From Deltaproteobacteria bacterium (GTDB taxonomy: Bacteria; Myxococcota_A; UBA796; UBA9615), in the NCBI GenBank assembly GCA_002724675.1, contig PBPL01000101.1, forward strand, positions 8 to 64,007: a DNA stretch of 64,000 bases, in the 5' to 3' direction. How positions within the stretch are numbered: position 1 is the first letter of the stretch; every line of letters begins with the position of its first letter. Position numbers and translations under genes: made by a program. Shown in pieces: positions 1-64,000 of this stretch. The notes under the pieces were generated by a model. It searched no databases. It saw nothing but the letters and a program-made list of their open reading frames with translations, and was not told the DNA's origin.

Positions 1-60
1 ACCGGCGACGAAAACACCGGCGACGAAAACACCGGCGACGAAAACACCGGCGACGAAAAC
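1..60 (+). repeat. Perfect 15-bp tandem repeat (ACCGGCGACGAAAAC) x4, in frame, encoding (TGDEN)4; it probably continues upstream of the window
   Basis: Direct reading: four identical 15-mers at 1-15, 16-30, 31-45 and 46-60, then a diverged fifth unit ACCGACACCGACGAT. Confidence 0.95.
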
Positions 61-870
61 ACCGACACCGACGATGGCGCGGCTGACGGTGACCAGGACC
101 CAACAACCGATCAAGACGACTCTCCAGCGGATCTGGACGATGCTGCCCTGGTGTATGCCGACTTCCCGCTGGAGTCGGAGTGCAACGGTGTCCGCTCGGC
201 AGCCGTCACGATGCAGAACACCGGAACCACTACATGGACCCGAGCCGACGGCTACAAGCTAGGAGCCGTCGATGACAGTGACCCCTTCTATGGTCCCGAC
301 ACGCGAGTGTGGTTGCCCGCCGACGCGGTCGTCCTTCCTGGTGACAACTGGACGTTCTACATCGACATGCAGGCTCCCTCGACTCCAGGCCTGCTGACGA
401 CGGACTGGCAAATGGTGCACGAAGCCGTCCAGTGGTTCGGAGAAGAGGCTGTAGGCGAGGTAGACGTCACCTGCGCGGACACCACCGAACCTTCCGGTTG
501 GACCACCCTCGCATGTGCTCGCAACGGCGCTGAGATCTGTGATGACGAGCTGTTCACAGCCCCTGGCCCGGGAGACCCACAGCTGGGCATCCTCTGTGAG
601 AACGGAGAAGGGGGCATCGGCTTTGTCTCTAGCAACACCGGCCCAGCCCAGTCCGATGGGGTCACTCGCTGCCAAGGCTGGGAGGACCAAGGGCTCGATG
701 CATGGGACTACCTCGACTACGTGGACTCCATCGTGTGCGACCAGGCCGGTGTCGTCCTACCCATCGACCTCAGCGCCTCGCCCGGCGGACACTTCTGGTT
801 CGGCGCCCACGACAACCCCGGTGGCGGGGGTCACATGACCAACATCTGCCTGGTGGAGTGGACTGGGTAG
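1..870 (+). CDS. 5'-partial secreted/low-complexity protein with an NBR1-like (Nbr1_FW type) Ig-fold domain
   Basis: Frame 1 is open from base 1 (TGDENTGDEN...DTDDGAADGDQD...) through the listed ORF 151..870 to TAG at 868-870. The segment NGVRSAAVTMQNTGTTTWTRADGYKLG...WTFYIDMQAPSTPGLLTTDWQMVHEAVQWFGE resembles NBR1-type domains. Confidence 0.6.
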   Translation, partial: TGDENTGDENTGDENTGDENTDTDDGAADGDQDPTTDQDDSPADLDDAALVYADFPLESECNGVRSAAVTMQNTGTTTWTRADGYKLGAVDDSDPFYGPDTRVWLPADAVVLPGDNWTFYIDMQAPSTPGLLTTDWQMVHEAVQWFGEEAVGEVDVTCADTTEPSGWTTLACARNGAEICDDELFTAPGPGDPQLGILCENGEGGIGFVSSNTGPAQSDGVTRCQGWEDQGLDAWDYLDYVDSIVCDQAGVVLPIDLSASPGGHFWFGAHDNPGGGGHMTNICLVEWTG

Positions 871-969
871 GCCTGGGTAAGTCTCGCGAGCCACGCGCTA
901 GCGAGCGAGGCGGTCAGTCGGCCCTCCCAAGCCAAGGGGCCGCAGAGTCTCGATCGCGGGGAGGACCCG

Positions 970-3210
970 TCAGGACTCCCAGAGGAAGTCCACTCTCAGC
1001 TTGAGATGAAGTGTCTCTTCGCCCCAGGCGTCGGCAGGGCTGTGGAAGACCAGAGTATTGCCCTGAACAATGTCCTGGCTGCTGTCCGGCGACTGCACGC
1101 GGGTCGTCACGGGCATCCACCACACGCCGACCGGACGGTCCAACTCGAACACCAAGCTCAGGCCTGCTTCCTGGTCTACCCACTCGAACCAGGTCAGGGC
1201 TCCTAAGTCGGCCGGCCCCGAGACAAGAGCGACGTCGTCCTCATTTCCGTCGCCCTCCCGACGAAGCACGACGGCAGCGGGATTGCCCGAAGGCAACCCA
1301 AAGGTCCACTCGAGGGCATGCCAAGCTTGCGCCGAGTCACGCGAGCGGTTCTGGATCTCGTGCAGTACATCGAGCCGAGGACGGCCCACTTCGAATCGAA
1401 ACGTCTTCTCCACCCGAAGCAGGAGACTGTGTTCCGTGTCCTGAACCACGCCGCTGCGCCCCACCGTCACAGCGCCCGCAGCCGAGAGCTCGTCCGATGT
1501 CTCTGGCGAAGACACCTTCATGACCTCAAAGGGCTGGGATGCGAAGTCGCCGAGTTCTCGAAACTGCCGTCGGGCGAAGCTCTCAAGGGTGGTCTCTGGC
1601 CCCAGGAAGTGGTCCTGAAAAGCTCCGCGCGGCAGCACGGCAGACCAATCGGCATGGTCTGGGGCATCCGCGCCATCGTCTCGGCCCCCCTCCTGGGCGA
1701 CGTCGTCAAAGACAAGGCACACCTCCGTGCCCTCTAGCCGCCGTTCCCCAGGCTCTTCACCACCCGAGAAGCTGGTCTGAAGAGCGATCTGGGCCTGGCG
1801 GAGGTCCAACTCGGACAGCGTACCGCCATCGACTGGATGGACGAGCGCCTGGAAATGAGGCGAGCGCACGCTGACCTCGTCGTGCCCATCGGCGTCGTTG
1901 TCCGCTGTCCCCGCCACCCAACCCCTGTTGGCTGGATCGTTCGCGGCCGCGTCCACGAGGCGCTCAGCTCTCAGCAGGTCGCCAAAGGTGCGTCTGCGGA
2001 GATCCGGGTCATAGATCCCCAAGTGGGATGAGCCCCCATGCCAGTACACACCGTTGTTCTGGGCACGCCAAAGGGCGTCGCAGGCACCGCGAACCACCTG
2101 GGCCAAGTCCATGGGATCCGAGCTTCCACCTCCCGCTTGACTTCGACGCTTCGCCGCGGCGCGCAATCGGTCGACCTTGTACGACACTCGAAGCATGCGC
2201 TTGTGAAGGCGGTTCGCCTCTGGATACTTCACTAGGAAGTTGGACCAAAGGACGCCCCCTAGCAGCCGCTGAACGTCCTCAGTGGTGCCATCCTGTTGCA
2301 TGTGGCGGATCAACCCCTGGCGACGAGCCACAGCCGACGCGGGAAGACTCCAGTTTCGCAGATCCGGGCGAGCGCCCAAGGGCAGATAGAGCCGACCGCT
2401 GCCCGGAGCCTGCGACCAAGCCTGGTCCAGCAGCTGGGTCTTGACCCACGGAAGCTCGTGCTCCAGGAGGTGAAACAGACTCTGGAGTCCGCCGTTTCCT
2501 AGTAGTGCTGAGCCATCCGCAACCAGCACCTCGAGATGTCCAGCCTCGCCGGCAGCCGTGGAGCGCACGCGCTTCCGACCCAGCCGTGACACCAGTTCCT
2601 TGATCTCCCCCGGCGGCTGAGAGGAAACAGCCTGAGACAACTCGCTTCCCATGGGGAACACCGAGATTGGGTGGCCAGCGCGCTCGGTTGTGTAGTGCCC
2701 GCCAAGCTCACCGGGGTGCAGGCCAGCTAAGACAAACTGGGCGTCGTCCAGCAGCGTGTAGCGAAGACCCGCACGTGCTAGGACCACCGGCAACCTAGGG
2801 TCCCAAGCGCGAAGGGGAAGCCAGACACCCTGAGGAGCCTTGCCGAGAGCCTGCTTGATGAGCTGGCGGGATGCCTGCAGCTGAGAGAGGGCGTCTCGCT
2901 CGGGGATTGAACCCAAGACTGGGTCGTACAGGCCACCGCCAAGCACCTCCACCCGGCCATCTCCCACGAGGCCCCGAAGGCTCGTCAGGAAAGCGGGTCG
3001 ATGGGCCTGTGCGTGCTGAAGTATCAACGCCGAGAAGTAGAGATTGAGTCGTAACCGGGGAGAATCACCCAACAGAGCAAGCAGGGGCTCGTAGACCTCT
3101 TCGAACGCCTGATTCAGGGTGTCGGTAGAGCAGTCCACCTCCTGTTGAAAATGAAGAACGATGGAGAGGCGGAGCGAAACACGCGGCGGCGACGACGACG
3201 GAGACGTCAC
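970..3210 (-). CDS. GH57-family alpha-amylase/4-alpha-glucanotransferase-like protein
   Basis: 746-aa ORF. The N-terminal LSIVLHFQQE...YEPLLALL...RLNLYFSALILQH...DGRVEVLGGGLYDPVL...ERDALSQL pattern is typical of the GH57 catalytic domain, and the long C-terminal region resembles the DUF1925/1926 regions. Co-directional with nuoN and immediately downstream of it. Confidence 0.65.
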   Translation of the reverse strand: MTSPSSSPPRVSLRLSIVLHFQQEVDCSTDTLNQAFEEVYEPLLALLGDSPRLRLNLYFSALILQHAQAHRPAFLTSLRGLVGDGRVEVLGGGLYDPVLGSIPERDALSQLQASRQLIKQALGKAPQGVWLPLRAWDPRLPVVLARAGLRYTLLDDAQFVLAGLHPGELGGHYTTERAGHPISVFPMGSELSQAVSSQPPGEIKELVSRLGRKRVRSTAAGEAGHLEVLVADGSALLGNGGLQSLFHLLEHELPWVKTQLLDQAWSQAPGSGRLYLPLGARPDLRNWSLPASAVARRQGLIRHMQQDGTTEDVQRLLGGVLWSNFLVKYPEANRLHKRMLRVSYKVDRLRAAAKRRSQAGGGSSDPMDLAQVVRGACDALWRAQNNGVYWHGGSSHLGIYDPDLRRRTFGDLLRAERLVDAAANDPANRGWVAGTADNDADGHDEVSVRSPHFQALVHPVDGGTLSELDLRQAQIALQTSFSGGEEPGERRLEGTEVCLVFDDVAQEGGRDDGADAPDHADWSAVLPRGAFQDHFLGPETTLESFARRQFRELGDFASQPFEVMKVSSPETSDELSAAGAVTVGRSGVVQDTEHSLLLRVEKTFRFEVGRPRLDVLHEIQNRSRDSAQAWHALEWTFGLPSGNPAAVVLRREGDGNEDDVALVSGPADLGALTWFEWVDQEAGLSLVFELDRPVGVWWMPVTTRVQSPDSSQDIVQGNTLVFHSPADAWGEETLHLKLRVDFLWES

Positions 3211-3235
3211 GGGCTAGGACCCCACAGACCTCAGA

Positions 3236-4735
3236 TCAACCAGCCAGCGCCAGGACGGCGGAGCTCAACCAGCCCAAATAGGACTCACTGAACACGCCCA
3301 GAGCACAGATCGCCAGAGACGTAAGCCCCATACAAAGAGCCACGCGGCGGTTGACCGGGATCACAGCGACCTCACAGCCCACTGTCGGCCGCATGAACAA
3401 CGCGATGACTGGGCGTAGGTAGTACGCGAACGAGACCGCGCTCGTCAGCAAGGCGAGGATTGTGAGGCCCACGTAGCCCTGAGCGACCGCAGCCTTGAAG
3501 ATGACAAACTTGCCAAAGAAGCCGACGAGGGGAGGAATGCCCGTGAGAGACAGCATGGCCAAGACCATCACCCCGCCCACCAGCGGGTGCCGAGCGCCCA
3601 GACCCTGCAGATCACTGAAGCGCTCAGCCTCGTGCCCCTGCCGGGACAGATATACGAGCACAGCAAAGGCTGCGACGTTGCCCACGGTATAGGCGAGAGC
3701 GTAGTAAAGCACCCCCGCCTGGGCCTCCGCAGATCCAGCCAGCACGCCCACGAGAATGTAGCCACCGTGGGCGATGGAGGAATACGCCAGCATTCGCTTC
3801 ACGTTGTCCTGCACCAGCGCCATGAAGTTGCCCACGACCATGGTGAAGGCCGCGACAACCCAGAGCATGCCGTCCAAGCCCAATACCGCCAGCAGAGGTC
3901 CCCCAAAGACACGCAGCAGCACAGCAGCCGCGGTCGCCTTCACCGCCACCGACATGAAAGCCACAAACGGGAGCGGGGCGCCCTCATACACATCGGGAGT
4001 CCACATGTGGAACGGTGCAGCAGAGATCTTGAAGAGCAGCCCTATGAGAACGAGCAGTCCACCTGCTCGCGCATACAGGGGCAGTGCCTCTGCGTTGGCC
4101 ATCAAGGTGGTTTGGAGGGGCTCCAGTTGGGTCGTGGCCACGCCTCCAACCAAGCCCTGGTAGCCGTAAAGAAGGGCGAAACCAAACAACATGATCGCTG
4201 TCGCGAAGGCGCCCAGCACGAGGTACTTGACGCCCGCCTCCACGGAGCGGTCCTCCCAGCGCAGCAAGGCAGCCAAGCAATAGACGGGGATGGACATCAC
4301 CTCGAGGCCGAGGAACAGCGTGACCATGTCTCCCGCGGAGACCATGTACATCATTCCTGAAGTAGCAAACAGGACCAGCGCATGAGCCGCACCCGAGGAC
4401 AGTCGTCGTCGACGCAACCAGCTATCCGAGAGCAACAGACTGAGAGCCGCGCCCACGAGCACAACCAGCTTAAAGAACAGCGAAAACCGATCCGCCACGA
4501 ACAGGCCGTTGAACGAACTCCGCGGTCCTTCAATGTTCCACAGGACGGCCGGGATCCAGGCCGCGGCAACCACACATCCAACCACCGAGAGCGCGAGGGT
4601 CGTGTCCCGAGGGTCCTCCTCTCCGGGTCTTGGGCCACCCCCATGAAGCACTGCATCCAGCAGCAGGACCAGCACCGCACTACCGAGCACCACAAGCTCG
4701 GGAATCATCAGTGAGAAATGGAGATCGGTCGGCAT
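3236..4735 (-). CDS. nuoN: NADH-quinone oxidoreductase subunit N
   Basis: Polytopic antiporter-like protein in the last position of the nuo operon. I place the start at ATG 4733-4735 (MPTDLHFSLMIPELVVLG...), 4 nt after the nuoM stop. The listed ORF extends to 4834 but would overlap nuoM. Confidence 0.9.
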   Translation of the reverse strand: MPTDLHFSLMIPELVVLGSAVLVLLLDAVLHGGGPRPGEEDPRDTTLALSVVGCVVAAAWIPAVLWNIEGPRSSFNGLFVADRFSLFFKLVVLVGAALSLLLSDSWLRRRRLSSGAAHALVLFATSGMMYMVSAGDMVTLFLGLEVMSIPVYCLAALLRWEDRSVEAGVKYLVLGAFATAIMLFGFALLYGYQGLVGGVATTQLEPLQTTLMANAEALPLYARAGGLLVLIGLLFKISAAPFHMWTPDVYEGAPLPFVAFMSVAVKATAAAVLLRVFGGPLLAVLGLDGMLWVVAAFTMVVGNFMALVQDNVKRMLAYSSIAHGGYILVGVLAGSAEAQAGVLYYALAYTVGNVAAFAVLVYLSRQGHEAERFSDLQGLGARHPLVGGVMVLAMLSLTGIPPLVGFFGKFVIFKAAVAQGYVGLTILALLTSAVSFAYYLRPVIALFMRPTVGCEVAVIPVNRRVALCMGLTSLAICALGVFSESYLGWLSSAVLALAG

Positions 4736-4739
4736 GGCC

Positions 4740-6422
4740 TCAGTCCCCTCCCCCCTCAGAGCCCTCGGACTGGGCATCTCCCGAGGCAGCGAGGCGGCTG
4801 TGGAGCTCCCCTGATGGGTTGGCTGGAGACCCAAAGCCTTGTGGCAGGCTTGCTGCCTTCTTCTCTCCAGCCCTGATCTGCTCGATCCAGGCCTCTACAG
4901 TCGGCTCCATCTTGTCGATGAAAGGCTTCGGATACAGACCCATCCAGAAGATCATGAGCAACAGCGGCGCAAACACGAGGCCCTCGCGGGCGCTGAGGTC
5001 CTTGAGACCAAGCCATCGGCTCTGGAGTATGGGCCCGAAGAACACCCGCTCGATCATCCAGAGCAAGTACACCGCCCCGAGCACCACACCGGTCGCGGCA
5101 ACCACTACGTAGCCGTAGGAGGACCAGAATGAGCCTGTCTGGGCAAAGGCCTCGTGACCCCACTGGAAGGCACCCAGCAGAGTCAGGAACTCGCCGACAA
5201 ACCCATTGGTGCCCGGTAGCCCCGCGGAGCTGAGCGCTACGACGATGAACACTGTCGTGTAGATGGGCATGACCTTTGCCAGGCCACCAAAGTCCCAGAT
5301 GCGGCGGGTGTGGGTGCGGTCGTAGAGAACGCCAACCAACAAGAAGAGAGCCCCTGTGCTGATACCGTGATTCAGCATCTGCAAGATGCCACCTTCCACG
5401 CCTTGGGGATTCAGCACGAAGATACCCAACATGATGTAGCCCATGTGGGAGACGGAGCTGTACGCAACCAGCTTCTTCATGTCGGGCTGAATCATGGCGA
5501 CCAGCGCCCCGTAGACGATGCCCACGACCGCCAAGACCAGAATCACCCAGGCCCACTCGGCAACAGCTGCGGGGAACAGAGGCATCCCCAGCCGCAAGAA
5601 GCCGTATGTCCCCATCTTGAGCAGCACGCCCGCAAGCACGACCGATCCAGCCGTCGGCGCCTGCACGTGGGCATCGGGCAACCAGGTGTGCAGTGGGAAC
5701 ATGGGCACCTTGACGGCGAAGGCCAACGCGAAGGCCAGGAACAGCCAAGCCTGAACGTCTGCGCCCATCTGAACTCGATAGAGATCCGTGAACTCCAGAG
5801 ACCAGGGGGACAGCGCCGCTGCTGGCCCCAGCAGACCGGCCACTGCCTGCTCATGGTGCAACCAGTACAGGTAGAAGATGGCGACCAGCATGAGCATCGA
5901 GCCGAACACGGTGTACAGCACGAACTTCAACGTGGCGTAGAGTCGCTCCTTTCCACCCCAGATCCCGATGAGGAAGAACATGGGGATCAGCATCAGCTCC
6001 CAGAAGACATAAAAGACTGCGAGGTTCTGAGCCACGAAGGCACCGAGCATGGCGGTCTGCAGTGCCAGGAGGTGGAAGAAGAACTCGGTGTGCCTTCGAG
6101 ACACAGAGTCCCAGGCGCCCAGGATGACGATGGGCCCCAGGAACGTCGTCAGCATCACCAACCACACGGAGATGCCATCGATGCCCAGGTGCCAGGTCAG
6201 GCCCCAGGTGGGGATCCAAGCGTAGTTCTCCGCGAACTGCATTCCCGCGGCCACGCCGTCGTAGCCCAAGAGAGGCAACGACACGACAAAGCCGAGAACG
6301 GCCGTTGCGAGAGCCACCCACCGAACCGCGCCCTCCGCACCCTTTGGGACAGCGAACAGCAACAGACCACCCACGAGGGGCAAGAACGTGACAATGGTCA
6401 GCAGGGGCAGGCTATCCATCAC
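4740..6422 (-). CDS. nuoM: NADH-quinone oxidoreductase subunit M
   Basis: 560-aa antiporter-like subunit (WLPDAHVQAPTAGSVVLAGVLLKMGTYG motif). GTGA overlap with the nuoL stop. Confidence 0.93.
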   Translation of the reverse strand: MMDSLPLLTIVTFLPLVGGLLLFAVPKGAEGAVRWVALATAVLGFVVSLPLLGYDGVAAGMQFAENYAWIPTWGLTWHLGIDGISVWLVMLTTFLGPIVILGAWDSVSRRHTEFFFHLLALQTAMLGAFVAQNLAVFYVFWELMLIPMFFLIGIWGGKERLYATLKFVLYTVFGSMLMLVAIFYLYWLHHEQAVAGLLGPAAALSPWSLEFTDLYRVQMGADVQAWLFLAFALAFAVKVPMFPLHTWLPDAHVQAPTAGSVVLAGVLLKMGTYGFLRLGMPLFPAAVAEWAWVILVLAVVGIVYGALVAMIQPDMKKLVAYSSVSHMGYIMLGIFVLNPQGVEGGILQMLNHGISTGALFLLVGVLYDRTHTRRIWDFGGLAKVMPIYTTVFIVVALSSAGLPGTNGFVGEFLTLLGAFQWGHEAFAQTGSFWSSYGYVVVAATGVVLGAVYLLWMIERVFFGPILQSRWLGLKDLSAREGLVFAPLLLMIFWMGLYPKPFIDKMEPTVEAWIEQIRAGEKKAASLPQGFGSPANPSGELHSRLAASGDAQSEGSEGGGD

Positions 6423-8590
6423 GTCCCCACTCCAAACCCGACAATCACCAAGAGCAACACCACCATGCCGGCCACCATGATTGTGGCGTAGTTGCCCACG
6501 TCACCATCCTGCGCGCGCCCCATCTTGTCGGCGGCCTGCTTACAGAAAGACGCCACACCGTTGACCAAGCCATCGATGATGACCTCATCGACGATGCGCC
6601 AGAGCACCTCTCGCGACACGAAAACCAGCGGCTTCAGGAGCACAGACTCGTACAGCTCGTCGACGTACCACTTGTTCCACAGCAGGTCGTGAAGCCAAGG
6701 CGACTTCTCGGCAAAGATGTCGCGCAGGGCATCCTTACCGCCGCCCCAGAGCAGCCACGTCAGGAAGATCGACAGCCCTGCCACTCCAAGACTCAGGGCC
6801 ATCAGCCCGTACTCCATGGCGTGGTTGTGAGCCATCGTGGGGTCGAGCGCCACGGTGCTGTACTGGAATACCGGGTGAAGCCAGTCATGGAGGAGATTGG
6901 GAAACCCAAAGTGCCCGCCCAACACGGCAGGCACACCCAGGAAGCCACCCACCAAGCTGAGCACGCCCAGCACCATCAGAGGCACTGTCATCGTCCACGG
7001 GCTCTCCTGCGGGTCGCCATGGGCGTGGTGGTGGTGGTCGTCGTCGGCCGACTCAGCCCCGTGGTCGTGACCGTGTCCTTCGGGCACCCCTCGATGCTCA
7101 CCCCAGAATGTCATCCACAAGATGCGGAACATGTAGAAGGCGGTGCAGAAGGCCGCCAGCAAAACCACCGCGTAGATGAGCGTGCCTCCGCGCTGCGAGG
7201 CAATGGCGTTCCAGAGGATCTCGTCCTTCGAGAAGAATCCGGCAAACGGAAAGATCCCGGCAATGGCCAGCGTGGCGAACAAGAACGTCCAGTGGGTGGT
7301 GGGCATGAAGCGCTTCAGCCCGCCATAGAAGCGCATGTCTTGCTCGTGATGCATCGCGAGGATCACCGATCCAGAGCCGAGGAACAGACAGGCCTTGAAG
7401 AAGGCGTGGGTCATCAGGTGGAACACGCCGACAGCCCAGGCGCCGGCGCCCATAGCAACGAACATGAAGCCCAGCTGGCTCACCGTGGAGTAAGCCAGCA
7501 CCTTCTTGATGTCGTTTTGAACCAGCCCAATGGTCGCCGCCAGGAGCGCGGTGGAAGCCCCCACGACGATCACGACGTAACAGGCGAACTCAGCGTGGAA
7601 GAAGACGCCGTTGAGTCGAGCCACCATGTACACGCCTGCGGTCACCATGGTGGCCGCGTGAATCAAAGCCGAGACCGGGGTCGGCCCAGCCATGGCGTCG
7701 GGCAGCCAGATGTAGAGCGGGATCTGGGCGGACTTGCCGCAAGCGCCCACAAAGAGCAGCAGAGCTGCAGCTTCTAGAGTCCACAGCGGGACCGTAGCTG
7801 GGAGACTCCCCTGAGGCACTGCGAGGGCTTGGTTGATGGCCTGGGGCTCGAGCGTCCCGAATACAGCAAACAGCATCATCATGCCCAGGGCGAAGCCGAA
7901 GTCGCCCACCCGGTTGGTCACGAAAGCCTTCTTGCCTGCCCTGGCGTTGGCGCGATCCTCGAACCAGAACCCAATGAGCAAGTACGAGCACAAGCCGACC
8001 CCCTCCCAGCCCAGGAACAGGACCAAGAGGTTGTCGCCCAGAACGAGGCAGAGCATCGAGAACAAGAAGAGGTTCAGGTAAGCGAAAAATCGTGCATAGC
8101 CCGGGTCCCCCTTCATGTAGCCGATGGAGTAGAGGTGGATCAGGAAGCCCACATTGGTCACGACGAGCAGCATCACGGCCGCCAGCGGGTCCAGCCACAG
8201 CGCAAAGTCCGCCTGGAAGGATCCCACGTGGATCCAGGGGAAGAGGTTCTGGTGCAGACCGAAGTTCCCACCAGCCGCGTGCCCGGGCCCGCTCAGCTGA
8301 ACCAGGTCCAAGACCAGCTTCCAGGACAAGAGGGCCGACAAAGCCACCGTGCCGCAGCCGACCAAGTTGACCCCCTGGGTGCCGAGGCGCTTGCCCAGGA
8401 ACCCATTCAGCGCAGCCCCCAGGAGTGGCAACAAGATCACCACCGCCAAGAGCGAGGTCGCCTCCACCGTCGGGGCTACTGCGACAATCGGGCCTTCGGC
8501 CGCGCCGTGCCCACCGCCCGCTCCATGCGCGACAGCTTGGCCGGCACTGGCGGCGATAGCCTGAGCGGTCTGGGCGAGGAGAGGTTGCAC
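6419..8590 (-). CDS. nuoL: NADH-quinone oxidoreductase subunit L
   Basis: 723-aa antiporter-like subunit with the C-terminal lateral-helix region. Motifs LGWEGVGLCSYLLIGFW and WLPDAMAGPTPVSALIHAATMVTAGVY. GTG start 6 nt after the nuoK stop. Confidence 0.93.
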   Translation of the reverse strand: MQPLLAQTAQAIAASAGQAVAHGAGGGHGAAEGPIVAVAPTVEATSLLAVVILLPLLGAALNGFLGKRLGTQGVNLVGCGTVALSALLSWKLVLDLVQLSGPGHAAGGNFGLHQNLFPWIHVGSFQADFALWLDPLAAVMLLVVTNVGFLIHLYSIGYMKGDPGYARFFAYLNLFLFSMLCLVLGDNLLVLFLGWEGVGLCSYLLIGFWFEDRANARAGKKAFVTNRVGDFGFALGMMMLFAVFGTLEPQAINQALAVPQGSLPATVPLWTLEAAALLLFVGACGKSAQIPLYIWLPDAMAGPTPVSALIHAATMVTAGVYMVARLNGVFFHAEFACYVVIVVGASTALLAATIGLVQNDIKKVLAYSTVSQLGFMFVAMGAGAWAVGVFHLMTHAFFKACLFLGSGSVILAMHHEQDMRFYGGLKRFMPTTHWTFLFATLAIAGIFPFAGFFSKDEILWNAIASQRGGTLIYAVVLLAAFCTAFYMFRILWMTFWGEHRGVPEGHGHDHGAESADDDHHHHAHGDPQESPWTMTVPLMVLGVLSLVGGFLGVPAVLGGHFGFPNLLHDWLHPVFQYSTVALDPTMAHNHAMEYGLMALSLGVAGLSIFLTWLLWGGGKDALRDIFAEKSPWLHDLLWNKWYVDELYESVLLKPLVFVSREVLWRIVDEVIIDGLVNGVASFCKQAADKMGRAQDGDVGNYATIMVAGMVVLLLVIVGFGVGT

Positions 8591-8596
8591 GATCCG

Positions 8597-8896
8597 CTAA
8601 CCCCGCATCGAGTGAAAGACGTCGACAGAGAGGCTTCGTTTCTGCCGGTACATGTTCACCAGGATCGCCATACCAATGGCGACCTCGACCGCCGCCACGA
8701 CAAAGATCATGAGCACCATCACCTGCCCGTCGTGATCCACCATCTGGCGTGAGAATGAGACAAAGGCCAGGTTCACCGCGTTGAGCATCAGCTCGATGCT
8801 CATGAGCACGACGATCAGGTTGCGACGCACCATGACACCCGCCGCTCCCACGACGAAGAGTACGAAAGCAACGATGAGCAGATGATCGAGAGGCAT
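8597..8896 (-). CDS. nuoK: NADH-quinone oxidoreductase subunit K
   Basis: 99-aa protein with three TM helices (LMSIELMLNAVNLAFV motif), at the operon position between nuoJ and nuoL. Confidence 0.93.
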   Translation of the reverse strand: MPLDHLLIVAFVLFVVGAAGVMVRRNLIVVLMSIELMLNAVNLAFVSFSRQMVDHDGQVMVLMIFVVAAVEVAIGMAILVNMYRQKRSLSVDVFHSMRG

Positions 8897-9615
8897 CAGA
8901 CTGCTCCCTCAGTGTCCTGGGCCTCAGACGACCCGGAAGCATCGGCGATCGAGCCCGGCTGAATGGCCGGCGGTGGAACCGAGGGCTCCAGTTCTCCGGG
9001 CTTTCGGCCCGTCAGCAAGATGGCTCCCACGATGCCGGCCAACAAGAGCACCGACGCAATCTCGAACGGCAGCACAAAAGGACCCAACAGATTGGCTCCG
9101 ACCGCTTCGACCGTGCCGAAGCAGATCGCAACACCGGCGCAATCGGTGTCTGCACAGTCCGTCATGTTGTCGCCGTCCTGATCGACACCGTCGCCACAGT
9201 CGGTCTCACAAGCGACACCAGGGGGGCAGACCACGGGTCCTTGTGCGAGAGGGGGTGCGGCAGCGTCACCAGCCACGGAGATCATCCCCTGCCCCAGGAG
9301 AAGCAGTAACAGAGCCAGCAGGGGAAGGCCCATCAGCCCGGCCTTGCGGTACACCGTCTGTGCATCGGCGCTGCCCAAGTCGAGCAACATGATGATGTAA
9401 ACCACCAGAATCATGATGGCGCCCGCATAGATAATGACCTGCAAGGCGGCGATCAGGTGGGCGTCGAGGAGCGCGTAGATCCCCGCCAAGGACAGCATGG
9501 AGAACAGCAAACTGATGGCCCCGTGAATGGGGTGCTTGCAGAGCACGAGGCCCAGTCCACCAGCGACGGCCATGCCGCTGAAGACGTAGAGCAGTGCAAC
9601 GCTGAAGTCCATCAT
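8896..9615 (-). CDS. nuoJ: NADH-quinone oxidoreductase subunit J, with an unusual Cys/Asp-rich loop insert
   Basis: Start chosen at ATG 9613-9615 (MMDFSVALLYVFSG...), preceded by AGGAA. NuoJ-like TM helices (AALQVIIYAGAIMILVVYIIML). Ends with a 1-nt overlap onto nuoK. Confidence 0.88.
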   Translation of the reverse strand: MMDFSVALLYVFSGMAVAGGLGLVLCKHPIHGAISLLFSMLSLAGIYALLDAHLIAALQVIIYAGAIMILVVYIIMLLDLGSADAQTVYRKAGLMGLPLLALLLLLLGQGMISVAGDAAAPPLAQGPVVCPPGVACETDCGDGVDQDGDNMTDCADTDCAGVAICFGTVEAVGANLLGPFVLPFEIASVLLLAGIVGAILLTGRKPGELEPSVPPPAIQPGSIADASGSSEAQDTEGAV

Positions 9616-9676
9616 CAGTTTCCTACTTGGGGGCTGTGCAAGCGCCCTGGTGCGCAATGAGGCTGGCCCCTGTGGG

Positions 9677-10351
9677 TCAGTCCTCGCGCGGTCGATCCCC
9701 CGGGTAGATGTGTTCGTCTTCAACGACAGTCGGCTTCCAGGTGAGCAGGAAGTCCTTGTCGTAGACCATGCGTTGACGCTTGTAGTCCACGAGGTGCACG
9801 TCCGTCGTTAGCCGGATGGCATCGACCGGGCAGGCCTCCTCGCAGTAACCACAGAAAATGCACTTATCGATCTCAATGTCGAAGCGCACCGGATACTTCT
9901 CGATCTGAGGATCGGGGTGCTCGCCCGCCACAATGTGGATGCAGAAGGCTGGGCAAGCTGTGGCGCACATGTAGCAGGCCACACACTGGGGGTCTCCGCT
10001 GGGGCGCTGGGTCAAGATGTGCTTGCCCCGGTTCACCGGCGAGAAGTCGGGGCGCTGCTCTTCGGGGTAGTAGATGGTCACAGTGCCGCGCTTTGTCTCG
10101 GCTCCCTTGCCTCGGATCCACGCGAAGAACCACACTGCCCACTGCGCCATGTTGGAGAAGAATCGGCCGGCGGTGATCGCCAAGCCACTCAGGACGTACG
10201 GGATGTACATCCGCTCCACCCAAGTCATCTTCTCCGGGTTGTAGTACGTGACGATCTCGCCTTCGGTGAACTCCCCTGGATAGGCGGACTCCGGCAAGAC
10301 CGGTCCATCCACCAGGTTCCTAAAGCCAGGGTTGCGCCCAAAGTCAGTCAC
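9677..10351 (-). CDS. nuoI: NADH-quinone oxidoreductase subunit I (2x[4Fe-4S] ferredoxin)
   Basis: Two CxxCxxCxxxCP motifs (CVACYMCATACP, CIFCGYCEEACP). The listed ORF runs to 10525 and overlaps nuoH. A GTG at 10349-10351 preceded by GGGAG gives a normal-length protein starting VTDFGRNPGF. Confidence 0.85.
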   Translation of the reverse strand: MTDFGRNPGFRNLVDGPVLPESAYPGEFTEGEIVTYYNPEKMTWVERMYIPYVLSGLAITAGRFFSNMAQWAVWFFAWIRGKGAETKRGTVTIYYPEEQRPDFSPVNRGKHILTQRPSGDPQCVACYMCATACPAFCIHIVAGEHPDPQIEKYPVRFDIEIDKCIFCGYCEEACPVDAIRLTTDVHLVDYKRQRMVYDKDFLLTWKPTVVEDEHIYPGDRPRED

Positions 10352-10362
10352 AGAGGCTCCCT

Positions 10363-11598
10363 TCAGCTGCCGACGACAGCCAGCACGATGGCCGTCAACA
10401 GAAGGTTGAGGATGGAGATGGGCAAGAGAATCTTCCAGCCCAGGCGCATGATCTGGTCGTAGCGAAACTTCGGCAGAGTCCAGCGGATCAAGACCAGGAA
10501 CCAACAGAAGAAGGCCAGCTTGCACAGGAACGACAGGACCCGCATCACCACGACCACGACATGGGGTACGGTCGCGCCAAAGACCAGATTGCCCGGCACG
10601 AGCTCAGGATGCTGGGTCCAGTACCAGACGTCTGTGACCGCGTGCACTCCAGGGACATGGTAGGCACCAAAAAAGAGCGACGTCACGATGCCCGCAATCA
10701 CCGCGATCTCGATGAACTCACTCATCATGAACAGCCCCATCTTCATGGCGCTGTACTCGGTGAAGTAGCCAGCGACGAGCTCCGACTCGGCCTCTGGCAT
10801 GTCGAACGGCACCCGCTTGTTCTCGGCCATCATCGCCACCAGGAAGATGACGAACATGTGGGGCTGTACAAAGACACCCCAGGTCGGAATGAAGCCGAAC
10901 CAAACGTCGCCTTGCATCTGCGCGATGAGGCCCATGTCCACGGTGCCGTAAATCACGAGCAGGCCCAAGATGGCCATCCCCATGAAGACCTCGTACGAGA
11001 TCATCTGGGAGCTGGATCGAAGCGCTCCCATAAGGGCGTACTTGTTGTTGGACGACCAGCCAGCCAGAGCCGCCGAGAAGACTCCCGTACCGCCCATGGC
11101 AAACACGAACAACAGACCCACATTCAGATCGGCCAGCTGCAATTGAAATGTCGTGTCACCGAAGAAGTCGTGTGCCGTAGCAGCGAGCCCATCGGCGCCC
11201 ACGAAGAGCAGGACCTCTTCCAGCATCACGCCAGGAATAAAGGGGCCTCCAAACGGAACAACAGCGAAGGTAACCAGTACCGGGATCACGGCAAACCACG
11301 GCGCCAGGTTGAAGACGAAGCGGTCGACAAAGGGCGGCGTGAAGTCTTCCTTGGTCAGCATCTTGATCGCGTCAGCGATGCCGTGAAACAGCCCAATCAG
11401 TGTGAAGCGCTTGTACCAGCGGATCCCATCCTTGCCCGGGATCGGTATGGGGATGTAGGCCCGGTTGGCGCCGATGCGGTTGGCCATGACAGCCGCCTGC
11501 TTGCGCTCGACCCAGGTCAACAGACCCCCCAAGTTGAGCAGCAACCCGAGCACAAAGCCCAGGTTCAGCAACGCCACGACGACGAACGCGGGTTCCAT
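10363..11598 (-). CDS. nuoH: NADH-quinone oxidoreductase subunit H
   Basis: 411-aa polytopic protein with NuoH/ND1 motifs (TWVERKQAAVMANRIGANR, AESELVAGYFTEYSAMKMGLF). Confidence 0.93.
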   Translation of the reverse strand: MEPAFVVVALLNLGFVLGLLLNLGGLLTWVERKQAAVMANRIGANRAYIPIPIPGKDGIRWYKRFTLIGLFHGIADAIKMLTKEDFTPPFVDRFVFNLAPWFAVIPVLVTFAVVPFGGPFIPGVMLEEVLLFVGADGLAATAHDFFGDTTFQLQLADLNVGLLFVFAMGGTGVFSAALAGWSSNNKYALMGALRSSSQMISYEVFMGMAILGLLVIYGTVDMGLIAQMQGDVWFGFIPTWGVFVQPHMFVIFLVAMMAENKRVPFDMPEAESELVAGYFTEYSAMKMGLFMMSEFIEIAVIAGIVTSLFFGAYHVPGVHAVTDVWYWTQHPELVPGNLVFGATVPHVVVVVMRVLSFLCKLAFFCWFLVLIRWTLPKFRYDQIMRLGWKILLPISILNLLLTAIVLAVVGS

Positions 11599-11606
11599 GA
11601 CGTCTC

Positions 11607-13328
11607 TCAGGTCTCCAACACCCCGCCGAGGTGGCGGAATCCGGTCTGATTGCCTGGGAACTCAAAGCGGCCATCCAAGAACTCCCGGGCCTGCAGCTCG
11701 GGATCCTGCTTCAGCTTCTTGCGGGCCTCGCGGAGATTCTTCGCGGGCGACTTCAGTCCACCCGCATCGGCTATGGCCAGCAGGAGCTCAAAGCCGTCCC
11801 ACGCCCCCTTGGGTGGCCGCAGAGCCTTCTTGAACCGACTGTGGAATCCATCCACGTTGGTCCAAGTACCGTCCCGCTCCGCCCAGTTCCGCAGGGGAAT
11901 CACAGCGTGAGCGAGCGGAGTCACCGCGTCCACAGCATCCGTCAGCTGAATTACGCGGGCAACCTTCGCGAGGGCCTCAGCCACAGCATCGTCGCCGCCC
12001 CAGTCGTGGGCGAGCCCTGGACCCCACACAATCAACGTATCGATCTCGCCCGCCTGTGCTGCGGCGAGAATCCCAGCGAGGTCCTTGCCATCCTTCTTGC
12101 CGGGCGCGATGCCCGATGCTGAGGCGCCGAGACGATTGGGGTTGTGGTCGTCTGTGTGGAGCACGTCGTCGGCAGGATAGCCATCGACCCGGTCGGTCTT
12201 GACGGCCAGGTGCTGTCCCTTGACCCCCTTCCCTACCAGATGGCCCAGCAACCACGCCTCCTCGTTACTCATCCAACTCGAACCAATGACGGCCAGGCGT
12301 TCCCGACCCTCTTTCTTGTGGGCTGCCAAGCCCTCACCAATCCACGCGATGACATCCTCTGCAGAGGCCTGGTCCTTGCCGGCCAAGCTGGCTGCTGCCG
12401 GTCGCTCCGTAGCCGCCAACTCCTTGTAGAGGTCCCGGCCCTCGTTGCAGATCCAGAAGTCGTTCACGCCCGGGCGCTCCCGCGGCATGATGCGGATGAT
12501 CTCTTCTCGGTCGTGGTCCACTACCGTGTTGCAGGTGCGAGAGCAGCCACCGCAGACCGACTCCGTGTGCTTCAGGAACCAAACTCGCTTCTTGAAGCGG
12601 AAGTCTGTCTTGGTCAGGGCACCCACCGGGCAGATGTCCGCAACGTTGTCCGTGTAGGCGTTGGCGAAGTCGCCACCTTCGACCACCTCGACGATCGCCC
12701 GGTCCCCCCGATTGACGATGCCGAGCTCGTGGGTCCCCGTCACATGCTCGGTAAAGCGAGTGCAACGAGAGCAAAGAATGCAGCGCTCACCGTTGTAGAG
12801 AATGCGATCTCCAAAGGGAACTAGGCGAGGCTTGTGCACCTTCTCGTCGCGGACCTCCGACCGCTGTCGGTCGTGAAGCATGTAGTAGTCCTGCAACATG
12901 CACTCACCGGCCTTGTCACAGATGGGGCAATCGACCGGATGATTGAGCAACAAGAACTCCATCACCGTTGCCCTAGACTTCAAGACCTCGGGGGTATCCG
13001 TGAACACTTGCATGTTGTCTTCCGCATCGACCCAGCAGGTCACCGCGGGACGACGCGCGGGCATGTGCTTCTCCGCACGAGGATTCCAGGTACGGACATC
13101 CGCAATGCACATGCGGCAGTTGCCATCGACGGGCAGGCCCGGGTGATAACAAAAATGGGGAATGACCTTGCCCGCTTGCTTGGCCGCCTCGATCACCTTC
13201 GTCCCCTTGGGCACGGTGACCTCGATCCCATCAATGCTCAGCGTCACCGTCTCGGGCACGGGAGCGGTGGGCTCGACCGCCACCTCGGGTTTCTCCGACG
13301 CGCTCTCGCTTGTTGCGTTGTCCGACAT
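11607..13328 (-). CDS. nuoG: NADH-quinone oxidoreductase subunit G (short form)
   Basis: N-terminal 2Fe-2S region (CYHPGLPVDGNCRMC) followed by 4Fe-4S motifs (HPVDCPICDKAGEC, CILCSRCTRF). Start at ATG 13326-13328 (MSDNATSE), 19 nt after the nuoF stop. Confidence 0.9.
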   Translation of the reverse strand: MSDNATSESASEKPEVAVEPTAPVPETVTLSIDGIEVTVPKGTKVIEAAKQAGKVIPHFCYHPGLPVDGNCRMCIADVRTWNPRAEKHMPARRPAVTCWVDAEDNMQVFTDTPEVLKSRATVMEFLLLNHPVDCPICDKAGECMLQDYYMLHDRQRSEVRDEKVHKPRLVPFGDRILYNGERCILCSRCTRFTEHVTGTHELGIVNRGDRAIVEVVEGGDFANAYTDNVADICPVGALTKTDFRFKKRVWFLKHTESVCGGCSRTCNTVVDHDREEIIRIMPRERPGVNDFWICNEGRDLYKELAATERPAAASLAGKDQASAEDVIAWIGEGLAAHKKEGRERLAVIGSSWMSNEEAWLLGHLVGKGVKGQHLAVKTDRVDGYPADDVLHTDDHNPNRLGASASGIAPGKKDGKDLAGILAAAQAGEIDTLIVWGPGLAHDWGGDDAVAEALAKVARVIQLTDAVDAVTPLAHAVIPLRNWAERDGTWTNVDGFHSRFKKALRPPKGAWDGFELLLAIADAGGLKSPAKNLREARKKLKQDPELQAREFLDGRFEFPGNQTGFRHLGGVLET

Positions 13329-13347
13329 GGTCCTCTCGCTCGAACAG

Positions 13348-14736
13348 TCAGGGCACGAACACGTGCTCGGGGTCATCGTGGCGCTGCGGCACACCGCCTC
13401 CACGCAGATTCAGGGGGTCAGGAAACTGGTTGTCGTACGGGCAGCAACCCTTGTCGATGTGCTCTTCGAACTCGCTGCGGAACACATCAATGAACGACTT
13501 CGTGGGCCAGGCAGCAGCATCGGCCAGGGTGCAGATGGTACGAAGCTCCATTCCGTCGGCGATGCGGTACAGCTCGTCGATGTCGTTGGGGCTGGCGTGC
13601 CCGTGCTCGATGCGATGCACAATGCGCTCAATCCAACCGGTGCCTTCGCGACAGGGAGTGCACTGACCGCAGCTCTCGTGGTGATAGAAGCGCAGCAACA
13701 CCCAGAGTGCCCGAACCATACAGGTGCCTTCGCCGATGACGATGACGCCCCCGGACCCGAGCAGCGTTCCGTGTTCCTGGCAGCTCTCGTAGTCCATGGT
13801 GATCTGCATGGCCGTGTCGGCATCGACCACGGGAACAGAAGACCCACCCACAATGAGTGCCTTGAGTGCGATGCCATCGAGCATGCCTCCGCACTCCTTG
13901 TTCAAAAGATCAGCAAACGGGTAGCCCATGGGCACCTCGTAGACACCCGGACGCTTGACGGGACCGCTGACGCTGAACAGCTTCGTGCCCGCGCTCTTCT
14001 CGGTGCCCCACCTCCGGTACCCCGTGCGGTCCACGGTTGCTCCCGCTCCCTGATCCGCGATGTACACAACGGAAGCGATGCTCTCTACGTTGTTCACGAT
14101 GGTGGGATAGCCGTAGACGCCATACACCGCCGGGAAGGGCGGCTTGATGCGAGGCTGGCCCTTCTTGCCTTCCAAGCTCTCGATTAGACCGGTCTCTTCG
14201 CCACAGATATAGGCCCCAGCACCCGAGTGCACCGTAATGTCACAGTCGAAGCCACTTCCGTAGAGATTCTTACCCAGGTGACCAGCTGCGTAGGCCTCTT
14301 CCACAGCGGCATGCATTCGCTTCAGGCAGCCGACGTACTCACCGCGAATGTAGATGTAGCAATTGTTGCTGCCCATGGCGTAGCAAGACAGCACACAGCC
14401 CTCGATCAACTGGTGAGGATTCTCTTCCATCACCACTCGGTCCTTGAACGTTCCCGGCTCGGACTCGTCCGCATTGACCACGAGCGTGATTGGACCCTCC
14501 GGATCTCTTGGAAGGAAGCTCCACTTGAGCCCAGTGGGGAAGCCGGCACCGCCGCGACCACGCAGCCCCGACTGCTTCACCTCCTCCAGCAGCGCCTCCG
14601 GCGTGTACTTCCCGCCGAGGGCTTCCTTCGCCGTCACATAGCCATGGCGAGACTCATAGCTGGCGAGCGGCCAACTCTCGGTGTTGCGCTCGAAGTTGAG
14701 CAGCACCCGGGCGCCATCCACAATGGGGTAGGTCAT
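13348..14736 (-). CDS. nuoF: NADH-quinone oxidoreductase subunit F (NADH/FMN-binding)
   Basis: Motifs GLRGRGGAGFPTGLKW, ADESEPGTFKDR and ESCGQCTPCREG. ATGA overlap with nuoE. Confidence 0.95.
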   Translation of the reverse strand: MTYPIVDGARVLLNFERNTESWPLASYESRHGYVTAKEALGGKYTPEALLEEVKQSGLRGRGGAGFPTGLKWSFLPRDPEGPITLVVNADESEPGTFKDRVVMEENPHQLIEGCVLSCYAMGSNNCYIYIRGEYVGCLKRMHAAVEEAYAAGHLGKNLYGSGFDCDITVHSGAGAYICGEETGLIESLEGKKGQPRIKPPFPAVYGVYGYPTIVNNVESIASVVYIADQGAGATVDRTGYRRWGTEKSAGTKLFSVSGPVKRPGVYEVPMGYPFADLLNKECGGMLDGIALKALIVGGSSVPVVDADTAMQITMDYESCQEHGTLLGSGGVIVIGEGTCMVRALWVLLRFYHHESCGQCTPCREGTGWIERIVHRIEHGHASPNDIDELYRIADGMELRTICTLADAAAWPTKSFIDVFRSEFEEHIDKGCCPYDNQFPDPLNLRGGGVPQRHDDPEHVFVP

Positions 14737-15434
14737 TGCGCCATATCCCGTGGCTGGAACGGTGGTTGCGCCTCACCGTCACCCACTGTCGGTCGGTCCT
14801 CGTCTCTGCGGTGTACGCCATGGCCAGGTACCACGACCCCGCGGCCCGCCTGAAGGGCGGCCCCATCAGCGATCCGCCGACTGGGCCCGGAGCCGGGACC
14901 GTGGGGCAGATCTTCCGCCCTAGGCTCCTGGTCGGGGGTCGCCCTGAGCTGCTCGAGAAGCTCGTCGACGGCCTTCAGGCTGAGGTTCTCGTAGTAGTGG
15001 TCGTTGACCTGCATCATGGGCGCGGTGCCACAGGACCCGAGACACTCGGCGCCGATGAGCGTGAACTCGCCATCGGGGGTCGTCTCGCCTTTACGGATAC
15101 CCAGCTTCTGCTCCAGATGATCGATGACGATCTCGGCTCCCATGAGCGAGCAGCTGATGTTGTGACACACCTGCAGATGCCAACGACCCACGGGTTGGGT
15201 GTTGTACATCGTGTAGAACGTCGCGACTTCCTCCACCCACATGGGGGGCACCGGGATTTGTTCGGCCACGAAGTGCACTACGTCCGGCCCCACCCGGCCG
15301 AACTCACGCTGGGCCATGGACAACACCGGCAGAATCAGCGCGCGCTGATGATCCTTCGGATAGCGGGTCCTGAGCCACTCGACACGCTCGCGGGCCGCGG
15401 CACTGAACTCAAGATGGGAGGTGTCGACGCTCAT
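14733..15434 (-). CDS. nuoE: NADH-quinone oxidoreductase subunit E (2Fe-2S), with a ~70-aa C-terminal low-complexity extension
   Basis: Thioredoxin-like 2Fe-2S motifs (QVCHNISCSLMGAE, ECLGSCGTAPMMQVN), at the operon position between nuoD and nuoF. Confidence 0.92.
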   Translation of the reverse strand: MSVDTSHLEFSAAARERVEWLRTRYPKDHQRALILPVLSMAQREFGRVGPDVVHFVAEQIPVPPMWVEEVATFYTMYNTQPVGRWHLQVCHNISCSLMGAEIVIDHLEQKLGIRKGETTPDGEFTLIGAECLGSCGTAPMMQVNDHYYENLSLKAVDELLEQLRATPDQEPRAEDLPHGPGSGPSRRIADGAALQAGRGVVVPGHGVHRRDEDRPTVGDGEAQPPFQPRDMAQ

Positions 15435-16732
15435 CGGTCACACTCTCCACCGATCATGTTGATCTGGCCGAACACCGGCACGATGTCGGCCACCTGACTG
15501 CCCAACAGCATCAAGTGGATGGCGCCCATGTTCACGAATGATGGCGGCCGGCAGCGAGCCTTGTAGGGAAGGCCCGTGCCATCGCTCACGAGATAGAAGC
15601 CAAGCTCCCCGTTCGCACCCTCGACCGCGTGGTACGCCTCACCCTTGGGCGGCCGCGGGCCCTCCATGATCAGCTTGAAGTGATTCATGAGGGCTTCAAT
15701 GTTGCTGTAGACCTCTTTCTTGTCGGGGAGGGTCATCCTCGCATCGTCTACGACAATGGGCTCCCCATTGGTCGCTCGGATCATCGGATCGAGCTGGCGA
15801 CAGATGCGGATGCTCTCTTCCATCTCCCGCATGCGCACGAAGTAACGATCGTAGTTGTCCCCGTACTTGCCGATGGGCACCTCGAACGAGACGTCCCCGT
15901 AGGCTGAATAGGGCGCGTACTTTCGAACGTCCAGGCCCACCCCAGTGGAGCGCAGCACGGGCCCTGTGACGCCGTAGGAGACCGCGTCTTCCCTGCTGAT
16001 GACCCCCACACCACGCATGCGGTCGATGAAGATCCGGTTGTGGTCGACGAGACCATGCACATCCCGAAGCTTCGGAATCAGCTCCTCCACATACAAGTGC
16101 TCACATCGATCGAGCCACTCATCGGTGACGTCTCGAGCCAGCCCCCCGACGCGGGCATAGGTCTGGGTCAATCGAGCCCCGCTCACATTGGCGATGTGTT
16201 CCCACAGCCAATCCCGGACCTCGATCATGTAGAGGAACGGAGTGAGGGCCCCGAGCTCCATCAGCGCTGCGCCGAGGCAGGTGAGGTGATCCGTGATTCG
16301 GGACACCTCCGACATGTAGGTGCGAATCAACTGCGTCCTTCGAGTCGCCTCAACCTCGAACAGCTTCTCCACCGTCTCCACCCAACCAAAGTTGTTGATG
16401 AGCGGACTGCAGTAGTTGAGCCGATCCGTATACGGAATCGCCTGATGGTAGGTGTGGTGTTCACACTCCTTCTCGAAGCCTCGGTGCAGATAGCCTGGGA
16501 TGACATCGACGCCCACAATCGTCTCGCCGTCGAGCTCCACCACCATGCGGATGGTCCCGTGCATTGCGGGATGGGACGGACCAATGTTGATCATCGTCCG
16601 GGCGCTGAGATCCGAGTCTTCTCCCTCGGGATAGATCCGACGAATGCACAGCCCCTCGCCCACTGTGACGAACTCCCCGCCCTGGGTGTACGGCAGAGTT
16701 GGCGACCCCTCTGTTGGCATGCCCGCGCTCAT
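15431..16732 (-). CDS. nuoD: NADH-quinone oxidoreductase subunit D
   Basis: Motifs NIGPSHPAMHGT and YLHRGFEKECEH, plus the C-terminal GECDR. Overlaps nuoC and nuoE by 4 nt each. Confidence 0.95.
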   Translation of the reverse strand: MSAGMPTEGSPTLPYTQGGEFVTVGEGLCIRRIYPEGEDSDLSARTMINIGPSHPAMHGTIRMVVELDGETIVGVDVIPGYLHRGFEKECEHHTYHQAIPYTDRLNYCSPLINNFGWVETVEKLFEVEATRRTQLIRTYMSEVSRITDHLTCLGAALMELGALTPFLYMIEVRDWLWEHIANVSGARLTQTYARVGGLARDVTDEWLDRCEHLYVEELIPKLRDVHGLVDHNRIFIDRMRGVGVISREDAVSYGVTGPVLRSTGVGLDVRKYAPYSAYGDVSFEVPIGKYGDNYDRYFVRMREMEESIRICRQLDPMIRATNGEPIVVDDARMTLPDKKEVYSNIEALMNHFKLIMEGPRPPKGEAYHAVEGANGELGFYLVSDGTGLPYKARCRPPSFVNMGAIHLMLLGSQVADIVPVFGQINMIGGECDR

Positions 16733-17322
16733 TTGGGAGCGTCCAGATCTCGAGGGCCGGGGTGAACCACCTCGTCTGTCTCGCGGGTGCCCGGGTACCG
16801 TTCCTCGAACAGCGGATGTGCCTCAAGCTTGTCGTAGTCCTTGCGCAACGGGAATCCCTTGAACTCTGGATAAAGAAGGATTCGACGCAAGTCGGGGTGA
16901 CCATCGAACTCGATGCCGTACATGTCGTAGGTCTCTCGCTCCATCCAGTTGGCAGAACCATAGAGGGAGCACAGGGACGGCACCCTGGCCTCGTCCTCAT
17001 CCACTCGACACTTCACGCGCAGCCGGTGCTGGAAGCGGGTGCTGAAGAAGTGGTCCACGATCTCGAAGCGCGGCTCTTCGTCGATCCAGTCCACAGCCGT
17101 GCTGTCCATCAGCATGTCGAACTGCAGCTCAGAGTCCTCCATCAGCCACTGGCTGGCAGAGAGCCGATGGCTGGCTTCGATGACAATCGTGTCATCGCCC
17201 AGTCGGTCGTGGTGCGACAGAACCGCCTCACCCAAGCCGCTGATGACACGCGACAGAACCGCACTCATCGACGGCTCTGCAGCGGCGTCCTGGGGTGAAG
17301 CGGGGTGGGGTGCGTCAGTCAT
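16729..17322 (-). CDS. nuoC: NADH-quinone oxidoreductase subunit C
   Basis: 197-aa protein with the NuoC 30-kDa signature ANWMERETYDMYGIEFDGHPDLRRILL. Confidence 0.93.
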   Translation of the reverse strand: MTDAPHPASPQDAAAEPSMSAVLSRVISGLGEAVLSHHDRLGDDTIVIEASHRLSASQWLMEDSELQFDMLMDSTAVDWIDEEPRFEIVDHFFSTRFQHRLRVKCRVDEDEARVPSLCSLYGSANWMERETYDMYGIEFDGHPDLRRILLYPEFKGFPLRKDYDKLEAHPLFEERYPGTRETDEVVHPGPRDLDAPK

Positions 17323-17368
17323 GATGGGAAGCGGAGGGTACCAGCGGTCAACGGGGAAAGGAGGGGGC

Positions 17369-17974
17369 CTAGAAGATGGGGTGTCGCTGGCCCTGGATCT
17401 TCTCTTGAAGCTTGATCAGGGCGTCGAGGATCGTCTCTGGACGGGGCGGACAACCAGGGATGTAGACATCAACGGGGATCACCTTGTCGCAGCCGGGCAC
17501 CGATGTGTAGTTCTGATAGAAGCCACCAGAGACAGCACAGGCGCCCACGGCAACGACCCACTTGGGCTCACACATCTGATCGTAGACCGTCTTCAGGACC
17601 GGGGCCTGCTTGTGCACGATGGTCCCCACCACCATGAGCATGTCGCTCTGGCGGGGCGAGAAGCGGGGCAGCGCCGCTCCGAAGCGATCCGTGTCGTAGT
17701 GATTGCCTGAGACGGCCATGAACTCCATGCCACAGCAGGCGGTCACAAATGGGTACTGAAACAGTGAGAACTTCCGTGCCCAACCCATCACAGCATCGAC
17801 ACGGGAGGTCCAGACCGTGTTGGCGAGTCCACTCTCCGCGAGGATCTCGCTACCCGGCGGCAGTGGAGCCACCGGAAGAGCCGCAGCCGAACCGGAGCCC
17901 TGACCAATCTGGACCGTAGCAGCCTCAGGCCCGGCGCCAGTCTCCGCAGGCGGGCCAGCTTCATCTACTGCCAT
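17369..17974 (-). CDS. nuoB: NADH-quinone oxidoreductase subunit B
   Basis: Motifs FVTACCGMEF, GACAVSGG and YIPGCPPRPE. Start set at ATG 17972-17974 (MAVDEAG...), overlapping the nuoA stop by 10 nt. The listed ORF runs to 18196, inside nuoA. Confidence 0.88.
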   Translation of the reverse strand: MAVDEAGPPAETGAGPEAATVQIGQGSGSAAALPVAPLPPGSEILAESGLANTVWTSRVDAVMGWARKFSLFQYPFVTACCGMEFMAVSGNHYDTDRFGAALPRFSPRQSDMLMVVGTIVHKQAPVLKTVYDQMCEPKWVVAVGACAVSGGFYQNYTSVPGCDKVIPVDVYIPGCPPRPETILDALIKLQEKIQGQRHPIF

Positions 17975-18336
17975 TCGAGAGCCCCCTTTCTCCACGCATA
18001 GATAAGCCCCACCACCAAAGAGATGAGGAACACCACGAGCTCCACCAGACCAAACAGGCCCAGCTCCCGATACAGCACAGCCCACGGGTAGAGCAGCACC
18101 GCCTCCAGGTCGAACATGACGAACAAGATGGCGACGAGGTAGTACTTGACGGAGATCCGCCTGCGATTGTCTCGCTGAAGCGCAGGAACCCCGCACTCAA
18201 AGGGCTCGAACTTGACCGCCGGGGTCAAGGCAGCCTTCGGCTTCGGCCCGAGCAGATGGTTCAGCCCGAGCATGACGGCCATGAAGCCGATGGCGCCCAT
18301 GAACGCAAACAGCACCGGAAGGTACTGGGCCGACAT
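17965..18336 (-). CDS. nuoA: NADH-quinone oxidoreductase subunit A
   Basis: Start at ATG 18334-18336 (MSAQYLPVLFAF...), preceded by GGGAGTCAGGAG. NuoA motif PFECG...FDLEAVLLYPWA. Confidence 0.9.
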   Translation of the reverse strand: MSAQYLPVLFAFMGAIGFMAVMLGLNHLLGPKPKAALTPAVKFEPFECGVPALQRDNRRRISVKYYLVAILFVMFDLEAVLLYPWAVLYRELGLFGLVELVVFLISLVVGLIYAWRKGALEWQ

Positions 18337-18576
18337 CAAGACTCCTGACTCCCAGCCGCGGGCTGTAGCCCATCCAGGCAAGCGGCAACGAGCGTCCTCT
18401 CCAGTTGCACCGAAAGTAGGCAACTAGAGTGGGGTCTCCGCAAACTGAAACCCCGCCTGAATCGCCTGTTGGGTTTACACGCGTGTGTGTGCCATTGCAA
18501 GACAACGGGGCCTTCCCAGCCCACCTTTGGTAGTCCTTCACCCGCCCTCGCAAGCAGCCATTGTACAATCGCGATC

Positions 18577-19176
18577 ATGATCCCCGGCCCCCTCCAGTTC
18601 CAGCCACTACCCCAGGACGACCCGCTGCACCGCGCGCTCGCACAAATTGGTGAGCTCTATACAGCGACCAACTTCATGACCTGGTGGGATGCGCGAGCGT
18701 TCTCTGTGGATGGCAACTCTCAGGAGTGGGACCCGTTCGAGCGAAGCCACGCTTCGCTTCTCGCCAGCTTCTTGGAGGAGCATGTGCTGCCCACGTACAT
18801 CTCCGACGGTCCCGCTCGGTTCGACGAACACGTGGCTCGGGTAGGCAAGATCGGCTGGACCGATGTGCGCACTGGAATTCTCGAAGCTCTCAAGCACCAT
18901 CCAGTGTCAGGGGGAGCCCGACCGGGAACAGCGGCGGGCCAGTTTTCCCCGCACGCCTTCATGTTGTTGGAGGTGCTCGAAGACCAGGTGGCCGCCGCCC
19001 TCGGCCTGCCCAGCAGAGAAGAGCTGGATACGATCGAGCGAGAACATCTGCGTTGTGCGGTGTTGCGTCCACGAACAGGCTCCGTGTTCCGAGGCACCCT
19101 CTACCAATATCTGTTCCTGGTGTGGGCTCCGGCGAGCCGTCGGCTGCTTTGGTTCGACCTGGGAGGCAGTCAGTGA
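18577..19176 (+). CDS. Hypothetical protein, translationally coupled to the downstream UbiB-family kinase
   Basis: ORF in the 18469..19176 frame. ATG at 18577 (MIPGPLQFQPLPQDD...). The stop TGA 19174-19176 overlaps the GTG 19173 start of the next gene (GTGA). No recognisable motif. Confidence 0.5.
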   Translation: MIPGPLQFQPLPQDDPLHRALAQIGELYTATNFMTWWDARAFSVDGNSQEWDPFERSHASLLASFLEEHVLPTYISDGPARFDEHVARVGKIGWTDVRTGILEALKHHPVSGGARPGTAAGQFSPHAFMLLEVLEDQVAAALGLPSREELDTIEREHLRCAVLRPRTGSVFRGTLYQYLFLVWAPASRRLLWFDLGGSQ

Positions 19177-20999
19177 CCTGGCAGCCGACTCATCGCGCGG
19201 GTGCGGCCATCCCGTTCACTCCGGGGTCGCCCACCTATCGCCTGAGGGACATCAGCCGAGCACAACAGATCCTTCGCGTCTGTGTACGCCACGGGTTCGG
19301 GCAGGTCATCTCTTCGCTGCCACTGCACCGGATCCCCGGCTTGGGCAAGGCGGTCGAGAGTGTCGAAGACCCCCAGGAAGGCACCGCTCCACGCCGACTC
19401 GTTCGTGCCATGCAGGAATTGGGACCGACCTTCGTCAAGCTGGGCCAGGTGCTGAGCACCCGACCCGACATCCTCCCCGAGTCCTACCTCACGGAGTTCG
19501 CCACACTGCAGGATCAGGTCCCTCCATTTGCTGGCACCACCGCACGAACCATCATTGAGGACGAGCTGGGGACGGAGATAGAGGATGTCTTTGATGGGTT
19601 TGAGGACCAGCCGGTCGCCTCAGCATCCATCGCCCAGGTACACAGAGCAAAGCTGCCAGACGGAACTGTGGTAGCGGTCAAAGTCCAGCGGCCAGGCATC
19701 GAGCAAACACTGCGCTCCGACATCAACATCCTCTATCTGCTGGCCGATCTCTTCACCGGGCAGCTGGACCTCGGCGTCACCTCACCCGTAGCCATTGTCG
19801 AAGCGTTCGACAGAGCGGTCTTCGTCGAGATCGACTTCCACTCGGAAGCAGCCAACGCCGAGGCCTTCAGCCAGGCGGTAGCTGACATCGAGGGAGTCAA
19901 GGTGCCGCGCATCCATCGAGCACTGAGCAGCCGACGTGTGCTCTGCATGGACTGGGTGACGGGGGTCAAGCTGTCCGATATCGACAGCACCAAGGCCGAC
20001 CGACAGTTGGTAATGGACCGCCTCGTAGAGGCTACGTATCAGCAGATCTTCGTGAGTGGAATCTTCCACGCGGACCCTCACCCGGGCAACTTGGTAGTGG
20101 ACGACAACTCGACGCTCAGCTTCCTGGACTTTGGTCTCATCGGCCGGATTACCCCAGAGATGCGAGACACACTGGAGTCGTTGTTCGTGGGGGCGGTCTT
20201 CCGGGACCCAGACACCATCGCCCGGACACTCTACCGAGTCGGGGCGGCAGAAGGCCGCGTGCAGATCCGGCAACTCAGCGCCGAGATTGAGGAACTCCTG
20301 GACCGACACGGCAACATCGCGCTCCAAGATCAGGACACCAGCCGCATCGCACTGGACGTCCTGGAGATTGCTCGCGGGCACGAACTGAAGTTGCCCGAAC
20401 AGTACGCGGTCCTGGCCCGCAGCGAGGTCACCCTCGACGGCATCGCACGAAGCCTTGTCCCCGACTGGGATCCCATCGAGGCGACGCGCCCCTACGCCAA
20501 CCGACTGGCAGCAGATCGCCTCGACCCACAGCGCATGGGCGGAGATCTACTCCGAACGGGCCTGTCCACAGCGACTCTGCTCAAGGACCTCCCCTCGCAA
20601 GTGGACCAACTCATGCTGGACCTCGAGCGAGGCAAGCTGATGCTCAACACGGCGGTGCCTGAACTGAACGAGTTGACTCGAACCCTCGATCGACTGGGCC
20701 GTGCGCTCATCTTCGCCCTGGGCGCCTCAGCATTCCTCGTGTCGGCCTCCACCCTGATGGCTGTGCTCGTCCAGCAAGAGGCTCAGTCCGAGGGCTACGG
20801 GCTCGTAGGAACCTTGCTGGCGTTCACCGTCGTCGTGGGGCTCGGGCTGGCCACCCTCGTTGCCGGTGGACTGATCACCGCCCTGCTCTGGAACCTGTTC
20901 TTCAAGGAGCCTTTCCAGAAGATCCGATGGACTTGGCTCCTTCGCTTCATACCAGGTCTGGAACGAGGTTCCCGGGCCGATCGGCAGAACAGCCGTTGA
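19173..20999 (+). CDS. ABC1/UbiB-family atypical kinase with a C-terminal TM anchor
   Basis: ELGPTFVKLGQVLSTRPDILPESY...FATLQDQVPPF, ASIAQVHRAKL and GIFHADPHPGNL are ABC1/UbiB signatures. Hydrophobic C-terminus. GTG 19173 is preceded by GGGAGG. The listed ORF start at 18684 overlaps the upstream gene. Confidence 0.85.
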   Translation: MTWQPTHRAGAAIPFTPGSPTYRLRDISRAQQILRVCVRHGFGQVISSLPLHRIPGLGKAVESVEDPQEGTAPRRLVRAMQELGPTFVKLGQVLSTRPDILPESYLTEFATLQDQVPPFAGTTARTIIEDELGTEIEDVFDGFEDQPVASASIAQVHRAKLPDGTVVAVKVQRPGIEQTLRSDINILYLLADLFTGQLDLGVTSPVAIVEAFDRAVFVEIDFHSEAANAEAFSQAVADIEGVKVPRIHRALSSRRVLCMDWVTGVKLSDIDSTKADRQLVMDRLVEATYQQIFVSGIFHADPHPGNLVVDDNSTLSFLDFGLIGRITPEMRDTLESLFVGAVFRDPDTIARTLYRVGAAEGRVQIRQLSAEIEELLDRHGNIALQDQDTSRIALDVLEIARGHELKLPEQYAVLARSEVTLDGIARSLVPDWDPIEATRPYANRLAADRLDPQRMGGDLLRTGLSTATLLKDLPSQVDQLMLDLERGKLMLNTAVPELNELTRTLDRLGRALIFALGASAFLVSASTLMAVLVQQEAQSEGYGLVGTLLAFTVVVGLGLATLVAGGLITALLWNLFFKEPFQKIRWTWLLRFIPGLERGSRADRQNSR

Positions 21000-21081
21000 A
21001 GCTGGCTGGACTCGGGCTCGCAGCCACTGGTAGCATTCGCCGGCTGAAGTCCAAGCTCTTCTGTACCCTCCCCGGAAACTC

Positions 21082-22857
21082 ATGACAACGACCAGCATCA
21101 GCGTTCAGGCCGCCCAGGATCATCCTCTACCCGACCACGCTCCCGGCGATCGCATCGGGGGCCACTACGAGGTAATTGAGAAGCTGGGAGACGGCATGCT
21201 AGGGGCTGTCTACAAGGTCAAGCACGAGGCCACAGGCGAGGTCGTGGCTCTGAAGCTCATCCGGCCTCAGCTCGTGGCCGAGGACATCGACATCAATCGA
21301 TTCAACCACGAGTTGCAGATTGCCAAGGGATTCGACCACCCGGGCATCGTCAAGTTGCTGGACAGTGGGGAGGCGGATGGAACGCTCTACCTCACGTCCG
21401 AGTTGATCGAGGGCGAGTCTCTTCGAGATCTGATCACCAAGTACCGCTCCCGCGGTGAAGACCTACCGCTCGACGAGGTTCACGAGATACTGGACGAGGT
21501 TCTCGAAGCCCTCAAGCATGCGCACGGGACCACCATCCACCGGGATCTCAAGCCAGAGAACATCCTGCTCTATGACGTCCCCGACAAGGACGGACAGTTG
21601 ATGCGTAAGGTCAAGGTCAGCGACTTTGCGATCGCCAACGTGGTCAGCCCCACGATCTTCGCGACTTCGTATCTCAATCGAGAGAACGCCTTCTATCTCG
21701 CACCCGAGATGTCCGAATTCCGGGACAAGACAGCCCCCAACAGCGATCTGTACTCGGTGGGCGCCATCCTCTACGAGATGCTGTTGGGCTATCCCCCCAC
21801 TGGCGTCTACGAGATGCCCTCGGACATCCGCAGTGGCGAGGTGCCCAACAGTATCGATGACTTTGTGGAGATCGCCCTCGCTCCCAACCCCCAAGATCGC
21901 TTCCAGCGATGCGAAGACATGCAGAGCGCTCTGGAGCAAGCGTTCTCCGAGGTGTATTTGGTCTCTGAGACCAACATGAGGCGCACGCTCCTCCTGCTCT
22001 TGCTGTTGGCGGCAGCACTCATGGCGGCCGGCGTTTACTTTCAGCAGAGCAAGCCGACCCCTGAAGAGATCCTGGCCAGTGACTACCGGCATCGGGACGC
22101 CATGCGGGAACGGATCAAGATGGAGAACGGCCAACCCGAAAAGGCCCCCGCAATCGACCCGAACAATCCCGACCACGCGAAGTACGCGGGCATGCAGTAC
22201 GTGCCTGCAGGTCAGTTCATACGCGGCAAGTTCCGATTCGCCTCGGAAGAACTCACGGCGATGCAAGGCAAGGGCGAGCTAGACGAGCAAGTCGTACAGG
22301 TGGATGGCTTTTGGATCGATCAGTACGAGATGCACTACGCCCCCAAGGAAGTGCTGGAGGAAGACTCTGAAGCACTCAGTGAAGAGAAAACCCGCTGGAA
22401 CGAGAACACCGCCTACGGCCCGGTCCGCGAGGTCACTTGGACTGAGGCCAAGGCCGAGTGCGAGCGGCTCTCCAAGAGGCTCTGCACGGAAGATGAGTGG
22501 GAGAAGGCCTGCAAGGGGCCCAGCAATTCCATCTATGCCTATGGCGACGACCCGGCGATCACCGTCTACAACCCGCAGGGCAGCGAGATCACCAGTGAGG
22601 GCATCTGCCTGGAGTCGGGCTTCAAGCGTGGGGACAAGGTCAACAGTCTCCCGGCCTGCAAGAGTGCCTACGGCGTCTCTGGAATGTCAGGAGGCGTCGC
22701 TGAGTGGACTTCCACCCAGACCCCGGACGGCAAGAATTACATCGTCAAGCCTGGGCCTCGCGGTGGAGACGCACTCAACACCCGGTGTTCAGGACGCAAT
22801 GACCGACCACCCACGTTCTCTCAGATCCACGTGGGCGCTCGCTGCTGCGCAGACTGA
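21082..22857 (+). CDS. Ser/Thr protein kinase - TM - FGE/SUMF1 (formylglycine-generating enzyme-like) domain fusion
   Basis: Kinase motifs GDGMLGAVYKV, VALKLI, HRDLKPENILL, SDFAIA (DFG is changed to DFA) and YLAPEM. One TM helix (LLLLLLLAAALMAAGVYF). The C-terminal FGE-like domain carries YVPAGQFIRGKF, VTWTEAKAECERL, GVAEWT and HVGARCCAD. Confidence 0.85.
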   Translation: MTTTSISVQAAQDHPLPDHAPGDRIGGHYEVIEKLGDGMLGAVYKVKHEATGEVVALKLIRPQLVAEDIDINRFNHELQIAKGFDHPGIVKLLDSGEADGTLYLTSELIEGESLRDLITKYRSRGEDLPLDEVHEILDEVLEALKHAHGTTIHRDLKPENILLYDVPDKDGQLMRKVKVSDFAIANVVSPTIFATSYLNRENAFYLAPEMSEFRDKTAPNSDLYSVGAILYEMLLGYPPTGVYEMPSDIRSGEVPNSIDDFVEIALAPNPQDRFQRCEDMQSALEQAFSEVYLVSETNMRRTLLLLLLLAAALMAAGVYFQQSKPTPEEILASDYRHRDAMRERIKMENGQPEKAPAIDPNNPDHAKYAGMQYVPAGQFIRGKFRFASEELTAMQGKGELDEQVVQVDGFWIDQYEMHYAPKEVLEEDSEALSEEKTRWNENTAYGPVREVTWTEAKAECERLSKRLCTEDEWEKACKGPSNSIYAYGDDPAITVYNPQGSEITSEGICLESGFKRGDKVNSLPACKSAYGVSGMSGGVAEWTSTQTPDGKNYIVKPGPRGGDALNTRCSGRNDRPPTFSQIHVGARCCAD

Positions 22858-22879
22858 GTCGACGCCTGATCCGATTCCA

Positions 22880-23737
22880 TCACCGAGAGCGACGGCGGCG
22901 GATGGTGACCTCCTCGTCAAACTCCGTCATGGGTCCTCCAGCTGAATCCACCGGACGGTCTCGCAGCTCACGCAGGATCAATCCGTACACGTAAGGATCT
23001 TCCACAAGGTCCATGTGACCTAGCTCGCGCACCACCACATTGCGCACGTCCTGGCCGTTGGCCACGGTCAGCGTGGAGAATCGGTGGGGACTGACAATGT
23101 CCGACGTCGAGTAGACAGAGACCAGGCGTACACCCTGGGGAAAAGGCTCTTCGTTGAGTTCTCGAATGAGGCCGGACCCAGGAAAGAGCTGCCACAGGCT
23201 TCTGGAAACCAGCAACAGCCCCACTCCGGCACCGATGGCAGCAACAGGGGTCCCATGGTGGGGAGTGCCAAGGGTGATGACTGTTCGAACGTATTCGTGG
23301 CCGCCAGCGCGCTGCACCAGATAGCGCGCAATGAGCCCCCCCTTGCTGTGACCGATGATGTGCAGATGACCAAACCCTCGGCGCTCCTGAAGTCGACGAA
23401 TCTTGACGTCGATCATCTGCGCCAGGCTGGCGATGCTCCGGGTGTTGAAGTTCCCCAGCAAGCCACCCAAGTGGAACGAGAGCACGCGATATCCATCTGC
23501 CCGCAGTCGATCCTCCAGCGTCCGCATGACGGCCCGAGTCTGAAAGAATCCCTGGATCAACAGGACGGTCTCTCCATCCATTCCGCTGTCATCGCGACGG
23601 ACGACTCCATCCCCCATGTAGTACTCCAGGCTCCCGATATTTCCGGAGAGAGTTCGACCAATCAGTCGACCTATCCGAAAGGGGCTGAAGCGTCGTGAAC
23701 GACCGACCATGAGAGCTCCAAGTCCAGGCCTCGGCAA
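22880..23737 (-). CDS. Alpha/beta hydrolase (lipase/esterase, PGAP1-like)
   Basis: Nucleophile elbow HIIGHSKGG, followed by VITLGTPHHGT. The exact start is uncertain (the N-terminus is Arg-rich). Confidence 0.7.
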   Translation of the reverse strand: MPRPGLGALMVGRSRRFSPFRIGRLIGRTLSGNIGSLEYYMGDGVVRRDDSGMDGETVLLIQGFFQTRAVMRTLEDRLRADGYRVLSFHLGGLLGNFNTRSIASLAQMIDVKIRRLQERRGFGHLHIIGHSKGGLIARYLVQRAGGHEYVRTVITLGTPHHGTPVAAIGAGVGLLLVSRSLWQLFPGSGLIRELNEEPFPQGVRLVSVYSTSDIVSPHRFSTLTVANGQDVRNVVVRELGHMDLVEDPYVYGLILRELRDRPVDSAGGPMTEFDEEVTIRRRRSR

Positions 23738-23775
23738 AGAGACTGGGACCGGCGGAGAATAGGCAGGTCAACGCG

Positions 23776-23831
23776 CCTTGCAAAGCCCCCCCCTGCCGAG
23801 TCCAATTACAGGCCTCATCCTCCTTGCAAAG
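23776..23831 (+). promoter_or_regulatory. Two direct copies of CCTTGCAAAG (near-palindromic TTGCAA core) 46 bp apart, upstream of purM
   Basis: Exact 10-mers at 23776-23785 and 23822-23831 in the 173-bp region between the hydrolase start and the purM start. Any function is unproven. Confidence 0.3.
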
Positions 23832-23910
23832 GTCCCCTCTGTCCTGCATCATGCCGCCGTTCCCGGGAGTGGAATCGGCATGCGATTCTGCCCCTCGCGA
23901 GCACGGGCCG

Positions 23911-24975
23911 ATGCAGGCGGCCCCGGGGGCTTCCGTGGTCCAGGACCGCTACAAAGAGGCTGGTGTCGACATTGATGCTGGAGCCCTGCTCGTCGATCGC
24001 ATCTCCCCACTAGCCCGCTCGACGATGCGCGACGAGGTCCTTGGAGGCCTGGGGCACTTCGGTGCCATGTGGTCCATCCCAGCCGGGCGCTACAACGACC
24101 TGGTGCTCGTCTCTGCCACAGACGGGGTTGGCACCAAGCTGAAGGTCGCCCAAGCGGCCAACCGCCATGACACGATTGGGATCGACCTGGTCGCCATGTG
24201 CGTCAACGACATCATCTGCACCGGCGCCGAGCCCTTCTTCTTTCTGGACTACTTCGCCTCGGGCAAGCTCGATGTGGACGTCGCCGAGGCGGTCGTAAGC
24301 GGGATCGCGGAGGGCTGTCGCCAGGCGGGCTGTGCGCTGGTCGGCGGCGAGACCGCAGAAATGCCGGGTGTCTATGACCCAGGCGTCTACGATCTTGCGG
24401 GTTTTTCGGTCGGGGGCGCGGAGCGCAGCGCAATCCTCGATGGGACCAGCGTTCGTTCGGGGATGGCCGTGGTGGGGCTCACCTCTTCAGGACTACACAG
24501 CAACGGCTATTCGCTGGTGCGCCGCATCCTGTTCGACGAGTTGAGCCTGGACATGAACGCTCCTCTGCCGGGCACCGATCACACCATCGCCGACGAGCTG
24601 CTGCAGCCGACGCGCATCTACGTTCGACCGGTACTAGCCGTCCTGGAAGAGGTCTCCGTGGCCGCCATCGCCCACATCACAGGCGGCGGTCTCCTGGAGA
24701 ATATTCCTCGAGTCATTCCCGAGGACCTGGCTGTACGAGTGGAACGTGAGTCGTGGAGCCTACCTGCTATCTACGAGTTCCTGGAGACCGAGGGGCGCCT
24801 GTCCCAGACCGATCTGCTCCGGACGTTCAACTGCGGGGTAGGCATGGTCCTACTCGTGGACCGCGACCAGGCGAGTACTACGGTCTCCATTCTCGACAAG
24901 CATGGTCAAGAAGCATTCGTCTTGGGGGAGGTTGTGGAGCGACCGGAGGGCTGCTCAGGGGTTCTCGTTTCATGA
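23911..24975 (+). CDS. purM: Phosphoribosylformylglycinamidine cyclo-ligase (AIR synthetase)
   Basis: YKEAGVDIDAG...GGLGHFGAMW...LVSATDGVGTKL...VGGETAEMPG. I chose ATG 23911 because the PurM N-terminal homology begins there. Confidence 0.92.
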   Translation: MQAAPGASVVQDRYKEAGVDIDAGALLVDRISPLARSTMRDEVLGGLGHFGAMWSIPAGRYNDLVLVSATDGVGTKLKVAQAANRHDTIGIDLVAMCVNDIICTGAEPFFFLDYFASGKLDVDVAEAVVSGIAEGCRQAGCALVGGETAEMPGVYDPGVYDLAGFSVGGAERSAILDGTSVRSGMAVVGLTSSGLHSNGYSLVRRILFDELSLDMNAPLPGTDHTIADELLQPTRIYVRPVLAVLEEVSVAAIAHITGGGLLENIPRVIPEDLAVRVERESWSLPAIYEFLETEGRLSQTDLLRTFNCGVGMVLLVDRDQASTTVSILDKHGQEAFVLGEVVERPEGCSGVLVS

Positions 24976-25622
24976 CCCGACCCGGACCCCGGGCTGCCAT
25001 TCTCATCTCTGGCCGTGGCTCCAACATGGCGGCCATTCTCGACAATGCAACCGCAGAGGGCTGGTCGGATCAGATCGCGCTGGTCGCATCCAATCGGCCC
25101 GAAGCAGAAGGCCTCGGGCTCGCCACGGCTCGGGGGGTTCCAACAGCAGTGCTGGACCACCAGCCGTATGGCACCGAGCACAGAGGACGCTTCGACACTG
25201 ATCTGGCTGAGCTCGTCCTCGCGCACGGAGCAACCTGGGTCGTTCTTGCCGGGTTCATGCGCATCCTCGGCCCAGGCTTTCTGAGCCACTTTCCAGATCG
25301 AATCCTCAACATCCACCCGAGTCTGCTACCCAGACATCCTGGGCTCCACACACACCGACGGGCCCTAGAAGCTGGCGACCGTGAGCACGGCTGTACCGTA
25401 CACTTGGTCAACGAGAGCCTAGATGGTGGCCCCATCCTCGCTCAGAAAGCAGTCCCCATCCTTCCCGATGACGACGAAGACCGACTGGCGGCCAGGGTTC
25501 TAGTGGAAGAACAGCGACTCTTCCCGCAAGTCGTCCGCGCTGCGCTCGAGGGTCGACTACAACGCAGTGATGCCTGTGGCGACCCCGCCAGTTCCTCTCA
25601 AACGAAGGCTGTGTTCACGTGA
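24972..25622 (+). CDS. purN: Phosphoribosylglycinamide formyltransferase
   Basis: AILISGRGSNMAAIL, LAGFMRIL, NIHPSLLP and GCTVHLV motifs. ATGA overlap with the purM stop. Confidence 0.92.
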   Translation: MTRPGPRAAILISGRGSNMAAILDNATAEGWSDQIALVASNRPEAEGLGLATARGVPTAVLDHQPYGTEHRGRFDTDLAELVLAHGATWVVLAGFMRILGPGFLSHFPDRILNIHPSLLPRHPGLHTHRRALEAGDREHGCTVHLVNESLDGGPILAQKAVPILPDDDEDRLAARVLVEEQRLFPQVVRAALEGRLQRSDACGDPASSSQTKAVFT

Positions 25623-27103
25623 TCTCCCGAAACTACGACGTCTTGGTCGTCGATCCGTCCCCAGGTGCACTCATTGCCGCCGCTCTCCTGGCCCGGGCTG
25701 GTCTGTCGGTCCTTGTCCTGGATCCCGAAGAGACACCAGGCCGAGTGGGACCGTTCCGCTTTGCCCGCCACCGCCCCCCAGTGGTGGGCTTCGGCGGCGG
25801 CCATCTCCTTCCCCGAACATTGAAGGCGCTGAAGTTTCATCCCCACGAGCTCCAGGCCCTGCGCAGAGGGGACCCGGGGCTCCAGGTCATCAGTAGTCGG
25901 CATCGTATCGACCTCCACTCCGACCCAGAGGCCATGGACGCCGAGTTTCGACGTGAATATCCGAGGCAGGCCAGAGAACTCAGTTCTGTGGTTCGCAAGA
26001 GCCTCGCTTCTGCCCAGTCGTTCGCCGAGGCGCTGGAGCGAGCCACCGAAGAGGCTGGTCAGGTGGGGCTACTCCAGAGCGTCGGTCTGCAGCGACCCAA
26101 GTGGAACCCGCCACTGCCCCCCCAAGATGTCCCTACATGGGGAGAGTTCCTCGATGACAGCGACCTGGCCGACTCGGGCAGGCTGCTGCTTCGGGGACTC
26201 CTGAGGCCCTTCTGCTCGCTGGACGTGGTCGAGGATCTACCCCTGCCAGTGGCAGGCATCCACCTTGCGGCTGCTTTGGACGGTGCGTTCTCCGATCCGG
26301 GCGAGGAGGACCCGCTACTGACCCTCTTGTTGCGTCGGGTGCGGGCCATGCGTGTCGACGTACTGCCCGCCCACCTCGAGCGCCTCGAGGGCAACCGGCG
26401 TCGGATTGAGCGGGCGATCTTCGAGGGCGGCACAGATCCCATGCCTGTGGAACTCCTTGTCACCGGGGGCGACCCAGAAGACCTGCTCCCGCTGCTGCCA
26501 GGCAAGCCTCGGCCCTACCAAAAAGTGCTGAGTCAGCTGGCGCCGTCACACTTCCGCTACTCCATCTACATCGGGGTTCAGGGCGACGTCATCCCTCCAG
26601 ACCTAGCCGAACAAGCGGTACTCCTGGATGACGAAGACCCCGATGGGGACGCAGGCTGCATGCTTCTGTCCACCTCGCCACCGGACAGTCCCTTGGCCCC
26701 CGGCGAGTTCCGTTCACTGACGCTATCGACACTGCTTCCCTACACAGAAGACGGCCAGCTGCCTGGCAACCTGGAGGGCGTGGCCGCAGCCATGCTCGAT
26801 CGGGTGAAGTGGCTGATGCCCTTCCTAGAACGACATATCGAGGTGCTTCACGTCCCCACGCTGAACGAGCTAGAGGACTCTGACGCGCACATTGCCATCG
26901 ACCCTCGTCCTGTGGCCTACACCCCAGCGATCCCTCCTGCAGAAGACCCCGTCGCTGCCGGGCTCGGAGTCTACCTCCCCCATCGCAACGTCTTCTGTGC
27001 CGGTCCCGCCGCATTCCCTGCGCTGGGGCTCGGTGGTGAAGGGCTGGCGGGTCGACTGGTAGAACGGGTCGCGCTGGCAGGGCTCAAGCGAACGACCGAA
27101 TAA
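25619..27103 (+). CDS. Phytoene-desaturase-like / NAD(P)-FAD oxidoreductase-fold protein with a degenerate dinucleotide-binding motif
   Basis: GTGA overlap with the purN stop. The N-terminal beta-alpha-beta YDVLVVDPSPGALIAAALLARAGLSVLVLDPEE has DPSPGA where GxGxxG is expected. The rest of the sequence gives only a weak family assignment. Confidence 0.45.
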   Translation: MISRNYDVLVVDPSPGALIAAALLARAGLSVLVLDPEETPGRVGPFRFARHRPPVVGFGGGHLLPRTLKALKFHPHELQALRRGDPGLQVISSRHRIDLHSDPEAMDAEFRREYPRQARELSSVVRKSLASAQSFAEALERATEEAGQVGLLQSVGLQRPKWNPPLPPQDVPTWGEFLDDSDLADSGRLLLRGLLRPFCSLDVVEDLPLPVAGIHLAAALDGAFSDPGEEDPLLTLLLRRVRAMRVDVLPAHLERLEGNRRRIERAIFEGGTDPMPVELLVTGGDPEDLLPLLPGKPRPYQKVLSQLAPSHFRYSIYIGVQGDVIPPDLAEQAVLLDDEDPDGDAGCMLLSTSPPDSPLAPGEFRSLTLSTLLPYTEDGQLPGNLEGVAAAMLDRVKWLMPFLERHIEVLHVPTLNELEDSDAHIAIDPRPVAYTPAIPPAEDPVAAGLGVYLPHRNVFCAGPAAFPALGLGGEGLAGRLVERVALAGLKRTTE

Positions 27104-27118
27104 CCTCTAGGGCGCTGG

Positions 27119-27138
27119 GCTGGCAGACACCCGCCAGC
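27119..27138. terminator. GC hairpin between convergent genes (candidate bidirectional terminator)
   Basis: GCTGGC-AGACACCC-GCCAGC, a 6-bp stem in the 38-bp gap between the oxidoreductase-like gene and relA. No U-tract. Confidence 0.3.
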
Positions 27139-27141
27139 GGG

Positions 27142-29307
27142 TCAGGGAGTGCGCTCCCGAGACACCGACACAACCCCCTTCAGGCGGCTGATGTCGTTCA
27201 TCAACGATTGCAGCTGCCGGGCATCGTGCACTGACACCTCGAGCAAGATCTGGGCCTTCTCACCCCTCTGCGTTCGGGCCTCGGCCTTCGTGATGTTGAC
27301 GTTCATCTTGCCCACTGCGCGCGTCAACTCGGCCAGCATCATGGGTCGATCGACCGTCACTACCGAGATGCGCGCCGCGTGGTTGCCCGAATTCTGCCGA
27401 TCCCACTCCACGTCCACCCGACGCTCAGCAGGCAAGGCCAGGGCTTGTCGGCAAGTGGACATGTGGACGGTAATCCCCCGCCCTCGCGTAATGAACCCGA
27501 TGATTGGCTCCCCTGGAAGCGGACGACAGCACTTCGCAAAGACGGTCAACATCCCGTCCATGCCGTGGATTCGAACCGGCGATCCACCACGACGAGCCAT
27601 CCTCCGAAAGAGGCCCGACAAGGACATGGTCCCGACCTCTTCTTCTTCTTCCTCCGCCGCAAGCATCTCGGGCGCTACGTACAGAGCCAGCACCTTGGTG
27701 GGTGCCAGCCGCCCGTAGCCAACATCGGCATAGAGTTGGTCCGGGCTCGGGTGATGAAACTCGTCCAAGGCACGCCGGAGACCGTCGTCCTTGAGCAAGC
27801 CCTTCAAGCTCAGTCGATGCTTTCTCAGTTCCTGATCCAGGAGCGTTCGGCCCATCTCCATGGCGCGGTTGTTTTCTTCCCGACGTAGGAAGTGCCGGAT
27901 CTTGGACAGCGCGCGCGAGGTAACAGCGAACTTCAACCAGTCCTTGGTGGGGTGCTGATCGTTTCGAGTGATGATCTCGATCGTATCTCCAGCCCGGAGC
28001 TGGTAGTTGAGCTTGACCATCCGATCGTTGACACGGGCACCACTGCAGTGTTGACCCACCTCGCTGTGGATGGCGTAGGCAAAGTCGAGCGTCGTCGCGC
28101 CCGCGGGGAACCATCGGATGTCCCCTGCAGGCGTATAGACGTGGACTTGATCGGCGTACAGGTCCACCTTCAAGACATCGAGAAACTCCCGCGAGTCCTC
28201 AATGTCTTCCGCCCACTGCAAGAGCTGACGAATCTTCGTGTACTGAGCGATCTCTTCCGGCTTGAGGGCGAGCTTGCCCTCCTTGTATTTCCAGTGGGCA
28301 GCAATGCCAAACTCGGCCAAGCGGTGCATGTCCTGGGTCCGGATCTGGACCTCGATGCGATGCCCCTCCGGACCAACGACCGTGGTGTGCAGGGATCGAT
28401 AGCCATTGGCCTTGGGCTGCGCAATGTAGTCCTTGAACAGCTCGGAGTGGGGGCTCCACAAGCCATGGATGGCGCCCAACACTCCGTAACAAGCGCCCAC
28501 ATCATCGACCAGCACTCGAAATGCGATGAGGTCGTGGACCTCTTCGAAGGTGAGCTGCTTGTCCTGCATCTTGAGCCAGATGGACCAGAGACGCTTCACG
28601 CGCCCCTTGACCTCGGCCTCGAACCCATAGGGACGGAGAGCCTCGACGATTTCGTTACGCACGCGATCGATGTAGGCCTCGAAGTACGGCCGCCTCGCCT
28701 CCACCTCGGAGTTCAGCTGGGCGTAGACGTCCTCGTGCAGATACTTGAAGCTGAGGTCCTGGAGTTCTCCCTGGATGGACACGATGCCCAATCGATTGGC
28801 GATGGGAGCGTACAGTTCCATTGTCTCCCGGGAGATACGCAGCTTTTTCGCAGCAGGCATCGCATCGAGAGTGCGCATGTTGTGCAGGCGATCCGCGAGC
28901 TTGACCACGATGACCCGGATATCCTTGGCCATCGCAAAGACCAGCTTGCGGAAGCTCTCTGCCTGCGCCTCTTCTGCCGTCCGAAAGTCCAGCTTCTTGA
29001 GCTTGGTGACGCCGTCCACCATGGCCGCCACATCCGTCCCGAACTGGGACTGGATGTCCTGTCCCGTGGCCTCGGTGTCCTCGACCGTATCGTGCAAGAT
29101 CGCCACCGCGATGGTCTCGGTGTCCATGCGGAGGCCTGCGAGGATATTCGCCACCTCTAGGGGATGAGCGAAGTAGGGCTCCCCCGACTTCCGTTGCTGA
29201 CCCTGGTGGTACTTGGAGCCAAACACCCACGCCTTGCGCAAGATGCCTAGGTCCGCATCGGGCGCGTAGGACTGCACCTTCTCCAGGATCTCGTCGAGAC
29301 GAATCAC
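27142..29307 (-). CDS. relA: Bifunctional (p)ppGpp synthetase/hydrolase (RelA/SpoT homologue)
   Basis: HD domain (HPLEVANIL...AILHDTVEDT), synthetase region (YRSLHTTV...EVQIRT), and TGS and ACT-like C-terminal regions. GTG start at 29305-29307. Confidence 0.93.
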   Translation of the reverse strand: MIRLDEILEKVQSYAPDADLGILRKAWVFGSKYHQGQQRKSGEPYFAHPLEVANILAGLRMDTETIAVAILHDTVEDTEATGQDIQSQFGTDVAAMVDGVTKLKKLDFRTAEEAQAESFRKLVFAMAKDIRVIVVKLADRLHNMRTLDAMPAAKKLRISRETMELYAPIANRLGIVSIQGELQDLSFKYLHEDVYAQLNSEVEARRPYFEAYIDRVRNEIVEALRPYGFEAEVKGRVKRLWSIWLKMQDKQLTFEEVHDLIAFRVLVDDVGACYGVLGAIHGLWSPHSELFKDYIAQPKANGYRSLHTTVVGPEGHRIEVQIRTQDMHRLAEFGIAAHWKYKEGKLALKPEEIAQYTKIRQLLQWAEDIEDSREFLDVLKVDLYADQVHVYTPAGDIRWFPAGATTLDFAYAIHSEVGQHCSGARVNDRMVKLNYQLRAGDTIEIITRNDQHPTKDWLKFAVTSRALSKIRHFLRREENNRAMEMGRTLLDQELRKHRLSLKGLLKDDGLRRALDEFHHPSPDQLYADVGYGRLAPTKVLALYVAPEMLAAEEEEEEVGTMSLSGLFRRMARRGGSPVRIHGMDGMLTVFAKCCRPLPGEPIIGFITRGRGITVHMSTCRQALALPAERRVDVEWDRQNSGNHAARISVVTVDRPMMLAELTRAVGKMNVNITKAEARTQRGEKAQILLEVSVHDARQLQSLMNDISRLKGVVSVSRERTP

Positions 29308-29354
29308 AGCCTCGGTACGCTCCTTTGACCACGCGGACCAACCGCAAAGACCAA

Positions 29355-29372
29355 GGGCGCCTCCTGGCGCCC
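29355..29372 (-). terminator. 7-bp GC hairpin in the gmk-relA spacer (possible attenuator/terminator)
   Basis: GGGCGCC-TCCT-GGCGCCC. On the minus strand it is followed by CTTGGTCTTTG. It lies in the 143-nt gap, where no rpoZ-sized ORF exists. Confidence 0.3.
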
Positions 29373-29450
29373 CGATAGAATCCTATCAAGCCAAAATGCC
29401 ACCGGCTATGACCCAGATGTGCCCGACCCCCACAGAGGGAGACCGGAGCC

Positions 29451-30068
29451 TCAGCGTGGCGTAGTTCGTCGCTGGCGTTCCTCGTGAATTACGGCGAGAA
29501 ATTCTTCCTCGGCCCGCTCGAGGTCGTCATTGACAATGCGGTAGTCAAACATCGGCGCCTCTGCGATCTCGGATCTGGCAACCGCGAGCCGTCCTTCGAT
29601 CACATCGGCAGTGTCCGTCGCACGCCCGCGCAGCCGGGCCTCGAGTTCATCCATAGACGGCGGAAGCAGAAAGACAAAGACGGCATCTGCGTCCGATGCC
29701 CGGACCTGCTGTGCTCCCTGGACATCGATGTCCAACAGCACGACAGACCCAGCCTGAACCAGGGCCTCCACCGACCCCCGATGGGTGCCATATCGATTGC
29801 CATGAACGAGCGCATGCTCGAGGAATTCGCCTCGAGCCAAGCGAGATTCGAAGTCGTCCAACGCGACAAAGTGGTAGTCCTCGCCGTCCACCTCTGTGCC
29901 CCTCCGCGGACGAGTCGTGTACGAGACGGAGAATCGCAACTCGGGCAAGCGGGCCATCGCACGCCGCACCAAGGTCGTCTTGCCACAGCCCGAGGGCCCG
30001 GTAAACACGAGAAGAAGGCCTGGATCACTCAAGGTTGGCAACCTGCTCCCGCACCTTTTCGATCTCAC
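29451..30068 (-). CDS. gmk: Guanylate kinase
   Basis: P-loop GPSGCGKTTL, TTRPRRGTEVDGEDYHF. The listed start at 30068 overlaps yicC by 44 nt. A TTG at 30030-30032 (giving MSDPGLLLVFTGPSG) is a plausible alternative start. Confidence 0.9.
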   Translation of the reverse strand: MRSKRCGSRLPTLSDPGLLLVFTGPSGCGKTTLVRRAMARLPELRFSVSYTTRPRRGTEVDGEDYHFVALDDFESRLARGEFLEHALVHGNRYGTHRGSVEALVQAGSVVLLDIDVQGAQQVRASDADAVFVFLLPPSMDELEARLRGRATDTADVIEGRLAVARSEIAEAPMFDYRIVNDDLERAEEEFLAVIHEERQRRTTPR

Positions 30069-30912
30069 TCTTCAGCTCAACGGCCAAGGCCGAGACTTCC
30101 GTTGCAGCAGACTTCGACGCAATGGTATTGGCCTCGCGGAGGAACTCCTGGACCAGAAACTCCAACCGCCGACCCACGGGCTCGGACTTGCCGAGGAGCT
30201 CACTGGCCTGCTCCACATGAGACCGGAGGCGGCAGAGTTCCTCATCGACGTCCGCCTTGTCGGCCAGGATTGCAGCCTCCTGGGCAACTCGACCAGCATC
30301 CACATCAGCGGAGCCAAGGAGCTCGAGCACCCGAGCTTCCAGGCGTGCCTTCAAGAGAGCAGGCTGCTCTCGAACAATCCGCTCGACCGAATCCACCAAC
30401 CCACTAATGGAGGATAGGTAGCCTCGCAACGCCCGGACGAGACGCTCTCCCTCCGCCTCCCGCATCGCCTCAAGGCCCGAGAGCGCGGAATCAAGAGCTT
30501 CTTCGACCTGGGCGGCTTCAGCGGTGACGTCAACCTCAGGCTCGGACACCTCCAAGACCCCCGGAATGCGCAACAAGTCCGATGGACCCAGGTCCTGTGG
30601 GAGACCCAGCTCATCCGCCAGCTGAGCCACCTCGTCACGAATCGCTACCGCCAACGGCCGATTGACCCTCACCTCGTGGCGACGGGCCTCCTCTTGAATC
30701 TCCCGATGCACGTGCACGTCGACCCGACCCCGACCCAATCGATCCCGAAGTCGCTGGGTGAGCTGCTGCTCCAGACCCAGCCAGGATCGAGGCAGCTTCA
30801 TCTTCACGTCCAAGAACCGATGGTTGACCGAGCGCAGCTCCACCGTCACCCGCAAGGTAGGCGAGACGCTCTCTCCTCGGCCGTATCCAGTCATGGACTT
30901 CGCAGCGCTCAA
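30025..30912 (-). CDS. yicC: YicC-family stress-induced protein
   Basis: N-terminal SMTGYGRGE, SVNHRFLD, and the C-terminal REANTIASKS...LKSEIEKVREQVANLE signature. Confidence 0.85.
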   Translation of the reverse strand: MSAAKSMTGYGRGESVSPTLRVTVELRSVNHRFLDVKMKLPRSWLGLEQQLTQRLRDRLGRGRVDVHVHREIQEEARRHEVRVNRPLAVAIRDEVAQLADELGLPQDLGPSDLLRIPGVLEVSEPEVDVTAEAAQVEEALDSALSGLEAMREAEGERLVRALRGYLSSISGLVDSVERIVREQPALLKARLEARVLELLGSADVDAGRVAQEAAILADKADVDEELCRLRSHVEQASELLGKSEPVGRRLEFLVQEFLREANTIASKSAATEVSALAVELKSEIEKVREQVANLE

Positions 30913-30950
30913 GAAGACCTCCAGAGAATTGAGAGACGTGGCGTCGTTGA

Positions 30951-32207
30951 CTACGAGGGGGCGCCAGGCGGCAGCATGTTACTACAGAGGCCGAGCAGCA
31001 TCCGCTGGAGCTCCAGCCCCGTCTGCTCCCAGCTCATCCGCTCCTCGGCTGATAGACGAGCGGCCTGGGCGAGGCGCCTCTGGTATGCAGGATCGTTGTA
31101 CAGCGCACCCAAACAAGCCACTAGGTCACCCGCCGACGGCTCGACAGCGCCCGCTCGATCGTAGAGGGGCAAGAGCACTGCGCCGCCTTCGGCCGAGAAC
31201 TCGAAGTCAAATCCCGGAAGGGCCGAGGTGACTACTGGCAACCCACGGGCCTGGGCCTCAAGCAGGGCTACTGGAACTCCATCTCGATCACCCTCTCGAT
31301 CCACCCGACATGCGAGCACAGCGGCGTGATACCGGCTCCGCTCTAAGCGGTTCTCGATCCACTCTGCGGACTTCATGCCCACCAGATCCACCTTCAGCGC
31401 CCCGCCCGTATCTCGGGACAACACATCGGCAAAGTCAGTAAGGGTCTCGCGCTCTCGCCCATCACCCACGAGGGTGATCTCCACTTGGACCCCACTGCGA
31501 GCCAGGGCTCCACAAGCCTCCAGGGTCAAGTCATGACCCTTCTTCGCGATGAGCCGTCCGACAGACAAGATCCGCAGAGGACCATCGGAAGCTGGTGTCG
31601 AGACAACCTGGTCGGGAATGGCCACGGGACAAGCGAGCAGCTCGACCCGCTGCGACGGCAAGCCCAGCCTGAGGAGCCGATCGCGGTGAAATGGCGTGAT
31701 CGTGGTCACGTGGTTCGAAGCACGGAGGATCCAAGAGAGATCAGGCACAGGAACAAAGAGATCGCGGGCGTGGACGGCCAGAGACACGGGGAGCCGGGCA
31801 AGAAGAGCTGCTGCCACCGCATACCGAGCAGTCTCTGCCGCGTGATGCACTCGGACGACATCGATACGAGCGCGCTTCCAAGATCCAGCCAACCAGGCCA
31901 CTCGACGTAGGTCCCGCATACGAGCGTGTCGAACCCAATTCTGGTGGACCTGGGGATAGTTGGCTCGGGTCTCCATGCCAAGCGAGGAGAGCACACAGCG
32001 CACACTGGACGGACGAGGCACCACCCGAGCAGCCGAGTAAAAGCTCTCGTGTCGGCCGTGACGCACTGCCTCGGAGTCCCTGTCGAGCATCCATGTCTGC
32101 ACCCAGGCTCCCGAGGCCCGAAGCGCTGCGGCCTCGTCCAGAACGAACGTCTCCGTCGGCGCCGGGAGGTATCGCATGAGATAAGCCACCCGCAACCGCC
32201 GGCTCAT
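30951..32207 (-). CDS. Glycosyltransferase, GT4-like (GT-B fold)
   Basis: C-terminal glycos_transf_1-like region (RLIAKKGHDLTLEA...LLEAQARGLPVVTSALPG). 4-nt overlap with the upstream GT gene. Confidence 0.75.
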   Translation of the reverse strand: MSRRLRVAYLMRYLPAPTETFVLDEAAALRASGAWVQTWMLDRDSEAVRHGRHESFYSAARVVPRPSSVRCVLSSLGMETRANYPQVHQNWVRHARMRDLRRVAWLAGSWKRARIDVVRVHHAAETARYAVAAALLARLPVSLAVHARDLFVPVPDLSWILRASNHVTTITPFHRDRLLRLGLPSQRVELLACPVAIPDQVVSTPASDGPLRILSVGRLIAKKGHDLTLEACGALARSGVQVEITLVGDGRERETLTDFADVLSRDTGGALKVDLVGMKSAEWIENRLERSRYHAAVLACRVDREGDRDGVPVALLEAQARGLPVVTSALPGFDFEFSAEGGAVLLPLYDRAGAVEPSAGDLVACLGALYNDPAYQRRLAQAARLSAEERMSWEQTGLELQRMLLGLCSNMLPPGAPS

Positions 32208-33346
32208 GGAAGCTTCCCCTCAAGACGCTCCCCCACGAGCTCTACCAGGCGGTGAGCTCGGTCCTCCCAACGAGGGCGACCGACGACCTGCTGCTCCGAG
32301 GGTCTCGGCCCAGCCAACGACCGGTGAATGCCCTCTACCAGGCTGTCCACATCGTCTGGTGCCACAAAGGTGACCAATCCATCTCCCACCGCGAACCGGG
32401 TCGACGGAAGGTCCGTGGCCACCACAGGCAGACCAGAGCCCACGGCATCGACGACTTGGAGCGGACACAGGGAGCGCCGGGTGACATCGTCTTCTGGATA
32501 GAGGGTCAACCACAGACCCACGCGTTCGAGCAATTCTTCCCGACGCCGGCCCCAGCAAGGCCCCAGCAGATGCACACGTCCTGCCAGTCTCGGGTCATCC
32601 TCTATGGCCCGAGACCAGGCCGCAAAGCGCACACTCCCCTGATCCCGTCCCGCGACGATCAGATCGGGCAACGTGGCGTCCTTGCGCCACGCTGACAACG
32701 CCAGGTCGATGCCAGAACGTCGGTGCAGCCCCATGGCAAGCACGGGTCGTTGTCGATCAGAGGCCGAGGTCACCCGACGGCGAGCGGCATCCCGAGATAG
32801 GCCACAGGCATTGGGAAGCAGAACGATGCGATGGGGATCGACTCCGGACCGGCAGAGGTCGTCGGCGATGCCCTGAGAGGGCGTGAGATGAAGTGAGGAA
32901 CGCACAAGGGCACGCCGATGAACCCGCAAGTCACGCCGCGGCCGCACGTGCCACTCCATCAGCACGGCCTGCCACGGGCGAGAGGCTTCCGAAGAAACGA
33001 CGCGAGGGTCACGGGCCAGCAACACCGCACCACGTGATCGACACTTGGCAAGGTTGCGTCGGAAACGAACACCAGCAAGGGGCGGGCGAGAAGGACGCGA
33101 GGGCCTGGCCAGCTCCAGATGGTTCGACAGAGGGCGCCCCAGCCAGTCGGCCAACTCAGCAGGGCCTCCGTCAGGACGTCCCGCATCCGCCACCAACGTC
33201 ACGGGAGCTTCCGTCACCGACGCGAGCGCTTCCGCTTGCTGAAAAGCCTGCCAGGCCTGGGGTCTTGGGGATGGCATCGCAGCTCGAACTGCCACAACCC
33301 AAGAGGGGGCGGCAGGGACAGCCCTGAACCCCGGGGTTCCTGTCAC
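32204..33346 (-). CDS. Glycosyltransferase, divergent GT-B fold
   Basis: LPNACGL..., PLQVVDAVGSGLPVVATDLPS. 4-nt overlaps on both sides. Confidence 0.6.
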   Translation of the reverse strand: MTGTPGFRAVPAAPSWVVAVRAAMPSPRPQAWQAFQQAEALASVTEAPVTLVADAGRPDGGPAELADWLGRPLSNHLELARPSRPSRPPLAGVRFRRNLAKCRSRGAVLLARDPRVVSSEASRPWQAVLMEWHVRPRRDLRVHRRALVRSSLHLTPSQGIADDLCRSGVDPHRIVLLPNACGLSRDAARRRVTSASDRQRPVLAMGLHRRSGIDLALSAWRKDATLPDLIVAGRDQGSVRFAAWSRAIEDDPRLAGRVHLLGPCWGRRREELLERVGLWLTLYPEDDVTRRSLCPLQVVDAVGSGLPVVATDLPSTRFAVGDGLVTFVAPDDVDSLVEGIHRSLAGPRPSEQQVVGRPRWEDRAHRLVELVGERLEGKLP

Positions 33347-34494
33347 GAGACAGCCTGCAGGGCCGACAGCACCGAAGAGCCCAGGTGATGTGCTCGGCCC
33401 CCTTGCTCAAAGCGCTGCCGACCTCCCTCACCGAGTCGAAACCGAAGAGCAGAGTCCTGGACCAGCTGATCTAGAACAGAGGCCACGGACGACGGCGACG
33501 TGGGGTCGTCGACACGGAGCCCCGTGACCCCAGGCTTGACCGCCTCGGCCGCTCCGGCCGAGCGAGACCCGATCACGGGCAGCCCCCGGGCCCCGGCCTC
33601 GAGATACACCAGCCCGTAGCCTTCGGTGTCACCACCCTCCTGCCGGGGCACCATCACGAACAGATCCGCAGCTCGATAGGCGCGGTCCAAGGCGGAAGTG
33701 GGGACATAGCCGCGAAAGCGAACCCGCTCCGAAATGCCCAACTCGAGCGCGAGCCGCTCAAGGCGGGCTCGGTCAGGCCCATCCCCGACGACCTCGTAGA
33801 GCAAGGCAGGGCAACGATCAGCCAACAGGGCCAGAGCCCGAAGGGTGACGTCGTGCCCCTTGCGACGCACGAGGCGCCCTACGGTCAGCATTCGTATCGG
33901 GGCCCCTGACGATGAATCGAGCAGCCCCTCCACAGTGTCTTCACCGGAATCGGCGGGATCTTCGATGGCAGCGGGAATCGAGTGAATACGATGCGGTGCA
34001 ACGCCACGCTGGAGGAGCTCTTCCCGCATCCAGTGGGTCATGACCAGCCAGAGCACAGGCGCCCGAAGCACCTGTTCCCGCTGTTGGTCACGAGCTGGAG
34101 TCGCCTGCCCCGTAATGTCACGACCATGGGCCAGGACTGCAATGGGCGGCGAATCGGCCTGTGGATCTCGAGCCAGCAGCGCAGGAACCGGCTCCCAGGT
34201 GGTCGCCACAAGCGCATCCGGCCGGGCCGCTTCAACAAGGGCCGGGAGACCGCGAAGCCAATGGCGGTGCCCCTTGTTCCGCCAGCTACGCCCCGGGACT
34301 CCAACAACCGTCCAGGGGCACTCGTTCGCCTTGCGCTCCTGCTTGAGGGCTCTCGCTCGGGGACCACCTCCACGGGTGATGACCCGAACACCCGCACCCC
34401 GCTCGAACAGACCCCTTGCGAGGACCCGAGACAACGTCGCTACGCCGCCATCAGACCATGCGGGCCAGTCCGGGGTAACGATATCGAGTCTCAC
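33343..34494 (-). CDS. Glycosyltransferase, GT4 family
   Basis: GGVATLSRVLARGL N-terminal motif, VGRLVRRKGHD, GYGLVYLEAGARGLPVIGS. Confidence 0.8.
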   Translation of the reverse strand: MRLDIVTPDWPAWSDGGVATLSRVLARGLFERGAGVRVITRGGGPRARALKQERKANECPWTVVGVPGRSWRNKGHRHWLRGLPALVEAARPDALVATTWEPVPALLARDPQADSPPIAVLAHGRDITGQATPARDQQREQVLRAPVLWLVMTHWMREELLQRGVAPHRIHSIPAAIEDPADSGEDTVEGLLDSSSGAPIRMLTVGRLVRRKGHDVTLRALALLADRCPALLYEVVGDGPDRARLERLALELGISERVRFRGYVPTSALDRAYRAADLFVMVPRQEGGDTEGYGLVYLEAGARGLPVIGSRSAGAAEAVKPGVTGLRVDDPTSPSSVASVLDQLVQDSALRFRLGEGGRQRFEQGGRAHHLGSSVLSALQAVS

Positions 34495-35600
34495 GGGGCG
34501 ACGCTCCGCACCGTCTCTACGAGGTCCACATCGAACCCCTTGCCCGCACGGATCACAGGAGTCTCTCGGGGCCTAGCAAGATCCACCGCGGCGTCTAGGA
34601 CCCGTTGCGGGTCTAGCTCCTCAAGGCATCGATGATGACTCAGCGGACAGCGGGCCTGACCATGGAGGCTGCAGGGAGCACAAGGGGGGCTTGTCTCGGG
34701 TAGCTGCACGCCCCGCTCCTGCCAGACCCAGAACCCGGCATCCTGGGGAGTCGGCCCGTACAAACCAACCACCGGCACCCCCAGTGCACCCGCCAGATGG
34801 AGGGGGCCACTGTCACCGCAAACCACAACGTCACAAGAAGCAAGGCCCTCGATCAATCCGCCGAGGCTGCTGTCTGGCCAGGGTTCCGAGACACCATCCA
34901 CAGCAATCTGCTCGAGAAGCGACGACTCGCCGGGCGAACCAAAGAGCCAGCTGCCCCCTCGCTCCCGTTTGCTCCAGAGGGTCGAGAGCTCGGACCAGTG
35001 GCGCACTGGCCATCGCTTTGTTTCCCAACTGGCGCCCGGGCAGAGACCAAGGATAGGTCCCGAGAGCGTGCCATCGGCATTGGCCTCCTCCATCCGGTCG
35101 GCGACCAACTCCGGAATGGAAGAAGGGCGCGCAGGCCACCCTGACTCAGGTAGCCCCAGCCGAGCGAACAGCTCGGCAACAGCAGCCAGGTGACGCTCAG
35201 GCCAGCTTCTGAGGGGGGCGTGCCTCAAGCGACTGGAGCCCAAGACTCGCGGCCACCTCGCCGCTAGGAGCAGAGACCGACGACGGAGTGACTCCTTGCG
35301 TGTCGCCACCCGAGCCGCCCGAAGAAAGCGGGGCACTCGTTGAATGACGCGCCGCGAAGCTGGGACTCCGTGCAAGTCCAAGACGGCGTGGGCAGGTTCA
35401 AGAGTCCCCACATCTTGAGCGCTAACGACATCGACCTCTGAAAGATGATGCGCCAGGAAGGTCACATAGGACGACCCCGTCACCAGGGTGACGCGCAGTT
35501 CTGGATGACGGACGAGCCAACGTAGGGCCGGCAAGACCATGACCAGATCCCCGAGGTGGCCGAGCCGAACCGCCACGACATGACGACGCTGCGATGCCAT
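34491..35600 (-). CDS. Glycosyltransferase family 9 (heptosyltransferase-like)
   Basis: VRLGHLGDLVMVLPALRWL N-terminal motif, GLCPGASWETKRWP, CGDSGPLHLAGALGVPVVGLYGPT. Start at ATG 35598-35600, sharing one base with the upstream stop (TGATG). The listed 520-aa form would overlap the upstream GT9 gene. Confidence 0.8.
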   Translation of the reverse strand: MASQRRHVVAVRLGHLGDLVMVLPALRWLVRHPELRVTLVTGSSYVTFLAHHLSEVDVVSAQDVGTLEPAHAVLDLHGVPASRRVIQRVPRFLRAARVATRKESLRRRSLLLAARWPRVLGSSRLRHAPLRSWPERHLAAVAELFARLGLPESGWPARPSSIPELVADRMEEANADGTLSGPILGLCPGASWETKRWPVRHWSELSTLWSKRERGGSWLFGSPGESSLLEQIAVDGVSEPWPDSSLGGLIEGLASCDVVVCGDSGPLHLAGALGVPVVGLYGPTPQDAGFWVWQERGVQLPETSPPCAPCSLHGQARCPLSHHRCLEELDPQRVLDAAVDLARPRETPVIRAGKGFDVDLVETVRSVAP

Positions 35601-36640
35601 CAAGCAACTCCCCGCACAGCCAGCTCCACCCGCTCGGCGACCTGCTCCACCGAGATCGAGACGGTACACGATGGAGAGAAGCCGTGAGAACATCGCGGCT
35701 GGTAACAGGGCCAGCAAGTGAGATCGCTCCCTCCCTCGAGCGTCGACCCGTGGCCGGGGCCGTGGCGCCCTGGATCGGTAGGCCCGAACAAGACAATGGG
35801 CCACGAACCCACCGCACTGGCCAGATGGGCCAGGCCCGTGTCGGGTAAGACGACGCAGCGAGCCCGCTGCGCCACCCCAGCCCACGCAGAAGGCCCCCAC
35901 AAGTAAGGGCCCAGTGGAGGCGCGCCGCCGAGCCCCGCTACCACGGACTCGGCGCACCTCCCATCGGGAGCTGAGGGCCCCCTGGTGACGGCAATGCGAA
36001 GGCCGCCAGCCTGGAGTCGGCGGCCCAGAGAGACCCAGTTGGCTGTAGTCCAACGCTTGGTGTCCAGCCCCTCGGCCCAGGGATGAAGCAGCACCTCAGG
36101 CTCGCCAGCCGAACGCCAAAGAGCCAGAACCGTCGCGGCTCTCACAGGCGAGAGCCGGAACGAGGCATCGGGCACGCCTTGAGCAGCGACGCCGAGCACC
36201 CGGGTGGCATGCCGCGCCACACGGAGGTAGGAATCTCGCTGATGCTCACCGGGCCCCAGCAACCGGAGTCTCCGGCCTGGCAGCGCTTCCAGAGGGCCAG
36301 GCACCGGATCCGTGAGCAACAGCCGCCGGTGATCCGATGGCAGCCCAATGCGAGTGGGCAGTCGAGAAGCTGCAGCTTGCCAGGCCACCCGAAGAGACGG
36401 TGCAAGGAGCACCGCGACACCGCTCTCGTCTCGACGCAAGCGGGATCGCACCGGCAATCCACAACCCTGGTCTACGAGAAGATCGGAAGCAACCGCGGGT
36501 CCACCAACCGGCTGTAGGGCCCAGTCCGGCAATGCGTTTCGGAGGAGACGAAGTGCCGGAAGCGCGAGGACTGTGTCCCCAAGATGACCGGGTAGGACCA
36601 CCTGCAGAGTCGGAGCCCGGACCTCGCTGCGGCGCACCAC
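35600..36640 (-). CDS. Glycosyltransferase family 9 (heptosyltransferase-like)
   Basis: VVLPGHLGDTVLALPALRLLR, DTKRWTTANW, PDTGLAHLASAVGSWPIVLFGPTDP. Confidence 0.8.
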   Translation of the reverse strand: MVRRSEVRAPTLQVVLPGHLGDTVLALPALRLLRNALPDWALQPVGGPAVASDLLVDQGCGLPVRSRLRRDESGVAVLLAPSLRVAWQAAASRLPTRIGLPSDHRRLLLTDPVPGPLEALPGRRLRLLGPGEHQRDSYLRVARHATRVLGVAAQGVPDASFRLSPVRAATVLALWRSAGEPEVLLHPWAEGLDTKRWTTANWVSLGRRLQAGGLRIAVTRGPSAPDGRCAESVVAGLGGAPPLGPYLWGPSAWAGVAQRARCVVLPDTGLAHLASAVGSWPIVLFGPTDPGRHGPGHGSTLEGGSDLTCWPCYQPRCSHGFSPSCTVSISVEQVAERVELAVRGVA

Positions 36641-36661
36641 TGGGCCCCTCCCCCGCCTCGT

Positions 36662-38215
36662 CTAGCGACGCTTGTTCTTCTTGCGCGCCTTGCGCGCCTT
36701 CTTGCGCATGGCCTTCTTCTTGCTCGCATCCACAGAACGCCGCTGGCTTCCGCCGCCAGTACCCAGACCCAGCGCATCCGCGCCGGCCATGTTCTGCAGG
36801 CTGGAGAGCATCGATGGATTGATGTTGAGTCCCTGCCGGCGCAGACGTGCGAGCCCCTGCGCCTGACGAAGCCCGGGCACCTTGCCCATCAAGCCCGTCG
36901 CCTTGCCCATCTCCCGCATCATCACCCGGGCCATCTTGAACCGCTCGAGCAGTCCCTTTACCTCTTTGCGGCTATGCCCAGAGCCTCCGGCCACTCGCTC
37001 AATGCGACTGTCGCCGAGAATGTCAGGATTGCGGCGTTCCGCCTTGGTCATGGAGTTGAAGATGGCCTCAATCTTCACCAGCTCCCCGTCGTCGACCTTG
37101 GTCCCCTTGGGCACCATGTCGCCCAGCAGAGGCATCTTGTCGAAGACCTCCTGTAGGGGACCCATTTTCTGAATCATCTTCATCTGCTCGATGAAGTCCT
37201 CGAAGTTAAAGTCGCCACTCAGGAGCTTCTCGGCATCCTTCTCGGCCTGCTCCACATCGGCGACTTCCTCGAAGTCCTTCATCAGGCCGACGACGTCGCC
37301 CATGCCGAGGATGCGCCCCGCGAGACCCTCTGGACGGAACTCTTCGAGTCGATCCAGCTCCTCGCCCATGCCCAGATACTTGATGGGGACGCCGCAGACT
37401 TCCTTGATGGAGAGTGCGGCACCTCCTCGAGCATCGCCATCGAGCTTGGTCAGAACAAAGCCCGAGAGCGCAAGGCGCTCGTGGAAGCTCGCGGCCGTTC
37501 GCACCGCATCCTGACCAATCATCGCGTCACAGACGAACAGCGTGTTGCGGGGCTGGGTGCGCTCCCGGATGGCGTCCAGCTCACCCATCATGGAGTCATC
37601 GATAGCCAACCGACCGGCGGTGTCGAACAGGACAACATCGCGTCCAACGCTGGCAGCCTGCTGCATGGCCATCGCACACAAGTCGGGAGGCGACATGCCC
37701 TTCAGCGAGAAGACTGGAATGTCCAGCTTCCGCCCGAGCACCATCAACTGATTGATCGCAGCAGGCCGATAGGTGTCGGCCGCCACCATCATGGGCTTCT
37801 TGCCCTTCTTCTCCTTGAGGAACCAGGCCAGCTTCGCGGTGGTGGTGGTCTTACCAGAGCCTTGGAGACCAACCATCATGACGCCGGTCGGGCCCTTGTT
37901 GGCGTAGTCCAGCTCGGCATCGACGGGACCCATGAGGCCCACGAGTTCATCGTGACAGAGCCGCACAAAGTGGTCACCAGGCGTGACCTGCATGGACTTC
38001 TGCTTTGTCTTGGCCTTGACCTGGACGATCTCGCCTACGGCCTTCCCCTTCAGCCGCTCCAGAAAGCCATTGACCACCCCGTAGTCGACATCCGCCTCCA
38101 GCAGGGAGACGCGGATGTCCCGCAGCGCAGCCTCTACGTCCTCTTCACTGATGCGCGCCTGCCCCTGAAATCGGAGTCGGACATCGCGAAAACCAGAAGT
38201 GAGGGTGTCGAGCAT
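36662..38215 (-). CDS. ffh: Signal recognition particle protein Ffh
   Basis: NG domain (GLQGSGKTTTTAKLA, DTAGRL), M domain, and a basic C-terminal tail. Confidence 0.95.
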   Translation of the reverse strand: MLDTLTSGFRDVRLRFQGQARISEEDVEAALRDIRVSLLEADVDYGVVNGFLERLKGKAVGEIVQVKAKTKQKSMQVTPGDHFVRLCHDELVGLMGPVDAELDYANKGPTGVMMVGLQGSGKTTTTAKLAWFLKEKKGKKPMMVAADTYRPAAINQLMVLGRKLDIPVFSLKGMSPPDLCAMAMQQAASVGRDVVLFDTAGRLAIDDSMMGELDAIRERTQPRNTLFVCDAMIGQDAVRTAASFHERLALSGFVLTKLDGDARGGAALSIKEVCGVPIKYLGMGEELDRLEEFRPEGLAGRILGMGDVVGLMKDFEEVADVEQAEKDAEKLLSGDFNFEDFIEQMKMIQKMGPLQEVFDKMPLLGDMVPKGTKVDDGELVKIEAIFNSMTKAERRNPDILGDSRIERVAGGSGHSRKEVKGLLERFKMARVMMREMGKATGLMGKVPGLRQAQGLARLRRQGLNINPSMLSSLQNMAGADALGLGTGGGSQRRSVDASKKKAMRKKARKARKKNKRR

Positions 38216-38246
38216 GAGCAGCTTTCAGCCAGTACTAGGGAATGGG

Positions 38247-38732
38247 TTATTGAGGCTGTAGCCTCGCCTCGGTGCCGGATCCGGTGGAACCGAACCCGCC
38301 TTCTCCGCGCTCGGTAGCGTCGAGGATCTCGACCTGTTCTACCGACACCTGAGCCACCCGGGCCACCACCAACTGAGCAATGCGCATGCCTCGCTCGATG
38401 ACAAAAGGCTCAGACCCCAGGTTGGCAAGAAGCACCTTCACCTCACCCCGATAGTCCGAGTCGATGGTTCCAGGTGCATTGATGATCGTCACGCCGTGTC
38501 GGAGCGCCAGACCGGACCGAGGGCGGACCTGAATCTCGGTGCCCGGAGGCACCGCCATGGACAGGCCCGTTGGCACCGCGAGGCGGTCTCCTGGGTGAAG
38601 CGTGATGGGTTCAGTGACCGCTGCGCGGACATCGAGTCCCGCCGCCTGAGCGCTCATGGCCTCAGGCAGCGGGACGTCGTTGTCAGCTTCCGGTCGGAGC
38701 CGGCAAACACGTAGGGGTATGACCGGCTCCAC
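38247..38732 (-). CDS. dut: dUTP diphosphatase
   Basis: [33 protein letters not shown] motifs. Confidence 0.93.
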
Positions 38733-38739
38733 GCTCGCC

Positions 38740-40881
38740 TCAGTGCGCGGCGTGCGCGGCTTCTTCGCCGAGCGTCTCGCCGAGGGCAGCCTTGCGGGAC
38801 AGCCGGATCTTGCCCGACTTGTCGACGTCGATGCACTTCACGAGTACCTCGTCGCCCTCCTGCAGGATGTCAGTCACCTTGTTGACCCGTGCCTCAGCCA
38901 GCTCGCTGATGTGCACAAGGCCATCGGTGTTGGCGAAGATCTCCACAAAGGCGCCGAAGTCCACGACCTTCTTCACGATGCCCAGGTAGAGCTTGCCCAC
39001 CTCGGCTTCCTGCGTCAGCTCACGGATCATACGGATAGCCGCCTCACAGGCCGCCGAGTCCGGCGACGAGATCGTGACCACGCCGACCCCAGAGGAGTCG
39101 TCCACGTTTACCTGAGCGCCCGTGGCCTCCACGATGCCCTTGATCGTCTTGCCACCGGGGCCAATGACGTCCCGGACACGGCTCTGGGCAATCTCCAGCT
39201 GGTGAATGCGGGGCGCGAAGGGGCTCAGGTCATCCCGTGCCTCTCCCAGCACCGTATTCATGCAACCGAGGATGTGCTCTCGTCCCTCACGCGCCTGGCT
39301 GAGCGCCTTGCGCATGATCTCCGAGCTCACGCCCTTGATCTTGGTGTCCATCTGGAAGGCGGTGACACCCGCGCGGGTGCCCGTGACCTTAAAGTCCATG
39401 TCGCCCAAGTGGTCCTCATCGCCCGAGATGTCGGACAGGACGGCGTATCGCTCGCCTTCCTTGATGAGACCCATGGCGATACCGGCAACCGGTGCTTTCG
39501 TGGGGACACCAGCGTCCATCATGGCGAGGGACGCACCGCACACCGAGGCCATCGACGAACTGCCGTTGCTCTCGGTGATGTCGGAGACGACACGCACCAC
39601 GTAGGGGTAGTCCTTCTGAGGGACGACCGGGTGCACCGCGCGTCGCGCGAGAGCGCCATGGCCGATTTCCCGGCGACCGGGACCCATCATGCGACGAGTC
39701 TCTCCCACCGAATAGGCGGGGAAGTTGTAGTGCAGCATGAAGCGATTCCAGCCCTGCTCATCGAGTTCATCGATGCGCTGCTCGTCCATGCGTGTACCGA
39801 GCGTGCAGGTCACCAGCGCTTGCGTCTCACCCCGGGTGAACAGGGCCGAGCCGTGGGTTCGCGGCAGCACACCGACCTCCACGTTGATGTTTCGCACCTG
39901 GTCCGGGACACGACCATCCAATCGGACACCCTCGTCCAGGAGACGTCCACGCATCAGCTGCTTGACCAGCTTTCCGTGAATCTCACCCAGCTGCTTGCGG
40001 CGACCCGCCTTCTCGTCGTCACTGGCGTCATCGGCCGCAGCGAACTTCTCTCGAATCGCCTCCTTCACGGCCTTGAGCGCATCCTTGCGGTCGTGCTTGC
40101 CTTCCACCTGGAAGGCGTCGACGATCGCCGAGCTGAACTCCGCGCGGACTTCGTCGACGAGCGACGAGATGTCCTCCTCCTCCGTCACGGTCATCTTGGC
40201 CTTACCGACCGCTGCCACCAACTCCTTCTGGAGCTCAATGATGGGCTGCGCGGCCTGGAAGCCAAACTCGAGACCGGCGACGATGTCTTCTTCGCTGGCC
40301 TCTTCCATTCCGCCCTCGACCATCGTGATGGCCTCGCTGCTGGCGGCAATGATCATGTCGAAGTCACTGTCCTCGAGCTGCGTCAGCGTGGGGTTGGCTA
40401 CCCACTCGCCATTGATGCGACCAACTCGGATGCCCGCGATGGGACCGTCGAACGGAATGTCCGAAATGCAGGTCGCAGCCGAGGCGCCGGTCAGCGCCAG
40501 GACATCGGTGGGGTTCTCCTGGTCGTGCGACACGACATAGGCGAGAACCTGAATCTCAGCACGCCACGTCTTTGGAAACAGCGGCCGGATGGGACGGTCC
40601 ATCATGCGGGCAACGAGAATGCTCTTCGGCCCGGGACGACCCTCACGCTTGAAGTAACCACCTGGGATGCGACCAGCGGCAGCCGCCATGGGTCGGTAAT
40701 CACAGGTCAAGGGCAGGAAGTCAGTGCCAGGACGGCCCTCACTCGCACCCGTTGCCGCGACCAGCACGACGGAATCGCCATACCGGACCAGCACCGAACC
40801 GCCCGCCTGCTTGGCGACGCGTCCGGTCTCAATGGATAGTTGTTTTCCGTTGATCTCAACGGACTTAATTGTAGTTGCCAT
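38740..40881 (-). CDS. pnp: Polyribonucleotide nucleotidyltransferase (PNPase)
   Basis: Two RNase PH domains followed by KH ([11 protein letters not shown]) and S1 ([15 protein letters not shown]) domains. ATG 40879-40881 ([20 protein letters not shown]) matches the canonical PNPase N-terminus. The listed ORF starts 60 nt upstream. Confidence 0.93.
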
Positions 40882-41077
40882 CTTGGCAGTCTCTTTCGTC
40901 GCGGTCAGCAGCCCCTGGGCGAAACCCCTTGGTTCCGCCATCCACGTTTCCGTGGGACTGCCGTCTTCGTAGGCTCCCGAGGCACCCGCGCTGACCGCGT
41001 GGGCAGGGGTGGACGTTCCCCGGGAGATGCCAGCGCTCTCCTTCCCCGTTCCGGGGGAGCGCGCTGAACCAATGGAA

Positions 41078-41147
41078 AGGAGCCGGTCGGCTCCTGGCGC
41101 GAAACTGTTCCGCGCAAATGGTCAGAGCGCTGCGCTTACTGCGCAGC
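41078..41147 (-). promoter_or_regulatory. Three consecutive GC-rich hairpins in the rpsO-pnp intergenic leader
   Basis: AGGAGCC-GGTC-GGCTCCT (41078-41095); GCGCG-N9-CGCGC (41097-41115); GCTGCGC-TTACT-GCGCAGC (41129-41147), immediately 3' of the rpsO stop. In E. coli this spacer carries the rpsO terminator and an RNase III-processed pnp leader. Confidence 0.35.
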
Positions 41148-41154
41148 AGAGGAG

Positions 41155-41418
41155 CTACTTCCGCAGCCCCAATTCCTTGATGATGCTCTTGTACCGACCA
41201 AAATCGCCACCCCGGAGGTAGTCCAGGAGGCCACGGCGCCGGGCAACCATCATCAAGAGACCGCGCCGCGAGGCATGGTCCTTGTGGTGGGTCCGGAAGT
41301 GGTCGGTCAAGTTGTTGATTCGTTCGGTCAGCAGCGCGATCTGGATCTCGGGGGACCCGGTGTCACCGTCGCTGCGGGCGAACGTCGAGATGAGCTCGGC
41401 TTTTCGCTCGGGGGTCAT
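41155..41418 (-). CDS. rpsO: 30S ribosomal protein S15
   Basis: 87-aa protein: [40 protein letters not shown]. Confidence 0.96.
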
Positions 41419-41583
41419 CGTATTGTCTCCTCCGCCGGTGCCGGCCCCGGAACACCCGGAAATCGCACACCGCAGATAGGTTTTCGGCGCGAAGGGTAGG
41501 GTCTAAAGCAGAGGAAGTCAATGATTCACTGCGAGGCGAGTTCCGTGTCACCAGCACCAAGCGCTGGAGCGCCACGAGTCAAG

Positions 41584-42660
41584 TCACCGCAGGACCCGCT
41601 CCACTTGAAAGACAACGGCACCCGCTTCTCGCCGGGAGAGCGAGCCCCGAGAACAGGTGGCGCGCACGACAGCGACCCCCCGCAAGCCATTCCCATCCTC
41701 CAGCACGAGCCGATCGCCCTCGTGGAAGTCGAGGGCCATCAGCGCGGGATCTTGCTGGAGCTCCGACTTCCTCAGAGGCTGGCCTGACCCCACTCTGGCG
41801 GCCAGGAGGTCCGGGAGACGCAGCGTGGGCAAGCCTCCCAGGAGATCGGCTACCGGACACAGCGCGCCAGCCAGGAAGTCCCGCCAGCGACGAGCGTTGT
41901 CTTCGGGCACGAACCGGATCACTTCCCCACCCTCTTGAAGAGCCTGACGCTCAGTGCGCCACTGCTCAGACTTCTCCACGATGTGGTCCAAGGGCAGCGC
42001 ATCATCGACACTGAGAGAGCCCGTGCTCGTACGCCGCAGCATATGCAAGTGGCCACCAACACCCAACACCTCACCCAGATCGTCAGCCAGTGCCCGCACA
42101 TAGGTTCCTGCTCCGCACTTGACCTGAATCACGACATCAGCCGTCGACTCGGCTTGCTCCAGACCCATGAGCTCAATCCCATGAATCACCACGTCCTTGA
42201 CGGGCAGTGCCACCTCTTCCCCTGACCGGGCGTAGTCGTAGAGCCGGCGACCCTCAACGCGTGCTGCGGAGAAGCGAGGCACGGTCTGCTGCTGCTCACC
42301 GAGGAAGCCCTTGAGAGCCTCGCGAATGCTGGCCTCGTCCACAGCCGACGCATCCCTCTGCTGCGTCACCTCGCCCGTCGGGTCCATCGTATCGGTGCGC
42401 ACTCCCAGACGGACTACAGCCTCGTAGCACTTGTCCTGGTTCTGGAGGTAGGGCATCACCCTCGTCGCTCCATTCAGGAGCAACGGGAGCAAGCCTGTAG
42501 CAAAGGGATCCAGCGTCCCGCCATGGCCTACTTTGCCGAGGCGTAGCCTGGCCTTGATGCGCTGGCAGACCTCATGCGAGGTCACGCCGGCAGGCTTGTC
42601 CACCAACAAGACCCCCTGCAGGATCGTATCGGCACCGTTGCGACGACGTCGACGGCCCAT
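41584..42660 (-). CDS. truB: tRNA pseudouridine(55) synthase TruB with a PUA-like C-terminal extension
   Basis: GVLLVDKPAGVTSHEV and KVGHGGTLDPFATGLLPLL motifs. Start overlaps the rbfA stop by 1 nt. Confidence 0.92.
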   Translation of the reverse strand: MGRRRRRNGADTILQGVLLVDKPAGVTSHEVCQRIKARLRLGKVGHGGTLDPFATGLLPLLLNGATRVMPYLQNQDKCYEAVVRLGVRTDTMDPTGEVTQQRDASAVDEASIREALKGFLGEQQQTVPRFSAARVEGRRLYDYARSGEEVALPVKDVVIHGIELMGLEQAESTADVVIQVKCGAGTYVRALADDLGEVLGVGGHLHMLRRTSTGSLSVDDALPLDHIVEKSEQWRTERQALQEGGEVIRFVPEDNARRWRDFLAGALCPVADLLGGLPTLRLPDLLAARVGSGQPLRKSELQQDPALMALDFHEGDRLVLEDGNGLRGVAVVRATCSRGSLSRREAGAVVFQVERVLR

Positions 42661-43106
42661 CAGCCTTGTCCCTCCTGCTCCGAGTCGTCCCCAGCGGTGG
42701 CCTCGGGAGCTGTCATGGGTTCCGAGGGAGTCACAGACTCTGCGACCTCCTCGTCCGCATTCAGTCCATCCATGAGGTCATGCATGTCCACCAGGTTTGC
42801 GACGCCAACGTCATACCGAAACGAGAGCTTCGGGGTGAAGCGAAGACGTAGGTTTCTCCCGGCTTTGCGTTGGAGAAAGGTGGACGCGGCCCGAAGACCA
42901 GCCTCAAGCTCGGCGACCCTCTCCATGTCACCGATTCCGGCCATGGGAACGAAATAGACTCGCGCTTCCCGCAGGTCGTCGGTGACTTCCACCCGAGTGA
43001 TGGTCACAGACTGGACTCGGGGGTCTTTCACCTCGCGCTGCACCAGGCGGGACAACTCCACCTGCAGCTGCTTCCCCACACGATCGCCTCTTCGGATTGT
43101 GGTCAT
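42660..43106 (-). CDS. rbfA: Ribosome-binding factor A, with an acidic C-terminal tail
   Basis: RVGKQLQVELSRLVQREVKDPRV...VTITRVEVTDDLREARVYF. Start at ATG 43104-43106; the listed ORF starts 156 nt upstream. Confidence 0.88.
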   Translation of the reverse strand: MTTIRRGDRVGKQLQVELSRLVQREVKDPRVQSVTITRVEVTDDLREARVYFVPMAGIGDMERVAELEAGLRAASTFLQRKAGRNLRLRFTPKLSFRYDVGVANLVDMHDLMDGLNADEEVAESVTPSEPMTAPEATAGDDSEQEGQG

Positions 43107-43162
43107 AGCGCGCCTTCTACCCGCTAGACGGCCCCACGTCACGCGCTGAGACCGTTCGAGGC

Positions 43163-43747
43163 TCAGAAGAACTCCTTGGGAAGGAACGCGGCCACGTCGA
43201 TCACACGGTAGAGCCGCTCGTCCTCTCGGCTCTTCATGAGACGAATACGGCGCATGTTCCAAGTGGAGTTCCAGCGCAGCTCCGCCGTGGACTCGATGGG
43301 AGAACCGAGATCCAGCGGAAAGCCAGATGTTCCCAGCGCAGTGGGGATGTCCATCAAGTGCTCTAGATCCTTCCGAATACGATAAATGCGACCGTCGTAG
43401 GTCCAGACCTCAGCTCGCTCGAACACCACCTGGCGCTCATTCTCGGGGAGGTCCTCGTAGCGAAGTTGCTCCCCCAACTGGTCCTGCACAACATCCGCCG
43501 GCAGCTCCGACAGCTTGCGTCGCGACAGGTACGGGATGTCGATGTGGAGGCCCGTTCGTTTCTCATAACCGACCTGCACGCGAGCGGAGGGTACACTGGC
43601 TGCGGGCTCCGTCGTAGCGGCCGAGGGACGTGCTGCAAGCCGGGCGTCTTCCTGCTCGATCAGGCTCGGTGGCAGTGTCCCGTCCGATGAGCAACCCCAT
43701 GCCCCCAACAGAAAGGCGACGACGAGGGCAGGGACAGCAGGCACCAT
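43163..43747 (-). CDS. Hypothetical lipoprotein
   Basis: Signal peptide with lipobox MVPAVPALVVAFLLGAWGC, starting at ATG 43745-43747. No recognisable domain. Confidence 0.6.
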   Translation of the reverse strand: MVPAVPALVVAFLLGAWGCSSDGTLPPSLIEQEDARLAARPSAATTEPAASVPSARVQVGYEKRTGLHIDIPYLSRRKLSELPADVVQDQLGEQLRYEDLPENERQVVFERAEVWTYDGRIYRIRKDLEHLMDIPTALGTSGFPLDLGSPIESTAELRWNSTWNMRRIRLMKSREDERLYRVIDVAAFLPKEFF

Positions 43748-43833
43748 TGCGACATCCTGCGGCCCAGCAGCGCCGTTGACAAGGCCTTCTCGCCCACCCA
43801 AGATGACGACGCCTACGCTCCGGGACCCCCACC

Positions 43834-44517
43834 ATGGCTATCACCGTCAGGTTGTTTGCAGCCCTCCGCGAGCACGTCGGACACAGCAAGCTTGAGTTGG
43901 AGTTGGCACCGAACGAGACCGTGGGTTCTCTGTTTGACCGACTCTTCGTCGACCCAGCCCTCCAGGGACTGAGACCGTCGCTGCTCTTCGCGGTGAACCG
44001 GGACTACGTGAGCCACGACCACGAGCTTCGCGATGGTGACGAGGTCGCGTTCATCCCCCCACTGGGCGGGGGTGCTCCCGGTCCAGAGGGCGAGCCCATA
44101 GCCCGCGTGTTTCTGTCTCGGGAACCTCTGAACCTGTCCGCGCTGATTGACTGCGTTCGCGGACCAGGCCGGGGTGGAATCACGACATTCACCGGAACCG
44201 TCCGGGACCACTTTGAGGGCCGACCTGTCCTGCACCTGGACTACGAGGCCTACGAAGAGATGGTCCTACCCAAGATGGCCGAACTGTGCGAGATCATCGA
44301 GACCCGATGGCCGGAAACTTCGGTCGCTATGGCTCATCGAGTCGGCCGGCTCCACATCGGAGACGAGGCTGTCCACGTGGCGGTCGGCGCACCGCACCGG
44401 GACGCCGCCTTCGCAGCGTGTCGGTTCGCAATCGACGAACTCAAGGCCACCGTTCCTATCTTCAAGAAGGAGATCTACGAGGACGGCAGCCAGTGGAAGG
44501 CGCAGGGTGGTGGCTGA
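43834..44517 (+). CDS. Fused molybdopterin synthase: MoaD (sulfur carrier, internal GG) - MoaE (catalytic subunit)
   Basis: The N-terminal ~80 aa have a ubiquitin-like MoaD pattern ending ...DGDEVAFIPPLGGG. The C-terminal ~140 aa carry MoaE motifs (GGITTFTGTVRDHFEG, HRVGRLHIGDEAVHVAVGAPHRDAAF, PIFKKE). Confidence 0.85.
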   Translation: MAITVRLFAALREHVGHSKLELELAPNETVGSLFDRLFVDPALQGLRPSLLFAVNRDYVSHDHELRDGDEVAFIPPLGGGAPGPEGEPIARVFLSREPLNLSALIDCVRGPGRGGITTFTGTVRDHFEGRPVLHLDYEAYEEMVLPKMAELCEIIETRWPETSVAMAHRVGRLHIGDEAVHVAVGAPHRDAAFAACRFAIDELKATVPIFKKEIYEDGSQWKAQGGG

Positions 44518-45238
44518 GGACACATTTCATTTCCGCTCGTCTCGGGGGCGAGCGGATCGCAACCCCTACGTGGACCGCATCAAGGACTTCGGCTCCCATG
44601 CGCTCCGCGCCGAGGAATCTGAGCCGCTGAGAGGTCACTGGCGAGAGGCCATCGGCAAGAGCGCCGACGCACCCCTGTTGTTGGAGATTGGCCCAGGGAA
44701 TGGTTTCTTCTTTGCCGAACTAGCCCGACGCCACCCAGAAGCCGCCGTGGTCGCCGTGGAGATTCGGTTCAAGCGGGTCTGGCTCACCGCCAAGAAAGCC
44801 CTAGAGGCTGGGGCCCATAACTTTCGTGTGATTCACCACCACAGTCGCCACCTGCCGGACCTGTTCGAAGATGGCGAGCTGGACGCCGTGTTCATCCACC
44901 ACCCCGACCCCTGGCCCAAGGAACGGCACCACAAGCATCGACTCTTGCAACCCAGCTTCGCCAACCAGCTGGCGCGCCTCCTGCGAACCAACGGCGAGGT
45001 CTGGCTCAAGAGCGACTTCGAGCCCTACGGACCGCTCGCTCGCGAGGTCTTCTCGGGGAGCGACTTCTCCGAAATCGAGTACACCGCCGACCTGCACGGA
45101 AGACCAAGTCTCGAAGCCCCAGAGGACGTAGTGGCCCGCTTTCGCATGGCCGACGTGGCTACGAACTACGAGGTCAAGTCTCGGAAAAAGGGCGCTCGAA
45201 TCATGCTGGCGGGCTACCGTCGTCAGCCGGTGAGCTAG
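44507..45238 (+). CDS. trmB: tRNA (guanine-N7)-methyltransferase
   Basis: LLLEIGPGNGFFFAELARRHP...VAVEIR and FIHHPDPWPKERHHKHRL motifs. GTG at 44507 or 44510 overlaps the moaDE stop. The listed ORF start at 44147 lies inside moaDE. Confidence 0.85.
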   Translation: MVAEDTFHFRSSRGRADRNPYVDRIKDFGSHALRAEESEPLRGHWREAIGKSADAPLLLEIGPGNGFFFAELARRHPEAAVVAVEIRFKRVWLTAKKALEAGAHNFRVIHHHSRHLPDLFEDGELDAVFIHHPDPWPKERHHKHRLLQPSFANQLARLLRTNGEVWLKSDFEPYGPLAREVFSGSDFSEIEYTADLHGRPSLEAPEDVVARFRMADVATNYEVKSRKKGARIMLAGYRRQPVS

Positions 45239-46244
45239 AGCCCATCTGACGGCTCTGACTCAGCAATCGTCGAACGCTGATTCGGTCCACTACGAGGAAG
45301 AACCCGCCCAGAACACTCAGCAAGAGAAACTGGCTGCCGTGGACCAACACCGAAAAAGCAGCCGCCTGGTCATAGAACTCCGTGCCGACGACCAGCACCA
45401 CGCCGACAATCACCGCAGCCTCGAAGACCCCGGCAAAGAGCGGGGGTGCCGGCAGAATCAGGAAGATGCAGATCGACGAAAGAATCGCTCCTGCGTCCCA
45501 GAAGCCCACCTGGGCACCGAACTCAAGCCCACGAGCCATCACGAGGATCGAGAACACGTTGAGAACCCACGTGATCACCGTCCAAGCGAGGACTGGAACA
45601 GCGCTACGCAAAGAACCCAACGACAGCAGTGCATCCAGGAACGTGCGCAGCAACCCAGAAACCAGCGATCCCATCCTCTCGCCCGCCAGTCCAGCGAGAC
45701 GACCCGCGAGCGAGACACCCCGGTCCCCCATAGCCAGTAGCACGACGAGAAGACCCGATGCGGGCAGCAACACAGAGAGAATGGCGGTGCGGCCCGTACC
45801 CACCAAGTCCACAGGCTCTCCACCAATACTCACCGGACCATCGGGAAGATCTGCCAGAGCCAGCGCGCCAACAAAGATCGCCCCGAGGGCCAGCATGTCG
45901 AGAACCCGCTCGACAACCACCGTCGCTACACCAGACCCAAAGGGGATCTCTTCCCGCTCGAACAGAAGGTACGGACGCACCACCTCCCCGAGCCTAAACG
46001 GAAGCACGTTGATCAGAAAGAAACCAACAGAGCAGACCGAAAAATAGGTCCTAAAACCGACCCGCGGCTCCACGGCCTGAACCAGACGACCCCAGCGAAT
46101 CGACCGACACACATGAACGCTGAAGAAGAGCCCTAAGCCAGCGATGAAGGTCGGGACATGGACCCCTTGCAGGGCCTCCAGAAACGCCTGACCATCGACC
46201 CCTCGAAACGCGAGATACAAGGCGACGGCACCCACCGCCAACAT
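45201..46244 (-). CDS. Flippase-like / lysylphosphatidylglycerol-synthase TM-region (UPF0104) family membrane protein
   Basis: Polytopic protein; the N-terminal AVGAVALYLAFRGVD...SIRWGRLV pattern is typical of UPF0104. Start uncertain: ATG 46244, TTG 46271, or the listed 46406, which would overlap the upstream gene. Confidence 0.6.
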   Translation of the reverse strand: MLAVGAVALYLAFRGVDGQAFLEALQGVHVPTFIAGLGLFFSVHVCRSIRWGRLVQAVEPRVGFRTYFSVCSVGFFLINVLPFRLGEVVRPYLLFEREEIPFGSGVATVVVERVLDMLALGAIFVGALALADLPDGPVSIGGEPVDLVGTGRTAILSVLLPASGLLVVLLAMGDRGVSLAGRLAGLAGERMGSLVSGLLRTFLDALLSLGSLRSAVPVLAWTVITWVLNVFSILVMARGLEFGAQVGFWDAGAILSSICIFLILPAPPLFAGVFEAAVIVGVVLVVGTEFYDQAAAFSVLVHGSQFLLLSVLGGFFLVVDRISVRRLLSQSRQMGSSSPADDGSPPA

Positions 46245-46296
46245 CACGAAGATCTGAAGGATTCTGGGCAACGTGTTGAGCGCCAGCGAGACGCGC

Positions 46297-47649
46297 CTAG
46301 AGCTTGTGGATCCGACCGGCAGGAGAGTCAACTCCAGCCAGAGCATTACGACAGTCGACAATCGCCACTGATTTCCGCGCGACCAACTCCCAGTCGATGG
46401 CAGCATGATCCGCGGTCACCACGACACAATCAAAGGAGGAGAGCATCTCTTCGCCCAGCGACTCCGAAGCCAGCAACTCCCCCGAGACAAGCTCCAAGTG
46501 TGGCACATGTGGATCGTGGTACCGGATCTCAGCTCCCCGAGCGATCAGTAACTGAATGACATCGAGCGCCGGGCTCTCCCGAGTGTCGGACACGTTGGCC
46601 TTGTAGCTCACACCTAGGATGAGCACTCGACTGCCACGCACCGACTTGGAGTCCTCGTTCAGGCTCTCAGAGACCAACTCCACCACATGAGCCGGCATCG
46701 AGGTGTTGACCTCGGCGGCCAACTCGATGAACCGTGCGCGATAGTTGAGTGTCTTGAGGATCCAGGAAAGATAGTGCGGATCCACAGGGATGCAGTGCCC
46801 ACCCAGACCGGGGCCTGGATAAAACTTCATGAAGCCAAACGGCTTGGTGGCGGCGGCATCGATCACCTCCCAGGTGTCCAGGCCCAGCTTGCGACACATG
46901 AGCGCGACCTCGTTGACCAGCCCAATGTTCACCGCTCGAAAGGTGTTCTCCAGTAGCTTGGCCATCTCCGCTGCTCGGGTAGACGACATGGGGACAACCG
47001 TCGTCAAGAAGGTGTTGTACAGCGCGCAACCCACGGCAGTGCACGAATCGGTGATGCCGCCAACGAGACGCGGTGTGTTGCGGATATCGAACGAGAGGTT
47101 CCCCGGATCGACGCGCTCCGGGGAGAAGCAGAGGAAGAAGTCCTCACCGACCACCAAGCCCTTCTCTTCGAAGACGGGCAAGAGAAGCTCGTCGGTGCTC
47201 CCAGGGTAGGTGGTCGACTCCAGGACAATGAGTTGCCCAGGTCGAAGCCGCTCAGCCACTTCGCGGGCAGCCGTCAGAATGAACGAGATGTCCGGATCCC
47301 GCGTCTTGGATAGCGGAGTCGGCACGCAGATAGAGATCGCGTCCATCTCGGACAAATCATCGAAGCTCGCCCGGGGATGGAATCGACCCGACTGAAGGCA
47401 CTCCTGCAGGACCTTGTCGCTTACGTCGTCAATGTAGGACTTTCCCGCTAATAGACTGTCAATCTTTCGCTGATCAATGTCGTAGCCGGTCACATCGAGA
47501 CCAGCAGAGACCATGGTCATCGCCAGAGGAAGACCCACATAGCCCTGCCCGATGACACCCACTCGAGCCCCACCAGACTGAATGAGCCCAATCAACGCTG
47601 CGCTGGCATCCGTAGCTTGGTCGAGCGGCGTTGATTGATCAGTTCTCAT
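46297..47649 (-). CDS. Nucleotide-sugar dehydrogenase (UDP-GlcNAc/UDP-ManNAc 6-dehydrogenase-like)
   Basis: Rossmann motif VGVIGQGYVGLPLA, ICVPTP, and the catalytic region GLGGHCIPVDP. ATGA overlap with the upstream gene's stop. Confidence 0.85.
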   Translation of the reverse strand: MRTDQSTPLDQATDASAALIGLIQSGGARVGVIGQGYVGLPLAMTMVSAGLDVTGYDIDQRKIDSLLAGKSYIDDVSDKVLQECLQSGRFHPRASFDDLSEMDAISICVPTPLSKTRDPDISFILTAAREVAERLRPGQLIVLESTTYPGSTDELLLPVFEEKGLVVGEDFFLCFSPERVDPGNLSFDIRNTPRLVGGITDSCTAVGCALYNTFLTTVVPMSSTRAAEMAKLLENTFRAVNIGLVNEVALMCRKLGLDTWEVIDAAATKPFGFMKFYPGPGLGGHCIPVDPHYLSWILKTLNYRARFIELAAEVNTSMPAHVVELVSESLNEDSKSVRGSRVLILGVSYKANVSDTRESPALDVIQLLIARGAEIRYHDPHVPHLELVSGELLASESLGEEMLSSFDCVVVTADHAAIDWELVARKSVAIVDCRNALAGVDSPAGRIHKL

Positions 47650-49526
47650 CGGTGCTTGGCGGGTCCCACACAGGAGCGACGCATCCTACCCGGATTCCGT
47701 CCGCGCGACACCAGCCCGAGCAGTGCCCACGCCATCAGCAGAGCCACCGGCCCGTGTCCGCGAGCAGAACCACCCAACGACAGGAGCGAGGCCCCACAGT
47801 CCAAGCTGGGAGTCTCGTCCAGACGAAGAGGGTCGGAATAGCCCAGGTATTCCTCTAGGTTCGAGACGCCATCTCCATCGGCATCGAGCGCCCCATCGGC
47901 TCTCTGCGGATTCAATCCCCAGGCAAGCTCCCACACGTCATCCATGCCGTCCGCGTCCCCATCCGGAGGCAGATAGATCAGGCCCAACTCCACCCGTTCT
48001 TCAGTTCCCACCGAGACGACATCAGCGCTCCGCAGCGACCGTGCCTCTGGCCAGTAGGTTGTGACGCGGCTGGGATCGCCGGTGCAAAATGGTAGCCACT
48101 CAACCTGGACCAGGTAGGCGCCAGTATCGAGGCCCTGGACCACAAAAGCGCCATCCCCATCCGTTCGACCACCAGCGACCTCCATCTCGTCAGAGGCGTC
48201 GAATACTGTAATTGCGGCTCCACGAACCGCGGTGCCTGTTCGAGTCCGCACCGACCCCACCAACTGGCCTCCTTCCAGCATGGAGATGTCCAGCTGGCGT
48301 GTCTCACCAGCAACCAATCGGATGGGTTCGGCTGTGCGAAATGGAAGCAGTGGCGACGTACCGGCCAACTGGACCTCCACAGACACCGCACCCGCGGGCA
48401 AGTGCTCCAGACGAGCGGGTGTACTGGAGGTCTCCGGTCCCACCGACCGCGCCAGTAGGCGCTCCCCTCCCCCTCCATCGCTCGCCTGCCGCACAACCAA
48501 TTGCGCCCCGTAGCCCGCCTGCTCCTCCAGCCCACTGACACGAACCTCCAAGACCGCGGCCTCGGCGAGGACGAGGTCAGGAACCGTTGTCACCTCGCCC
48601 GCTTCGAGAAGCAGCCAATCAGCTTCGGCTTGAGTGTCCACTCCAGGAGACCACGTCCTTGAAAACCCCTCCGCTTCCACTCGCAACTGAAACTCAGAGC
48701 CGGGAACGGCGTCGAAGTAAAACCGACCGGTCGAATCGGTTGTAGAGGGCGGAACTGACGCGTTCCGCATCGACAAGAAAACCTCAGCCCCCGGGACAGG
48801 TCTATCTTCCTCGAGGACCCGACCCGCCACCGTGGCTCCTGCAGGCACCACGAGGTCAGCGCGTCGGTCCTCTCCACGCACAGCGTGAATGAACTCCGCC
48901 CCCTCAGGATTCCAGGTCCCCGGGAACCAGACCGACCCCGCCATGGGCACCTCGCCCAGCGGCGCCAGGGAGACTCTCAGCTCGTAGAGCCCCGGGAGGA
49001 TCTCCTCGTCCTCCACGAACGAATCCAGACCCGTGATGCGGTACTGACCTTCATCATCGGTCCAGGATTCTCGAATCAGCCCCTGGTGGAAATAGCCCAC
49101 CCCAGTGGCCGTGACCCTCTGGCCAGCGAGAGGGGCTCCATTGGAGTCCACAACCGTGCCCCACAACGACCCCCCTACAGGCAACAGGAAGTCGATGCCA
49201 GACAAGGTCTGATCGCTCTCTAAGCGCAAGATCTCTGCATTGCAGAAGAGATAGCGATCATCGTAGTAGGCACCCAGCCGATTGAGGGCATCCGGCGGCA
49301 AGGCCCAGGCCCGGTGCAGGCCTGGGTCGACTCCTTCGATGCGGTAGAACCCGCGCTCGTCCGTCGTGGACAGGGCCGCTTGGCCCTTGAGGTCCATGGC
49401 ATAGACCTGGACGCCCTCCAGCGGCTCCCCACCAGGGTATCCGGCGACCTCCCCCTCCAGAACGGCAGCGGCCGCGGCCCCCCCGTAGAGGAGGACCGCG
49501 GCCGCGAGAATGCCTATTGGGCGAAT
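47646..49526 (-). CDS. Secreted protein: repeated carboxypeptidase-regulatory-like (CarboxypepD_reg) domains, a TSP3-like Asp-rich Ca-binding repeat, and a C-terminal Cys + hydrophobic + Arg-rich sorting-like tail
   Basis: Repeated G.V.D..G.P..GA.V... TD..G.Y.I.GL patterns, and DGDADGMDDVWE...DADGDGVSNLEEY. The first canonical start is ATG 49397, but the in-frame sequence upstream encodes a signal peptide and the start of the first domain. I therefore extend the call to ATT 49524-49526 (see findings). Confidence 0.6.
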   Translation of the reverse strand: MRPIGILAAAVLLYGGAAAAAVLEGEVAGYPGGEPLEGVQVYAMDLKGQAALSTTDERGFYRIEGVDPGLHRAWALPPDALNRLGAYYDDRYLFCNAEILRLESDQTLSGIDFLLPVGGSLWGTVVDSNGAPLAGQRVTATGVGYFHQGLIRESWTDDEGQYRITGLDSFVEDEEILPGLYELRVSLAPLGEVPMAGSVWFPGTWNPEGAEFIHAVRGEDRRADLVVPAGATVAGRVLEEDRPVPGAEVFLSMRNASVPPSTTDSTGRFYFDAVPGSEFQLRVEAEGFSRTWSPGVDTQAEADWLLLEAGEVTTVPDLVLAEAAVLEVRVSGLEEQAGYGAQLVVRQASDGGGGERLLARSVGPETSSTPARLEHLPAGAVSVEVQLAGTSPLLPFRTAEPIRLVAGETRQLDISMLEGGQLVGSVRTRTGTAVRGAAITVFDASDEMEVAGGRTDGDGAFVVQGLDTGAYLVQVEWLPFCTGDPSRVTTYWPEARSLRSADVVSVGTEERVELGLIYLPPDGDADGMDDVWELAWGLNPQRADGALDADGDGVSNLEEYLGYSDPLRLDETPSLDCGASLLSLGGSARGHGPVALLMAWALLGLVSRGRNPGRMRRSCVGPAKHR

Positions 49527-49529
49527 GGC

Positions 49530-50462
49530 TTACTCGAAGCCAATCAGCCAGATCGCCTGTCCACCGTACTGCCCAGACAGGTCCGTGCCCACGTAGGGGT
49601 TGGTCTCGGTGTTCTTGAAGAACTCCCAGTATCCGTACCACGAAGAGCCGGGGCCCGCCGCAGCCGAGACCTGGTTGATACCAATCTCGTTGGACAGCGT
49701 TCCAGGGGTGTTGTTCACGAAACCAGCGTGGGTGAACTCAAGCCCGTACTCAGACAGGGTCTGCTCGATCTCGGCAGCGCTGTAGCCACCGTCCACCGTC
49801 AGCTCCATGCCCTGATCGCTCATCGTGGTGACATCCACCAAGCCGAGGCTGAGGAAGTCGCCCATGCCACCATCGGTGATGGGAGTCAGCAGCGAGGGGC
49901 CGAAGTTGGCGCCGGCGAGGTCCAGCTCGGCGACATCGCAGTCGTCCGGGTTGGTCGCAGGATCGGAGATGTCGGTGGCCGACGTGTGATCGAACTCAAT
50001 GGAGCCCGTGCAGTTGTTGCAGCCTTCACCAGCCAGGATGCCGGGGCCGAAGGTGGCAGAGCCAGCGATCTGAATCCACTGCGTGCAGTTCAGGATCTGG
50101 GTTGCCTCGTTGTACTCAGCCCAGTAGTTGACACCGAACACGGCAGAGATGTCGGTAGAGGAGTCGTCCACGGGGACCGCTTCCATCTCGATGGAGAAGC
50201 TGATGGCAGCCAGCGCGAACTCAGCCGCGGTGTCGTCATCATCATCGTCGTCATCATCATCGTCGTCGCCGAGGTTGTTACCACCGTCGTCGTCGTCGTC
50301 ACCAGGAATGTTGTTGCCGTCGTTGTCAGTGTCACCGTCGATGGACGAGTCGCCACCATTGGCACCATCTGTGCGGGCATCACAGCCCATTCCAACCAAC
50401 GCAACACCCACAACCAGCGCCAACATATAGCTACTGAACATCTTCACGATAACCTTGAACAT
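49530..50462 (-). CDS. Asp-rich lipoprotein, function unknown
   Basis: ATG 50460-50462 preceded by GGAGGGAG. Lipobox LVGMGC. D/N/G-rich region including D5 and D12 runs. The remainder has no recognisable motif. Confidence 0.65.
   Translation of the reverse strand: MFKVIVKMFSSYMLALVVGVALVGMGCDARTDGANGGDSSIDGDTDNDGNNIPGDDDDDGGNNLGDDDDDDDDDDDDTAAEFALAAISFSIEMEAVPVDDSSTDISAVFGVNYWAEYNEATQILNCTQWIQIAGSATFGPGILAGEGCNNCTGSIEFDHTSATDISDPATNPDDCDVAELDLAGANFGPSLLTPITDGGMGDFLSLGLVDVTTMSDQGMELTVDGGYSAAEIEQTLSEYGLEFTHAGFVNNTPGTLSNEIGINQVSAAAGPGSSWYGYWEFFKNTETNPYVGTDLSGQYGGQAIWLIGFE
50232..50300 (-). repeat. GAY (Asp) codon tract encoding GDDDDDGGNNLGDDDDDDDDDDDD
   Basis: The plus strand reads GTCGTCATCATCATCGTCGTCATCATCATCGTCGTC..., a low-complexity trinucleotide tract inside the lipoprotein CDS. 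Confidence 0.9.
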
Positions 50463-50704
50463 TCGGGTCTCCCTCCACCTCGCATATACCGACCAGACCG
50501 GTTGCAGACACCCTGCAACACGAACCATCCAGCCCAGCTGAGTGCGAGCGGCGAGCGGTATGTACCCGAGAGCCGCGCGAAAGAAAAGTCCTTTTTCGAA
50601 CAAGCCCTACGCGAAACGGCAACAGGCATCGAAATCGGAAAAAACAAGAAGAGACGCAACTTCAAGACAAGGTCGACGCTGTAACCGATAGCGGCAACCG
50701 CAGC

Positions 50705-51991
50705 TCAGTCAACGCGAACCTGCCTGGGAGGCTCCTTCGACGCCGAGACCGCTCTGACCCGAGCCGTATCCAGCTGACCTCGACCAAACTCCGAGTCGAT
50801 CTCGCGTGCCAGCGAGAGCACGAAGCGAAGAGTTTGCTCGAGAGCGCGGGGCTCTACCGAGTCCAATCGGTCCTGGTGCGTGTGTAAGACCTCCGCAGCC
50901 CTGCCACGAACCAACGTAGTGAGCGTCACCGCCCGGTAGCCGGCCTCCGTCACCGGACCCGCATCGGTTCGCCCCACAAGGGCGACCTCGCCGACCCCAT
51001 CGAACTCATCGGACTGAGCGAGACGCTCCGCCAGAGCAGGCAGGCTTGGTCTATATGGCAAGCGGTCCCAACGCCCTTCTGAGCTGACGAAGTGCAGCTC
51101 CCCACGGCCGACGTCGTCTAGGTTGACGAAGAAGGTCGCGCGCCGGTCCAGAAGATGAGCGAACTGGCGCACGAACGCCTTCATGCCGCCCGAGTCCGCT
51201 TCACGCGCGCCGGTCGCGAGGACCCACAGCTCGCAGTGCTCCAGTGGTTCATTCACCAGATGCTCCGCGGCCACTAGAGCCACCGCGAGGCCAGAGCCGT
51301 TGTCGATGGCCCCAGCGGTGGGGACAGAGCGCCACCAATCGATGGCAATGAGAAGCGTGGCGACGTGGATCCAGGCCGCCATCAGCAGCGCCGCAAGCGC
51401 GACGGGAGAGGGTTCAGGAAGCGCCAACGCCAAGATGGAGGCGACAAGTTGAGTAGCACCACCGACGAGTACAATGGTGCCAGGGTGCAGGGGCACACCA
51501 CCGATTAATTCATAGTGAGCCAGTCGCTTGACCCAGGGACTGAAGAGCGTGGACGCACCGGCCACGTCCGCATGCGCCACGAGCACCACCCGACCCCGAC
51601 TGCCCGGCTGCCGAAGGCGCGCGACCATATTGCCCGTCAGCTGCTTCATGAGAAGCCAGCGCACCAGACGCGGGCGGCCGCGAAGCTCACCCCAAAAGGA
51701 CAGCAAGACCAACGAAGTCAGCAACACAGGCCCCAACCCGTTGCTCAGAAGGGACCAGAGCAGGGCCACGAGCAGAAGGGCCGAGTGTGTCCCCAGCAGG
51801 ACAGAGGTCTGAGGAGCGCACACCGCCCCCTCAACGACCGTGTCCATGCCCAGCCGGTCTAGACGCCCGGCAAGCGCAGCCTGGGCCATGCGCTCACCTT
51901 GAGAACCCGCCAGTCGACCAGGCAACTCGGTGACAACCCCGATGAATTCCTTCATGCGTTGGACCGTCGATGTTTGATGCGAGTGTGACAT
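50705..51991 (-). CDS. M28-family metallopeptidase-like membrane protein
   Basis: RVVLVAHADV... and GAIDNGSGLAVALVAAEHL...WVLATGAREADSGGMKAF resemble M28 metal-ligand blocks. Several hydrophobic helices lie N-terminal to and between these blocks. Confidence 0.5.
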   Translation of the reverse strand: MSHSHQTSTVQRMKEFIGVVTELPGRLAGSQGERMAQAALAGRLDRLGMDTVVEGAVCAPQTSVLLGTHSALLLVALLWSLLSNGLGPVLLTSLVLLSFWGELRGRPRLVRWLLMKQLTGNMVARLRQPGSRGRVVLVAHADVAGASTLFSPWVKRLAHYELIGGVPLHPGTIVLVGGATQLVASILALALPEPSPVALAALLMAAWIHVATLLIAIDWWRSVPTAGAIDNGSGLAVALVAAEHLVNEPLEHCELWVLATGAREADSGGMKAFVRQFAHLLDRRATFFVNLDDVGRGELHFVSSEGRWDRLPYRPSLPALAERLAQSDEFDGVGEVALVGRTDAGPVTEAGYRAVTLTTLVRGRAAEVLHTHQDRLDSVEPRALEQTLRFVLSLAREIDSEFGRGQLDTARVRAVSASKEPPRQVRVD

Positions 51992-52073
51992 TGTCGAGAA
52001 GAGTCTAAACCGTTCGCTATACTCTCAAACCCCAGGGGTCGGTCTTCGGCCCATTACCTCGGTTAGGACCTCG

Positions 52074-53498
52074 ATGAACCTCGTTGTCGACGAGGTTGTT
52101 TCGCTGCACAGCGACAACCTCTCTCATGTATTCCATGTACCCACATCATCGCTGTATGCGATGGACTCCGAAACCATGTCTATCCTCGAGGGTGCTCGTG
52201 ATGGACTGCATACCGATCAGAGCCTGCAGAAACTGACGGCGGACTCAGGTCTCGACCCGGCCGAGGTCGAGGACATCATCGACAATTTGGTGAAGTTGCG
52301 TCTCCTGGTCCCACCAGGCGAGACCGGCAACCGAGGCCCACTTGCTGACCGGCCGCAGAGTGGCCGGAGCATGGGCAATCTCGTCCTCCACGTGGCACAC
52401 ACCTGCAATCTGGGTTGCGGCTACTGCTATGCGGAGCAAGGCCTGTACAAGGGCAAAGCCACCCTCATGAACGAAGAGCGAGCCCATGAATATGTGGACT
52501 GGCTATTCGACCAGTGTGATCCGGAGACCAAGTCTCTCGGCATCACTTTCTTCGGGGGCGAGCCACTGCTGAATCTGAAAGTCATGAAGTCCGCCGCAGC
52601 CCATGCTCGAGAACGAGCGGACACGGACAACAAGTCTGTGCGGTTCTCCGTGACGACCAACGGCACCCTAGTCACCCCCGAGATCGTCGACTTTCTAGCC
52701 GCCATCGACTGTGTCGTCACAGTGAGTCTGGACGGCATCGGCAAGACCAACGATCGCCTGCGCCCGTTCCACTCGGGCCGCGGGTCCTACGACCTCGTCC
52801 TGGACCGCATCCAACCGCTCCTCGAACGGGGCAAGGTGGCTGCCCGTGTCACCGTCACCCGGCAGAACCTCGATGTCGTAGACACCGTCACGACGCTCCT
52901 CGAACGAGGCTTCGCTGAGGTGGGGTGCTCGCCAGTCGATGCGAAGAATCCTGCCTACGACCTGCGAGGGGAAGACTACGAAGTGCTGCTCGATGGCTTC
53001 GGCACACTCTCCCGACGCTACATCGACGAGGCCGTGCAGGGTCGTAAGTACGGCTTCTCTAACATCGCCAACATCATCAAGGCGGTGCACCAAGGGCACA
53101 ACAAGGACTACCCGTGCGGCGCGGGGCTCCAGATGGTTGCGGGTGCCCCCAACGGTGAGATGAGCCTATGCCACCGATTCGTTGGTGAGCCGGACTACGT
53201 CCTTGGCAACGTCAAAGAGGGTGGAATCGATAGCCATCGTCGGCTTCAGATCCTCGAGGACATCCAGCTGTCCGAGCGATCCGACTGCTCCAGTTGCTGG
53301 GCCCGTTACATCTGCTCCGGCGGATGCCACCACGTCAACTTCCTGTTCGAGGGAGACCCCAGCCGCACTTACCTGACCCACTGTGACTACCTCCGAGCTT
53401 GGTATCGCATGGGCCTCGAAGCCTACGCTGAGATCATGTCACGCAACCCCGAGTTCGTCGGGGAGTTCATCGACCCCGGTTTTCTGTGCAATCAGTAA
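52074..53498 (+). CDS. qhpD: Radical SAM / SPASM-domain peptide-modifying enzyme (QhpD-like thioether-forming maturase)
   Basis: CX3CX2C at C111/C115/C118 (CNLGCGYC, nt 52404-52427). Full 7-Cys SPASM motif: C348-x12-G-x4-C366 ... C405-x2-C408-x5-C414-x3-C418 ... C437 (nt 53115-53384). About 100 aa N-terminal to the core could be a peptide-binding (RRE-like) region. Sits immediately upstream of a QhpC-like peptide gene. Confidence 0.8.
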   Translation: MNLVVDEVVSLHSDNLSHVFHVPTSSLYAMDSETMSILEGARDGLHTDQSLQKLTADSGLDPAEVEDIIDNLVKLRLLVPPGETGNRGPLADRPQSGRSMGNLVLHVAHTCNLGCGYCYAEQGLYKGKATLMNEERAHEYVDWLFDQCDPETKSLGITFFGGEPLLNLKVMKSAAAHARERADTDNKSVRFSVTTNGTLVTPEIVDFLAAIDCVVTVSLDGIGKTNDRLRPFHSGRGSYDLVLDRIQPLLERGKVAARVTVTRQNLDVVDTVTTLLERGFAEVGCSPVDAKNPAYDLRGEDYEVLLDGFGTLSRRYIDEAVQGRKYGFSNIANIIKAVHQGHNKDYPCGAGLQMVAGAPNGEMSLCHRFVGEPDYVLGNVKEGGIDSHRRLQILEDIQLSERSDCSSCWARYICSGGCHHVNFLFEGDPSRTYLTHCDYLRAWYRMGLEAYAEIMSRNPEFVGEFIDPGFLCNQ

Positions 53499-53535
53499 CG
53501 AGAGCCTAAGATTGGCGCGAAAAGGAACCCAGCCC

Positions 53536-53832
53536 ATGAGCCGAATCAAGCCTCTGAACATTAAGGCAAGAGCTGTCGAAGCGAGCACAGACCGCGACGT
53601 GCGGGGCTACGCATTCGGCGACTGCTGCGCATCCTTCGCGCCGGGTTGGGAGGTGGGCACCCAAGACAACGCCGACCCCTGCCCGTGGAAGAGCGACCTC
53701 AGCCTCTGCTGGGGCACCTGCTACTGGATGGGTCAGGTGCCCGACTACATCTCGTACGGGGAGTGGCTCGACACCTGCGGCAACATTCAGAACGACTGGC
53801 GCAATCTCTGTACCATTCCGGACAACGGGTGA
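53536..53832 (+). CDS. qhpC: 98-aa Cys/Trp-rich precursor peptide, QhpC-like (gamma subunit of quinohemoprotein amine dehydrogenase; CTQ and thioether carrier)
   Basis: ATG 53536 preceded by AAAGGAA. Sequence MSRIKPLNIKARAVEASTDRDVRGYAFGDCCASFAPGWEVGTQDNADPCPWKSDLSLCWGTCYWMGQVPDYISYGEWLDTCGNIQNDWRNLCTIPDNG. Blocks C-x3-F-x-PGWEV, C-x3-C-x-W-x3-VPD and DWRNL match my recollection of Pseudomonas/Paracoccus QhpC. The Cys-to-acceptor spacings match the published crosslinks (see findings). Confidence 0.75.
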   Translation: MSRIKPLNIKARAVEASTDRDVRGYAFGDCCASFAPGWEVGTQDNADPCPWKSDLSLCWGTCYWMGQVPDYISYGEWLDTCGNIQNDWRNLCTIPDNG

Positions 53833-54908
53833 CGCTCATGCTCCAGCGCACGAACTCCTATATCTGCACTCTGGCCGCTCTCGTCGCGGCTGCCGTCTGG
53901 CTGCTCGCCCTGCCTCAGCACACAGAGGCGGCGGGCGCTCGCACTGCATGGGTATCTAGCAACCACATCCAGGTCATTGACCTGGACACGGCTCGGGTCA
54001 TTGGCCGGCTGCCGCTCTCCGAGTTCATCCACGACATGGACTTCAGCGTGGACGGCAACCGCGTGTACGTAGGCAGCAGCAAGGGGCTGCGTGTGGCCGA
54101 TGCCAACGAGCTCCGGTTTGTGCAGCAGGTGTCCACGAGCATGACCAAGGCCGTAGCGGTCTCCAAAGACGGCAGTCGCGTCGCAGCGATTCATCCTGGG
54201 GACCGAGAGGCGACACAGGCAGCCCGGAAAGCTGGCCTTCCCCTCCCCCCCGCCAAGATCACGATCTACTCGACGCTGGACATGAAGGAACAGAGTTCCT
54301 GGCACGTGCACGCCATGACATTCGATGTCCTGTTCGCGCCATCGAACGATCGGGTCTACGTGTTGGTACCCCCCGAGGGCATGGTCTATGTCCACGACTT
54401 GAGTGGGGCAGTTCTCGACACCATTCAGCTCGTACCGAGGAGCCCCGAGGGTTCCCACCAGGGAGCAATGCTGACCTGGATGGCGCTCTCGCCCGATGGC
54501 CGATCGCTGGTGGTCCCCGGCACAACCGCAGACCGATCGTTCGTAGCAGAGGTCGACCTGGGCAACAGACGACCCCTGGATGAACGCGTGGTCCACCAAG
54601 ATCTGGGACACAACCGGAGGATCCAAGGGCTGGCTTGGGACGATGACGGCAGTGGTGTTTACGTCACTGCAGTGAACTCCATGGTCAAGTTCAATGGTCT
54701 CGGTCTTCCCATCGCCTGGGAATCCATGCCGCTCAACTACGTCGACATCGAGCCCATCCCAGGCACCAACGAGAACGTCCTGGTGGCGCCCATCTTCTCC
54801 AAGTCCAACAAGAGCGGGGGGGTCGCCATCTTGGGCGAAAACGGCGAGTTCCTGAGAACGGTGGAGTTGCCCGACATGAGCCCCTACTTCGTGGCTGTCC
54901 GACCCTGA
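53829..54908 (+). CDS. qhpB: Periplasmic 7-bladed beta-propeller protein (QhpB-like beta subunit)
   Basis: GTG 53829 overlaps the precursor stop (GTGA); ATG 53838 is an alternative start. Signal peptide ...ICTLAALVAAAVWLLALPQHTEA-AG. Seven repeats of the pattern hydrophobic strand-D/N-x-turn...(S/D)xDGxRVYV, e.g. IQVIDLDTARVIG...FSVDGNRVYV, LRVADANELRF...VSKDGSRVAA, ALSPDGRSLVV, WDDDGSGVYV. Confidence 0.7.
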   Translation: MTLMLQRTNSYICTLAALVAAAVWLLALPQHTEAAGARTAWVSSNHIQVIDLDTARVIGRLPLSEFIHDMDFSVDGNRVYVGSSKGLRVADANELRFVQQVSTSMTKAVAVSKDGSRVAAIHPGDREATQAARKAGLPLPPAKITIYSTLDMKEQSSWHVHAMTFDVLFAPSNDRVYVLVPPEGMVYVHDLSGAVLDTIQLVPRSPEGSHQGAMLTWMALSPDGRSLVVPGTTADRSFVAEVDLGNRRPLDERVVHQDLGHNRRIQGLAWDDDGSGVYVTAVNSMVKFNGLGLPIAWESMPLNYVDIEPIPGTNENVLVAPIFSKSNKSGGVAILGENGEFLRTVELPDMSPYFVAVRP

Positions 54909-55900
54909 CCACACTCTGCCTACACGCGCCCGACCGGGCGCGGCTGACGCAACTTGAGCAAGCCTCGGACCTTCGTCGGTCGGAGGCTGCCTGGCTATCC
55001 AGTCTGCCCGACTACAGCCGGCTCTATTTTGGGGTCGAGTTCTGCGAGCACCTGCTTCCCAGCGCGGACGACGTGGAGGCCGCTTGCGACTTCTGCAACC
55101 GGCGTCAATGGAAGCTAACGCTGCTGACACCCTACGTAACCGACTGGGGGCTCGAGAAGATCGACCCACTCCTCCAGGCCCTAGACACCATGGCGCCCCA
55201 TGGCACCGAGGTGGTCGTCAACGACTGGGGAGTACTCCGCCAGGTAGCCAACCGCTCCAACGCAGACCTCTTGGTTGTACTGGGCCGAGGGTTGAACCGG
55301 ATGTTCCGCGACCCGAGAGTTCCCGATGTAGGTCCAGAACATCTGGGGGGAGACGCTCCACCGAGCGCTTGGCGTAGCGCGAGCCACCAGAGTCAGGGTT
55401 TCCGAACCATGCTCCGCTCGGCAGGCATCCAACGGATCGAAACGGACATGCCGATGCAAGGTATGCAGGACCTGGACCCCGACGAACAAGACCTGAAGCT
55501 AAGTGTTCACCTGCCCTATGGAATGGTGGCCAGCGGCCGCATCTGCATGATGAGCGCCCTTGGGCAGTCGGCTTCAGTGCGATTCCCCCCACCTCGCGCC
55601 TGCACTGCGCCCTGCCACGACTACACTTTGGAGCTTCGCGCGCCCTGGACGCGTCGAGCGGTTGGAGCAGGCCGGCTACCCCTGGTTGCAGAGGACAGCT
55701 TTCTGCCTCTAGACCACGTGCTCAATCGCCGTCGTAACGCGTTTCCAGCCCACGAGAATGACGACGCACCGAGGTTCATCCAGAAAGGCAACACCCACTT
55801 CTACTGCCTGGACGAGGAGAAGGTGGACAGTGCGCTGGACTGGGTCCACCGCAACCCCACAGCAGACCGCATCGTGGTAGCACCTGACGTGCCCATGTAG
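54905..55900 (+). CDS. Divergent peptidase-U32-family (TIM-barrel) protein, first of a tandem pair; probable CTG start
   Basis: The listed ORF starts at GTG 55073. The same frame is open back to 54902 and encodes TTLCLHAPDRARLTQLEQ...YSRLYFGVEFC, paralogous to the N-terminus of the next gene (QILCPVNSPEEVAPLVDAGADEFYCG), which is the typical U32 start. U32-like core KLTLLTPYV...EVVVNDWGVLRQV...GIQRIETDMP. Cys cluster C-x19-C-x3-C (GRICMM...RACTAPCH). Confidence 0.5.
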   Translation: MTTLCLHAPDRARLTQLEQASDLRRSEAAWLSSLPDYSRLYFGVEFCEHLLPSADDVEAACDFCNRRQWKLTLLTPYVTDWGLEKIDPLLQALDTMAPHGTEVVVNDWGVLRQVANRSNADLLVVLGRGLNRMFRDPRVPDVGPEHLGGDAPPSAWRSASHQSQGFRTMLRSAGIQRIETDMPMQGMQDLDPDEQDLKLSVHLPYGMVASGRICMMSALGQSASVRFPPPRACTAPCHDYTLELRAPWTRRAVGAGRLPLVAEDSFLPLDHVLNRRRNAFPAHENDDAPRFIQKGNTHFYCLDEEKVDSALDWVHRNPTADRIVVAPDVPM

Positions 55901-55928
55901 GCTTGCGAGCCCTAGGACCCAGAGCCCC

Positions 55929-57035
55929 GTGCAAATCCTTTGCCCCGTCAACAGCCCCGAAGAGGTCGCTCCGCTTGTGGATGCAGGGGCGGACGAGTTC
56001 TACTGCGGCCTGTTCCCCACAGAGTGGTACGAAAAGTGGGGTCGTGGGAGCTGGCCTAACCGGCGCGGACCAGGCCCGGCCAACATCAGCAAGATTGACG
56101 ACCTGGCGCGGCTGGCAGACAGCGTGCACACCGCAGGCTCCGGTGGGCCCAACCAGCGGCGAGTTCCACTGTTCGTTGCGCTAAACCAACAGTTCTACCC
56201 AGACGACCAGGCGGACTTCCTCCTGGGGATCGCTCAGGACCTCCAGAGCCGCTCCGCTGTGGACGCCTTCATAGTGAGTGACCCCGGCTTCATGGGCCTC
56301 TTGAAGACTGAGATTCCGGAGGCGCGAGTCTTCTCCTCCACGGTGTCTGTTGCAACCAATGCTCAGGCGGTCCGGTTTCTTGCGGACTTGGGATGCTCCC
56401 GAGTCATCCTGTCCCGTCATCTGCACCTGGCCGAGGTCGAGTCGCTGCAACAATCCGTCCCCGATGTGGAGCTGGAGGTCTTCCTGCTCAACGACAACTG
56501 TTATTTCGAGGAAGGCTTCTGCAGCACGACACACACCATGCCGGGCTTCGGTGTCTACTGCATGACACCGTGGGAGCTGAGAGTCACCCGCGATGATCAG
56601 GGGGGGCAGGGTCTATCCGATCCCGAGGAGCGAGCTCGCTGGGACTTTCTCATCGACGAGCACCGACGCTTCCTGGGCAATCTGTCGCACCGGGGTTTTG
56701 GGGGCGGTCGCGCAGCAGTTCCGCTCGGACCATGCGGACTCTGCGCGATCCCCAAGCTCATGGACCTGGGCATCCACAGCGGCAAGATCGTGGGTAGGGA
56801 GGCCAGCCTGTATCGAAAGATCCGCTCTGTTCAGTCCGTCCGATACGTACGGGACAGCTATCGAGAAACCGGAGATGCTCAAGAGGCAAAGAAGAAGGCA
56901 GTAGAGCTTCGTGCTGACCCACGGGGTTGCAGTAGCGGCATGTCCTGTTACTACCGTAGCGCCCGAGACCGCGACCTCATCCCCCTGCCCTCCCGGAGCA
57001 CCAAGAAGCCGACTCGAAACGCGACCAAGCCATGA
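55929..57035 (+). CDS. Peptidase-U32-family protein, second of the tandem pair
   Basis: GTG start. MQILCPVNSPEEVAPLVDAGADEFYCG, VALNQQFYPDD...DAFIVSDPGFMGLLK, VSVATNAQAVRFLADLGCSRVILSRHLHLAEV and FLLNDNCYFEEGFCSTTHTMPGFGVYC (CX6CX12C), plus PCGLC. This is the U32 architecture with Fe-S-type cysteines, as in the UbiU/UbiV/RlhA family. Confidence 0.65.
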   Translation: MQILCPVNSPEEVAPLVDAGADEFYCGLFPTEWYEKWGRGSWPNRRGPGPANISKIDDLARLADSVHTAGSGGPNQRRVPLFVALNQQFYPDDQADFLLGIAQDLQSRSAVDAFIVSDPGFMGLLKTEIPEARVFSSTVSVATNAQAVRFLADLGCSRVILSRHLHLAEVESLQQSVPDVELEVFLLNDNCYFEEGFCSTTHTMPGFGVYCMTPWELRVTRDDQGGQGLSDPEERARWDFLIDEHRRFLGNLSHRGFGGGRAAVPLGPCGLCAIPKLMDLGIHSGKIVGREASLYRKIRSVQSVRYVRDSYRETGDAQEAKKKAVELRADPRGCSSGMSCYYRSARDRDLIPLPSRSTKKPTRNATKP

Positions 57036-58927
57036 CCTCAAAGGGGTCCCCTCCCCCCTCTCCAGCCTTTGTGCCCGAGGCCATACGGCCGGACTCGGTG
57101 CGCCCAGCCGACACGGAGGTGTCGGAGCACACGAAGGTCCCCTGGAAGCGCGTCTTCAGCTACCTACTGCCCTACTGGAAGGCCGAGGTCCTTCTGGTGC
57201 TCGGTATGGCGATCGGTATTGGGCTCTCCTTGGTCTACCCGTTCCTGCTGCGAGAAATCGTCGACGATGTGGTGGGCCCCGGCGCCTCGGCTGCGACCGA
57301 TCGATTGTTACCCCTTGCCGCCCTCATCCTGGCCGCCACGGCCGGCGGGGTCGTGCTCTCTGCCGCTGCCGCCTGGCTCCAGACCTGGGTCACAGCACAC
57401 GTCCTCGTTGATCTCCGCTTGGAGTTGTTCCAGCACCTTCAGTCATTGGGCCCTGCTTTCTTTGCCCGCAAGCGACTGGGGGACGTCCTGTCTCGCATGG
57501 GAGGAGACCTCGCCGAGCTGCAACAGGTGGCCACCGGAACTCTCATCAATGTCATTGGGTCGGTCGTCACACTCGTGGGAGTCATCACGGCGCTCACCTT
57601 CCTCCAGCCCCTATTGCTTGCCGTAGGCGCGGCGTTCATCCCCATCGCTATCGGCTTACTGGTGCTGCTTCGGCCCATCATCCGGCGCCTGTCTTTGAGG
57701 ATTCGAGAGCGCAACGCTGACATCTCCCATCAGATGTTGGAGAGCCTAACCGGCCTGCGCACGGTCCTGGCCCACGGGCTTGCCGACCGAGAAGCGAAGC
57801 GGTTCGAGGGCAACAACTTGGCGTTGATCCGAGCCGTTCTGCTCTTCCGCCTGTGGAACTCGGGATCAGCCGGCGCCTTCCAGATCCTCGTCACGGCGAA
57901 CCTCCTGGCTGTCCTCGTCGTTGGTGTCTGGCTGATGCGAACGACTGCGATGACCCCAGGCGACCTCGTCGCGTTCCTCCTGTTCCAACAGCGACTCTAC
58001 GGTCCGCTGCAGGGGCTGGCGGGCACTTATGTCAATCTGCAGCGGGCAGCAGCGTCAGTGGCGCGAGTCTTCGAGTTGCGCGACGCCAAGCCCCTGGAGG
58101 CTGCCGACCCGGCCCTGTCCCTCGACGAACCCTTCCAGGGACGCGTCGAGTTCGACAAGGTTTCGTTCCAATACGCTCCCGGACGACGGGTTCTGACCGA
58201 CCTGACGATGCGAGTGGATCCCGGAGAGACCGTGTGCCTGGTCGGCCCCTCAGGAGTGGGCAAGACGACCGTCCTCGAGCTCATGTTTCGATTCGTCGAC
58301 CCCGATGAGGGACGCGTTCTACTGGACGGCATCGATCTTCGAGAACTGGACCTCGACAGCGTTCTGCCCCAGGTCGCGTTGGTAGGCCAAGAGCCCGCGC
58401 TGTTCGATGGCACTCTACGCGACAACCTCCGATGGCTCCGGCCGGACGCGCCAGAGGCCACCATGAACGAAGTGGTCGAGCAAGTGGGCTTGTCGGAGTT
58501 CGTCCGCAGCCTGCCCCAGGGGCTGGAGACTCCTCTCGGCGACCGCGGCATTCGCCTGTCCTCTGGGCAGCGCCAGCGCATCGGGCTCGCCCGCGCGCTT
58601 CTCCGAGAACCCGTCCTCTTGGTGCTGGACGAAGTCACCTCGGCCCTGGACTGGGAGAGTGACCGGCTCGTCGTCGAAGCACTCCAAGCTCGGCGAGCCT
58701 CGGGCTGCACCACCCTGATCATCTCCCACCGCCTGCATCTTGCCGTCGATGCAGACCGAGTCGTCGTACTAGAAGACGGTCACGTGGCGACCACAGGCAC
58801 CCACCTCACCCTGCTCGACCAGGGCGGACTGTACCGCAGACTTTGGGACTTGCAGCGAGGCGCGGCAGAGGCCAGGAGGTCCCCCAGCAGCGGCAGAACA
58901 CACCCCACCGAGGACGGCTCGGCGTGA
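57032..58927 (+). CDS. qhpF: ABC exporter, fused TMD-NBD half transporter (QhpF-like)
   Basis: ATGA overlap with the U32 stop. Six-helix TMD followed by Walker A GPSGVGKTT, signature LSSGQRQRIGLARAL and Walker B LLVLDEVTSALD. Confidence 0.8.
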   Translation: MTSKGSPPPSPAFVPEAIRPDSVRPADTEVSEHTKVPWKRVFSYLLPYWKAEVLLVLGMAIGIGLSLVYPFLLREIVDDVVGPGASAATDRLLPLAALILAATAGGVVLSAAAAWLQTWVTAHVLVDLRLELFQHLQSLGPAFFARKRLGDVLSRMGGDLAELQQVATGTLINVIGSVVTLVGVITALTFLQPLLLAVGAAFIPIAIGLLVLLRPIIRRLSLRIRERNADISHQMLESLTGLRTVLAHGLADREAKRFEGNNLALIRAVLLFRLWNSGSAGAFQILVTANLLAVLVVGVWLMRTTAMTPGDLVAFLLFQQRLYGPLQGLAGTYVNLQRAAASVARVFELRDAKPLEAADPALSLDEPFQGRVEFDKVSFQYAPGRRVLTDLTMRVDPGETVCLVGPSGVGKTTVLELMFRFVDPDEGRVLLDGIDLRELDLDSVLPQVALVGQEPALFDGTLRDNLRWLRPDAPEATMNEVVEQVGLSEFVRSLPQGLETPLGDRGIRLSSGQRQRIGLARALLREPVLLVLDEVTSALDWESDRLVVEALQARRASGCTTLIISHRLHLAVDADRVVVLEDGHVATTGTHLTLLDQGGLYRRLWDLQRGAAEARRSPSSGRTHPTEDGSA

Positions 58928-59658
58928 ACAAGTCCACTACAGACCGAGGTCCTCTGGTCGCTGTCGTGGACAGTGGCGTGGCAGCCGGACACCCGCACTT
59001 GGAAGGCCTACAGTTGCGTTCCTTCTCCCTCGAGGGAGCGGGATCACCACTGGACCGACGGCCAGAGGCATCGGACCGGACAGGGCATGGCACTGCGTGT
59101 GTTGCCGCCCTATACCGGGCGAATCCCCGGGTGGAGGTCCTAGCAATCCGTCTCTTGGATGAAGAGTTGAGAACAACCGCCGAGGCTGTGGCCGAGGCGA
59201 TCCGCGTCGCTGCCGACGAAGGAGCGAAGGTCATCAACCTCAGCCTGGGCTCGGGCAGGGCCGAATCGAGGTCCCTACTGGAGGAGGCCGTGCTGTACGC
59301 CAGGGAGCGGTCAGCACACTGTGTGGCTGCCGCCCACCCAAAGGGACGGCAGCTTTGGCCAGCCGACCTGCCCAGCGTGATCTCAGCGATTAGTCACCGC
59401 AGTTGCCCTCTCAGCGACCTGTATCGTGTGGAGGGGCCACTGCCCCGGTTTCTCGCGCACGGCTATCCACGGCCCATCGAGGGCCGGCCCCCCACCGCCA
59501 ATCTGTACGGCCCATCGTTTGCCGCCATTCACTTGTCAGCAAAGGTTGCGGAGATTCTGACCAGAGACTCCCAGTTGGCATTCTCCGACATCGTCACCTG
59601 CCTGGAAGAGAGCTGTTCCGGCTCCTGGAATGAAACCAGCACTCACCCTAGGTCTTGA
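58924..59658 (+). CDS. qhpE: Cytoplasmic subtilisin-like (S8) serine protease (QhpE-like leader peptidase)
   Basis: GTGA overlap with the ABC stop. Asp block LVAVVDSGV, His block DRTGHGTACVAAL, Asn region VINLSLG, Ser block YGPSFAAIHLSA. No signal peptide. Only 244 aa. Confidence 0.7.
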   Translation: MNKSTTDRGPLVAVVDSGVAAGHPHLEGLQLRSFSLEGAGSPLDRRPEASDRTGHGTACVAALYRANPRVEVLAIRLLDEELRTTAEAVAEAIRVAADEGAKVINLSLGSGRAESRSLLEEAVLYARERSAHCVAAAHPKGRQLWPADLPSVISAISHRSCPLSDLYRVEGPLPRFLAHGYPRPIEGRPPTANLYGPSFAAIHLSAKVAEILTRDSQLAFSDIVTCLEESCSGSWNETSTHPRS

Positions 59659-59683
59659 CCGACCCCTCCCAGCCCGATAAACG

Positions 59684-60562
59684 GTGTACATGTCTCCCGC
59701 ACCTGACGAACCGAGCTTCGAAGACGCTGAAGAGGCGTTCGAGCGTGGCGACGTCGAGACTGCCCTGGCGATCTGTGAGGGCTACCTCGGCGAAGACGAG
59801 TCCAAGGCACCCGTCGAGGCCCTCTACTTAGCTGCAGAGTGTCTCCTGGAGCTCCAGGAGGTCACCGAAGCGACCCACATGATCGACCTGGCCTTGAACG
59901 AGCACCCAGACGACGCCGTGCTGGTACACACGAAAGCCATTTGCTGCTTCGAGCAAGCCAAGCTCGAAGATGCTCGGAAGGGCTTCGAGAGAGCCGCGAA
60001 CCTGGACGACCAACTGGGGGAGCCGCTGTTCTACCTAGGCATCCTGACCGAACGAGACGGTGACTTCGGCGCAGCAGACCGCCTCTTTGAGCACGGTGTT
60101 CGCTTGGACCCCGAGAACCTGTCCCTGCCGGTCGATTGGCCGGCCGACAAGGTTCGCCAGATCTTCGATGAGGTGGTCGAAGAGATGCCAGATCCTTTTG
60201 GCATGTGGCTGGCTGGTCTGCGCGTGGACGTGGCCGACCTTCCCGACGACGCTGCTCTGGCTGCCGCAGAGGGACCCATCTCCCCACTCGTTCACTGTCT
60301 CTTTGACGGGCCAGCACCAAGCCCTCCGGCGGAGAAGACGGACCCCGACGAGTGGCTTACGACCCACCCGAGCCGCGTCCGACTGTTTCGACGCAACCTG
60401 GGCAAGAGCGCCCACGACGAGTACGAGCTACACCGAGAGATACTCGAAGCTCTCCTCTGGGAATCCATGGAGTTCCTGGGCCTCGACGAGGGACACCTGG
60501 CCAAGCTCGGTATCCTCGACGACGAGGACGACGAGGCGCTGCTCCCGGGCAAGCCCCACTAG
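59684..60562 (+). CDS. TPR-repeat protein fused to a degenerate Zincin_1 (DUF1025-like) domain that lacks the HExxH histidines
   Basis: N-terminal TPR-like helices (AEEAFERGDVETALAICEGYL..., AICCFEQAKLEDARKGFERAANLD..., LFYLGILTERDGDFGAADRLFEHGVRLDP). The C-terminus VRLFRRNLGKSA...REILEALLWESMEFLGLDEGHLAKLG aligns with the ...VLHEIGHHFGLDEEDL..LG family motif, but W/E/F replace the His ligands. 25 nt after qhpE-like, and the last gene before a strong hairpin. Confidence 0.55.
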   Translation: MYMSPAPDEPSFEDAEEAFERGDVETALAICEGYLGEDESKAPVEALYLAAECLLELQEVTEATHMIDLALNEHPDDAVLVHTKAICCFEQAKLEDARKGFERAANLDDQLGEPLFYLGILTERDGDFGAADRLFEHGVRLDPENLSLPVDWPADKVRQIFDEVVEEMPDPFGMWLAGLRVDVADLPDDAALAAAEGPISPLVHCLFDGPAPSPPAEKTDPDEWLTTHPSRVRLFRRNLGKSAHDEYELHREILEALLWESMEFLGLDEGHLAKLGILDDEDDEALLPGKPH

Positions 60563-60563
60563 T

Positions 60564-60586
60564 CTCAGATGGGCAGACCATCTGAG
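60564..60586. terminator. 9-bp perfect hairpin between convergent genes (candidate bidirectional terminator; 3' boundary of the qhp-like operon)
   Basis: CTCAGATGG-GCAGA-CCATCTGAG, starting 2 nt after the TPR gene stop and 24 nt before the stop of the minus-strand lipoprotein gene. No U-tract. Confidence 0.45.
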
Positions 60587-60609
60587 TCGCGAACAGGCTG
60601 GGTAGGTCG

Positions 60610-62031
60610 TCAGCCGCCGCGAGTCAGTATGATGGTGACTTCGTAGTATCGATTGGCAGCACTCGCTTGCTCATCCACATCAGACACCACGACCTGCCAC
60701 GTACCCGAGGAGAGCTCCTGGGAGACCACAGGGGACTCAGCTGCCATGTCCCAGGGCAAGGGGTCGCCGGCCTCACCTTCGGGGTTGATCAGGTGGACTT
60801 GCGGCGCCGTAGTCTCGCCATGGAGGGTGGATGCGAACGAAACATCGAGGACATCGCCTGACTCAGCTTCCAGGGAGTAGCGATCCTGGTCACCCGCACT
60901 GCCAATCCGGCCCCAGTACGTAGCCTGAGCCACGCTCTCACCCGAGCTAAAGGACAGGCCGAGCGCCATTGCCGTCTCCGTGGTCTCGTTGGGTTCCACC
61001 TCGACCGCCGGCATGTCGGCTGGATTGTTCTTCGCCGCGTGCAGGAAGTACCAGTGATCAAAGCCCCCGGAGTCACCAGCGTCCAGGACTTCCAACATGT
61101 AGAAGCCCGTCTCTAGGACGGGTATCCAGGCCCTGGTCTCTGTCTCCCAGTTCATCCCATCGTAGGTCTGGATGAGGCTCTCACCGTCTTCCAGGTAGAC
61201 ATTGACCCGAGTAGTTCCGGCACTCCCGCTGTTGGGGAACCCGTACAGGCGGAGAACCTCCGAGCTGATCACGGGGACGGAAATCCAGTCGCGGTCTTTA
61301 GACGGGGCAAGGGTGCCACCAGCCGTGTAGTTCACCGCGTACTCGTCCACCCCCCAGACCACAGCATCTTCCAGTTGATCGTTGGGCTCGCCAACGTGCA
61401 TGGGATTGGACTCCGAGCCCAACTGAGAAAAGCTAAGCGTGTACTGGCGATCGTCCCCGGAGCCCGGGACGACAACGCTGGGGTCGTTGGCCCAGCTGCG
61501 CCGATCTTCCAGGCTGAAGTAATAGAGATCTGTAGACGGGACCGCCGAGTAAAAGCGTGAATTGGGCTCCACCGAAGGGACGCGGCTGTAGTTGTCGTTG
61601 TAGCCGATCTCGTCCCCATTCCCGTCGTAGTACACAATCACCGTATCCAGGGACTCGGAGTCCTCAGCATCCGCCGTGACTAGGAACAAGTCCCCCACTG
61701 TTCCGTAGAAACGAAACCAATCCACATCATCTGCTGGGGCGATGTGCAGCTGGACCGTATCCCCGTACTCAATTAGCTGCGCCTCATCGGGAAAATTGTT
61801 GCGATCCCCCTCGACGCACTGGCCAAGTTCATCGCAGATCTCGAGCCCGGACTCGTAGTCACAGTCCAGATCCTCGTCACAAACAGCCTCTGGCTCACCT
61901 CCTCCTGGAGGAGCTACAGGCGCGTCGTCATCCTCCTCAGCCTCATCCCCACAGCCCCAGAGGCCCAGCCCTAGAGCGAGCGTCAGCAACAACCAGCGAG
62001 TACGTTGGCGAGAGAGGGAATGAAGTGGCAT
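60610..62031 (-). CDS. Secreted lipoprotein with a Cys-rich acidic linker and repeated pre-peptidase C-terminal (PPC)-like domains
   Basis: ATG 62029-62031. Lipobox LGLGLWGC. CDEDLDCDYESGLEICDELGQC. Repeated D.DW/Y..F....GD.l....(a)...DtV..lY...G pattern (DDVDWFRFYGTVGDLFLVTA...DTVIVYYDGNGDEIGYND, DQDRYSLEAESGDVLDV). Confidence 0.6.
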   Translation of the reverse strand: MPLHSLSRQRTRWLLLTLALGLGLWGCGDEAEEDDDAPVAPPGGGEPEAVCDEDLDCDYESGLEICDELGQCVEGDRNNFPDEAQLIEYGDTVQLHIAPADDVDWFRFYGTVGDLFLVTADAEDSESLDTVIVYYDGNGDEIGYNDNYSRVPSVEPNSRFYSAVPSTDLYYFSLEDRRSWANDPSVVVPGSGDDRQYTLSFSQLGSESNPMHVGEPNDQLEDAVVWGVDEYAVNYTAGGTLAPSKDRDWISVPVISSEVLRLYGFPNSGSAGTTRVNVYLEDGESLIQTYDGMNWETETRAWIPVLETGFYMLEVLDAGDSGGFDHWYFLHAAKNNPADMPAVEVEPNETTETAMALGLSFSSGESVAQATYWGRIGSAGDQDRYSLEAESGDVLDVSFASTLHGETTAPQVHLINPEGEAGDPLPWDMAAESPVVSQELSSGTWQVVVSDVDEQASAANRYYEVTIILTRGG

Positions 62032-62092
62032 GAGACGAACTCCAGCGAGTGGGGGCCGTCCTGGCCGGCGCCCGGGCATTCTCGCCTACAGT

Positions 62093-63643
62093 CTACTCCC
62101 ACTCAATGGTCCCCGGGGGCTTGCTGGAGATGTCATAGACCACCCGATTGATGCCGCGGACCTCGTTGATAATGCGGTTCGAGCAACGCGCCAGCACCTC
62201 CCGCGGCATATCAAACCAGTCCGCTGTCATGCCATCGGTTGAGGTCACGGCACGCAAGGCACACACATTCTCGTAGGTGCGTTCGTCACCCATCACCCCC
62301 ACCGTCTGCACCGGCAAGAGGACAGCAAATGCCTGCCAAATGGAGTCGTAGAGGCCTGCTCGACGGATCTCGTCGATAAAGATGTGGTCGGCTCGCCTCA
62401 AGACGTCGCAACGATCCTCGGTGACTTCACCCAGGACCCGCACACCGAGTCCGGGACCTGGGAACGGATGGCGCCCCAGCTTTTCGGAGCCGATGGCTAA
62501 CTCAGCCCCCAGCAAACGCACCTCGTCCTTGAACAGATCGCGCAGCGGCTCGAGGAGCTCGAGCTTCATGTGCTCGGGCAAGCCACCCACATTGTGATGG
62601 CTCTTGATGGTCGCGGAAGGACCACCCTTGGGCGACACACTCTCGATGACGTCGGGATAGAGCGTACCCTGGGCCAAGAAGCGCGCGCCATCCACAGAGT
62701 CGGCTGAGTCCTCAAAGACCTCCACAAACACACGACCGATGATCTTTCGCTTCTGCTCGGGGTCCGTCACACCCTCTAGGGCGCTGAGGAATCTGTCCGA
62801 GGCATCCACATGTCGAAAATCAATACCTCGGAAGTCCTCAAAAAAACCACAGACCTCGGACGCCTCTTCCCAACGAAGCAGGCCGTTGTCGATAAAAATG
62901 CAGGTGGCCTGAGAGCCTATGGCCTGGGCAAGAAGCGCTGCGACGACGGTGGAGTCCACACCACCAGACAAACCCAGGATGACCCGAGAGTCCCCGACGA
63001 CCCGACGGATGCGATCGACCTCCGTCTCGAGGAAGGACCCCATGGTCCAGTCCGGTCGACATCCACAGACATCGACCACGAAGTTCCGGAGGATCGCCCC
63101 CCCTTGGGGAGTGTGCGCGACCTCGGGATGAAACTGCACCCCAAACATGCGGTCATCATCTGAAGCCATGGCTGCAAAAGGCGAGTTGCCGCTGTGGCCC
63201 ACCGACTGAAATCCATCGGGAAGCCGAAGAACCTTGTCACCGTGACTCATCCAAACCTGGAGCCCCGCCTCGTCAGACACCCCTCGCAGGAGACGACTGT
63301 CGCCCTGGGGAGTCAGCTCGGCATGACCGAACTCACGCTCATTGGAAGGCGCAACCTCGCCACCGAAGAGGTGAGTCAAGAGCTGCATGCCGTAGCAGAT
63401 ACCCAGCACCGGAACCCCGAGATCCACATCGGCACGCTCCAGCCGAGGTGCCCCCTCGGCATAGACAGAAGCGGGACCGCCGCTCAGAATCAGGCCCAGA
63501 AGTTCGTCCGACTCCCAGTCCTGCGCCGGTTGTGTATATGGGCGGACCTCGCAGTAGACGTTCTGCTCACGGATCCGGCGAGCGATCAGTTGGGTGTACT
63601 GGGAGCCGAAGTCGAGGATCAAGATCTTTTCGCGCTTGGCCAC
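62093..63643 (-). CDS. guaA: GMP synthase (glutamine-hydrolysing)
   Basis: GATase domain ([33 protein letters not shown]), ATP-PPase loop [10 protein letters not shown], and the C-terminal [11 protein letters not shown] 63641-63643 preceded by AGGAGA. The listed ORF extends 243 nt further upstream with no homology. Confidence 0.93.
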
Positions 63644-64000
63644 CAGGCTGTCTCCTATCTCCGTGAAGGCCCGCAACGGGAGAGAGGCCCTCTTCCACCT
63701 CAGGGGAGTCTGAGCGGCTGTTTTCCGCCGCCTCGGCAAGTCCCAAAGCCCACCGCCCTCCCGTGAGGCCGTCAAGGGTAGCGTCGAGTTCCTGCAGCCG
63801 CAATCGGCGGTCGAGGGATGCTTCGAGATCCTCGGGACCGGCCACCAGTTCCTCCACCCGCAGCCGCCTCCGATCGAAATAGTCAATGGTCACTCGGTGG
63901 ACAATCGCCTGACGCAACTCGATGGTGGCACGACTCTCACGGACAGCCCGCAAGACTTCCCCACTAGAGGCGAGGTCCGCCAGGTCCCACTCCAACCACA
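63567..64000 (-). CDS. 3' end of a hypothetical protein (5' end lies outside the window), with a coiled-coil / outer-membrane-factor-like C-terminus
   Basis: The frame is open to the window edge (...[33 protein letters not shown]...[11 protein letters not shown]...). The listed M is a TTG, i.e. an internal Leu. The tail overlaps the guaA start by 77 nt, so the coding status of the last ~40 codons is uncertain. Confidence 0.35.

What the first reader, a model, noticed from the sequence alone, without database searches (positions are those of the whole stretch)
53536..53832. Precursor peptide keeps the QhpC crosslink register (CTQ Cys/Trp plus three Cys-acid pairs) and adds three extra cysteines
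As I recall the published QHNDH gamma-subunit structures, CTQ is Cys37-Trp43 and the thioethers are Cys7-Glu16, Cys27-Asp33 and Cys41-Asp49.

In this peptide:
- C30-E39 is spaced +9, identical to 7-16.
- C58-W64 is spaced +6, identical to 37-43. The codons are TGC 53707-53709 and TGG 53725-53727.
- C62-D70 is spaced +8, identical to 41-49.
- C49-D54 is spaced +5, against +6 for 27-33. This is a one-residue deletion; the D-L-x-x-C that follows is conserved.

Conserved blocks are PGWEV, C-x3-C-x-W-x3-VPD and DWRNL. If C30 corresponds to Cys7, the leader is about 23 aa (MSRIKPLNIKARAVEASTDRDVR).

Three cysteines are not in the canonical set: C31 (forming a CC doublet), C81 and C92. C81 lies 6 residues before D87 (CGNIQND), the same spacing as the 27-33 thioether. 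A fourth thioether or a C81-C92 disulfide is therefore conceivable.
Basis: partly seen in the sequence, partly recalled or inferred. Interest (0 to 1): 0.8.

Follow-up and report, generated by a model that had tools for sequence, protein, structure and literature searches.

The report
Haem-less QhpC-type quinone-cofactor peptide cluster
The 98-residue peptide really is a relative of the small cofactor-carrying subunit of a bacterial amine dehydrogenase. It belongs to an undescribed branch whose gene cluster lacks the haem subunit and replaces the oxygen-using maturation enzyme with a pair of iron-sulfur "U32" proteins.

Summary
ORF 53536-53832 encodes a 98-aa QhpC-family precursor, above the curated cut-offs of NCBIfam QH_gamma and Pfam PF08992. 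All eight cross-link residues align in register with the crystallised gamma subunits 1JMX_G and 1JJU_C. The second ring is one residue shorter.

Comparison with 66 distinct relatives refines the extra cysteines:
- C81 and C92, plus a P95-D96 tail, are fixed in this branch.
- C31 is dispensable (Cys 51, Ser 13).
- A Cys at the C81 position is the commonest state in the wider family.

Disulfide versus extra thioethers remains unresolved.

The context is the larger finding. The operon is rSAM, peptide, QhpB-like propeller, UbiV-like protein, UbiU-like U32 protein, ABC exporter, S8 protease.
- None of 32 loci of this branch has the dihaem subunit QhpA, the flavin monooxygenase QhpG, or a credible CXXCH ORF.
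- 24 of 32 carry the U32 pair.
- Three classical qhpADCBFE operons also carry this pair and lack QhpG; no locus has both.

I infer a haem-less CTQ enzyme whose tryptophan is hydroxylated by O2-independent U32 proteins. I found no paper describing this. Verdict: new variant of a known kind.

The parts
52074..53498 (+). QhpD-like radical SAM/SPASM maturase (474 aa), with CNLGCGYC cluster motif and a C-terminal Cys-rich SPASM region
   Evidence: Best NCBIfam hit is TIGR03906 quino_hemo_SAM at 373.8 bits, below its 453 cut-off. Next is the PapB ranthipeptide maturase family at 296 bits. Pfam Radical_SAM and Fer4_12 hit. A profile built from it hits classical QhpD ORFs at 436-618 bits. A promoter-like site lies at 51994-52023.
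53536..53832 (+). QhpC-family precursor peptide (98 aa). Inferred leader is residues 1-23 (53536-53604). The core carries C30/E39, C49/D54, C62/D70, CTQ C58/W64, plus C31, C81, C92 and the P95-D96 tail.
53838..54908 (+). QhpB-like beta-propeller (356 aa) with an N-terminal Sec-type signal peptide (MLQRTNSYICTLAALVAAAVWLLALPQHTEA). It starts 5 nt after the peptide's stop codon.
   Evidence: It does not reach NCBIfam QH_beta and matches 1jju_B only weakly, E 0.0033. Family-to-family hhalign against classical QhpB gives probability 99.5%, E 4.4e-22, over 290 columns.
54944..55900 (+). UbiV-like partner of the U32 protein (about 318 aa; start uncertain). Four invariant Cys form a C-Xn-C-X18-C-X3-C pattern.
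55929..57035 (+). UbiU-like U32 family protein (368 aa) with conserved C-X6-C-X12-C plus CxxC and Cx5C
   Evidence: Pfam Peptidase_U32 at 121 bits against a 22.4 cut-off. NCBIfam TrhP and UbiU hits are below their cut-offs. hhalign to E. coli UbiU gives 99.2%. C191 and C198 align with UbiU C169 and C176.
57032..58927 (+). QhpF-like ABC exporter (fused permease and ATPase, 631 aa). Its start overlaps the U32 stop codon.
   Evidence: Pfam ABC_membrane and ABC_tran. A profile built from it hits the ABC genes of classical qhp operons at 340-746 bits.
58924..59658 (+). QhpE-like subtilisin-type S8 protease. The likely GTG start overlaps the ABC stop codon (GTGA).
   Evidence: NCBIfam QH_SP (QhpE) at 128.9 bits, below its 165 cut-off, and Pfam Peptidase_S8. 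Start codon read.
59684..60562 (+). TPR protein (292 aa), a conserved downstream neighbour in this branch. Role unknown.
   Evidence: Only weak TPR-type NCBIfam hits. Homologue present in 22 loci.
50705..51991 (-). Membrane M28 peptidase, divergently transcribed. Conserved next to the rSAM gene only in the Myxococcota or Deltaproteobacteria-type loci, so probably lineage synteny rather than part of the system.
   Evidence: Pfam Peptidase_M28. Present in 21 loci. Absent from the Gemmatimonadota, Eisenbacteria and classical loci.

Best explanation
The ORF encodes the precursor of the small cofactor-bearing (gamma-type) subunit of a two-subunit, haem-less relative of quinohemoprotein amine dehydrogenase.

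Inferred pathway:
1. In the cytoplasm the QhpD-like radical SAM enzyme binds the conserved leader and makes at least the three classical Cys-S-to-Asp/Glu methylene thioethers: C30-E39, C49-D54 and C62-D70.
2. W64 is dihydroxylated, not by the flavin/O2 enzyme QhpG but by the adjacent UbiU/UbiV-like pair of U32 iron-sulfur proteins.
3. The S8 protease removes the roughly 23-aa leader, and the ABC transporter exports the knotted peptide.
4. In the periplasm the peptide joins the Sec-exported QhpB-like propeller, and the C58-W64 cysteine tryptophylquinone is completed.

The branch-specific C81 and C92 add either a disulfide or two further thioethers (C81-D87 and C92-D96). C31 is dispensable.

Shown here: family membership, register, gene content and co-occurrence. 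Inferred: every chemical step, the role of the U32 pair, and the absence of a haem partner at the protein level.

Sub-probabilities:
- QhpC-type cross-linked CTQ subunit: about 0.85.
- Works without a QhpA-type subunit: about 0.7.
- U32 pair is the Trp hydroxylase: about 0.55.
- C81-C92 disulfide: about 0.4.
- Two extra thioethers: about 0.35.
For: Family membership and register. All eight cross-link residues are invariant in the 28 relatives and two PDB chains of alignment A1.

Operon structure: seven genes (52074-59658) plus the downstream TPR gene (to 60562) lie on one strand with gaps of 5-37 nt or overlapping stop and start codons. There is no terminator-like site on that strand.

The propeller is homologous to QhpB: hhalign 99.5%.

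Census of 82 distinct loci:
- This branch (32 loci): QhpA 0, QhpG 0, U32 24. Among loci with at least 6.5 kb on both sides, 16 of 20 carry U32.
- Classical branch (50 loci): QhpA 48, QhpG only 33, U32 only 3, both 0.
- Fisher test on hydroxylase type against branch gives p = 8e-14, not corrected for relatedness.

L063, L066 and L075 are classical qhpA-D-C-B-F-E operons that end in the same UbiV-like plus U32 pair and have no QhpG.

Only one CXXCH ORF was found within the sampled flanks of any locus of this branch, and it looks spurious. There is one single-motif ORF in the whole 64-kb window.

U32 proteins are the known O2-independent, prephenate-linked hydroxylases: UbiU/UbiV, RlhA and TrhP (PMC6747719, PMC10990095). 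The pair here keeps the Cys motifs.

The cluster is conserved from 50 to 78% peptide identity in MAGs labelled Deltaproteobacteria/Myxococcota, Gemmatimonadota, Eisenbacteria and Glassbacteria.
Against: - No chemistry was observed.
- QhpA and QhpG could be encoded elsewhere in these genomes. Only 20-64 kb per genome was seen.
- 8 of 32 loci of the branch have no U32 pair nearby. Four of these are loci with full flanks. L019 and L020 carry a Cys-rich lipoprotein there, and L033 and L034 a second propeller-like ORF.
- No U32 protein has a demonstrated peptide substrate, and direct hydroxylase activity of U32 proteins has not been shown in vitro (PMC10990095).
- The same pair type also occurs in B12-rSAM clusters without QhpC, so it is not exclusive to this system.
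- The exact peptide comes from Tara Oceans and other metagenome assemblies. An anoxic lifestyle is therefore not implied.
- rSAM, protease and propeller all score below the curated QhpD, QhpE and QhpB cut-offs.
Confidence: 0.7

Rival explanations
1. The extra cysteines form one C81-C92 disulfide in the periplasm, clamping the C-terminal segment. There are no additional thioethers.
For: - Cys92 occurs only together with Cys81: 23 of 23 representatives at 80% identity.
- A second Cys pair at positions 80 and 90 is gained or lost together. P0028, P0034 and P0140 have CC...CLC. Their relative P0032 has S and S. That pattern is typical of disulfides.
- Positions 81 and 92 also pair as K/D in one proteobacterial group, which hints at contact.
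- The TTQ-bearing small subunit of methylamine dehydrogenase is held by six disulfides (PMC7876137).
Against: - Cys81 is common without Cys92. Position 92 is then D, T, N, P, G, S or K, so Cys81 has a role that does not need Cys92.
- Cys92 co-occurs just as perfectly with D96.
- No usable 3D model was obtained. The AF2 peptide model had pLDDT 60 and did not match 1JJU or 1JMX.
- The covariation counts are not corrected for phylogeny.
Confidence: 0.4
2. The rSAM enzyme makes five thioethers: the three classical ones plus C81-D87 (C-x5-D, the reader's idea) and C92-D96 (C-x3-D).
For: - C-x5-DW is kept wherever Cys81 occurs. This includes many QhpA-linked peptides in which Cys81 is a lone fifth cysteine.
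- D96 is specific to, and invariant in, peptides that have Cys92.
- The related maturase PapB cross-links C-x3-D motifs and accepts C-Xn-D with n = 0-6 (PMC9413430).
- The PapB family is this rSAM enzyme's second-best hit, at 296 bits.
Against: - D87 is equally invariant in classical QhpC peptides that lack Cys81, so its conservation does not depend on a link.
- The paired gain of Cys80 and Cys90 is hard to explain with thioethers.
- No QhpC with more than three thioethers has been described in the papers I could read.
Confidence: 0.35
3. The cluster makes an exported ranthipeptide natural product (a secreted cross-linked peptide), not an enzyme subunit. No quinone is formed.
For: - rSAM, leader peptide, S8 protease and ABC exporter together form a generic RiPP export set.
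- The rSAM enzyme scores almost as well on ranthipeptide and SCIFF maturase models.
- No electron-accepting partner is encoded nearby.
Against: - The CTQ Cys and Trp and the active-site-proximal D54 are invariant.
- A signal-peptide-bearing QhpB homologue is encoded 5 nt downstream in the window and immediately downstream of the peptide gene(s) in every locus that extends past it.
- A hydroxylase-type gene pair is part of the operon.
Confidence: 0.08
4. The U32-type pair has another job, such as proteolysis or modifying something else. The tryptophan is oxygenated by a QhpG encoded elsewhere, or by self-processing in the periplasm.
For: - 8 of 32 loci of the branch lack the pair locally.
- The pair type also occurs in clusters unrelated to QhpC.
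- U32 is formally a peptidase family.
Against: - QhpG and the pair are strictly mutually exclusive across 82 loci. The pair also appears in three otherwise classical operons that lack QhpG.
- All characterised U32 functions with Fe-S motifs are hydroxylations (PMC6747719, PMC10990095).
Confidence: 0.25

Closest known systems
QhpC, gamma subunit of quinohemoprotein amine dehydrogenase (Paracoccus denitrificans 1JJU_C, Pseudomonas putida 1JMX_G), and its qhpADCBEFGR operon
   Same: - Same family by curated HMMs.
- Same leader motif.
- Same PGWEV and C-x3-C-x-W-x3-VPD blocks.
- Same eight cross-link residues in register.
- Homologous rSAM enzyme, beta-propeller, S8 protease and ABC exporter encoded alongside.
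   Different: - 34-38% identity only.
- Second ring one residue shorter (C-x4-D).
- Leader about 5 residues shorter.
- Added C81, C92 and a PD tail.
- No dihaem alpha subunit QhpA and no flavoprotein QhpG in the cluster.
- The partner proteins fall below the curated QhpD, QhpE and QhpB cut-offs.
UbiU-UbiV (E. coli), and the U32 hydroxylases RlhA and TrhP
   Same: - Two adjacent genes: one clear U32 member (hhalign 99.2% to UbiU) and one divergent partner.
- The partner's four-Cys pattern, C-Xn-C-X18-C-X3-C, mirrors the UbiV pattern C-Xn-C-X12-C-X3-C.
- The pair is placed where an aromatic ring must be hydroxylated.
   Different: - Known substrates are a prenylated phenol or quinol and RNA bases. 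Here the substrate would be a tryptophan in a cross-linked peptide.
- No UbiT-like gene is present.
- The third and fourth Cys spacings differ.
- The partner is not detected by Pfam.
PapA/PapB (freyrasin) and SCIFF ranthipeptides
   Same: - SPASM-type rSAM enzyme forming Cys-S to Asp/Glu side-chain carbon thioethers.
- C-x3-D, C-x4-D and C-x5-D spacings in the peptide fall within PapB's accepted range.
   Different: - Those products are free peptides.
- They have no tryptophan-derived quinone and no propeller partner.
Methylamine dehydrogenase small subunit (TTQ), and the LodA/GoxA CTQ oxidases with their flavoprotein maturases LodB/GoxB
   Same: - Protein-derived tryptophylquinone enzymes without a built-in haem subunit.
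- The MADH small subunit is stabilised by disulfides and hands electrons to a separate carrier.
   Different: - Unrelated sequences.
- Different cross-link partner (Trp-Trp in TTQ).
- Maturation by the dihaem enzyme MauG or by flavoproteins that use O2.

Membership tests
QhpC / QH_gamma (NCBIfam NF037958, Pfam PF08992) | Score above the curated family cut-off | tested here: met
   63 bits against 50, and 41.3 bits against 25. A classical QhpC (L058) scores 161.8 bits, so this is a distant member.
QhpC / QH_gamma (NCBIfam NF037958, Pfam PF08992) | CTQ precursor residues Cys37 and Trp43 in C-x3-C-x-W register | tested here: met
   C58 and W64 align with C37 and W43. They are invariant in the family alignments.
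QhpC / QH_gamma (NCBIfam NF037958, Pfam PF08992) | Three Cys/acid pairs at the thioether positions | tested here: met
   C30/E39 (+9) and C62/D70 (+8) have identical spacing. C49/D54 is +5 instead of +6 in 65 of 66 peptides of the branch.
QhpC / QH_gamma (NCBIfam NF037958, Pfam PF08992) | Thioether bonds and quinone actually present in the mature protein | not testable with these tools
   Needs mass spectrometry or a structure.
Quinohemoprotein amine dehydrogenase (alpha-beta-gamma QHNDH, qhp operon) | Dihaem c-type cytochrome alpha subunit QhpA (TIGR03908) encoded with the gamma subunit | tested here: not met
   No QhpA-profile hit in the 64-kb window or in any of 32 loci of the branch, against 48 of 50 classical loci. 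Virtually no CXXCH ORFs. The rest of the genomes was not seen.
Quinohemoprotein amine dehydrogenase (alpha-beta-gamma QHNDH, qhp operon) | Beta-propeller subunit QhpB (TIGR03907) | tested here: inconclusive
   No hit to the curated model. Profile-profile homology is clear: 99.5%, E 4e-22. It is a homologue, not an equivalog by NCBI's threshold.
Quinohemoprotein amine dehydrogenase (alpha-beta-gamma QHNDH, qhp operon) | Flavin monooxygenase QhpG (NF049967) for Trp dihydroxylation | tested here: not met
   0 of 32 loci, window included.
Quinohemoprotein amine dehydrogenase (alpha-beta-gamma QHNDH, qhp operon) | QhpD radical SAM enzyme (TIGR03906), QhpE protease (NF049966) and QhpF exporter | tested here: inconclusive
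   These are the best hits but fall below the cut-offs: 373.8 against 453, and 128.9 against 165. The ABC exporter is generic.
U32 O2-independent hydroxylases (UbiU/UbiV type) | Peptidase_U32 domain (PF01136) | tested here: met
   ORF 55929-57035 scores 121 bits. The partner gene 54944-55900 is not detected by Pfam; only the L032 orthologue gives E 0.006.
U32 O2-independent hydroxylases (UbiU/UbiV type) | Conserved four-Cys [4Fe-4S] motifs in both subunits | tested here: met
   U32 protein: C-X6-C-X12-C plus further conserved Cys, with the first two aligned to UbiU C169 and C176. Partner: invariant C-Xn-C-X18-C-X3-C. Motifs as defined in PMC6747719. Cluster binding itself was not tested.
U32 O2-independent hydroxylases (UbiU/UbiV type) | Heterodimer formation and prephenate-dependent hydroxylation | not testable with these tools
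   There is only conserved adjacency, in either gene order.

The most novel reading that the evidence does not exclude
A UbiU/UbiV-like U32 iron-sulfur pair hydroxylates a peptidyl tryptophan without O2, possibly using prephenate as the oxygen donor, to build cysteine tryptophylquinone. This would be the first protein substrate for U32 hydroxylases and an oxygen-independent route to a protein-derived quinone cofactor. It would feed a haem-less two-subunit amine dehydrogenase that may also carry up to five thioether rings.
Probability: 0.45. Interest if true: 0.8.

Novelty: new variant of a known kind. Interest (0 to 1): 0.65.

Why it matters
CTQ biogenesis is currently understood to need O2, through the flavoprotein QhpG. 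The enzyme is defined as a quinohemoprotein.

A widespread branch challenges both points. It spans at least 32 loci in MAGs labelled as four phyla or candidate phyla, including Tara Oceans metagenome assemblies. It drops both the haem subunit and QhpG and recruits U32 proteins instead. Three classical operons make the same QhpG-to-U32 swap.

Consequences if the inference holds:
- It gives a directly testable case of non-orthologous displacement.
- It offers a soluble peptide substrate for the U32 hydroxylase family. PMC10990095 notes that direct hydroxylase activity of U32 proteins has not yet been demonstrated and that in vitro assays are still awaited.
- It extends the known ring patterns of QhpD/PapB-type thioether maturases.

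Tried and rejected
- AlphaFold2 of the peptide with a 22-sequence alignment gave pLDDT 60.5. The model matched neither 1JJU nor 1JMX in a Foldseek search of the PDB. I drew no distance or helix inference from it.
- The afdb50 fold library was unavailable.
- The structure papers of Datta 2001 and Nakai 2015 are not held. I could therefore not read off the positions of residues 61 and 72 in the crystal structures.
- Pfam and NCBIfam give nothing for the UbiV-like gene, even at E = 10. Single-sequence hhalign to E. coli UbiV was uninformative.
- I considered that the C81/C92 pair compensates for loss of QhpA. I rejected this as a rule, because the P0152 lineage has the same pair and tail next to a QhpA-like gene.
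- I considered M28 and TPR as system components. M28 tracks only one lineage. TPR has no assignable role.
- Literature searches combining QhpC, tryptophylquinone or QHNDH with U32, UbiU or prephenate found nothing. This is absence within the held library only.

Full report
**1. The observation**

The ATG is preceded by AAGGAA. Relatives start at the same Met.

The peptide passes two curated models. NCBIfam QH_gamma gives 63 bits against a cut-off of 50. Pfam QH-AmDH_gamma gives 41.3 bits against 25.

phmmer against all PDB chain sequences finds only two matches, the two crystallised gamma subunits: 1jmx_G at E 4.6e-9 and 1jju_C at E 3.5e-7.

In that alignment the residues pair as follows:
- C30/C7 and E39/E16.
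- C49/C27 and D54/D33, with one residue missing in between.
- C58/C37 and W64/W43.
- C62/C41 and D70/D49.

PMC7876137 confirms three Cys-to-Asp/Glu thioethers, Cys37 and Trp43 as the CTQ precursor residues, and a 28-residue leader.

**2. The extra cysteines in comparative view**

Three searches give the family context:
- A search of 5.8 billion proteins found 36 clusters at 50-96% identity.
- A scan of one genome per species found 385 QhpC relatives. The 30 closest (50-78% identity) form this branch. The remaining 50 kept are classical, at 33-44% identity.
- A filter-free profile search of 1.84 billion representatives found only 55 clusters for the whole family. About six of them belong to this branch.

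In 66 distinct peptides of the branch:
- The C-terminal pattern C-x5-DW-x3-C-x2-PD (C81, D87, C92, P95, D96) occurs in 64. The two exceptions are truncated or frameshifted.
- The second ring is C-x4-D in 65.
- Position 31 is Cys in 51, Ser in 13, Ala in 1 and Gly in 1.

So C81 and C92 define the branch and C31 does not.

A Cys at the C81 position is the majority state of the family overall. In Planctomycetota, Gemmatimonadota, Acidobacteriota and Binatia peptides that sit next to QhpA, it is a lone fifth cysteine. Position 92 there is D, T, N, P, G, S or K. Only the classical proteobacterial group, which includes both crystal structures, lacks it.

**3. Disulfide or more thioethers**

For a C81-C92 disulfide:
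- Cys92 never occurs without Cys81.
- A second pair at positions 80 and 90 appears and disappears together: P0028, P0034 and P0140 have it, P0032 does not.
- Positions 81 and 92 are K/D in one group.

For extra thioethers:
- Cys81 is conserved without Cys92 and is always six residues before the invariant D87.
- Cys92 co-occurs perfectly with D96, giving a C-x3-D motif.
- The related maturase PapB uses C-x3-D and accepts C-Xn-D with n = 0-6 (PMC9413430).
- The PapB family is this rSAM enzyme's second-best match.

The AlphaFold model of the peptide was unusable. I leave this open at roughly 0.4 for the disulfide and 0.35 for the extra thioethers.

**4. The neighbourhood**

Eight genes lie on one strand with tiny gaps or overlapping stop and start codons. 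No terminator-like site is present on that strand.

| Coordinates | Gene |
|---|---|
| 52074-53498 | QhpD-like radical SAM/SPASM enzyme |
| 53536-53832 | precursor peptide |
| 53838-54908 | beta-propeller with a signal peptide |
| about 54944-55900 | unannotated protein (UbiV-like) |
| 55929-57035 | Peptidase_U32 protein |
| 57032-58927 | ABC exporter |
| 58924-59658 | QhpE-like S8 protease |
| 59684-60562 | TPR protein |

The propeller misses the curated QH_beta model. It is nonetheless homologous to classical QhpB by profile-profile comparison: 99.5%, E 4e-22.

The U32 protein matches E. coli UbiU at 99.2%. It keeps C-X6-C aligned with UbiU C169 and C176.

The unannotated protein is most likely a UbiV-like partner:
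- Four Cys are invariant over 48 homologues, in the pattern C-Xn-C-X18-C-X3-C. UbiV has C-Xn-C-X12-C-X3-C (PMC6747719).
- hhalign to the adjacent U32 family gives 79.7%.
- It is invariably adjacent to a PF01136 gene, even in unrelated clusters.

The first conserved Cys of this protein lies upstream of the first canonical start codon. The gene probably begins at a CTG, and the deposited 275-aa protein is probably truncated.

**5. What is missing, and the displacement**

I built profiles from verified classical genes of Salipiger thiooxidans (L058): QhpA 606 bits, QhpB 352, QhpG 416 and QhpE 223 on the NCBIfam models. I built further profiles from the window's own genes. All ORFs of 85 loci were then searched.

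| Branch | Loci | QhpA | QhpG only | U32 pair only | Both |
|---|---|---|---|---|---|
| This branch | 32 | 0 | 0 | 24 | 0 |
| Classical | 50 | 48 | 33 | 3 | 0 |

Among loci of this branch with full flanks, 16 of 20 carry the U32 pair.

The three classical exceptions are L063, L066 and L075. They are qhpA-D-C-B-F-E operons that end in the same UbiV-like plus U32 pair.

Only one CXXCH ORF, apparently spurious, exists in the sampled flanks of all loci of the branch.

Mutual exclusivity holds in two different operon architectures. That is the main argument that the U32 pair does QhpG's job, the dihydroxylation of the CTQ tryptophan (PMC7876137). U32 proteins are the known O2-independent hydroxylases, and prephenate is the O donor for UbiU/V (PMC10990095).

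**6. Caveats**

- Only 20-64 kb per genome was examined.
- Eight loci of the branch lack the pair locally. Other genes sit in that slot in L019, L020, L033 and L034.
- The pair type also occurs without QhpC.
- The exact peptide is found in Tara Oceans and other metagenome assemblies, and in NCBI MAG GCA_003533695.1. A near-identical neighbouring protein is labelled Deltaproteobacteria by NCBI. Anoxia is therefore not implied.
- Many MAG labels, such as 'uncultured Rickettsiales', are as written in the records and may be unreliable.
- The electron acceptor of a haem-less enzyme is unknown.

**7. Comparison and verdict**

The peptide is a member of the QhpC family. NCBI's pipeline already names two relatives as the gamma subunit.

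The system fails two defining features of quinohemoprotein amine dehydrogenase, QhpA and QhpG. It should not be filed as QHNDH proper. It most likely works like one without the built-in cytochrome, with a different hydroxylase and a more heavily cross-linked small subunit.

I found no paper linking QhpC, CTQ or QHNDH with U32, UbiU or prephenate in the held library.

Novelty: new variant of a known kind. Interest: 0.65.

Noticed in passing
window 54905-55075: The UbiV-like gene has no ATG, GTG or TTG before its first conserved, probably cluster-binding, cysteine (SRLYFGVEFCEHLLP). The frame is open back to 54647, with CTG codons at 54944 and 54905. The deposited 275-aa protein (P0037, 99% identical) therefore looks N-terminally truncated.
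   Followed up: partly
L004 880-1599; L029 948-1586; L031 9995-10646: Glassbacteria and Gemmatimonadota loci carry two tandem QhpC-like precursor genes of this branch in front of one propeller gene.
   Followed up: no
L019 11402-12109; L020 1524-2273; L033 11451-12533; L034 11212-12450: In branch loci without the U32 pair, the same slot between the propeller and the ABC exporter holds other genes. L019 and L020 have a Cys-rich lipoprotein-like ORF. L033 and L034 have a second propeller-like ORF.
   Followed up: no
L095 6932-8801; L096 6898-8780: Distant members of the UbiV-like family, again fused in an operon with a PF01136 gene, sit in clusters packed with B12-binding radical SAM enzymes and no QhpC. 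The two-gene U32 module seems to be a reusable tailoring unit.
   Followed up: partly
L092 5979-13003 (P0152): A separate QhpC lineage has the same C81/C92 pair and a VPD tail, but with a long leader and a 767-aa QhpA-like gene. An 801-aa cNMP-binding ferredoxin-like gene lies next door. The Cys pair is therefore not tied to loss of the haem subunit.
   Followed up: partly
P0169, P0180 (protein ids): Two 518-557-aa proteins carry a QhpC-like leader and core at the N-terminus, fused to a roughly 450-aa C-terminal domain. They appear to have only one Cys before the Trp.
   Followed up: no
window 47646-50603 (-): Upstream neighbours are a 583-aa protein with CarboxypepD_reg repeats and a 357-aa lipoprotein-like ORF with a long run of Asp. 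Both look like cell-surface proteins unrelated to the cluster.
   Followed up: no

What the first reader, a model, noticed from the sequence alone, without database searches (positions are those of the whole stretch)
54905..57035. A tandem pair of U32-family proteins stands in for the missing QhpG: candidate O2-independent tryptophan hydroxylase for quinone cofactor biogenesis
The two adjacent paralogous ORFs have U32 (TIM-barrel 'peptidase') hallmarks. They carry clustered cysteines suited to Fe-S binding: CX6CX12C plus PCGLC in the second, and C-x19-C-x3-C in the first.

Established knowledge: U32 members UbiU/UbiV act as a heterodimer in O2-independent hydroxylation of ubiquinone precursors. 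RlhA and TrhP hydroxylate rRNA and tRNA bases. All use Fe-S clusters rather than O2-dependent flavin chemistry.

In canonical qhp operons the Trp of QhpC is dihydroxylated by the flavoprotein QhpG. No such gene is in this operon. Neither U32 ORF has a signal peptide, so both are cytoplasmic, like QhpG's site of action before export.

Inference: the pair forms a UbiU/V-like heterodimer that oxygenates Trp64 of the crosslinked peptide without O2. That would be a new substrate class (protein/peptide Trp) for U32 enzymes. An alternative is a genuine protease or chaperone role.
Basis: inference. Interest (0 to 1): 0.85.

Follow-up and report, generated by a model that had tools for sequence, protein, structure and literature searches.

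The report
Iron-sulfur enzyme pair replacing QhpG
Two adjacent genes for a U32-type iron-sulfur enzyme and its partner sit in quinone-cofactor amine dehydrogenase operons that lack the oxygen-using tryptophan hydroxylase QhpG, so they are probably an oxygen-independent replacement for it.

Summary
The observation largely holds. ORF5 (55929-57035) is a clear U32 protein with the UbiU-type CX6CX12C motif plus four further conserved cysteines. ORF4 (54905-55900) hits no curated U32 model, so calling the pair "tandem U32 paralogues" is only partly right. ORF4 is a remote relative: hhalign against the ORF5 family gives 94% probability, the model is a TIM barrel, and it has four invariant cysteines arranged as in UbiV.

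The pair lies inside a qhp-like operon: qhpD, qhpC, a qhpB-like propeller, ORF4, ORF5, an ABC exporter and qhpE. QhpC keeps every cross-link residue and the quinone-forming Trp64. No QhpG or QhpA homologue occurs in the 64 kb.

Among 45 qhp loci complete enough to judge:
- 25 carry QhpG only.
- 17 carry ORF4+ORF5 only. These are 12 Bacillales genomes and 5 marine MAG-type loci.
- 1 carries both.
- 2 carry neither.

Two further ORF4-anchored loci (Acidobacteriota and another metagenome) show the same link. Three findings support a UbiU/UbiV-like, prephenate-dependent hydroxylase: a natural ORF4-ORF5 fusion, an ORF5-chorismate mutase fusion, and congruent trees for the two proteins.

I found no publication making this link.

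The parts
52074..53498 (+). qhpD-like radical SAM/SPASM peptide maturase (474 aa). It would form the thioether cross-links in QhpC.
   Evidence: TIGR03906 quino_hemo_SAM is the best NCBIfam hit (E=1.1e-111, 374 bits, below the equivalog cutoff of 453). Pfam Radical_SAM and Fer4_12 also match. It is 33% identical to the Aneurinibacillus QhpD encoded in a full qhp operon.
53536..53832 (+). qhpC-like gamma-subunit precursor (98 aa), the presumed substrate. A leader of about 27 residues precedes a core that keeps all CTQ and cross-link residues. Trp64 (53725-53727) is the quinone-forming Trp.
   Evidence: NF037958 QH_gamma scores 63 bits, above its cutoff of 50. PF08992 matches at E=1.6e-10. It aligns to PDB 1JMX_G and 1JJU_C. 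In 7 sequences, C30, E39, D54, C58, C62, W64 and D70 are invariant.
53838..54908 (+). Divergent qhpB-like beta-propeller (356 aa) with an N-terminal signal-like hydrophobic segment.
   Evidence: Direct hits are only weak (TIGR03907 QH_beta E=0.0099; WD40-like). Iterative jackhmmer merges it with the QhpB proteins of canonical loci. The N-terminus MLQRTNSYICTLAALVAAAVWLLALPQHTEAAG was read directly.
54905..55900 (+). ORF4: partner subunit (331 aa). It is a TIM-barrel protein with four invariant Cys: C47 (55043-55045), C214 (55544-55546), C233 (55601-55603) and C237 (55613-55615). This is a candidate [4Fe-4S] site with UbiV-like geometry (CXnCX18CX3C). It starts at a CTG that overlaps the upstream TGA.
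   Evidence: Family alignment; no Pfam or NCBIfam model; hhalign to the ORF5 family 94%, E=1.5e-7; AF2 pLDDT 87.5 with the N-terminal 56 residues confidently folded; U32 structure 5d88 among the top structural matches; CTG/TGA overlap conserved in 6 loci; 2,140 representative clusters in the family.
55929..57035 (+). ORF5: U32-family catalytic subunit (368 aa), UbiU-like. Conserved Cys are C191, C198, C211 (CX6CX12C), C269/C272 (PCGLC) and C334/C340.
   Evidence: PF01136 E=5.5e-35. Partial TrhP and UbiU NCBIfam hits lie far below cutoff. BLASTP to E. coli UbiU gives 27% identity, E=1e-16. Cys conservation was checked in 31 sequences. No PDB sequence relative was found.
57032..58927 (+). qhpF-like ABC exporter (631 aa, fused TMD-NBD). 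Its ATG overlaps the ORF5 stop (ATGA).
   Evidence: ABC_membrane and ABC_tran match; MsbA-like. It holds the same position as the ABC gene in Bacillales and canonical qhp loci. The overlap was read directly.
58924..59658 (+). qhpE-like subtilisin-family leader peptidase (244 aa). Its GTG overlaps the ABC stop (GTGA).
   Evidence: NF049966 QhpE is the best hit (E=1.7e-37, 129 bits, below the cutoff of 165). PF00082 also matches. Gene call; overlap.
59690..60562 (+). TPR + Zincin_1 protein (290 aa). It is the last gene of the operon and is conserved downstream in the marine MAG-type loci. Its role is unknown.
   Evidence: TPR families and PF06262 Zincin_1 match. Homologues follow qhpE in L008, L044, L047 and L050.

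Best explanation
ORF4 and ORF5 form a cytoplasmic two-subunit iron-sulfur enzyme of the U32 superfamily, built like UbiU-UbiV. ORF5 is the U32 catalytic subunit. ORF4 is a highly diverged TIM-barrel partner whose four cysteines would hold a [4Fe-4S] cluster.

In this operon the pair takes the place of the flavoprotein QhpG. QhpD first installs the three thioether cross-links in the QhpC precursor. The pair then dihydroxylates the indole ring of Trp64 without O2, most likely taking oxygen from prephenate as UbiU/V do. The modified peptide is exported by the ABC transporter, its leader is cut by the QhpE-like protease, and it joins the QhpB-like propeller in the periplasm. There the Cys58-Trp64 cysteine tryptophylquinone is completed.

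Shown here:
- gene content and order;
- U32 membership of ORF5;
- remote homology and Cys conservation of ORF4;
- absence of QhpG from the window;
- the QhpG / ORF4+ORF5 alternation across loci;
- the two fusion proteins.

Inferred:
- heterodimer formation and Fe-S binding;
- Trp64 as the substrate;
- prephenate as the O donor;
- the order of steps.
For: 1. Operon membership. All other qhp biogenesis functions are present (D, C, B-like, F-like, E-like). Neighbouring genes are linked by 4-nt start/stop overlaps: CTGA, ATGA, GTGA.
2. The substrate is intact. QhpC keeps the equivalents of C7, E16, C27, D33, C37, C41, W43 and D49.
3. QhpG is missing. The QhpG family was anchored on a metagenomic protein matching PDB 7CTQ_A 'Peptidyl tryptophan dihydroxylase' at E=8e-231. 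It has no member in the window or in any of the 17 pair-only loci.
4. Alternation. Of 45 informative qhp loci, 25 have QhpG only, 17 the pair only, 1 both and 2 neither. Fisher p=2.6e-9.
5. Recurrence with varied gene order:
- Bacillales: C-A-D-B-4-5-F-E.
- Acidobacteriota: A-D-C-B-4-5-F-E.
- L124: A-D-C-B-x-Aldedh-4-5.
- L126: D-C-x-x-S8-4-5-F.
- L082: the pair is on the opposite strand, upstream of the AraC regulator gene that precedes a complete QhpG-containing operon.
6. Two-subunit enzyme. ORF4-ORF5 adjacency is kept in every context. Their trees are congruent. P0349 is a natural ORF4-linker-U32 fusion on a 6.45-Mb contig.
7. Fe-S and hydroxylase chemistry. ORF5 shares C191/C198/C211 and other invariant residues with UbiU. 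ORF4's CXnCX18CX3C parallels UbiV's CXnCX12CX3C, where the first Cys is also far upstream (PMC6747719). UbiU/V perform several hydroxylations on one aromatic ring (PMC6747719).
8. Prephenate link. P0171, 47% identical to ORF5, carries a C-terminal chorismate mutase domain (CM_2, E=8e-17) and follows an ORF4 fragment. Prephenate is the O donor for UbiU/V and is required for RlhA (PMC10990095, PMC5727448).
9. Neither protein has a signal peptide. This fits action before export, as for QhpG.
Against: - No biochemical or genetic data exist for any member of this pair.
- ORF5's fourth cluster ligand does not align with UbiU C232. ORF5 has seven conserved Cys, so its metal sites may differ.
- The family is not exclusive to qhp. 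Pairs occur next to an arylsulfotransferase-like propeller (L123), in a housekeeping neighbourhood (L127), as a fusion near a lactonase-like propeller (L128), and with a Frankia_peptide RiPP cluster (L125).
- One locus has both QhpG and the pair (L082), and one well-covered locus has neither (L043).
- The 17 pair-only loci fall in only two lineages (12 Bacillales, 5 marine MAG-type). Even with the four other loci that carry the pair, the lineages are few, so the Fisher p-value overstates independence.
- Several hosts, such as Bacillus badius and Sporosarcina, are aerobes.
- A qhpG elsewhere in these genomes was not excluded.
Confidence: 0.6

Rival explanations
1. The pair does take part in QhpC or CTQ maturation, but not as the Trp dihydroxylase. 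It could instead catalyse or assist a different step. Candidates are oxidation to the quinone, Cys58-Trp64 cross-linking, or electron supply or scaffolding for the radical SAM enzyme QhpD. Trp oxygenation would then happen elsewhere, for example in the periplasm or by an unlinked enzyme.
For: The synteny and the QhpG alternation show a link to the pathway, not to a specific reaction. QhpG itself also has a non-catalytic role: it promotes QhpD cross-linking in a ternary complex (PMC7876137). ORF5 has three more conserved Cys than one [4Fe-4S] cluster needs, and ORF4 has four, which would suit electron transfer.
Against: QhpG's Trp dihydroxylation is the only function of the canonical qhp set without a counterpart in these operons. 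Every characterised or genetically assigned U32 function of this type is aromatic-ring hydroxylation (PMC6747719, PMC5727448, PMC10990095). The chorismate mutase fusion points to prephenate-dependent oxygen transfer rather than to mere electron transfer.
Confidence: 0.17
2. The U32 protein is a genuine peptidase (collagenase-like PrtC type). It would process or quality-control QhpC or another operon product, with ORF4 as an accessory.
For: The family is named for reported collagenolytic activity of PrtC and HP0169 (PMC5727448). Databases annotate ORF5 homologues as 'putative protease' or 'U32 family peptidase'.
Against: A dedicated leader peptidase (QhpE-like S8) is already encoded in the operon. 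The invariant residues are cysteines typical of Fe-S ligation and are shared with UbiU. Canonical QhpG-type operons mature QhpC without any U32 protein. The chorismate mutase fusion has no rationale for a protease.
Confidence: 0.05
3. The pair has a substrate unrelated to QhpC, such as a quinone, an RNA base or another small aromatic molecule. Its place in the operon would reflect co-regulation or chance.
For: Members of the same ORF4/ORF5 clade occur without nearby qhp genes and are nested among qhp-linked ones in the tree: L123 and L127. The fusion protein at L128 also lies away from any qhp gene. Known U32 substrates are ubiquinone precursors, tRNA and rRNA.
Against: The pair is inserted inside the qhp transcription unit, between qhpB and qhpF, with overlapping or near-abutting reading frames. 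This holds in at least five lineages with different gene orders. It alternates with QhpG. Bacillales use menaquinone (my own knowledge), so a ubiquinone role is unlikely there. ORF5 scores far below the TrhP and UbiU equivalog cutoffs (82 against 534 and 73 against 440).
Confidence: 0.06

Closest known systems
UbiU-UbiV (E. coli YhbU/YhbV), the O2-independent, prephenate-dependent ubiquinone hydroxylase
   Same: Both are two adjacent genes for a U32 protein plus a smaller, more divergent partner. ORF5 shares 27% identity with UbiU and its first three cluster cysteines. ORF4 has a Cys arrangement of the UbiV type, with the first Cys far upstream followed by C-x(n)-C-x3-C. Both would carry out several hydroxylations on one aromatic ring. 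Both are cytoplasmic. In one locus (L082) the pair coexists with an O2-dependent flavin hydroxylase, as UbiU/V coexist with UbiI/H/F.
   Different: The proposed substrate is a Trp side chain in a cross-linked 9-kDa peptide, not a prenylated phenol, and no UbiT-like lipid carrier gene is present. ORF5 is not a UbiU equivalog (73 bits against a cutoff of 440). ORF4 is not detectably a UbiV family member and matches no U32 HMM. Gene order is partner first, then U32. ORF5 has four extra conserved cysteines, and the position of its fourth ligand differs from UbiU C232.
QhpG (peptidyl tryptophan dihydroxylase, PDB 7CTQ)
   Same: It occupies the same operon type and is missing from loci that have the pair. 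It is cytoplasmic and is proposed to act on the same substrate and reaction, 6,7-dihydroxylation of the CTQ-precursor Trp of cross-linked QhpC before export.
   Different: QhpG is a monomeric FAD-dependent, O2-using monooxygenase with no sequence or fold relationship to the pair. ORF4/ORF5 are TIM-barrel proteins with Fe-S-type cysteine motifs. This would be non-orthologous gene displacement.
RlhA and TrhP (U32 hydroxylases of 23S rRNA C2501 and tRNA U34)
   Same: All carry a U32 domain with CX6C-containing cysteine motifs. RlhA and TrhP depend on Fe-S biogenesis and on prephenate and hydroxylate an aromatic (hetero)cycle without O2. TrhP is the best NCBIfam hit of ORF5, but only over residues 111-198.
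   Different: RlhA and TrhP are single polypeptides with extra C-terminal domains (DUF3656, Peptidase_U32_C) that are absent here. They act on RNA and have no ORF4-like partner.
Canonical quinohemoprotein amine dehydrogenase operon (qhpABCDEFGR of Paracoccus denitrificans and Pseudomonas putida)
   Same: qhpC, qhpD, a qhpB-like gene, a qhpF-like gene and a qhpE-like gene are present, and the QhpC cross-link and CTQ residues are conserved.
   Different: The window and its marine relatives have no qhpA (dihaem alpha subunit) and no qhpG. QhpD, QhpE and QhpB score below NCBIfam equivalog cutoffs. An extra TPR-Zincin_1 gene is present.

Membership tests
Peptidase U32 superfamily (PF01136): ORF5 | Significant match to the PF01136 profile | tested here: met
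   E=5.5e-35, 121.2 bits against a gathering cutoff of 22.4, covering residues 109-342.
Peptidase U32 superfamily (PF01136): ORF5 | Conserved cysteine motif of the CX6C...C type used to bind a [4Fe-4S] cluster (PMC6747719) | tested here: met
   C191-x6-C198-x12-C211 is invariant in 31 sequences and aligned with UbiU C169/C176/C193. C269/C272/C334/C340 are at least 90% conserved. Which residue is the fourth ligand is unresolved.
Peptidase U32 superfamily (PF01136): ORF4 | Significant match to the PF01136 profile | tested here: not met
   The window protein has no hit. Of 33 family members, one reaches E=0.18. No NCBIfam model matches either.
Peptidase U32 superfamily (PF01136): ORF4 | Remote homology or shared fold with U32 proteins | tested here: met
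UbiU (NF047963 equivalog): ORF5 | Score above the curated equivalog cutoff | tested here: not met
   72.7 bits against a cutoff of 440, matching residues 76-200 only. ORF5 is a distinct U32 subfamily.
TrhP (NF011996 equivalog): ORF5 | Score above the curated cutoff, and presence of the U32 C-terminal domain | tested here: not met
   82.5 bits against a cutoff of 534. There is no PF16325 match.
UbiV: ORF4 | Sequence membership in the UbiV family | tested here: not met
   hhalign to E. coli UbiV gives E=0.13. Against a 12-sequence enterobacterial UbiV profile it gives E=0.035, probability 1.5%. That profile was shallow, at 85% identity or more.
UbiV: ORF4 | CXnCX12CX3C motif with the first Cys far upstream of the other three (PMC6747719) | tested here: inconclusive
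   ORF4 has invariant C47...C214-x18-C233-x3-C237. In the non-significant alignment C47 falls on UbiV C39. The pattern is analogous, but the spacing differs and homology of the sites is unproven.
UbiU-UbiV-type heterodimer | The two proteins co-occur, are adjacent, and associate physically | tested here: inconclusive
   Adjacency holds in all 33 loci carrying both, and the NJ trees are congruent. A natural fusion protein P0349 exists.
UbiU-UbiV-type hydroxylase | Binds [4Fe-4S] clusters and uses prephenate as the O donor | not testable with these tools
   Only indirect evidence exists: conserved Cys and one ORF5::chorismate mutase fusion.
qhp (quinohemoprotein amine dehydrogenase) operon | QhpC gamma subunit with CTQ and thioether residues | tested here: met
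   NF037958 scores 63 bits against a cutoff of 50. All eight key residues are conserved.
qhp (quinohemoprotein amine dehydrogenase) operon | QhpA dihaem alpha subunit | tested here: not met
   There is no QhpA homologue in the 64-kb window or in the marine MAG-type relatives. It is present in the Bacillales and Acidobacteriota loci that carry the pair.
qhp (quinohemoprotein amine dehydrogenase) operon | QhpG flavoprotein Trp dihydroxylase | tested here: not met
   jackhmmer seeded from a 7CTQ-matching protein (E=8e-231 to 7CTQ_A) finds 31 family members in other qhp loci (plus one marginal hit in a non-qhp locus) and none in the window.

The most novel reading that the evidence does not exclude
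ORF4/ORF5 would be the first U32-type, prephenate-dependent, O2-independent hydroxylase acting on a protein side chain. It would give bacteria an anaerobic-capable route to a tryptophylquinone cofactor. The unannotated ORF4 family has about 2,100 representative clusters. Together with its U32 partner it would mark a wider class of peptide or protein aromatic-residue hydroxylases, which also appear next to beta-propeller proteins and in RiPP clusters.
Probability: 0.5. Interest if true: 0.85.

Novelty: new variant of a known kind. Interest (0 to 1): 0.78.

Why it matters
1. It would show a second, unrelated enzymatic solution for making cysteine tryptophylquinone. It would also extend O2-independent U32 hydroxylation from lipids and RNA to a protein-derived cofactor.

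2. As of the 2024 prephenate paper, U32 hydroxylases lacked an in vitro activity assay (PMC10990095 says so explicitly). A soluble 9-kDa peptide substrate whose +16/+32 Da products can be read by mass spectrometry, and for which the QhpCD preparation already exists (PMC7876137), could make the chemistry directly testable. That includes the O donor, the oxidant, and the roles of the two clusters.

3. It gives a name and a testable function to a sizeable protein family with no Pfam or NCBIfam model. It also corrects a recurrent gene-call error in which the CTG start is missed and a cluster ligand is lost.

4. It offers cultivable, genetically accessible test organisms that carry the full operon, such as Aneurinibacillus, Neobacillus mesonae and Bacillus badius.

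Tried and rejected
- BLASTP of ORF4 against ORF5 found no similarity.
- Pfam and NCBIfam scans of ORF4 and of 33 relatives gave nothing significant.
- An HMM of the ORF4 family against PDB sequences returned only chance hits to designed TIM barrels. phmmer of ORF5 against PDB found no hit, so no UbiU-like structure is available.
- Foldseek against afdb50 was unavailable.
- hhalign of ORF4 against UbiV, both as a single sequence and as a shallow profile, was not significant. The last protein search returned only UbiV sequences at 85% identity or more.
- The genome-contig scan with a two-sequence QhpD alignment used narrow patterns. It missed canonical proteobacterial operons, and half of its 34 loci were other rSAM maturases. 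L024 proved to be a SCIFF-like locus. The contingency table therefore rests mainly on the metagenome scan with QhpC.
- A minus-strand FAD gene between ORF4 and ORF5 in L011 was considered as an alternative hydroxylase. It was rejected because it is amine-oxidase-like, unique to that locus, and not in the QhpG family.
- A programmed frameshift fusing the propeller to ORF4 was considered. It was rejected because it would join a secreted protein to a cytoplasmic Fe-S protein. The other gene junctions use the same 4-nt overlap with ATG or GTG.

Full report
**What is at the coordinates**

The stretch 52074-60562 is one tightly packed plus-strand gene set:
- a QhpD-like radical SAM/SPASM maturase (52074-53498);
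- a QhpC-like precursor (53536-53832);
- a signal-peptide-bearing beta-propeller (53838-54908);
- ORF4 (54905-55900);
- ORF5 (55929-57035);
- an ABC exporter (57032-58927);
- a QhpE-like subtilase (58924-59658);
- a TPR-Zincin_1 protein (59690-60562).

Three junctions are 4-nt start/stop overlaps: CTGA, ATGA and GTGA. A promoter-like site lies just upstream of qhpD, though the count of such sites is at chance level, and no plus-strand terminator-like site lies inside the set. The rest of the window is ordinary chromosome: complex I subunits, RelA/SpoT, Ffh and a heptosyltransferase. The identical operon is on TARA Oceans and other marine contigs. The record is a MAG labelled 'Deltaproteobacteria bacterium'.

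**Checking the observation**

ORF5 is an unambiguous U32 protein.
- PF01136 matches at E=5.5e-35.
- It is 27% identical to E. coli UbiU, E=1e-16.
- It lies far below the UbiU and TrhP equivalog cutoffs, so it belongs to a separate subfamily.
- In a 31-sequence alignment, C191, C198 and C211 are invariant and coincide with the UbiU ligands C169, C176 and C193.
- C269/C272 (the PCGLC motif) and C334/C340 are at least 90% conserved.

ORF4 is different.
- BLASTP finds nothing in common with ORF5.
- Neither ORF4 nor its relatives hit any Pfam or NCBIfam model.
- Profile-profile comparison links the ORF4 family to the ORF5 family over the N-terminal half of the barrel, with probability 94% and E=1.5e-7.
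- A confident AF2 model (pLDDT 87.5, pTM 0.88) is a TIM barrel.
- Four cysteines are invariant in 33 sequences: C47, C214, C233 and C237.

This arrangement has the first Cys far upstream followed by C-x(n)-C-x3-C. Pelosi et al. describe the same layout for the UbiV cluster ligands (PMC6747719). Even so, ORF4 cannot be assigned to the UbiV family statistically.

**The start of ORF4**

There is no ATG, GTG or TTG between the upstream in-frame stop and GTG 55073. Yet the 56 residues before that GTG are conserved, are confidently folded in the model, and contain invariant C47. In the window and five related loci, the ORF4 frame begins at a CTG that overlaps the TGA of the propeller gene. Other relatives have ATG, GTG or TTG at the equivalent place. 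The database gene call of 275 aa (P0001) is therefore truncated.

**The operon is a genuine qhp relative**

QhpC passes the NCBIfam QH_gamma cutoff. It aligns with the gamma subunits of PDB 1JJU and 1JMX. All residues that form the three thioether bridges and the cysteine tryptophylquinone are conserved. Iterative search joins the propeller to QhpB.

I built a QhpG family by jackhmmer from a metagenomic protein that matches PDB 7CTQ_A at E=8e-231. It has 31 members in other qhp loci (plus one marginal hit in a non-qhp locus) and none in this window. No QhpA homologue is present either.

**Comparative genomics**

The closest non-MAG relatives of ORF5 are in Bacillales. In Aneurinibacillus thermoaerophilus the gene lies in a complete operon, qhpC-qhpA-qhpD-qhpB-ORF4-ORF5-ABC-S8. 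Eleven further Bacillales genomes have the same arrangement, among them Sporosarcina, Neobacillus mesonae, Brevibacillus massiliensis, Bacillus badius and B. aerolatus. None has a Rossmann-type FAD gene within 10 kb.

A metagenome scan seeded with QhpC gave 80 more loci. I counted only loci where QhpC, QhpD, the beta subunit, the ABC exporter and the S8 protease are all visible. That left 45 unique loci:
- 25 have QhpG and no pair.
- 17 have the pair and no QhpG.
- 1 (L082) has both.
- 2 have neither. L113 is cut at the contig end. L043 is a real exception.

Fisher p=2.6e-9 without correction for relatedness.

Look-ups starting from distant ORF4 homologues added three more qhp contexts:
- an Acidobacteriota operon, A-D-C-B-ORF4-U32-ABC-S8;
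- a locus A-D-C-B-porin-like-Aldedh-ORF4-U32;
- a locus D-C-x-x-S8-ORF4-U32-ABC.

The association therefore recurs in several lineages and survives rearrangement. That is the signature of a functional link rather than inherited adjacency alone. In L082 the pair lies on the opposite strand, just beyond an AraC-type regulator gene that precedes a full QhpG-containing operon with an aldehyde dehydrogenase. This resembles E. coli, which keeps both the O2-dependent UbiI/H/F and the O2-independent UbiU/V.

**Evidence for a two-subunit, prephenate-using enzyme**

ORF4 and ORF5 are adjacent in all 33 loci that carry both. Their neighbour-joining trees have the same main groups. A profile search of 1.84 billion representatives finds 2,140 ORF4-family clusters. 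One of them (P0349, 705 aa, on a 6.45-Mb contig) is an ORF4 domain joined by a Pro/Arg/Ser-rich linker to a U32 domain. Another relative (P0171) is ORF5 fused to a type II chorismate mutase domain, and it is preceded by an ORF4 fragment. Chorismate mutase makes prephenate. Prephenate is the oxygen donor for UbiU/V-dependent hydroxylation and is required for RlhA (PMC10990095, PMC5727448).

**Limits**

- The family is not confined to qhp operons. Pairs occur beside an arylsulfotransferase-like propeller and a DoxX/MauE-like membrane protein (L123), in a housekeeping neighbourhood (L127), as the fusion protein near a lactonase-like propeller (L128), and, with a second U32 gene, in a Frankia_peptide/radical SAM RiPP cluster (L125). 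In the tree these are nested among qhp-linked members. Either their qhp genes lie elsewhere, or the family has several peptide or protein substrates.
- I could not search whole genomes for an unlinked qhpG, and I could not model the complex.
- Several hosts are aerobes, so independence from O2 is a property of the proposed chemistry and not a demonstrated selective advantage.

**Literature**

The held library contains no paper with both 'U32' and 'quinohemoprotein amine dehydrogenase', or both 'peptidase U32' and 'cysteine tryptophylquinone'. The searches for U32+RiPP+hydroxylation and for QhpC/QhpD turned up nothing whose title or abstract makes the link, and term searches within the QhpG paper showed no discussion of operons lacking qhpG. 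Subscription-only papers were not searched.

**Verdict**

It is a new variant of a known enzyme kind, unproven biochemically, and readily testable.

Noticed in passing
window 54905-54908; also L008, L050, L051, L052, L053: ORF4 appears to start at a CTG codon that overlaps the TGA stop of the upstream propeller gene (CCTGA). This is conserved in six loci. Gene callers instead pick GTG 55073 and produce a 275-aa protein lacking invariant Cys47. The next two junctions in the operon use the same 4-nt overlap, with ATG and with GTG.
   Followed up: yes
window 52074-60562; L008, L044, L047, L050, L126: This marine lineage has a qhp-like operon with no QhpA dihaem subunit anywhere in the 64 kb. Its QhpB-like propeller is very divergent. 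It may encode a haem-less beta-gamma CTQ enzyme with an unknown electron acceptor and substrate.
   Followed up: partly
window 59690-60562: A TPR + Zincin_1 (PF06262) protein is conserved downstream of the QhpE-like protease in the marine MAG-type loci, directly after it in the window and L008 and with a gap of 1.3-1.5 kb in L047 and L050, and is absent from canonical and Bacillales operons. Its role is unknown.
   Followed up: partly
L082 2589-16294: One metagenomic locus carries both an intact QhpG and an ORF4/ORF5 pair. The pair lies on the opposite strand, beside an AraC-type regulator gene and a full qhpA-D-C-B-F-E set with an aldehyde dehydrogenase. This may be an O2-dependent/O2-independent dual system like UbiIHF plus UbiUV.
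   Followed up: partly
L043 6900-18622: This locus has a QhpC 78% identical to the window's but neither QhpG nor ORF4/ORF5. After the ABC exporter come a 608-aa protein with no Pfam hit and a B12-binding radical SAM enzyme. It may be a third maturation variant.
   Followed up: partly
L123 7614-11689; L128 5894-11807: ORF4/U32 pairs, fused in L128, sit next to non-qhp beta-propeller-type genes (arylsulfotransferase-like or lactonase-like), in L123 directly downstream of it. A small membrane protein follows the pair. In L123 it weakly hits DoxX and MauE (methylamine utilisation). In L128 the 230-aa protein that follows was not analysed. These could be other systems for modifying protein residues.
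   Followed up: partly
L125 636-12674: Two U32 genes and an ORF4-like gene directly precede a Frankia_peptide-type precursor. Next come a glycosyltransferase, an aminotransferase, a B12-radical SAM enzyme and two radical SAM/SPASM genes. This is a RiPP cluster that may use U32 chemistry on a peptide.
   Followed up: no
L010 4613-5713; L049 10474-11805; L011 3809-5659 (minus strand): Some marine relatives have an extra gene between ORF4 and ORF5. In L010 and L049 it is a ChaN-type haem-binding lipoprotein (PF04187). In L011 it is a unique minus-strand amine-oxidase-like flavoprotein.
   Followed up: partly
L054 921-1673: This locus carries two tandem QhpC-like genes ahead of the propeller, ORF4, ORF5, the ABC exporter and the S8 protease.
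   Followed up: no
window 49530-50603 (minus strand): This is a predicted lipoprotein with a long Asp/Gly/Asn-rich acidic low-complexity stretch and no Pfam match. It lies between the carboxypeptidase-regulatory-like repeat protein and the M28 peptidase gene upstream of the operon.
   Followed up: no

What the first reader, a model, noticed from the sequence alone, without database searches (positions are those of the whole stretch)
54902..55075. The first U32 gene appears to start at a CTG overlapping the upstream stop (CTGA)
The first ATG/GTG/TTG in this frame is GTG 55073. However, the 56 codons upstream are open and encode TTLCLHAPDRARLTQLEQASDLRRSEAAWLSSLPDYSRLYFGVEFCEHLLPSADD. This parallels the N-terminal strand-helix of the paralogue next door (QILCPVNSPEEVAPLVDAGADEFYCG).

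Reading codon by codon, this stretch has no ATG, GTG or TTG. It has CTG at 54905, 54944, 55004 and 55052. Only CTG 54905 retains the homologous N-terminus. It overlaps the propeller gene's TGA (54906-54908), like the ATGA/GTGA couplings elsewhere in the operon. Standard gene callers would truncate this protein by ~56 aa.
Basis: seen in the sequence. Interest (0 to 1): 0.5.

Follow-up and report, generated by a model that had tools for sequence, protein, structure and literature searches.

The report
Conserved CTG start overlapping upstream stop
A gene in an enzyme-maturation operon almost certainly starts at the rare start codon CTG, which overlaps the stop of the gene before it; 13 related lineages keep this arrangement, and standard gene callers cut off the conserved front end of the protein.

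Summary
The frame is open from 54647. It has no ATG, GTG or TTG before GTG 55073, and CTG 54905 overlaps the propeller gene's TGA (CTGA).

- Orthologues with normal starts begin M/V-x-LC(L/V)HAPDRxRL, exactly level with CTG 54905.
- Thirteen lineages (46-78% protein identity, not one clade) keep the same CC-CTG-A junction and have no canonical start that would retain this N-terminus.
- Five further lineages use CTG, ATA or probably ATC there.
- The 39 codons between the CTG and the FGVEFC motif have dN/dS 0.07-0.18, like the rest of the gene.
- In the structure model these residues form barrel strands 1 and 2. They also carry the nearly invariant Cys47, a likely Fe-S ligand by analogy with UbiV.
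- Two independent assemblies have the same C, so it is not a base-call error.

The most likely mechanism is weak CUG initiation by termination-reinitiation (inferred, not shown). A frameshift fusion is unlikely.

The label "U32" for this gene is not confirmed: there is no Pfam hit, no profile match, and only a joint-best fold match.

CTG starts are known in E. coli (hda, yfjD). A conserved CUGA overlap is an unusual new case and a family-wide annotation error.

The parts
54905..54907 (+). CTG, proposed initiation codon of the downstream gene. It is the first three bases of CTGA. Its C is the third base of the propeller gene's last codon, CCC (Pro).
   Evidence: It aligns with the ATG/GTG/TTG starts of orthologues. 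L017 'CTG ATC CTC' lines up with L011 'GTG ATT CTC'. The same CC-CTG-A occurs in 13 lineages.
54906..54908 (+). TGA stop of the upstream propeller gene, overlapping the CTG by two bases.
54905..55900 (+). Full-length CDS (331 codons plus stop) of a TIM-barrel protein with a UbiV-like Cys pattern, called 'U32A' here.
   Evidence: Orthologues of 325-336 aa cover 99-100% of it. AF2 model has pLDDT 86.7.
54908..55072 (+). 55 conserved N-terminal codons with no ATG, GTG or TTG. Database gene calls leave them out.
   Evidence: dN/dS for the 39 codons before FGVEFC is 0.07-0.18, against 0.10-0.14 for the rest of the gene. Fisher p = 6e-5 to 6e-9. GC by codon position is 0.71/0.49/0.76, like the rest of the gene.
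54911..54928 (+). Codons 3-8 (TLCLHA), predicted barrel strand beta1. The conserved HAPD motif follows directly.
   Evidence: strand at residues 3-8, pLDDT 95-97. Alignments.
55028..55054 (+). Codons 42-50 (FGVEFCEHL), the end of strand beta2. F42, G43, F46, C47, H49 and L50 are nearly invariant. C47 (55043-55045) is a candidate Fe-S ligand.
   Evidence: nearly invariant columns. (strand 37-43). The UbiV ligand C39 lies in a similar IYLGEAVC context.
55073..55075 (+). GTG, the first canonical start codon and the start used in public annotations (275-aa product). It is codon 57 and lies inside helix 54-67.
53829..54908 (+). Upstream beta-propeller gene (QhpB-like position in the operon). By eye it has an N-terminal Sec-type signal peptide. 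It starts at a GTGA overlap with the gamma-peptide gene. Its C-terminus ...ELPDMSPYFVAVRP* is conserved.
55929..57035 (+). Bona fide U32-family gene (PF01136), 28 nt downstream. It is the likely partner of U32A.
52074..53498 (+). QhpD-like radical SAM/SPASM maturase (operon context).
   Evidence: TIGR03906 at 373.8 bits, below the 453-bit cutoff.
53536..53832 (+). QhpC-like Cys/Trp-rich gamma peptide, 98 aa (operon context).
   Evidence: PF08992 is recorded for the identical gene in L003 and L004. Translation.
57032..58927 (+). ABC exporter in the QhpF position. It starts at an ATGA overlap.
58924..59658 (+). QhpE-like subtilisin. It probably starts at a GTGA overlap.
   Evidence: NF049966 at 128.9 bits, below the 165-bit cutoff..

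Best explanation
The gene downstream of the propeller gene is a 331-codon CDS (54905-55900). Translation starts at CUG 54905, inside the stop-start overlap CUGA. The initiator tRNA reads the CUG as fMet.

The most likely route is termination-reinitiation. A ribosome finishing the propeller gene at Pro-UGA stays on the mRNA and restarts one base upstream on the near-cognate CUG. There is no recognisable Shine-Dalgarno sequence, and such sequences are weak across this window. Because CUG is a poor start codon, the protein is made at a low level tied to propeller translation. That would suit a cytoplasmic maturation enzyme next to an exported structural subunit.

Shown here:
- The N-terminal 56 codons are coding, conserved, under purifying selection and structurally integral.
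- No canonical start can deliver them.
- CTG 54905 is the only near-cognate codon that can.
- Relatives either have a canonical start at that aligned position or keep the same CTGA.

Inferred, not shown: that fMet-tRNA initiates on this CUG, that initiation depends on translation of the upstream gene, and that the weak start is selected rather than merely tolerated.
For: 1. No alternative start exists. The frame is closed at 54644-54646 and has no ATG, GTG or TTG before 55073. In the 78%-identical relative L001 the frame opens only 30 nt before its CTG.

2. Orthologues of 325-336 aa with ATG, GTG or TTG starts begin M/V-x-LC(L/V)HAPDRxRL, aligned to residues 1-15 here. At DNA level, L017 'CTG ATC CTC' matches L011 'GTG ATT CTC'.

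3. Thirteen distinct lineages at 46-78% identity have the propeller ending CGN/AGA CCC TGA, with the conserved N-terminus following the CTG and no usable canonical start. They are the window, L001, L083, L005, L171, L008, L093, L009, L010, L015, L017, L163 and L170. They are not monophyletic in an NJ tree. The neighbouring Arg codon varies through five synonyms, while CCC is invariant.

4. CTG is also the only candidate start in two loci where it does not overlap the Pro codon. It lies 15 nt after the TAG in L094 and 7 nt after the TGA in L169. L019 has ATA overlapping the TAG. CUG, AUA, AUC and AUU are the four near-cognates that initiate at 1-2% of AUG in E. coli (bioRxiv 10.1101/063800).

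5. Purifying selection acts on the 39 codons between the CTG and FGVEFC. dN/dS is 0.18, 0.07 and 0.16 for the three pairs among the window, L001 and L083, with dS 0.5-1.4. The rest of the gene gives 0.10-0.14. Fisher p = 6e-5, 6e-9 and 2e-4.

6. Structure. The AF2 model has pLDDT 95-97 over residues 1-50, with beta1 at 3-8, alpha1 at 11-19 and beta2 at 37-43. V57 (GTG 55073) lies inside helix 54-67. The nearly invariant F42, G43, F46, C47, H49 and L50 all lie upstream of 55073.

7. C47, C214, C233 and C237 form CXnCX18CX3C. This resembles UbiV's 4Fe-4S ligands C39, C180, C193 and C197 (CXnCX12CX3C), where the first Cys also lies far upstream (PMC6747719).

8. It is not a sequencing error. ENA and NCBI assemblies that differ from the window by 1-2 SNPs carry the same CCCTGA.

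9. Other 4-nt overlaps in the window are ATGA or GTGA, so coupling is the norm in this genome.

10. CTG starts have been verified experimentally for E. coli hda and yfjD (PMC3531124).
Against: - There is no experimental evidence: no N-terminal peptide and no ribosome profiling.
- In E. coli reporters CUG supports only about 0.02-3% of AUG-level initiation. It is unknown whether that is enough for function, or whether this lineage is more permissive.
- The invariance of C at 54905 is weak evidence of selection for CTG. CCC makes up about 51% of Pro codons. The terminal Pro is also CCC in 5 of 6 lineages where it does not overlap the start.
- Five lineages appear to use near-cognate starts 7 to about 60 nt after the stop, or ATA on a TAG. 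Tight 4-nt coupling is therefore not obligatory, and ordinary de novo initiation on CUG cannot be excluded.
- No Shine-Dalgarno sequence or conserved RNA structure marks the site.
Confidence: 0.75

Rival explanations
1. CUG 54905 is the start codon, but a free 30S subunit recognises it by ordinary de novo initiation. It does not depend on ribosomes terminating on the propeller gene. The overlap is just compact gene packing.
For: Related loci seem to use near-cognate starts away from the stop: L094 CTG at +15 nt, L169 CTG at +7 nt, L007 ATC at +33 nt, and L086 CTG about 60 nt downstream. The E. coli CTG starts in hda and yfjD were confirmed by start-codon mutagenesis.
Against: There is no Shine-Dalgarno-like sequence upstream of the CTG. 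Thirteen lineages keep the exact 4-nt overlap. De novo initiation on CUG is about 1-2% of AUG in E. coli. Four-nt overlaps are the classic context for termination-reinitiation (PMC6728339; PMC12548453).
Confidence: 0.15
2. Programmed -1 ribosomal frameshift at the end of the propeller gene. Peptidyl-tRNA-Pro on CCC slips back one base at the slow Pro-UGA termination site. The ribosome then reads CUG as Leu and makes a propeller-U32A fusion protein.
For: The downstream frame is the -1 frame of the propeller gene, and it is open upstream of the junction. By general knowledge, a C-terminal Pro followed by UGA terminates slowly.
Against: - There is no conserved slippery site. The base before CCC is A, T, C or G across lineages.
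- There is no conserved downstream RNA structure: consensus energy is -0.29 kcal/mol with no covariation.
- No homologue among 159 hits is longer than 339 aa, so there is no fusion precedent.
- Eleven lineages have separate genes with a spacer and their own start.
- By eye the propeller carries a Sec-type signal peptide, while the downstream protein has a Cys motif typical of cytoplasmic Fe-S enzymes. A fusion would be topologically incoherent.
Confidence: 0.04
3. The annotated GTG 55073 (or the internal CTG 54944 or 55004) is the real start. On this view the upstream codons are a decaying remnant and the gene is N-terminally truncated or a pseudogene.
For: GTG 55073 is the first canonical start and is the start gene callers chose. 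Distant homologues at 30-39% identity often align only from about residue 35.
Against: - dN/dS upstream of 55073 is as low as in the rest of the gene, despite saturated synonymous divergence.
- The nearly invariant FGVEFCxHL motif, including Cys47, lies upstream of 55073.
- The short form would lack barrel strands beta1 and beta2.
- The internal CTGs and the GTG are not conserved in position across lineages.
- Some distant homologues do align from residue 5-6: L024, L038, L055 and L079.
Confidence: 0.05
4. Base-call or assembly error. On this view the true base at 54905 is A, G or T, giving ATGA, GTGA or TTGA. Any of these would be silent in the propeller gene.
For: Any base at 54905 keeps Pro in the upstream gene, so an error would go unnoticed.
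Against: Two other assemblies of the same population (ENA ERZ27286375 and NCBI GCA_003533695.1, 1-2 SNPs apart from the window) have C. So do 12 further species-level lineages from different studies.
Confidence: 0.01

Closest known systems
Verified CTG-initiated bacterial genes (E. coli hda and yfjD) and the near-cognate start codons CUG/AUA/AUC/AUU
   Same: A near-cognate CUG is used as the start, and it is predicted from sequence conservation where the first canonical codon would truncate the protein. That is how the yfjD start was predicted (PMC3531124). The relatives here use CTG, ATA and probably ATC, which belong to the set of near-cognates measurable in E. coli.
   Different: Here the CTG sits inside a stop-start overlap (CTGA). 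It is retained in 13 diverged, non-monophyletic lineages. No Shine-Dalgarno sequence is visible, and nothing has been verified experimentally.
Translational coupling by termination-reinitiation at 4-nt overlaps (ATGA/GTGA) (PMC6728339, PMC10666635; review PMC12548453)
   Same: The two genes are co-directional and in one operon with a -4 overlap. No Shine-Dalgarno sequence is needed. Other junctions in this operon are canonical ATGA or GTGA.
   Different: The start codon in the overlap is CTG rather than ATG, GTG or TTG. CTGA, GTGA and TTGA do not occur in the text of PMC6728339, and CUG does not occur in the review PMC12548453.
infC/pcnB-type conserved AUU starts (recalled from memory)
   Same: A conserved weak start codon is thought to set or regulate a low expression level.
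   Different: Those use AUU with a Shine-Dalgarno sequence, and infC has an IF3 feedback loop. No such regulatory logic is evident here.
UbiV, the partner of UbiU in O2-independent hydroxylation (PMC6747719)
   Same: - The protein is about 300 aa and is encoded next to a bona fide U32 gene.
- The Cys pattern is CXnCX18CX3C, against UbiV's CXnCX12CX3C, with the first Cys far upstream.
- By eye the motifs match in the same order: LYFGVEFC with IYLGEAVC, and HLPYGMVASGRIC with HLPLAYSARC.
   Different: - No Pfam U32 hit in any of 44 family members.
- hhalign probability is below 1% against E. coli UbiV and against the neighbouring U32 protein.
- The gene order is reversed: the partner comes first here, and UbiU comes first in E. 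coli.
- The operon context is a qhp-type peptide maturation cluster, not ubiquinone synthesis.

Membership tests
Stop-start overlapping (-4) translationally coupled gene pair | Co-directional genes whose stop and start share the 4 bases NTGA | tested here: met
   CTGA at 54905-54908. The upstream ORF ends at TGA 54906-54908, and the downstream conserved frame begins at 54905.
Stop-start overlapping (-4) translationally coupled gene pair | The start codon in the overlap is canonical (ATG, GTG or TTG) | tested here: not met
   It is CTG here and in 12 other lineages.
Stop-start overlapping (-4) translationally coupled gene pair | Downstream translation depends on upstream translation | not testable with these tools
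   Needs a reporter with a premature stop in the upstream gene.
Near-cognate (CUG) initiated bacterial gene | Conserved, selected coding sequence extends upstream of the first canonical start, and a near-cognate codon sits at the position of the orthologues' start | tested here: met
Near-cognate (CUG) initiated bacterial gene | N-terminal Met/fMet incorporated at the CUG; expression lost when the codon is mutated | not testable with these tools
   Needs proteomics or mutagenesis.
Programmed -1 ribosomal frameshift | Conserved slippery sequence at the shift site | tested here: not met
   The base before CCC TGA varies through A, T, C and G. The upstream 'C CCC' run is not conserved either.
Programmed -1 ribosomal frameshift | Conserved stimulatory RNA structure downstream | tested here: not met
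   RNAalifold on 11 junctions gives -0.29 kcal/mol and no compensatory pairs.
Peptidase U32 family (PF01136), for the gene at 54905-55900 | Match to the Pfam U32 model or to U32 NCBIfam models | tested here: not met
   No hit for the window protein in either library at E <= 0.01. In Pfam, no hit for any of 44 family members even at E <= 10.
Peptidase U32 family (PF01136), for the gene at 54905-55900 | Detectable profile homology to a U32 protein | tested here: not met
   hhalign of A1 against the neighbouring U32 gives probability 0.4%. Against E. coli UbiV it gives 0.3%. The targets were single sequences, so sensitivity was limited.
Peptidase U32 family (PF01136), for the gene at 54905-55900 | U32-type TIM-barrel fold | tested here: inconclusive
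Peptidase U32 family (PF01136), for the gene at 54905-55900 | Four conserved Cys forming a 4Fe-4S site | tested here: inconclusive
   C214, C233 and C237 are invariant and C47 is at least 90% conserved. The pattern resembles UbiV. Cluster binding is not testable here.
qhp (quinohemoprotein amine dehydrogenase) maturation operon | QhpD radical SAM, QhpC gamma peptide, QhpE subtilisin and QhpF ABC exporter present together | tested here: inconclusive
   All four types are present. However, QhpD (373.8 bits, cutoff 453) and QhpE (128.9 bits, cutoff 165) score below the NCBIfam cutoffs. PF08992 is recorded for the gamma peptide. No QhpA or QhpG was seen among the nine ORFs scanned between 49314 and 60562.

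The most novel reading that the evidence does not exclude
The CUG in the CUGA overlap is not a tolerated defect but a selected attenuator. On this reading, ribosomes terminating on the exported propeller subunit reinitiate on a deliberately poor start codon. This fixes a low, coupled output of a cytoplasmic Fe-S maturation enzyme.

This gene family repeatedly uses CUG, AUA and probably AUC at its start: 18 of 29 lineages, in at least three junction layouts. That would make it a natural system showing that start-codon stringency is relaxed, or exploited, during termination-reinitiation.
Probability: 0.3. Interest if true: 0.65.

Novelty: new member of a known kind. Interest (0 to 1): 0.45.

Why it matters
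**Annotation.** Public gene calls for this family are truncated by about 30-95 residues in most lineages that lack a canonical start. The lost part includes two barrel strands and a probable Fe-S-ligating cysteine. Anyone expressing or modelling the annotated protein would get a dead fragment.

**Mechanism.** A CUG start kept inside a stop-start overlap across many diverged lineages is a rare natural test case for an open question raised in the 2025 coupling review (PMC12548453). That question is what controls start-codon specificity when a terminating ribosome reinitiates.

**Context.** The protein and its U32 neighbour sit in qhp-type operons where the O2-dependent hydroxylase QhpG would be expected. 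Getting the full-length sequence right is therefore a prerequisite for testing a possible O2-independent route to a tryptophylquinone cofactor.

Tried and rejected
- **Sequencing error.** Rejected. Independent assemblies agree.
- **Upstream canonical start overlapping the propeller gene.** Impossible. There is none between the stop at 54644 and 55073, and the frame in L001 is closed 30 nt upstream of its CTG.
- **-1 frameshift fusion.** No slippery site, no RNA structure, no fused homologues.
- **Conserved RNA structure at the junction.** None found.
- **Shine-Dalgarno motif upstream of the CTG.** None. Such motifs are generally weak or absent in this window.
- **A second CTGA-start candidate at 26062 on the minus strand** (48 codons without a canonical start). 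Rejected as an antisense shadow of the real plus-strand gene 25619..27103.
- **Other ORFs with coding-like sequence upstream of their first canonical start** (1207, 31347, 32180, 35975). No Pfam hits, so they could not be assessed.
- **Selection for C at 54905 from Pro codon use.** Suggestive only. 0.514^13 is about 2e-4 if lineages were independent, but CCC is also the terminal Pro codon in 5 of 6 non-overlapping lineages.
- **Sequence tests of U32 membership.** Pfam, NCBIfam, hhalign against the neighbour and against E. coli UbiV, and a PDB profile search were all negative.
- **AFDB Foldseek library.** Not available.
- **One contig (P0045).** It could not be fetched.
Full report
**1. The observation**

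The propeller ORF ends GTC CGA CCC TGA (TGA at 54906-54908). The next gene's frame reads CCG ACC CTG ACC, so CTG 54905-54907 and the TGA form CTGA. That frame is open from 54647, after a TGA at 54644-54646. It has no ATG, GTG or TTG until GTG 55073. The near-cognate codons in it are CTG 54716, ATC 54722, and CTG 54905, 54944, 55004 and 55052.

The lack of a canonical start over 56 codons is not striking by itself. ATG, GTG and TTG make up 5.6% of in-frame codons in this window's genes, which gives P of about 0.04. The case rests on comparative evidence.

**2. Genomic context**

The gene lies in a qhp-type (quinohemoprotein amine dehydrogenase-like) maturation operon:

| Coordinates | Gene |
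|---|---|
| 52074-53498 | QhpD-like radical SAM/SPASM enzyme |
| 53536-53832 | 98-aa QhpC-like gamma peptide (PF08992) |
| 53829-54908 | beta-propeller; starts at a GTGA overlap; Sec-type signal peptide by eye |
| 54905-55900 | the gene in question |
| 55929-57035 | bona fide U32 protein (PF01136) |
| 57032-58927 | ABC exporter; starts at an ATGA overlap |
| 58924-59658 | QhpE-like subtilisin; starts at a GTGA overlap |

The other 4-nt overlaps in the 64-kb window are all ATGA or GTGA. One further apparent CTGA-start, at 26062 on the minus strand, is an antisense shadow of a real plus-strand gene.

**3. Where orthologues start**

A database search with the 330-residue translation of 54908-55900, the extended form without its first (CTG) codon, found 159 homologues. 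Many are 325-336 aa, 50-56% identical and cover 99-100% of the query. They begin MILCLHAPDRRRL, MTLCLHAPDRRRL, MDLCVHAPDRRRL or VILCLHAPDRARL. These align residue for residue with L(CTG)-TTLCLHAPDRARL.

The nearly identical database entry (P0001, NCBI DIU15_03920) is called at 275 aa from the GTG. The columns F42, G43, F46, C47, H49 and L50 are nearly invariant, and all lie upstream of that GTG, which is V57.

**4. The junction in relatives**

I pulled DNA for 29 distinct orthologue lineages from genome, metagenome and assembly collections. I then read each junction.

- **CTGA overlap, 13 lineages.** These are the window, L001, L083, L005, L171, L008, L093, L009, L010, L015, L017, L163 and L170.
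  - The propeller ends ...ELPDMSP(F/Y)xVAVRP* as CGN/AGA CCC TGA.
  - The conserved N-terminus follows the CTG of CTGA.
  - No canonical start would retain that N-terminus.
  - In L001 the frame opens only 30 nt before the CTG.
- **Spacer plus canonical start, 11 lineages.** An intergenic spacer is followed by ATG, GTG or TTG at the aligned position. At DNA level, L011 'GTG ATT CTC' corresponds to L017 'CTG ATC CTC'.
- **No canonical start, other near-cognates, 5 lineages.**
  - L094 has CTG 15 nt after the TAG, aligned with the M of the 'MDLCVHAPD' relatives.
  - L169 has CTG 7 nt after the TGA.
  - L019 has ATA overlapping the TAG.
  - L007 probably uses ATC.
  - L086 probably uses CTG.

The CTGA lineages are not monophyletic in an NJ tree.

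**5. Is the upstream stretch translated?**

For the 39 codons between the CTG and FGVEFC, dN/dS is 0.18 (window-L001), 0.07 (window-L083) and 0.16 (L001-L083). Synonymous divergence (dS) is 0.5-1.4. The rest of the gene gives 0.10-0.14. The excess of synonymous over non-synonymous change is significant, with Fisher p = 6e-5, 6e-9 and 2e-4. GC content by codon position in this stretch (0.71/0.49/0.76) matches the rest of the gene. The stretch shares only 4 nt with the propeller gene, so this constraint belongs to its own frame.

**6. Structure**

The AlphaFold2 model of the 331-aa form has mean pLDDT 86.7, and 95-97 over the first 50 residues. It places barrel strand beta1 at residues 3-8 (TLCLHA), alpha1 at 11-19 and beta2 at 37-43 (RLYFGVE). 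V57 lies inside helix 54-67. The 275-aa product would therefore lack two barrel strands.

It would also lack C47. Together with the invariant C214, C233 and C237, C47 forms CXnCX18CX3C. This resembles UbiV's experimentally defined 4Fe-4S ligands C39, C180, C193 and C197 (CXnCX12CX3C), where the first Cys also lies far upstream (PMC6747719; UbiV sequence).

**7. Error and recoding alternatives**

*Base-call error.* Any base at 54905 would be silent in the propeller gene, so an error was worth checking. Assemblies from ENA and NCBI differ from the window by 1-2 SNPs over 5-7 kb and have the same C. So do all the other CTGA lineages.

*Frameshift fusion.* A -1 frameshift fusion is unlikely for five reasons:
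- The base preceding CCC varies freely, so there is no slippery site.
- RNAalifold finds no conserved structure.
- No homologue exceeds 339 aa.
- Eleven lineages have clearly separate genes.
- A fusion would join an exported propeller to a probable cytoplasmic Fe-S enzyme.

**8. Mechanism**

Shown: the conserved, selected and structurally required N-terminus can be translated only from a non-canonical start. CTG 54905 is the only near-cognate codon positioned to do this.

Inferred: ribosomes terminating at Pro-UGA reinitiate on the overlapping CUG. This is termination-reinitiation as described for ATGA overlaps (PMC6728339; review PMC12548453). It would need no Shine-Dalgarno sequence, and such sequences are weak throughout this window.

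In E. coli, CUG, AUA, AUC and AUU initiate at about 1-2% (range 0.02-3%) of the AUG level (bioRxiv 10.1101/063800). This family uses codons from that same set. A low output tied to propeller translation is therefore the expected consequence.

Whether the weak codon is selected or merely tolerated is open. CCC is invariant in 13 of 13 overlapping lineages, while the adjacent Arg codon cycles through five synonyms. However, CCC makes up about 51% of Pro codons. It is also the terminal Pro codon in 5 of 6 non-overlapping lineages. The two loci where CTG starts lie outside the Pro codon (L094, L169) argue that CTG itself is what is used.

**9. Comparison with known cases and novelty**

CTG starts are rare but established: E. 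coli hda and yfjD have been verified (PMC3531124). Stop-start overlaps are also common. This case is a new member of those kinds with an unusual combination of features. The CUG lies inside the overlap, is retained across many diverged lineages, and is mis-called by gene finders across the whole family.

- No Pfam or NCBIfam hit at E <= 0.01, and no Pfam hit for any of 44 family members even at E <= 10.
- hhalign probability is below 1% against both the neighbour and E. coli UbiV.
- The Cys pattern, some motifs by eye, and the pairing with a true U32 gene make a UbiV-like role plausible but unproven.

**10. Verdict**

Confidence is about 0.8 that CTG 54905 is the initiation codon. It is lower, about 0.6, that initiation is coupled to upstream termination. 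Interest is moderate.

Noticed in passing
window 52074-59658; L168 1170-10732: The operon is a qhp-type cluster with QhpD-like rSAM, QhpC-like peptide, propeller, ABC exporter and QhpE-like protease. A TIM-barrel/U32 gene pair sits where the O2-dependent flavoprotein QhpG would be expected. In a Syntrophobacteraceae contig (L168), a full qhpA-D-C-B operon carries the same pair before qhpF-qhpE. The pair may be a UbiV/UbiU-like O2-independent hydroxylase for tryptophylquinone formation. No paper in the searched library links U32 with QhpD or CTQ.
   Followed up: partly
L169 1434-1460: In this relative the sequence after the propeller gene reads cccTGAcgtcccgCTGAcc. The overlapping CTG opens a 4-codon mini-ORF (CTG ACG TCC CGC TGA). 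The stop of that mini-ORF again overlaps the CTG that begins the conserved N-terminus, giving a second CTGA. It looks like a short duplication of the junction.
   Followed up: no
L019 around 3630-3650: The propeller ends ...SPQ TAG. The downstream frame begins ATA GAC CTC TGC (IDLCVHAPD), so ATA overlaps TAG (ATAG) where relatives have ATG ('MDLCVHAPD'). This is a second kind of near-cognate stop-start overlap in the family.
   Followed up: partly
L169 2476-3903; L170 2404-3387: In these two lineages the TIM-barrel gene is not followed by a U32 gene. L169 has a molybdopterin oxidoreductase next, and L170 has no called gene for about 1 kb.
   Followed up: no
window 53646-53832 and 58843-58927: The mechanical ORF list starts the propeller at TTG 53646 and the subtilisin at TTG 58843. 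Relatives and the 4-nt overlaps indicate GTG 53829 and GTG 58924 as the real starts.
   Followed up: partly
window 54816-54822: There is a run of seven G in the propeller gene (codons GGG GGG G..). The reading frame and the conserved C-terminus are intact, so there is no sign of a homopolymer error.
   Followed up: yes
window, starts listed: Few of about 29 probable gene starts have a recognisable GGAGG-type Shine-Dalgarno sequence upstream. This organism seems to rely little on such sequences, which fits frequent overlap coupling.
   Followed up: no
window 1207-1737, 31347-31910, 32180-32695, 35975-36517 (+): Four small ORFs have 24-46 open codons with a coding-like GC pattern upstream of their first canonical start. 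They have no Pfam hits, so it is unknown whether any is another non-canonical start.
   Followed up: partly
window 49314-51991: No QhpA (dihaem alpha subunit) homologue was found among the nine ORFs scanned between 49314 and 60562. Upstream there is a divergent M28 peptidase (50705-51991, minus strand) and a 456-aa ORF with no family hit (49314-50684).
   Followed up: no
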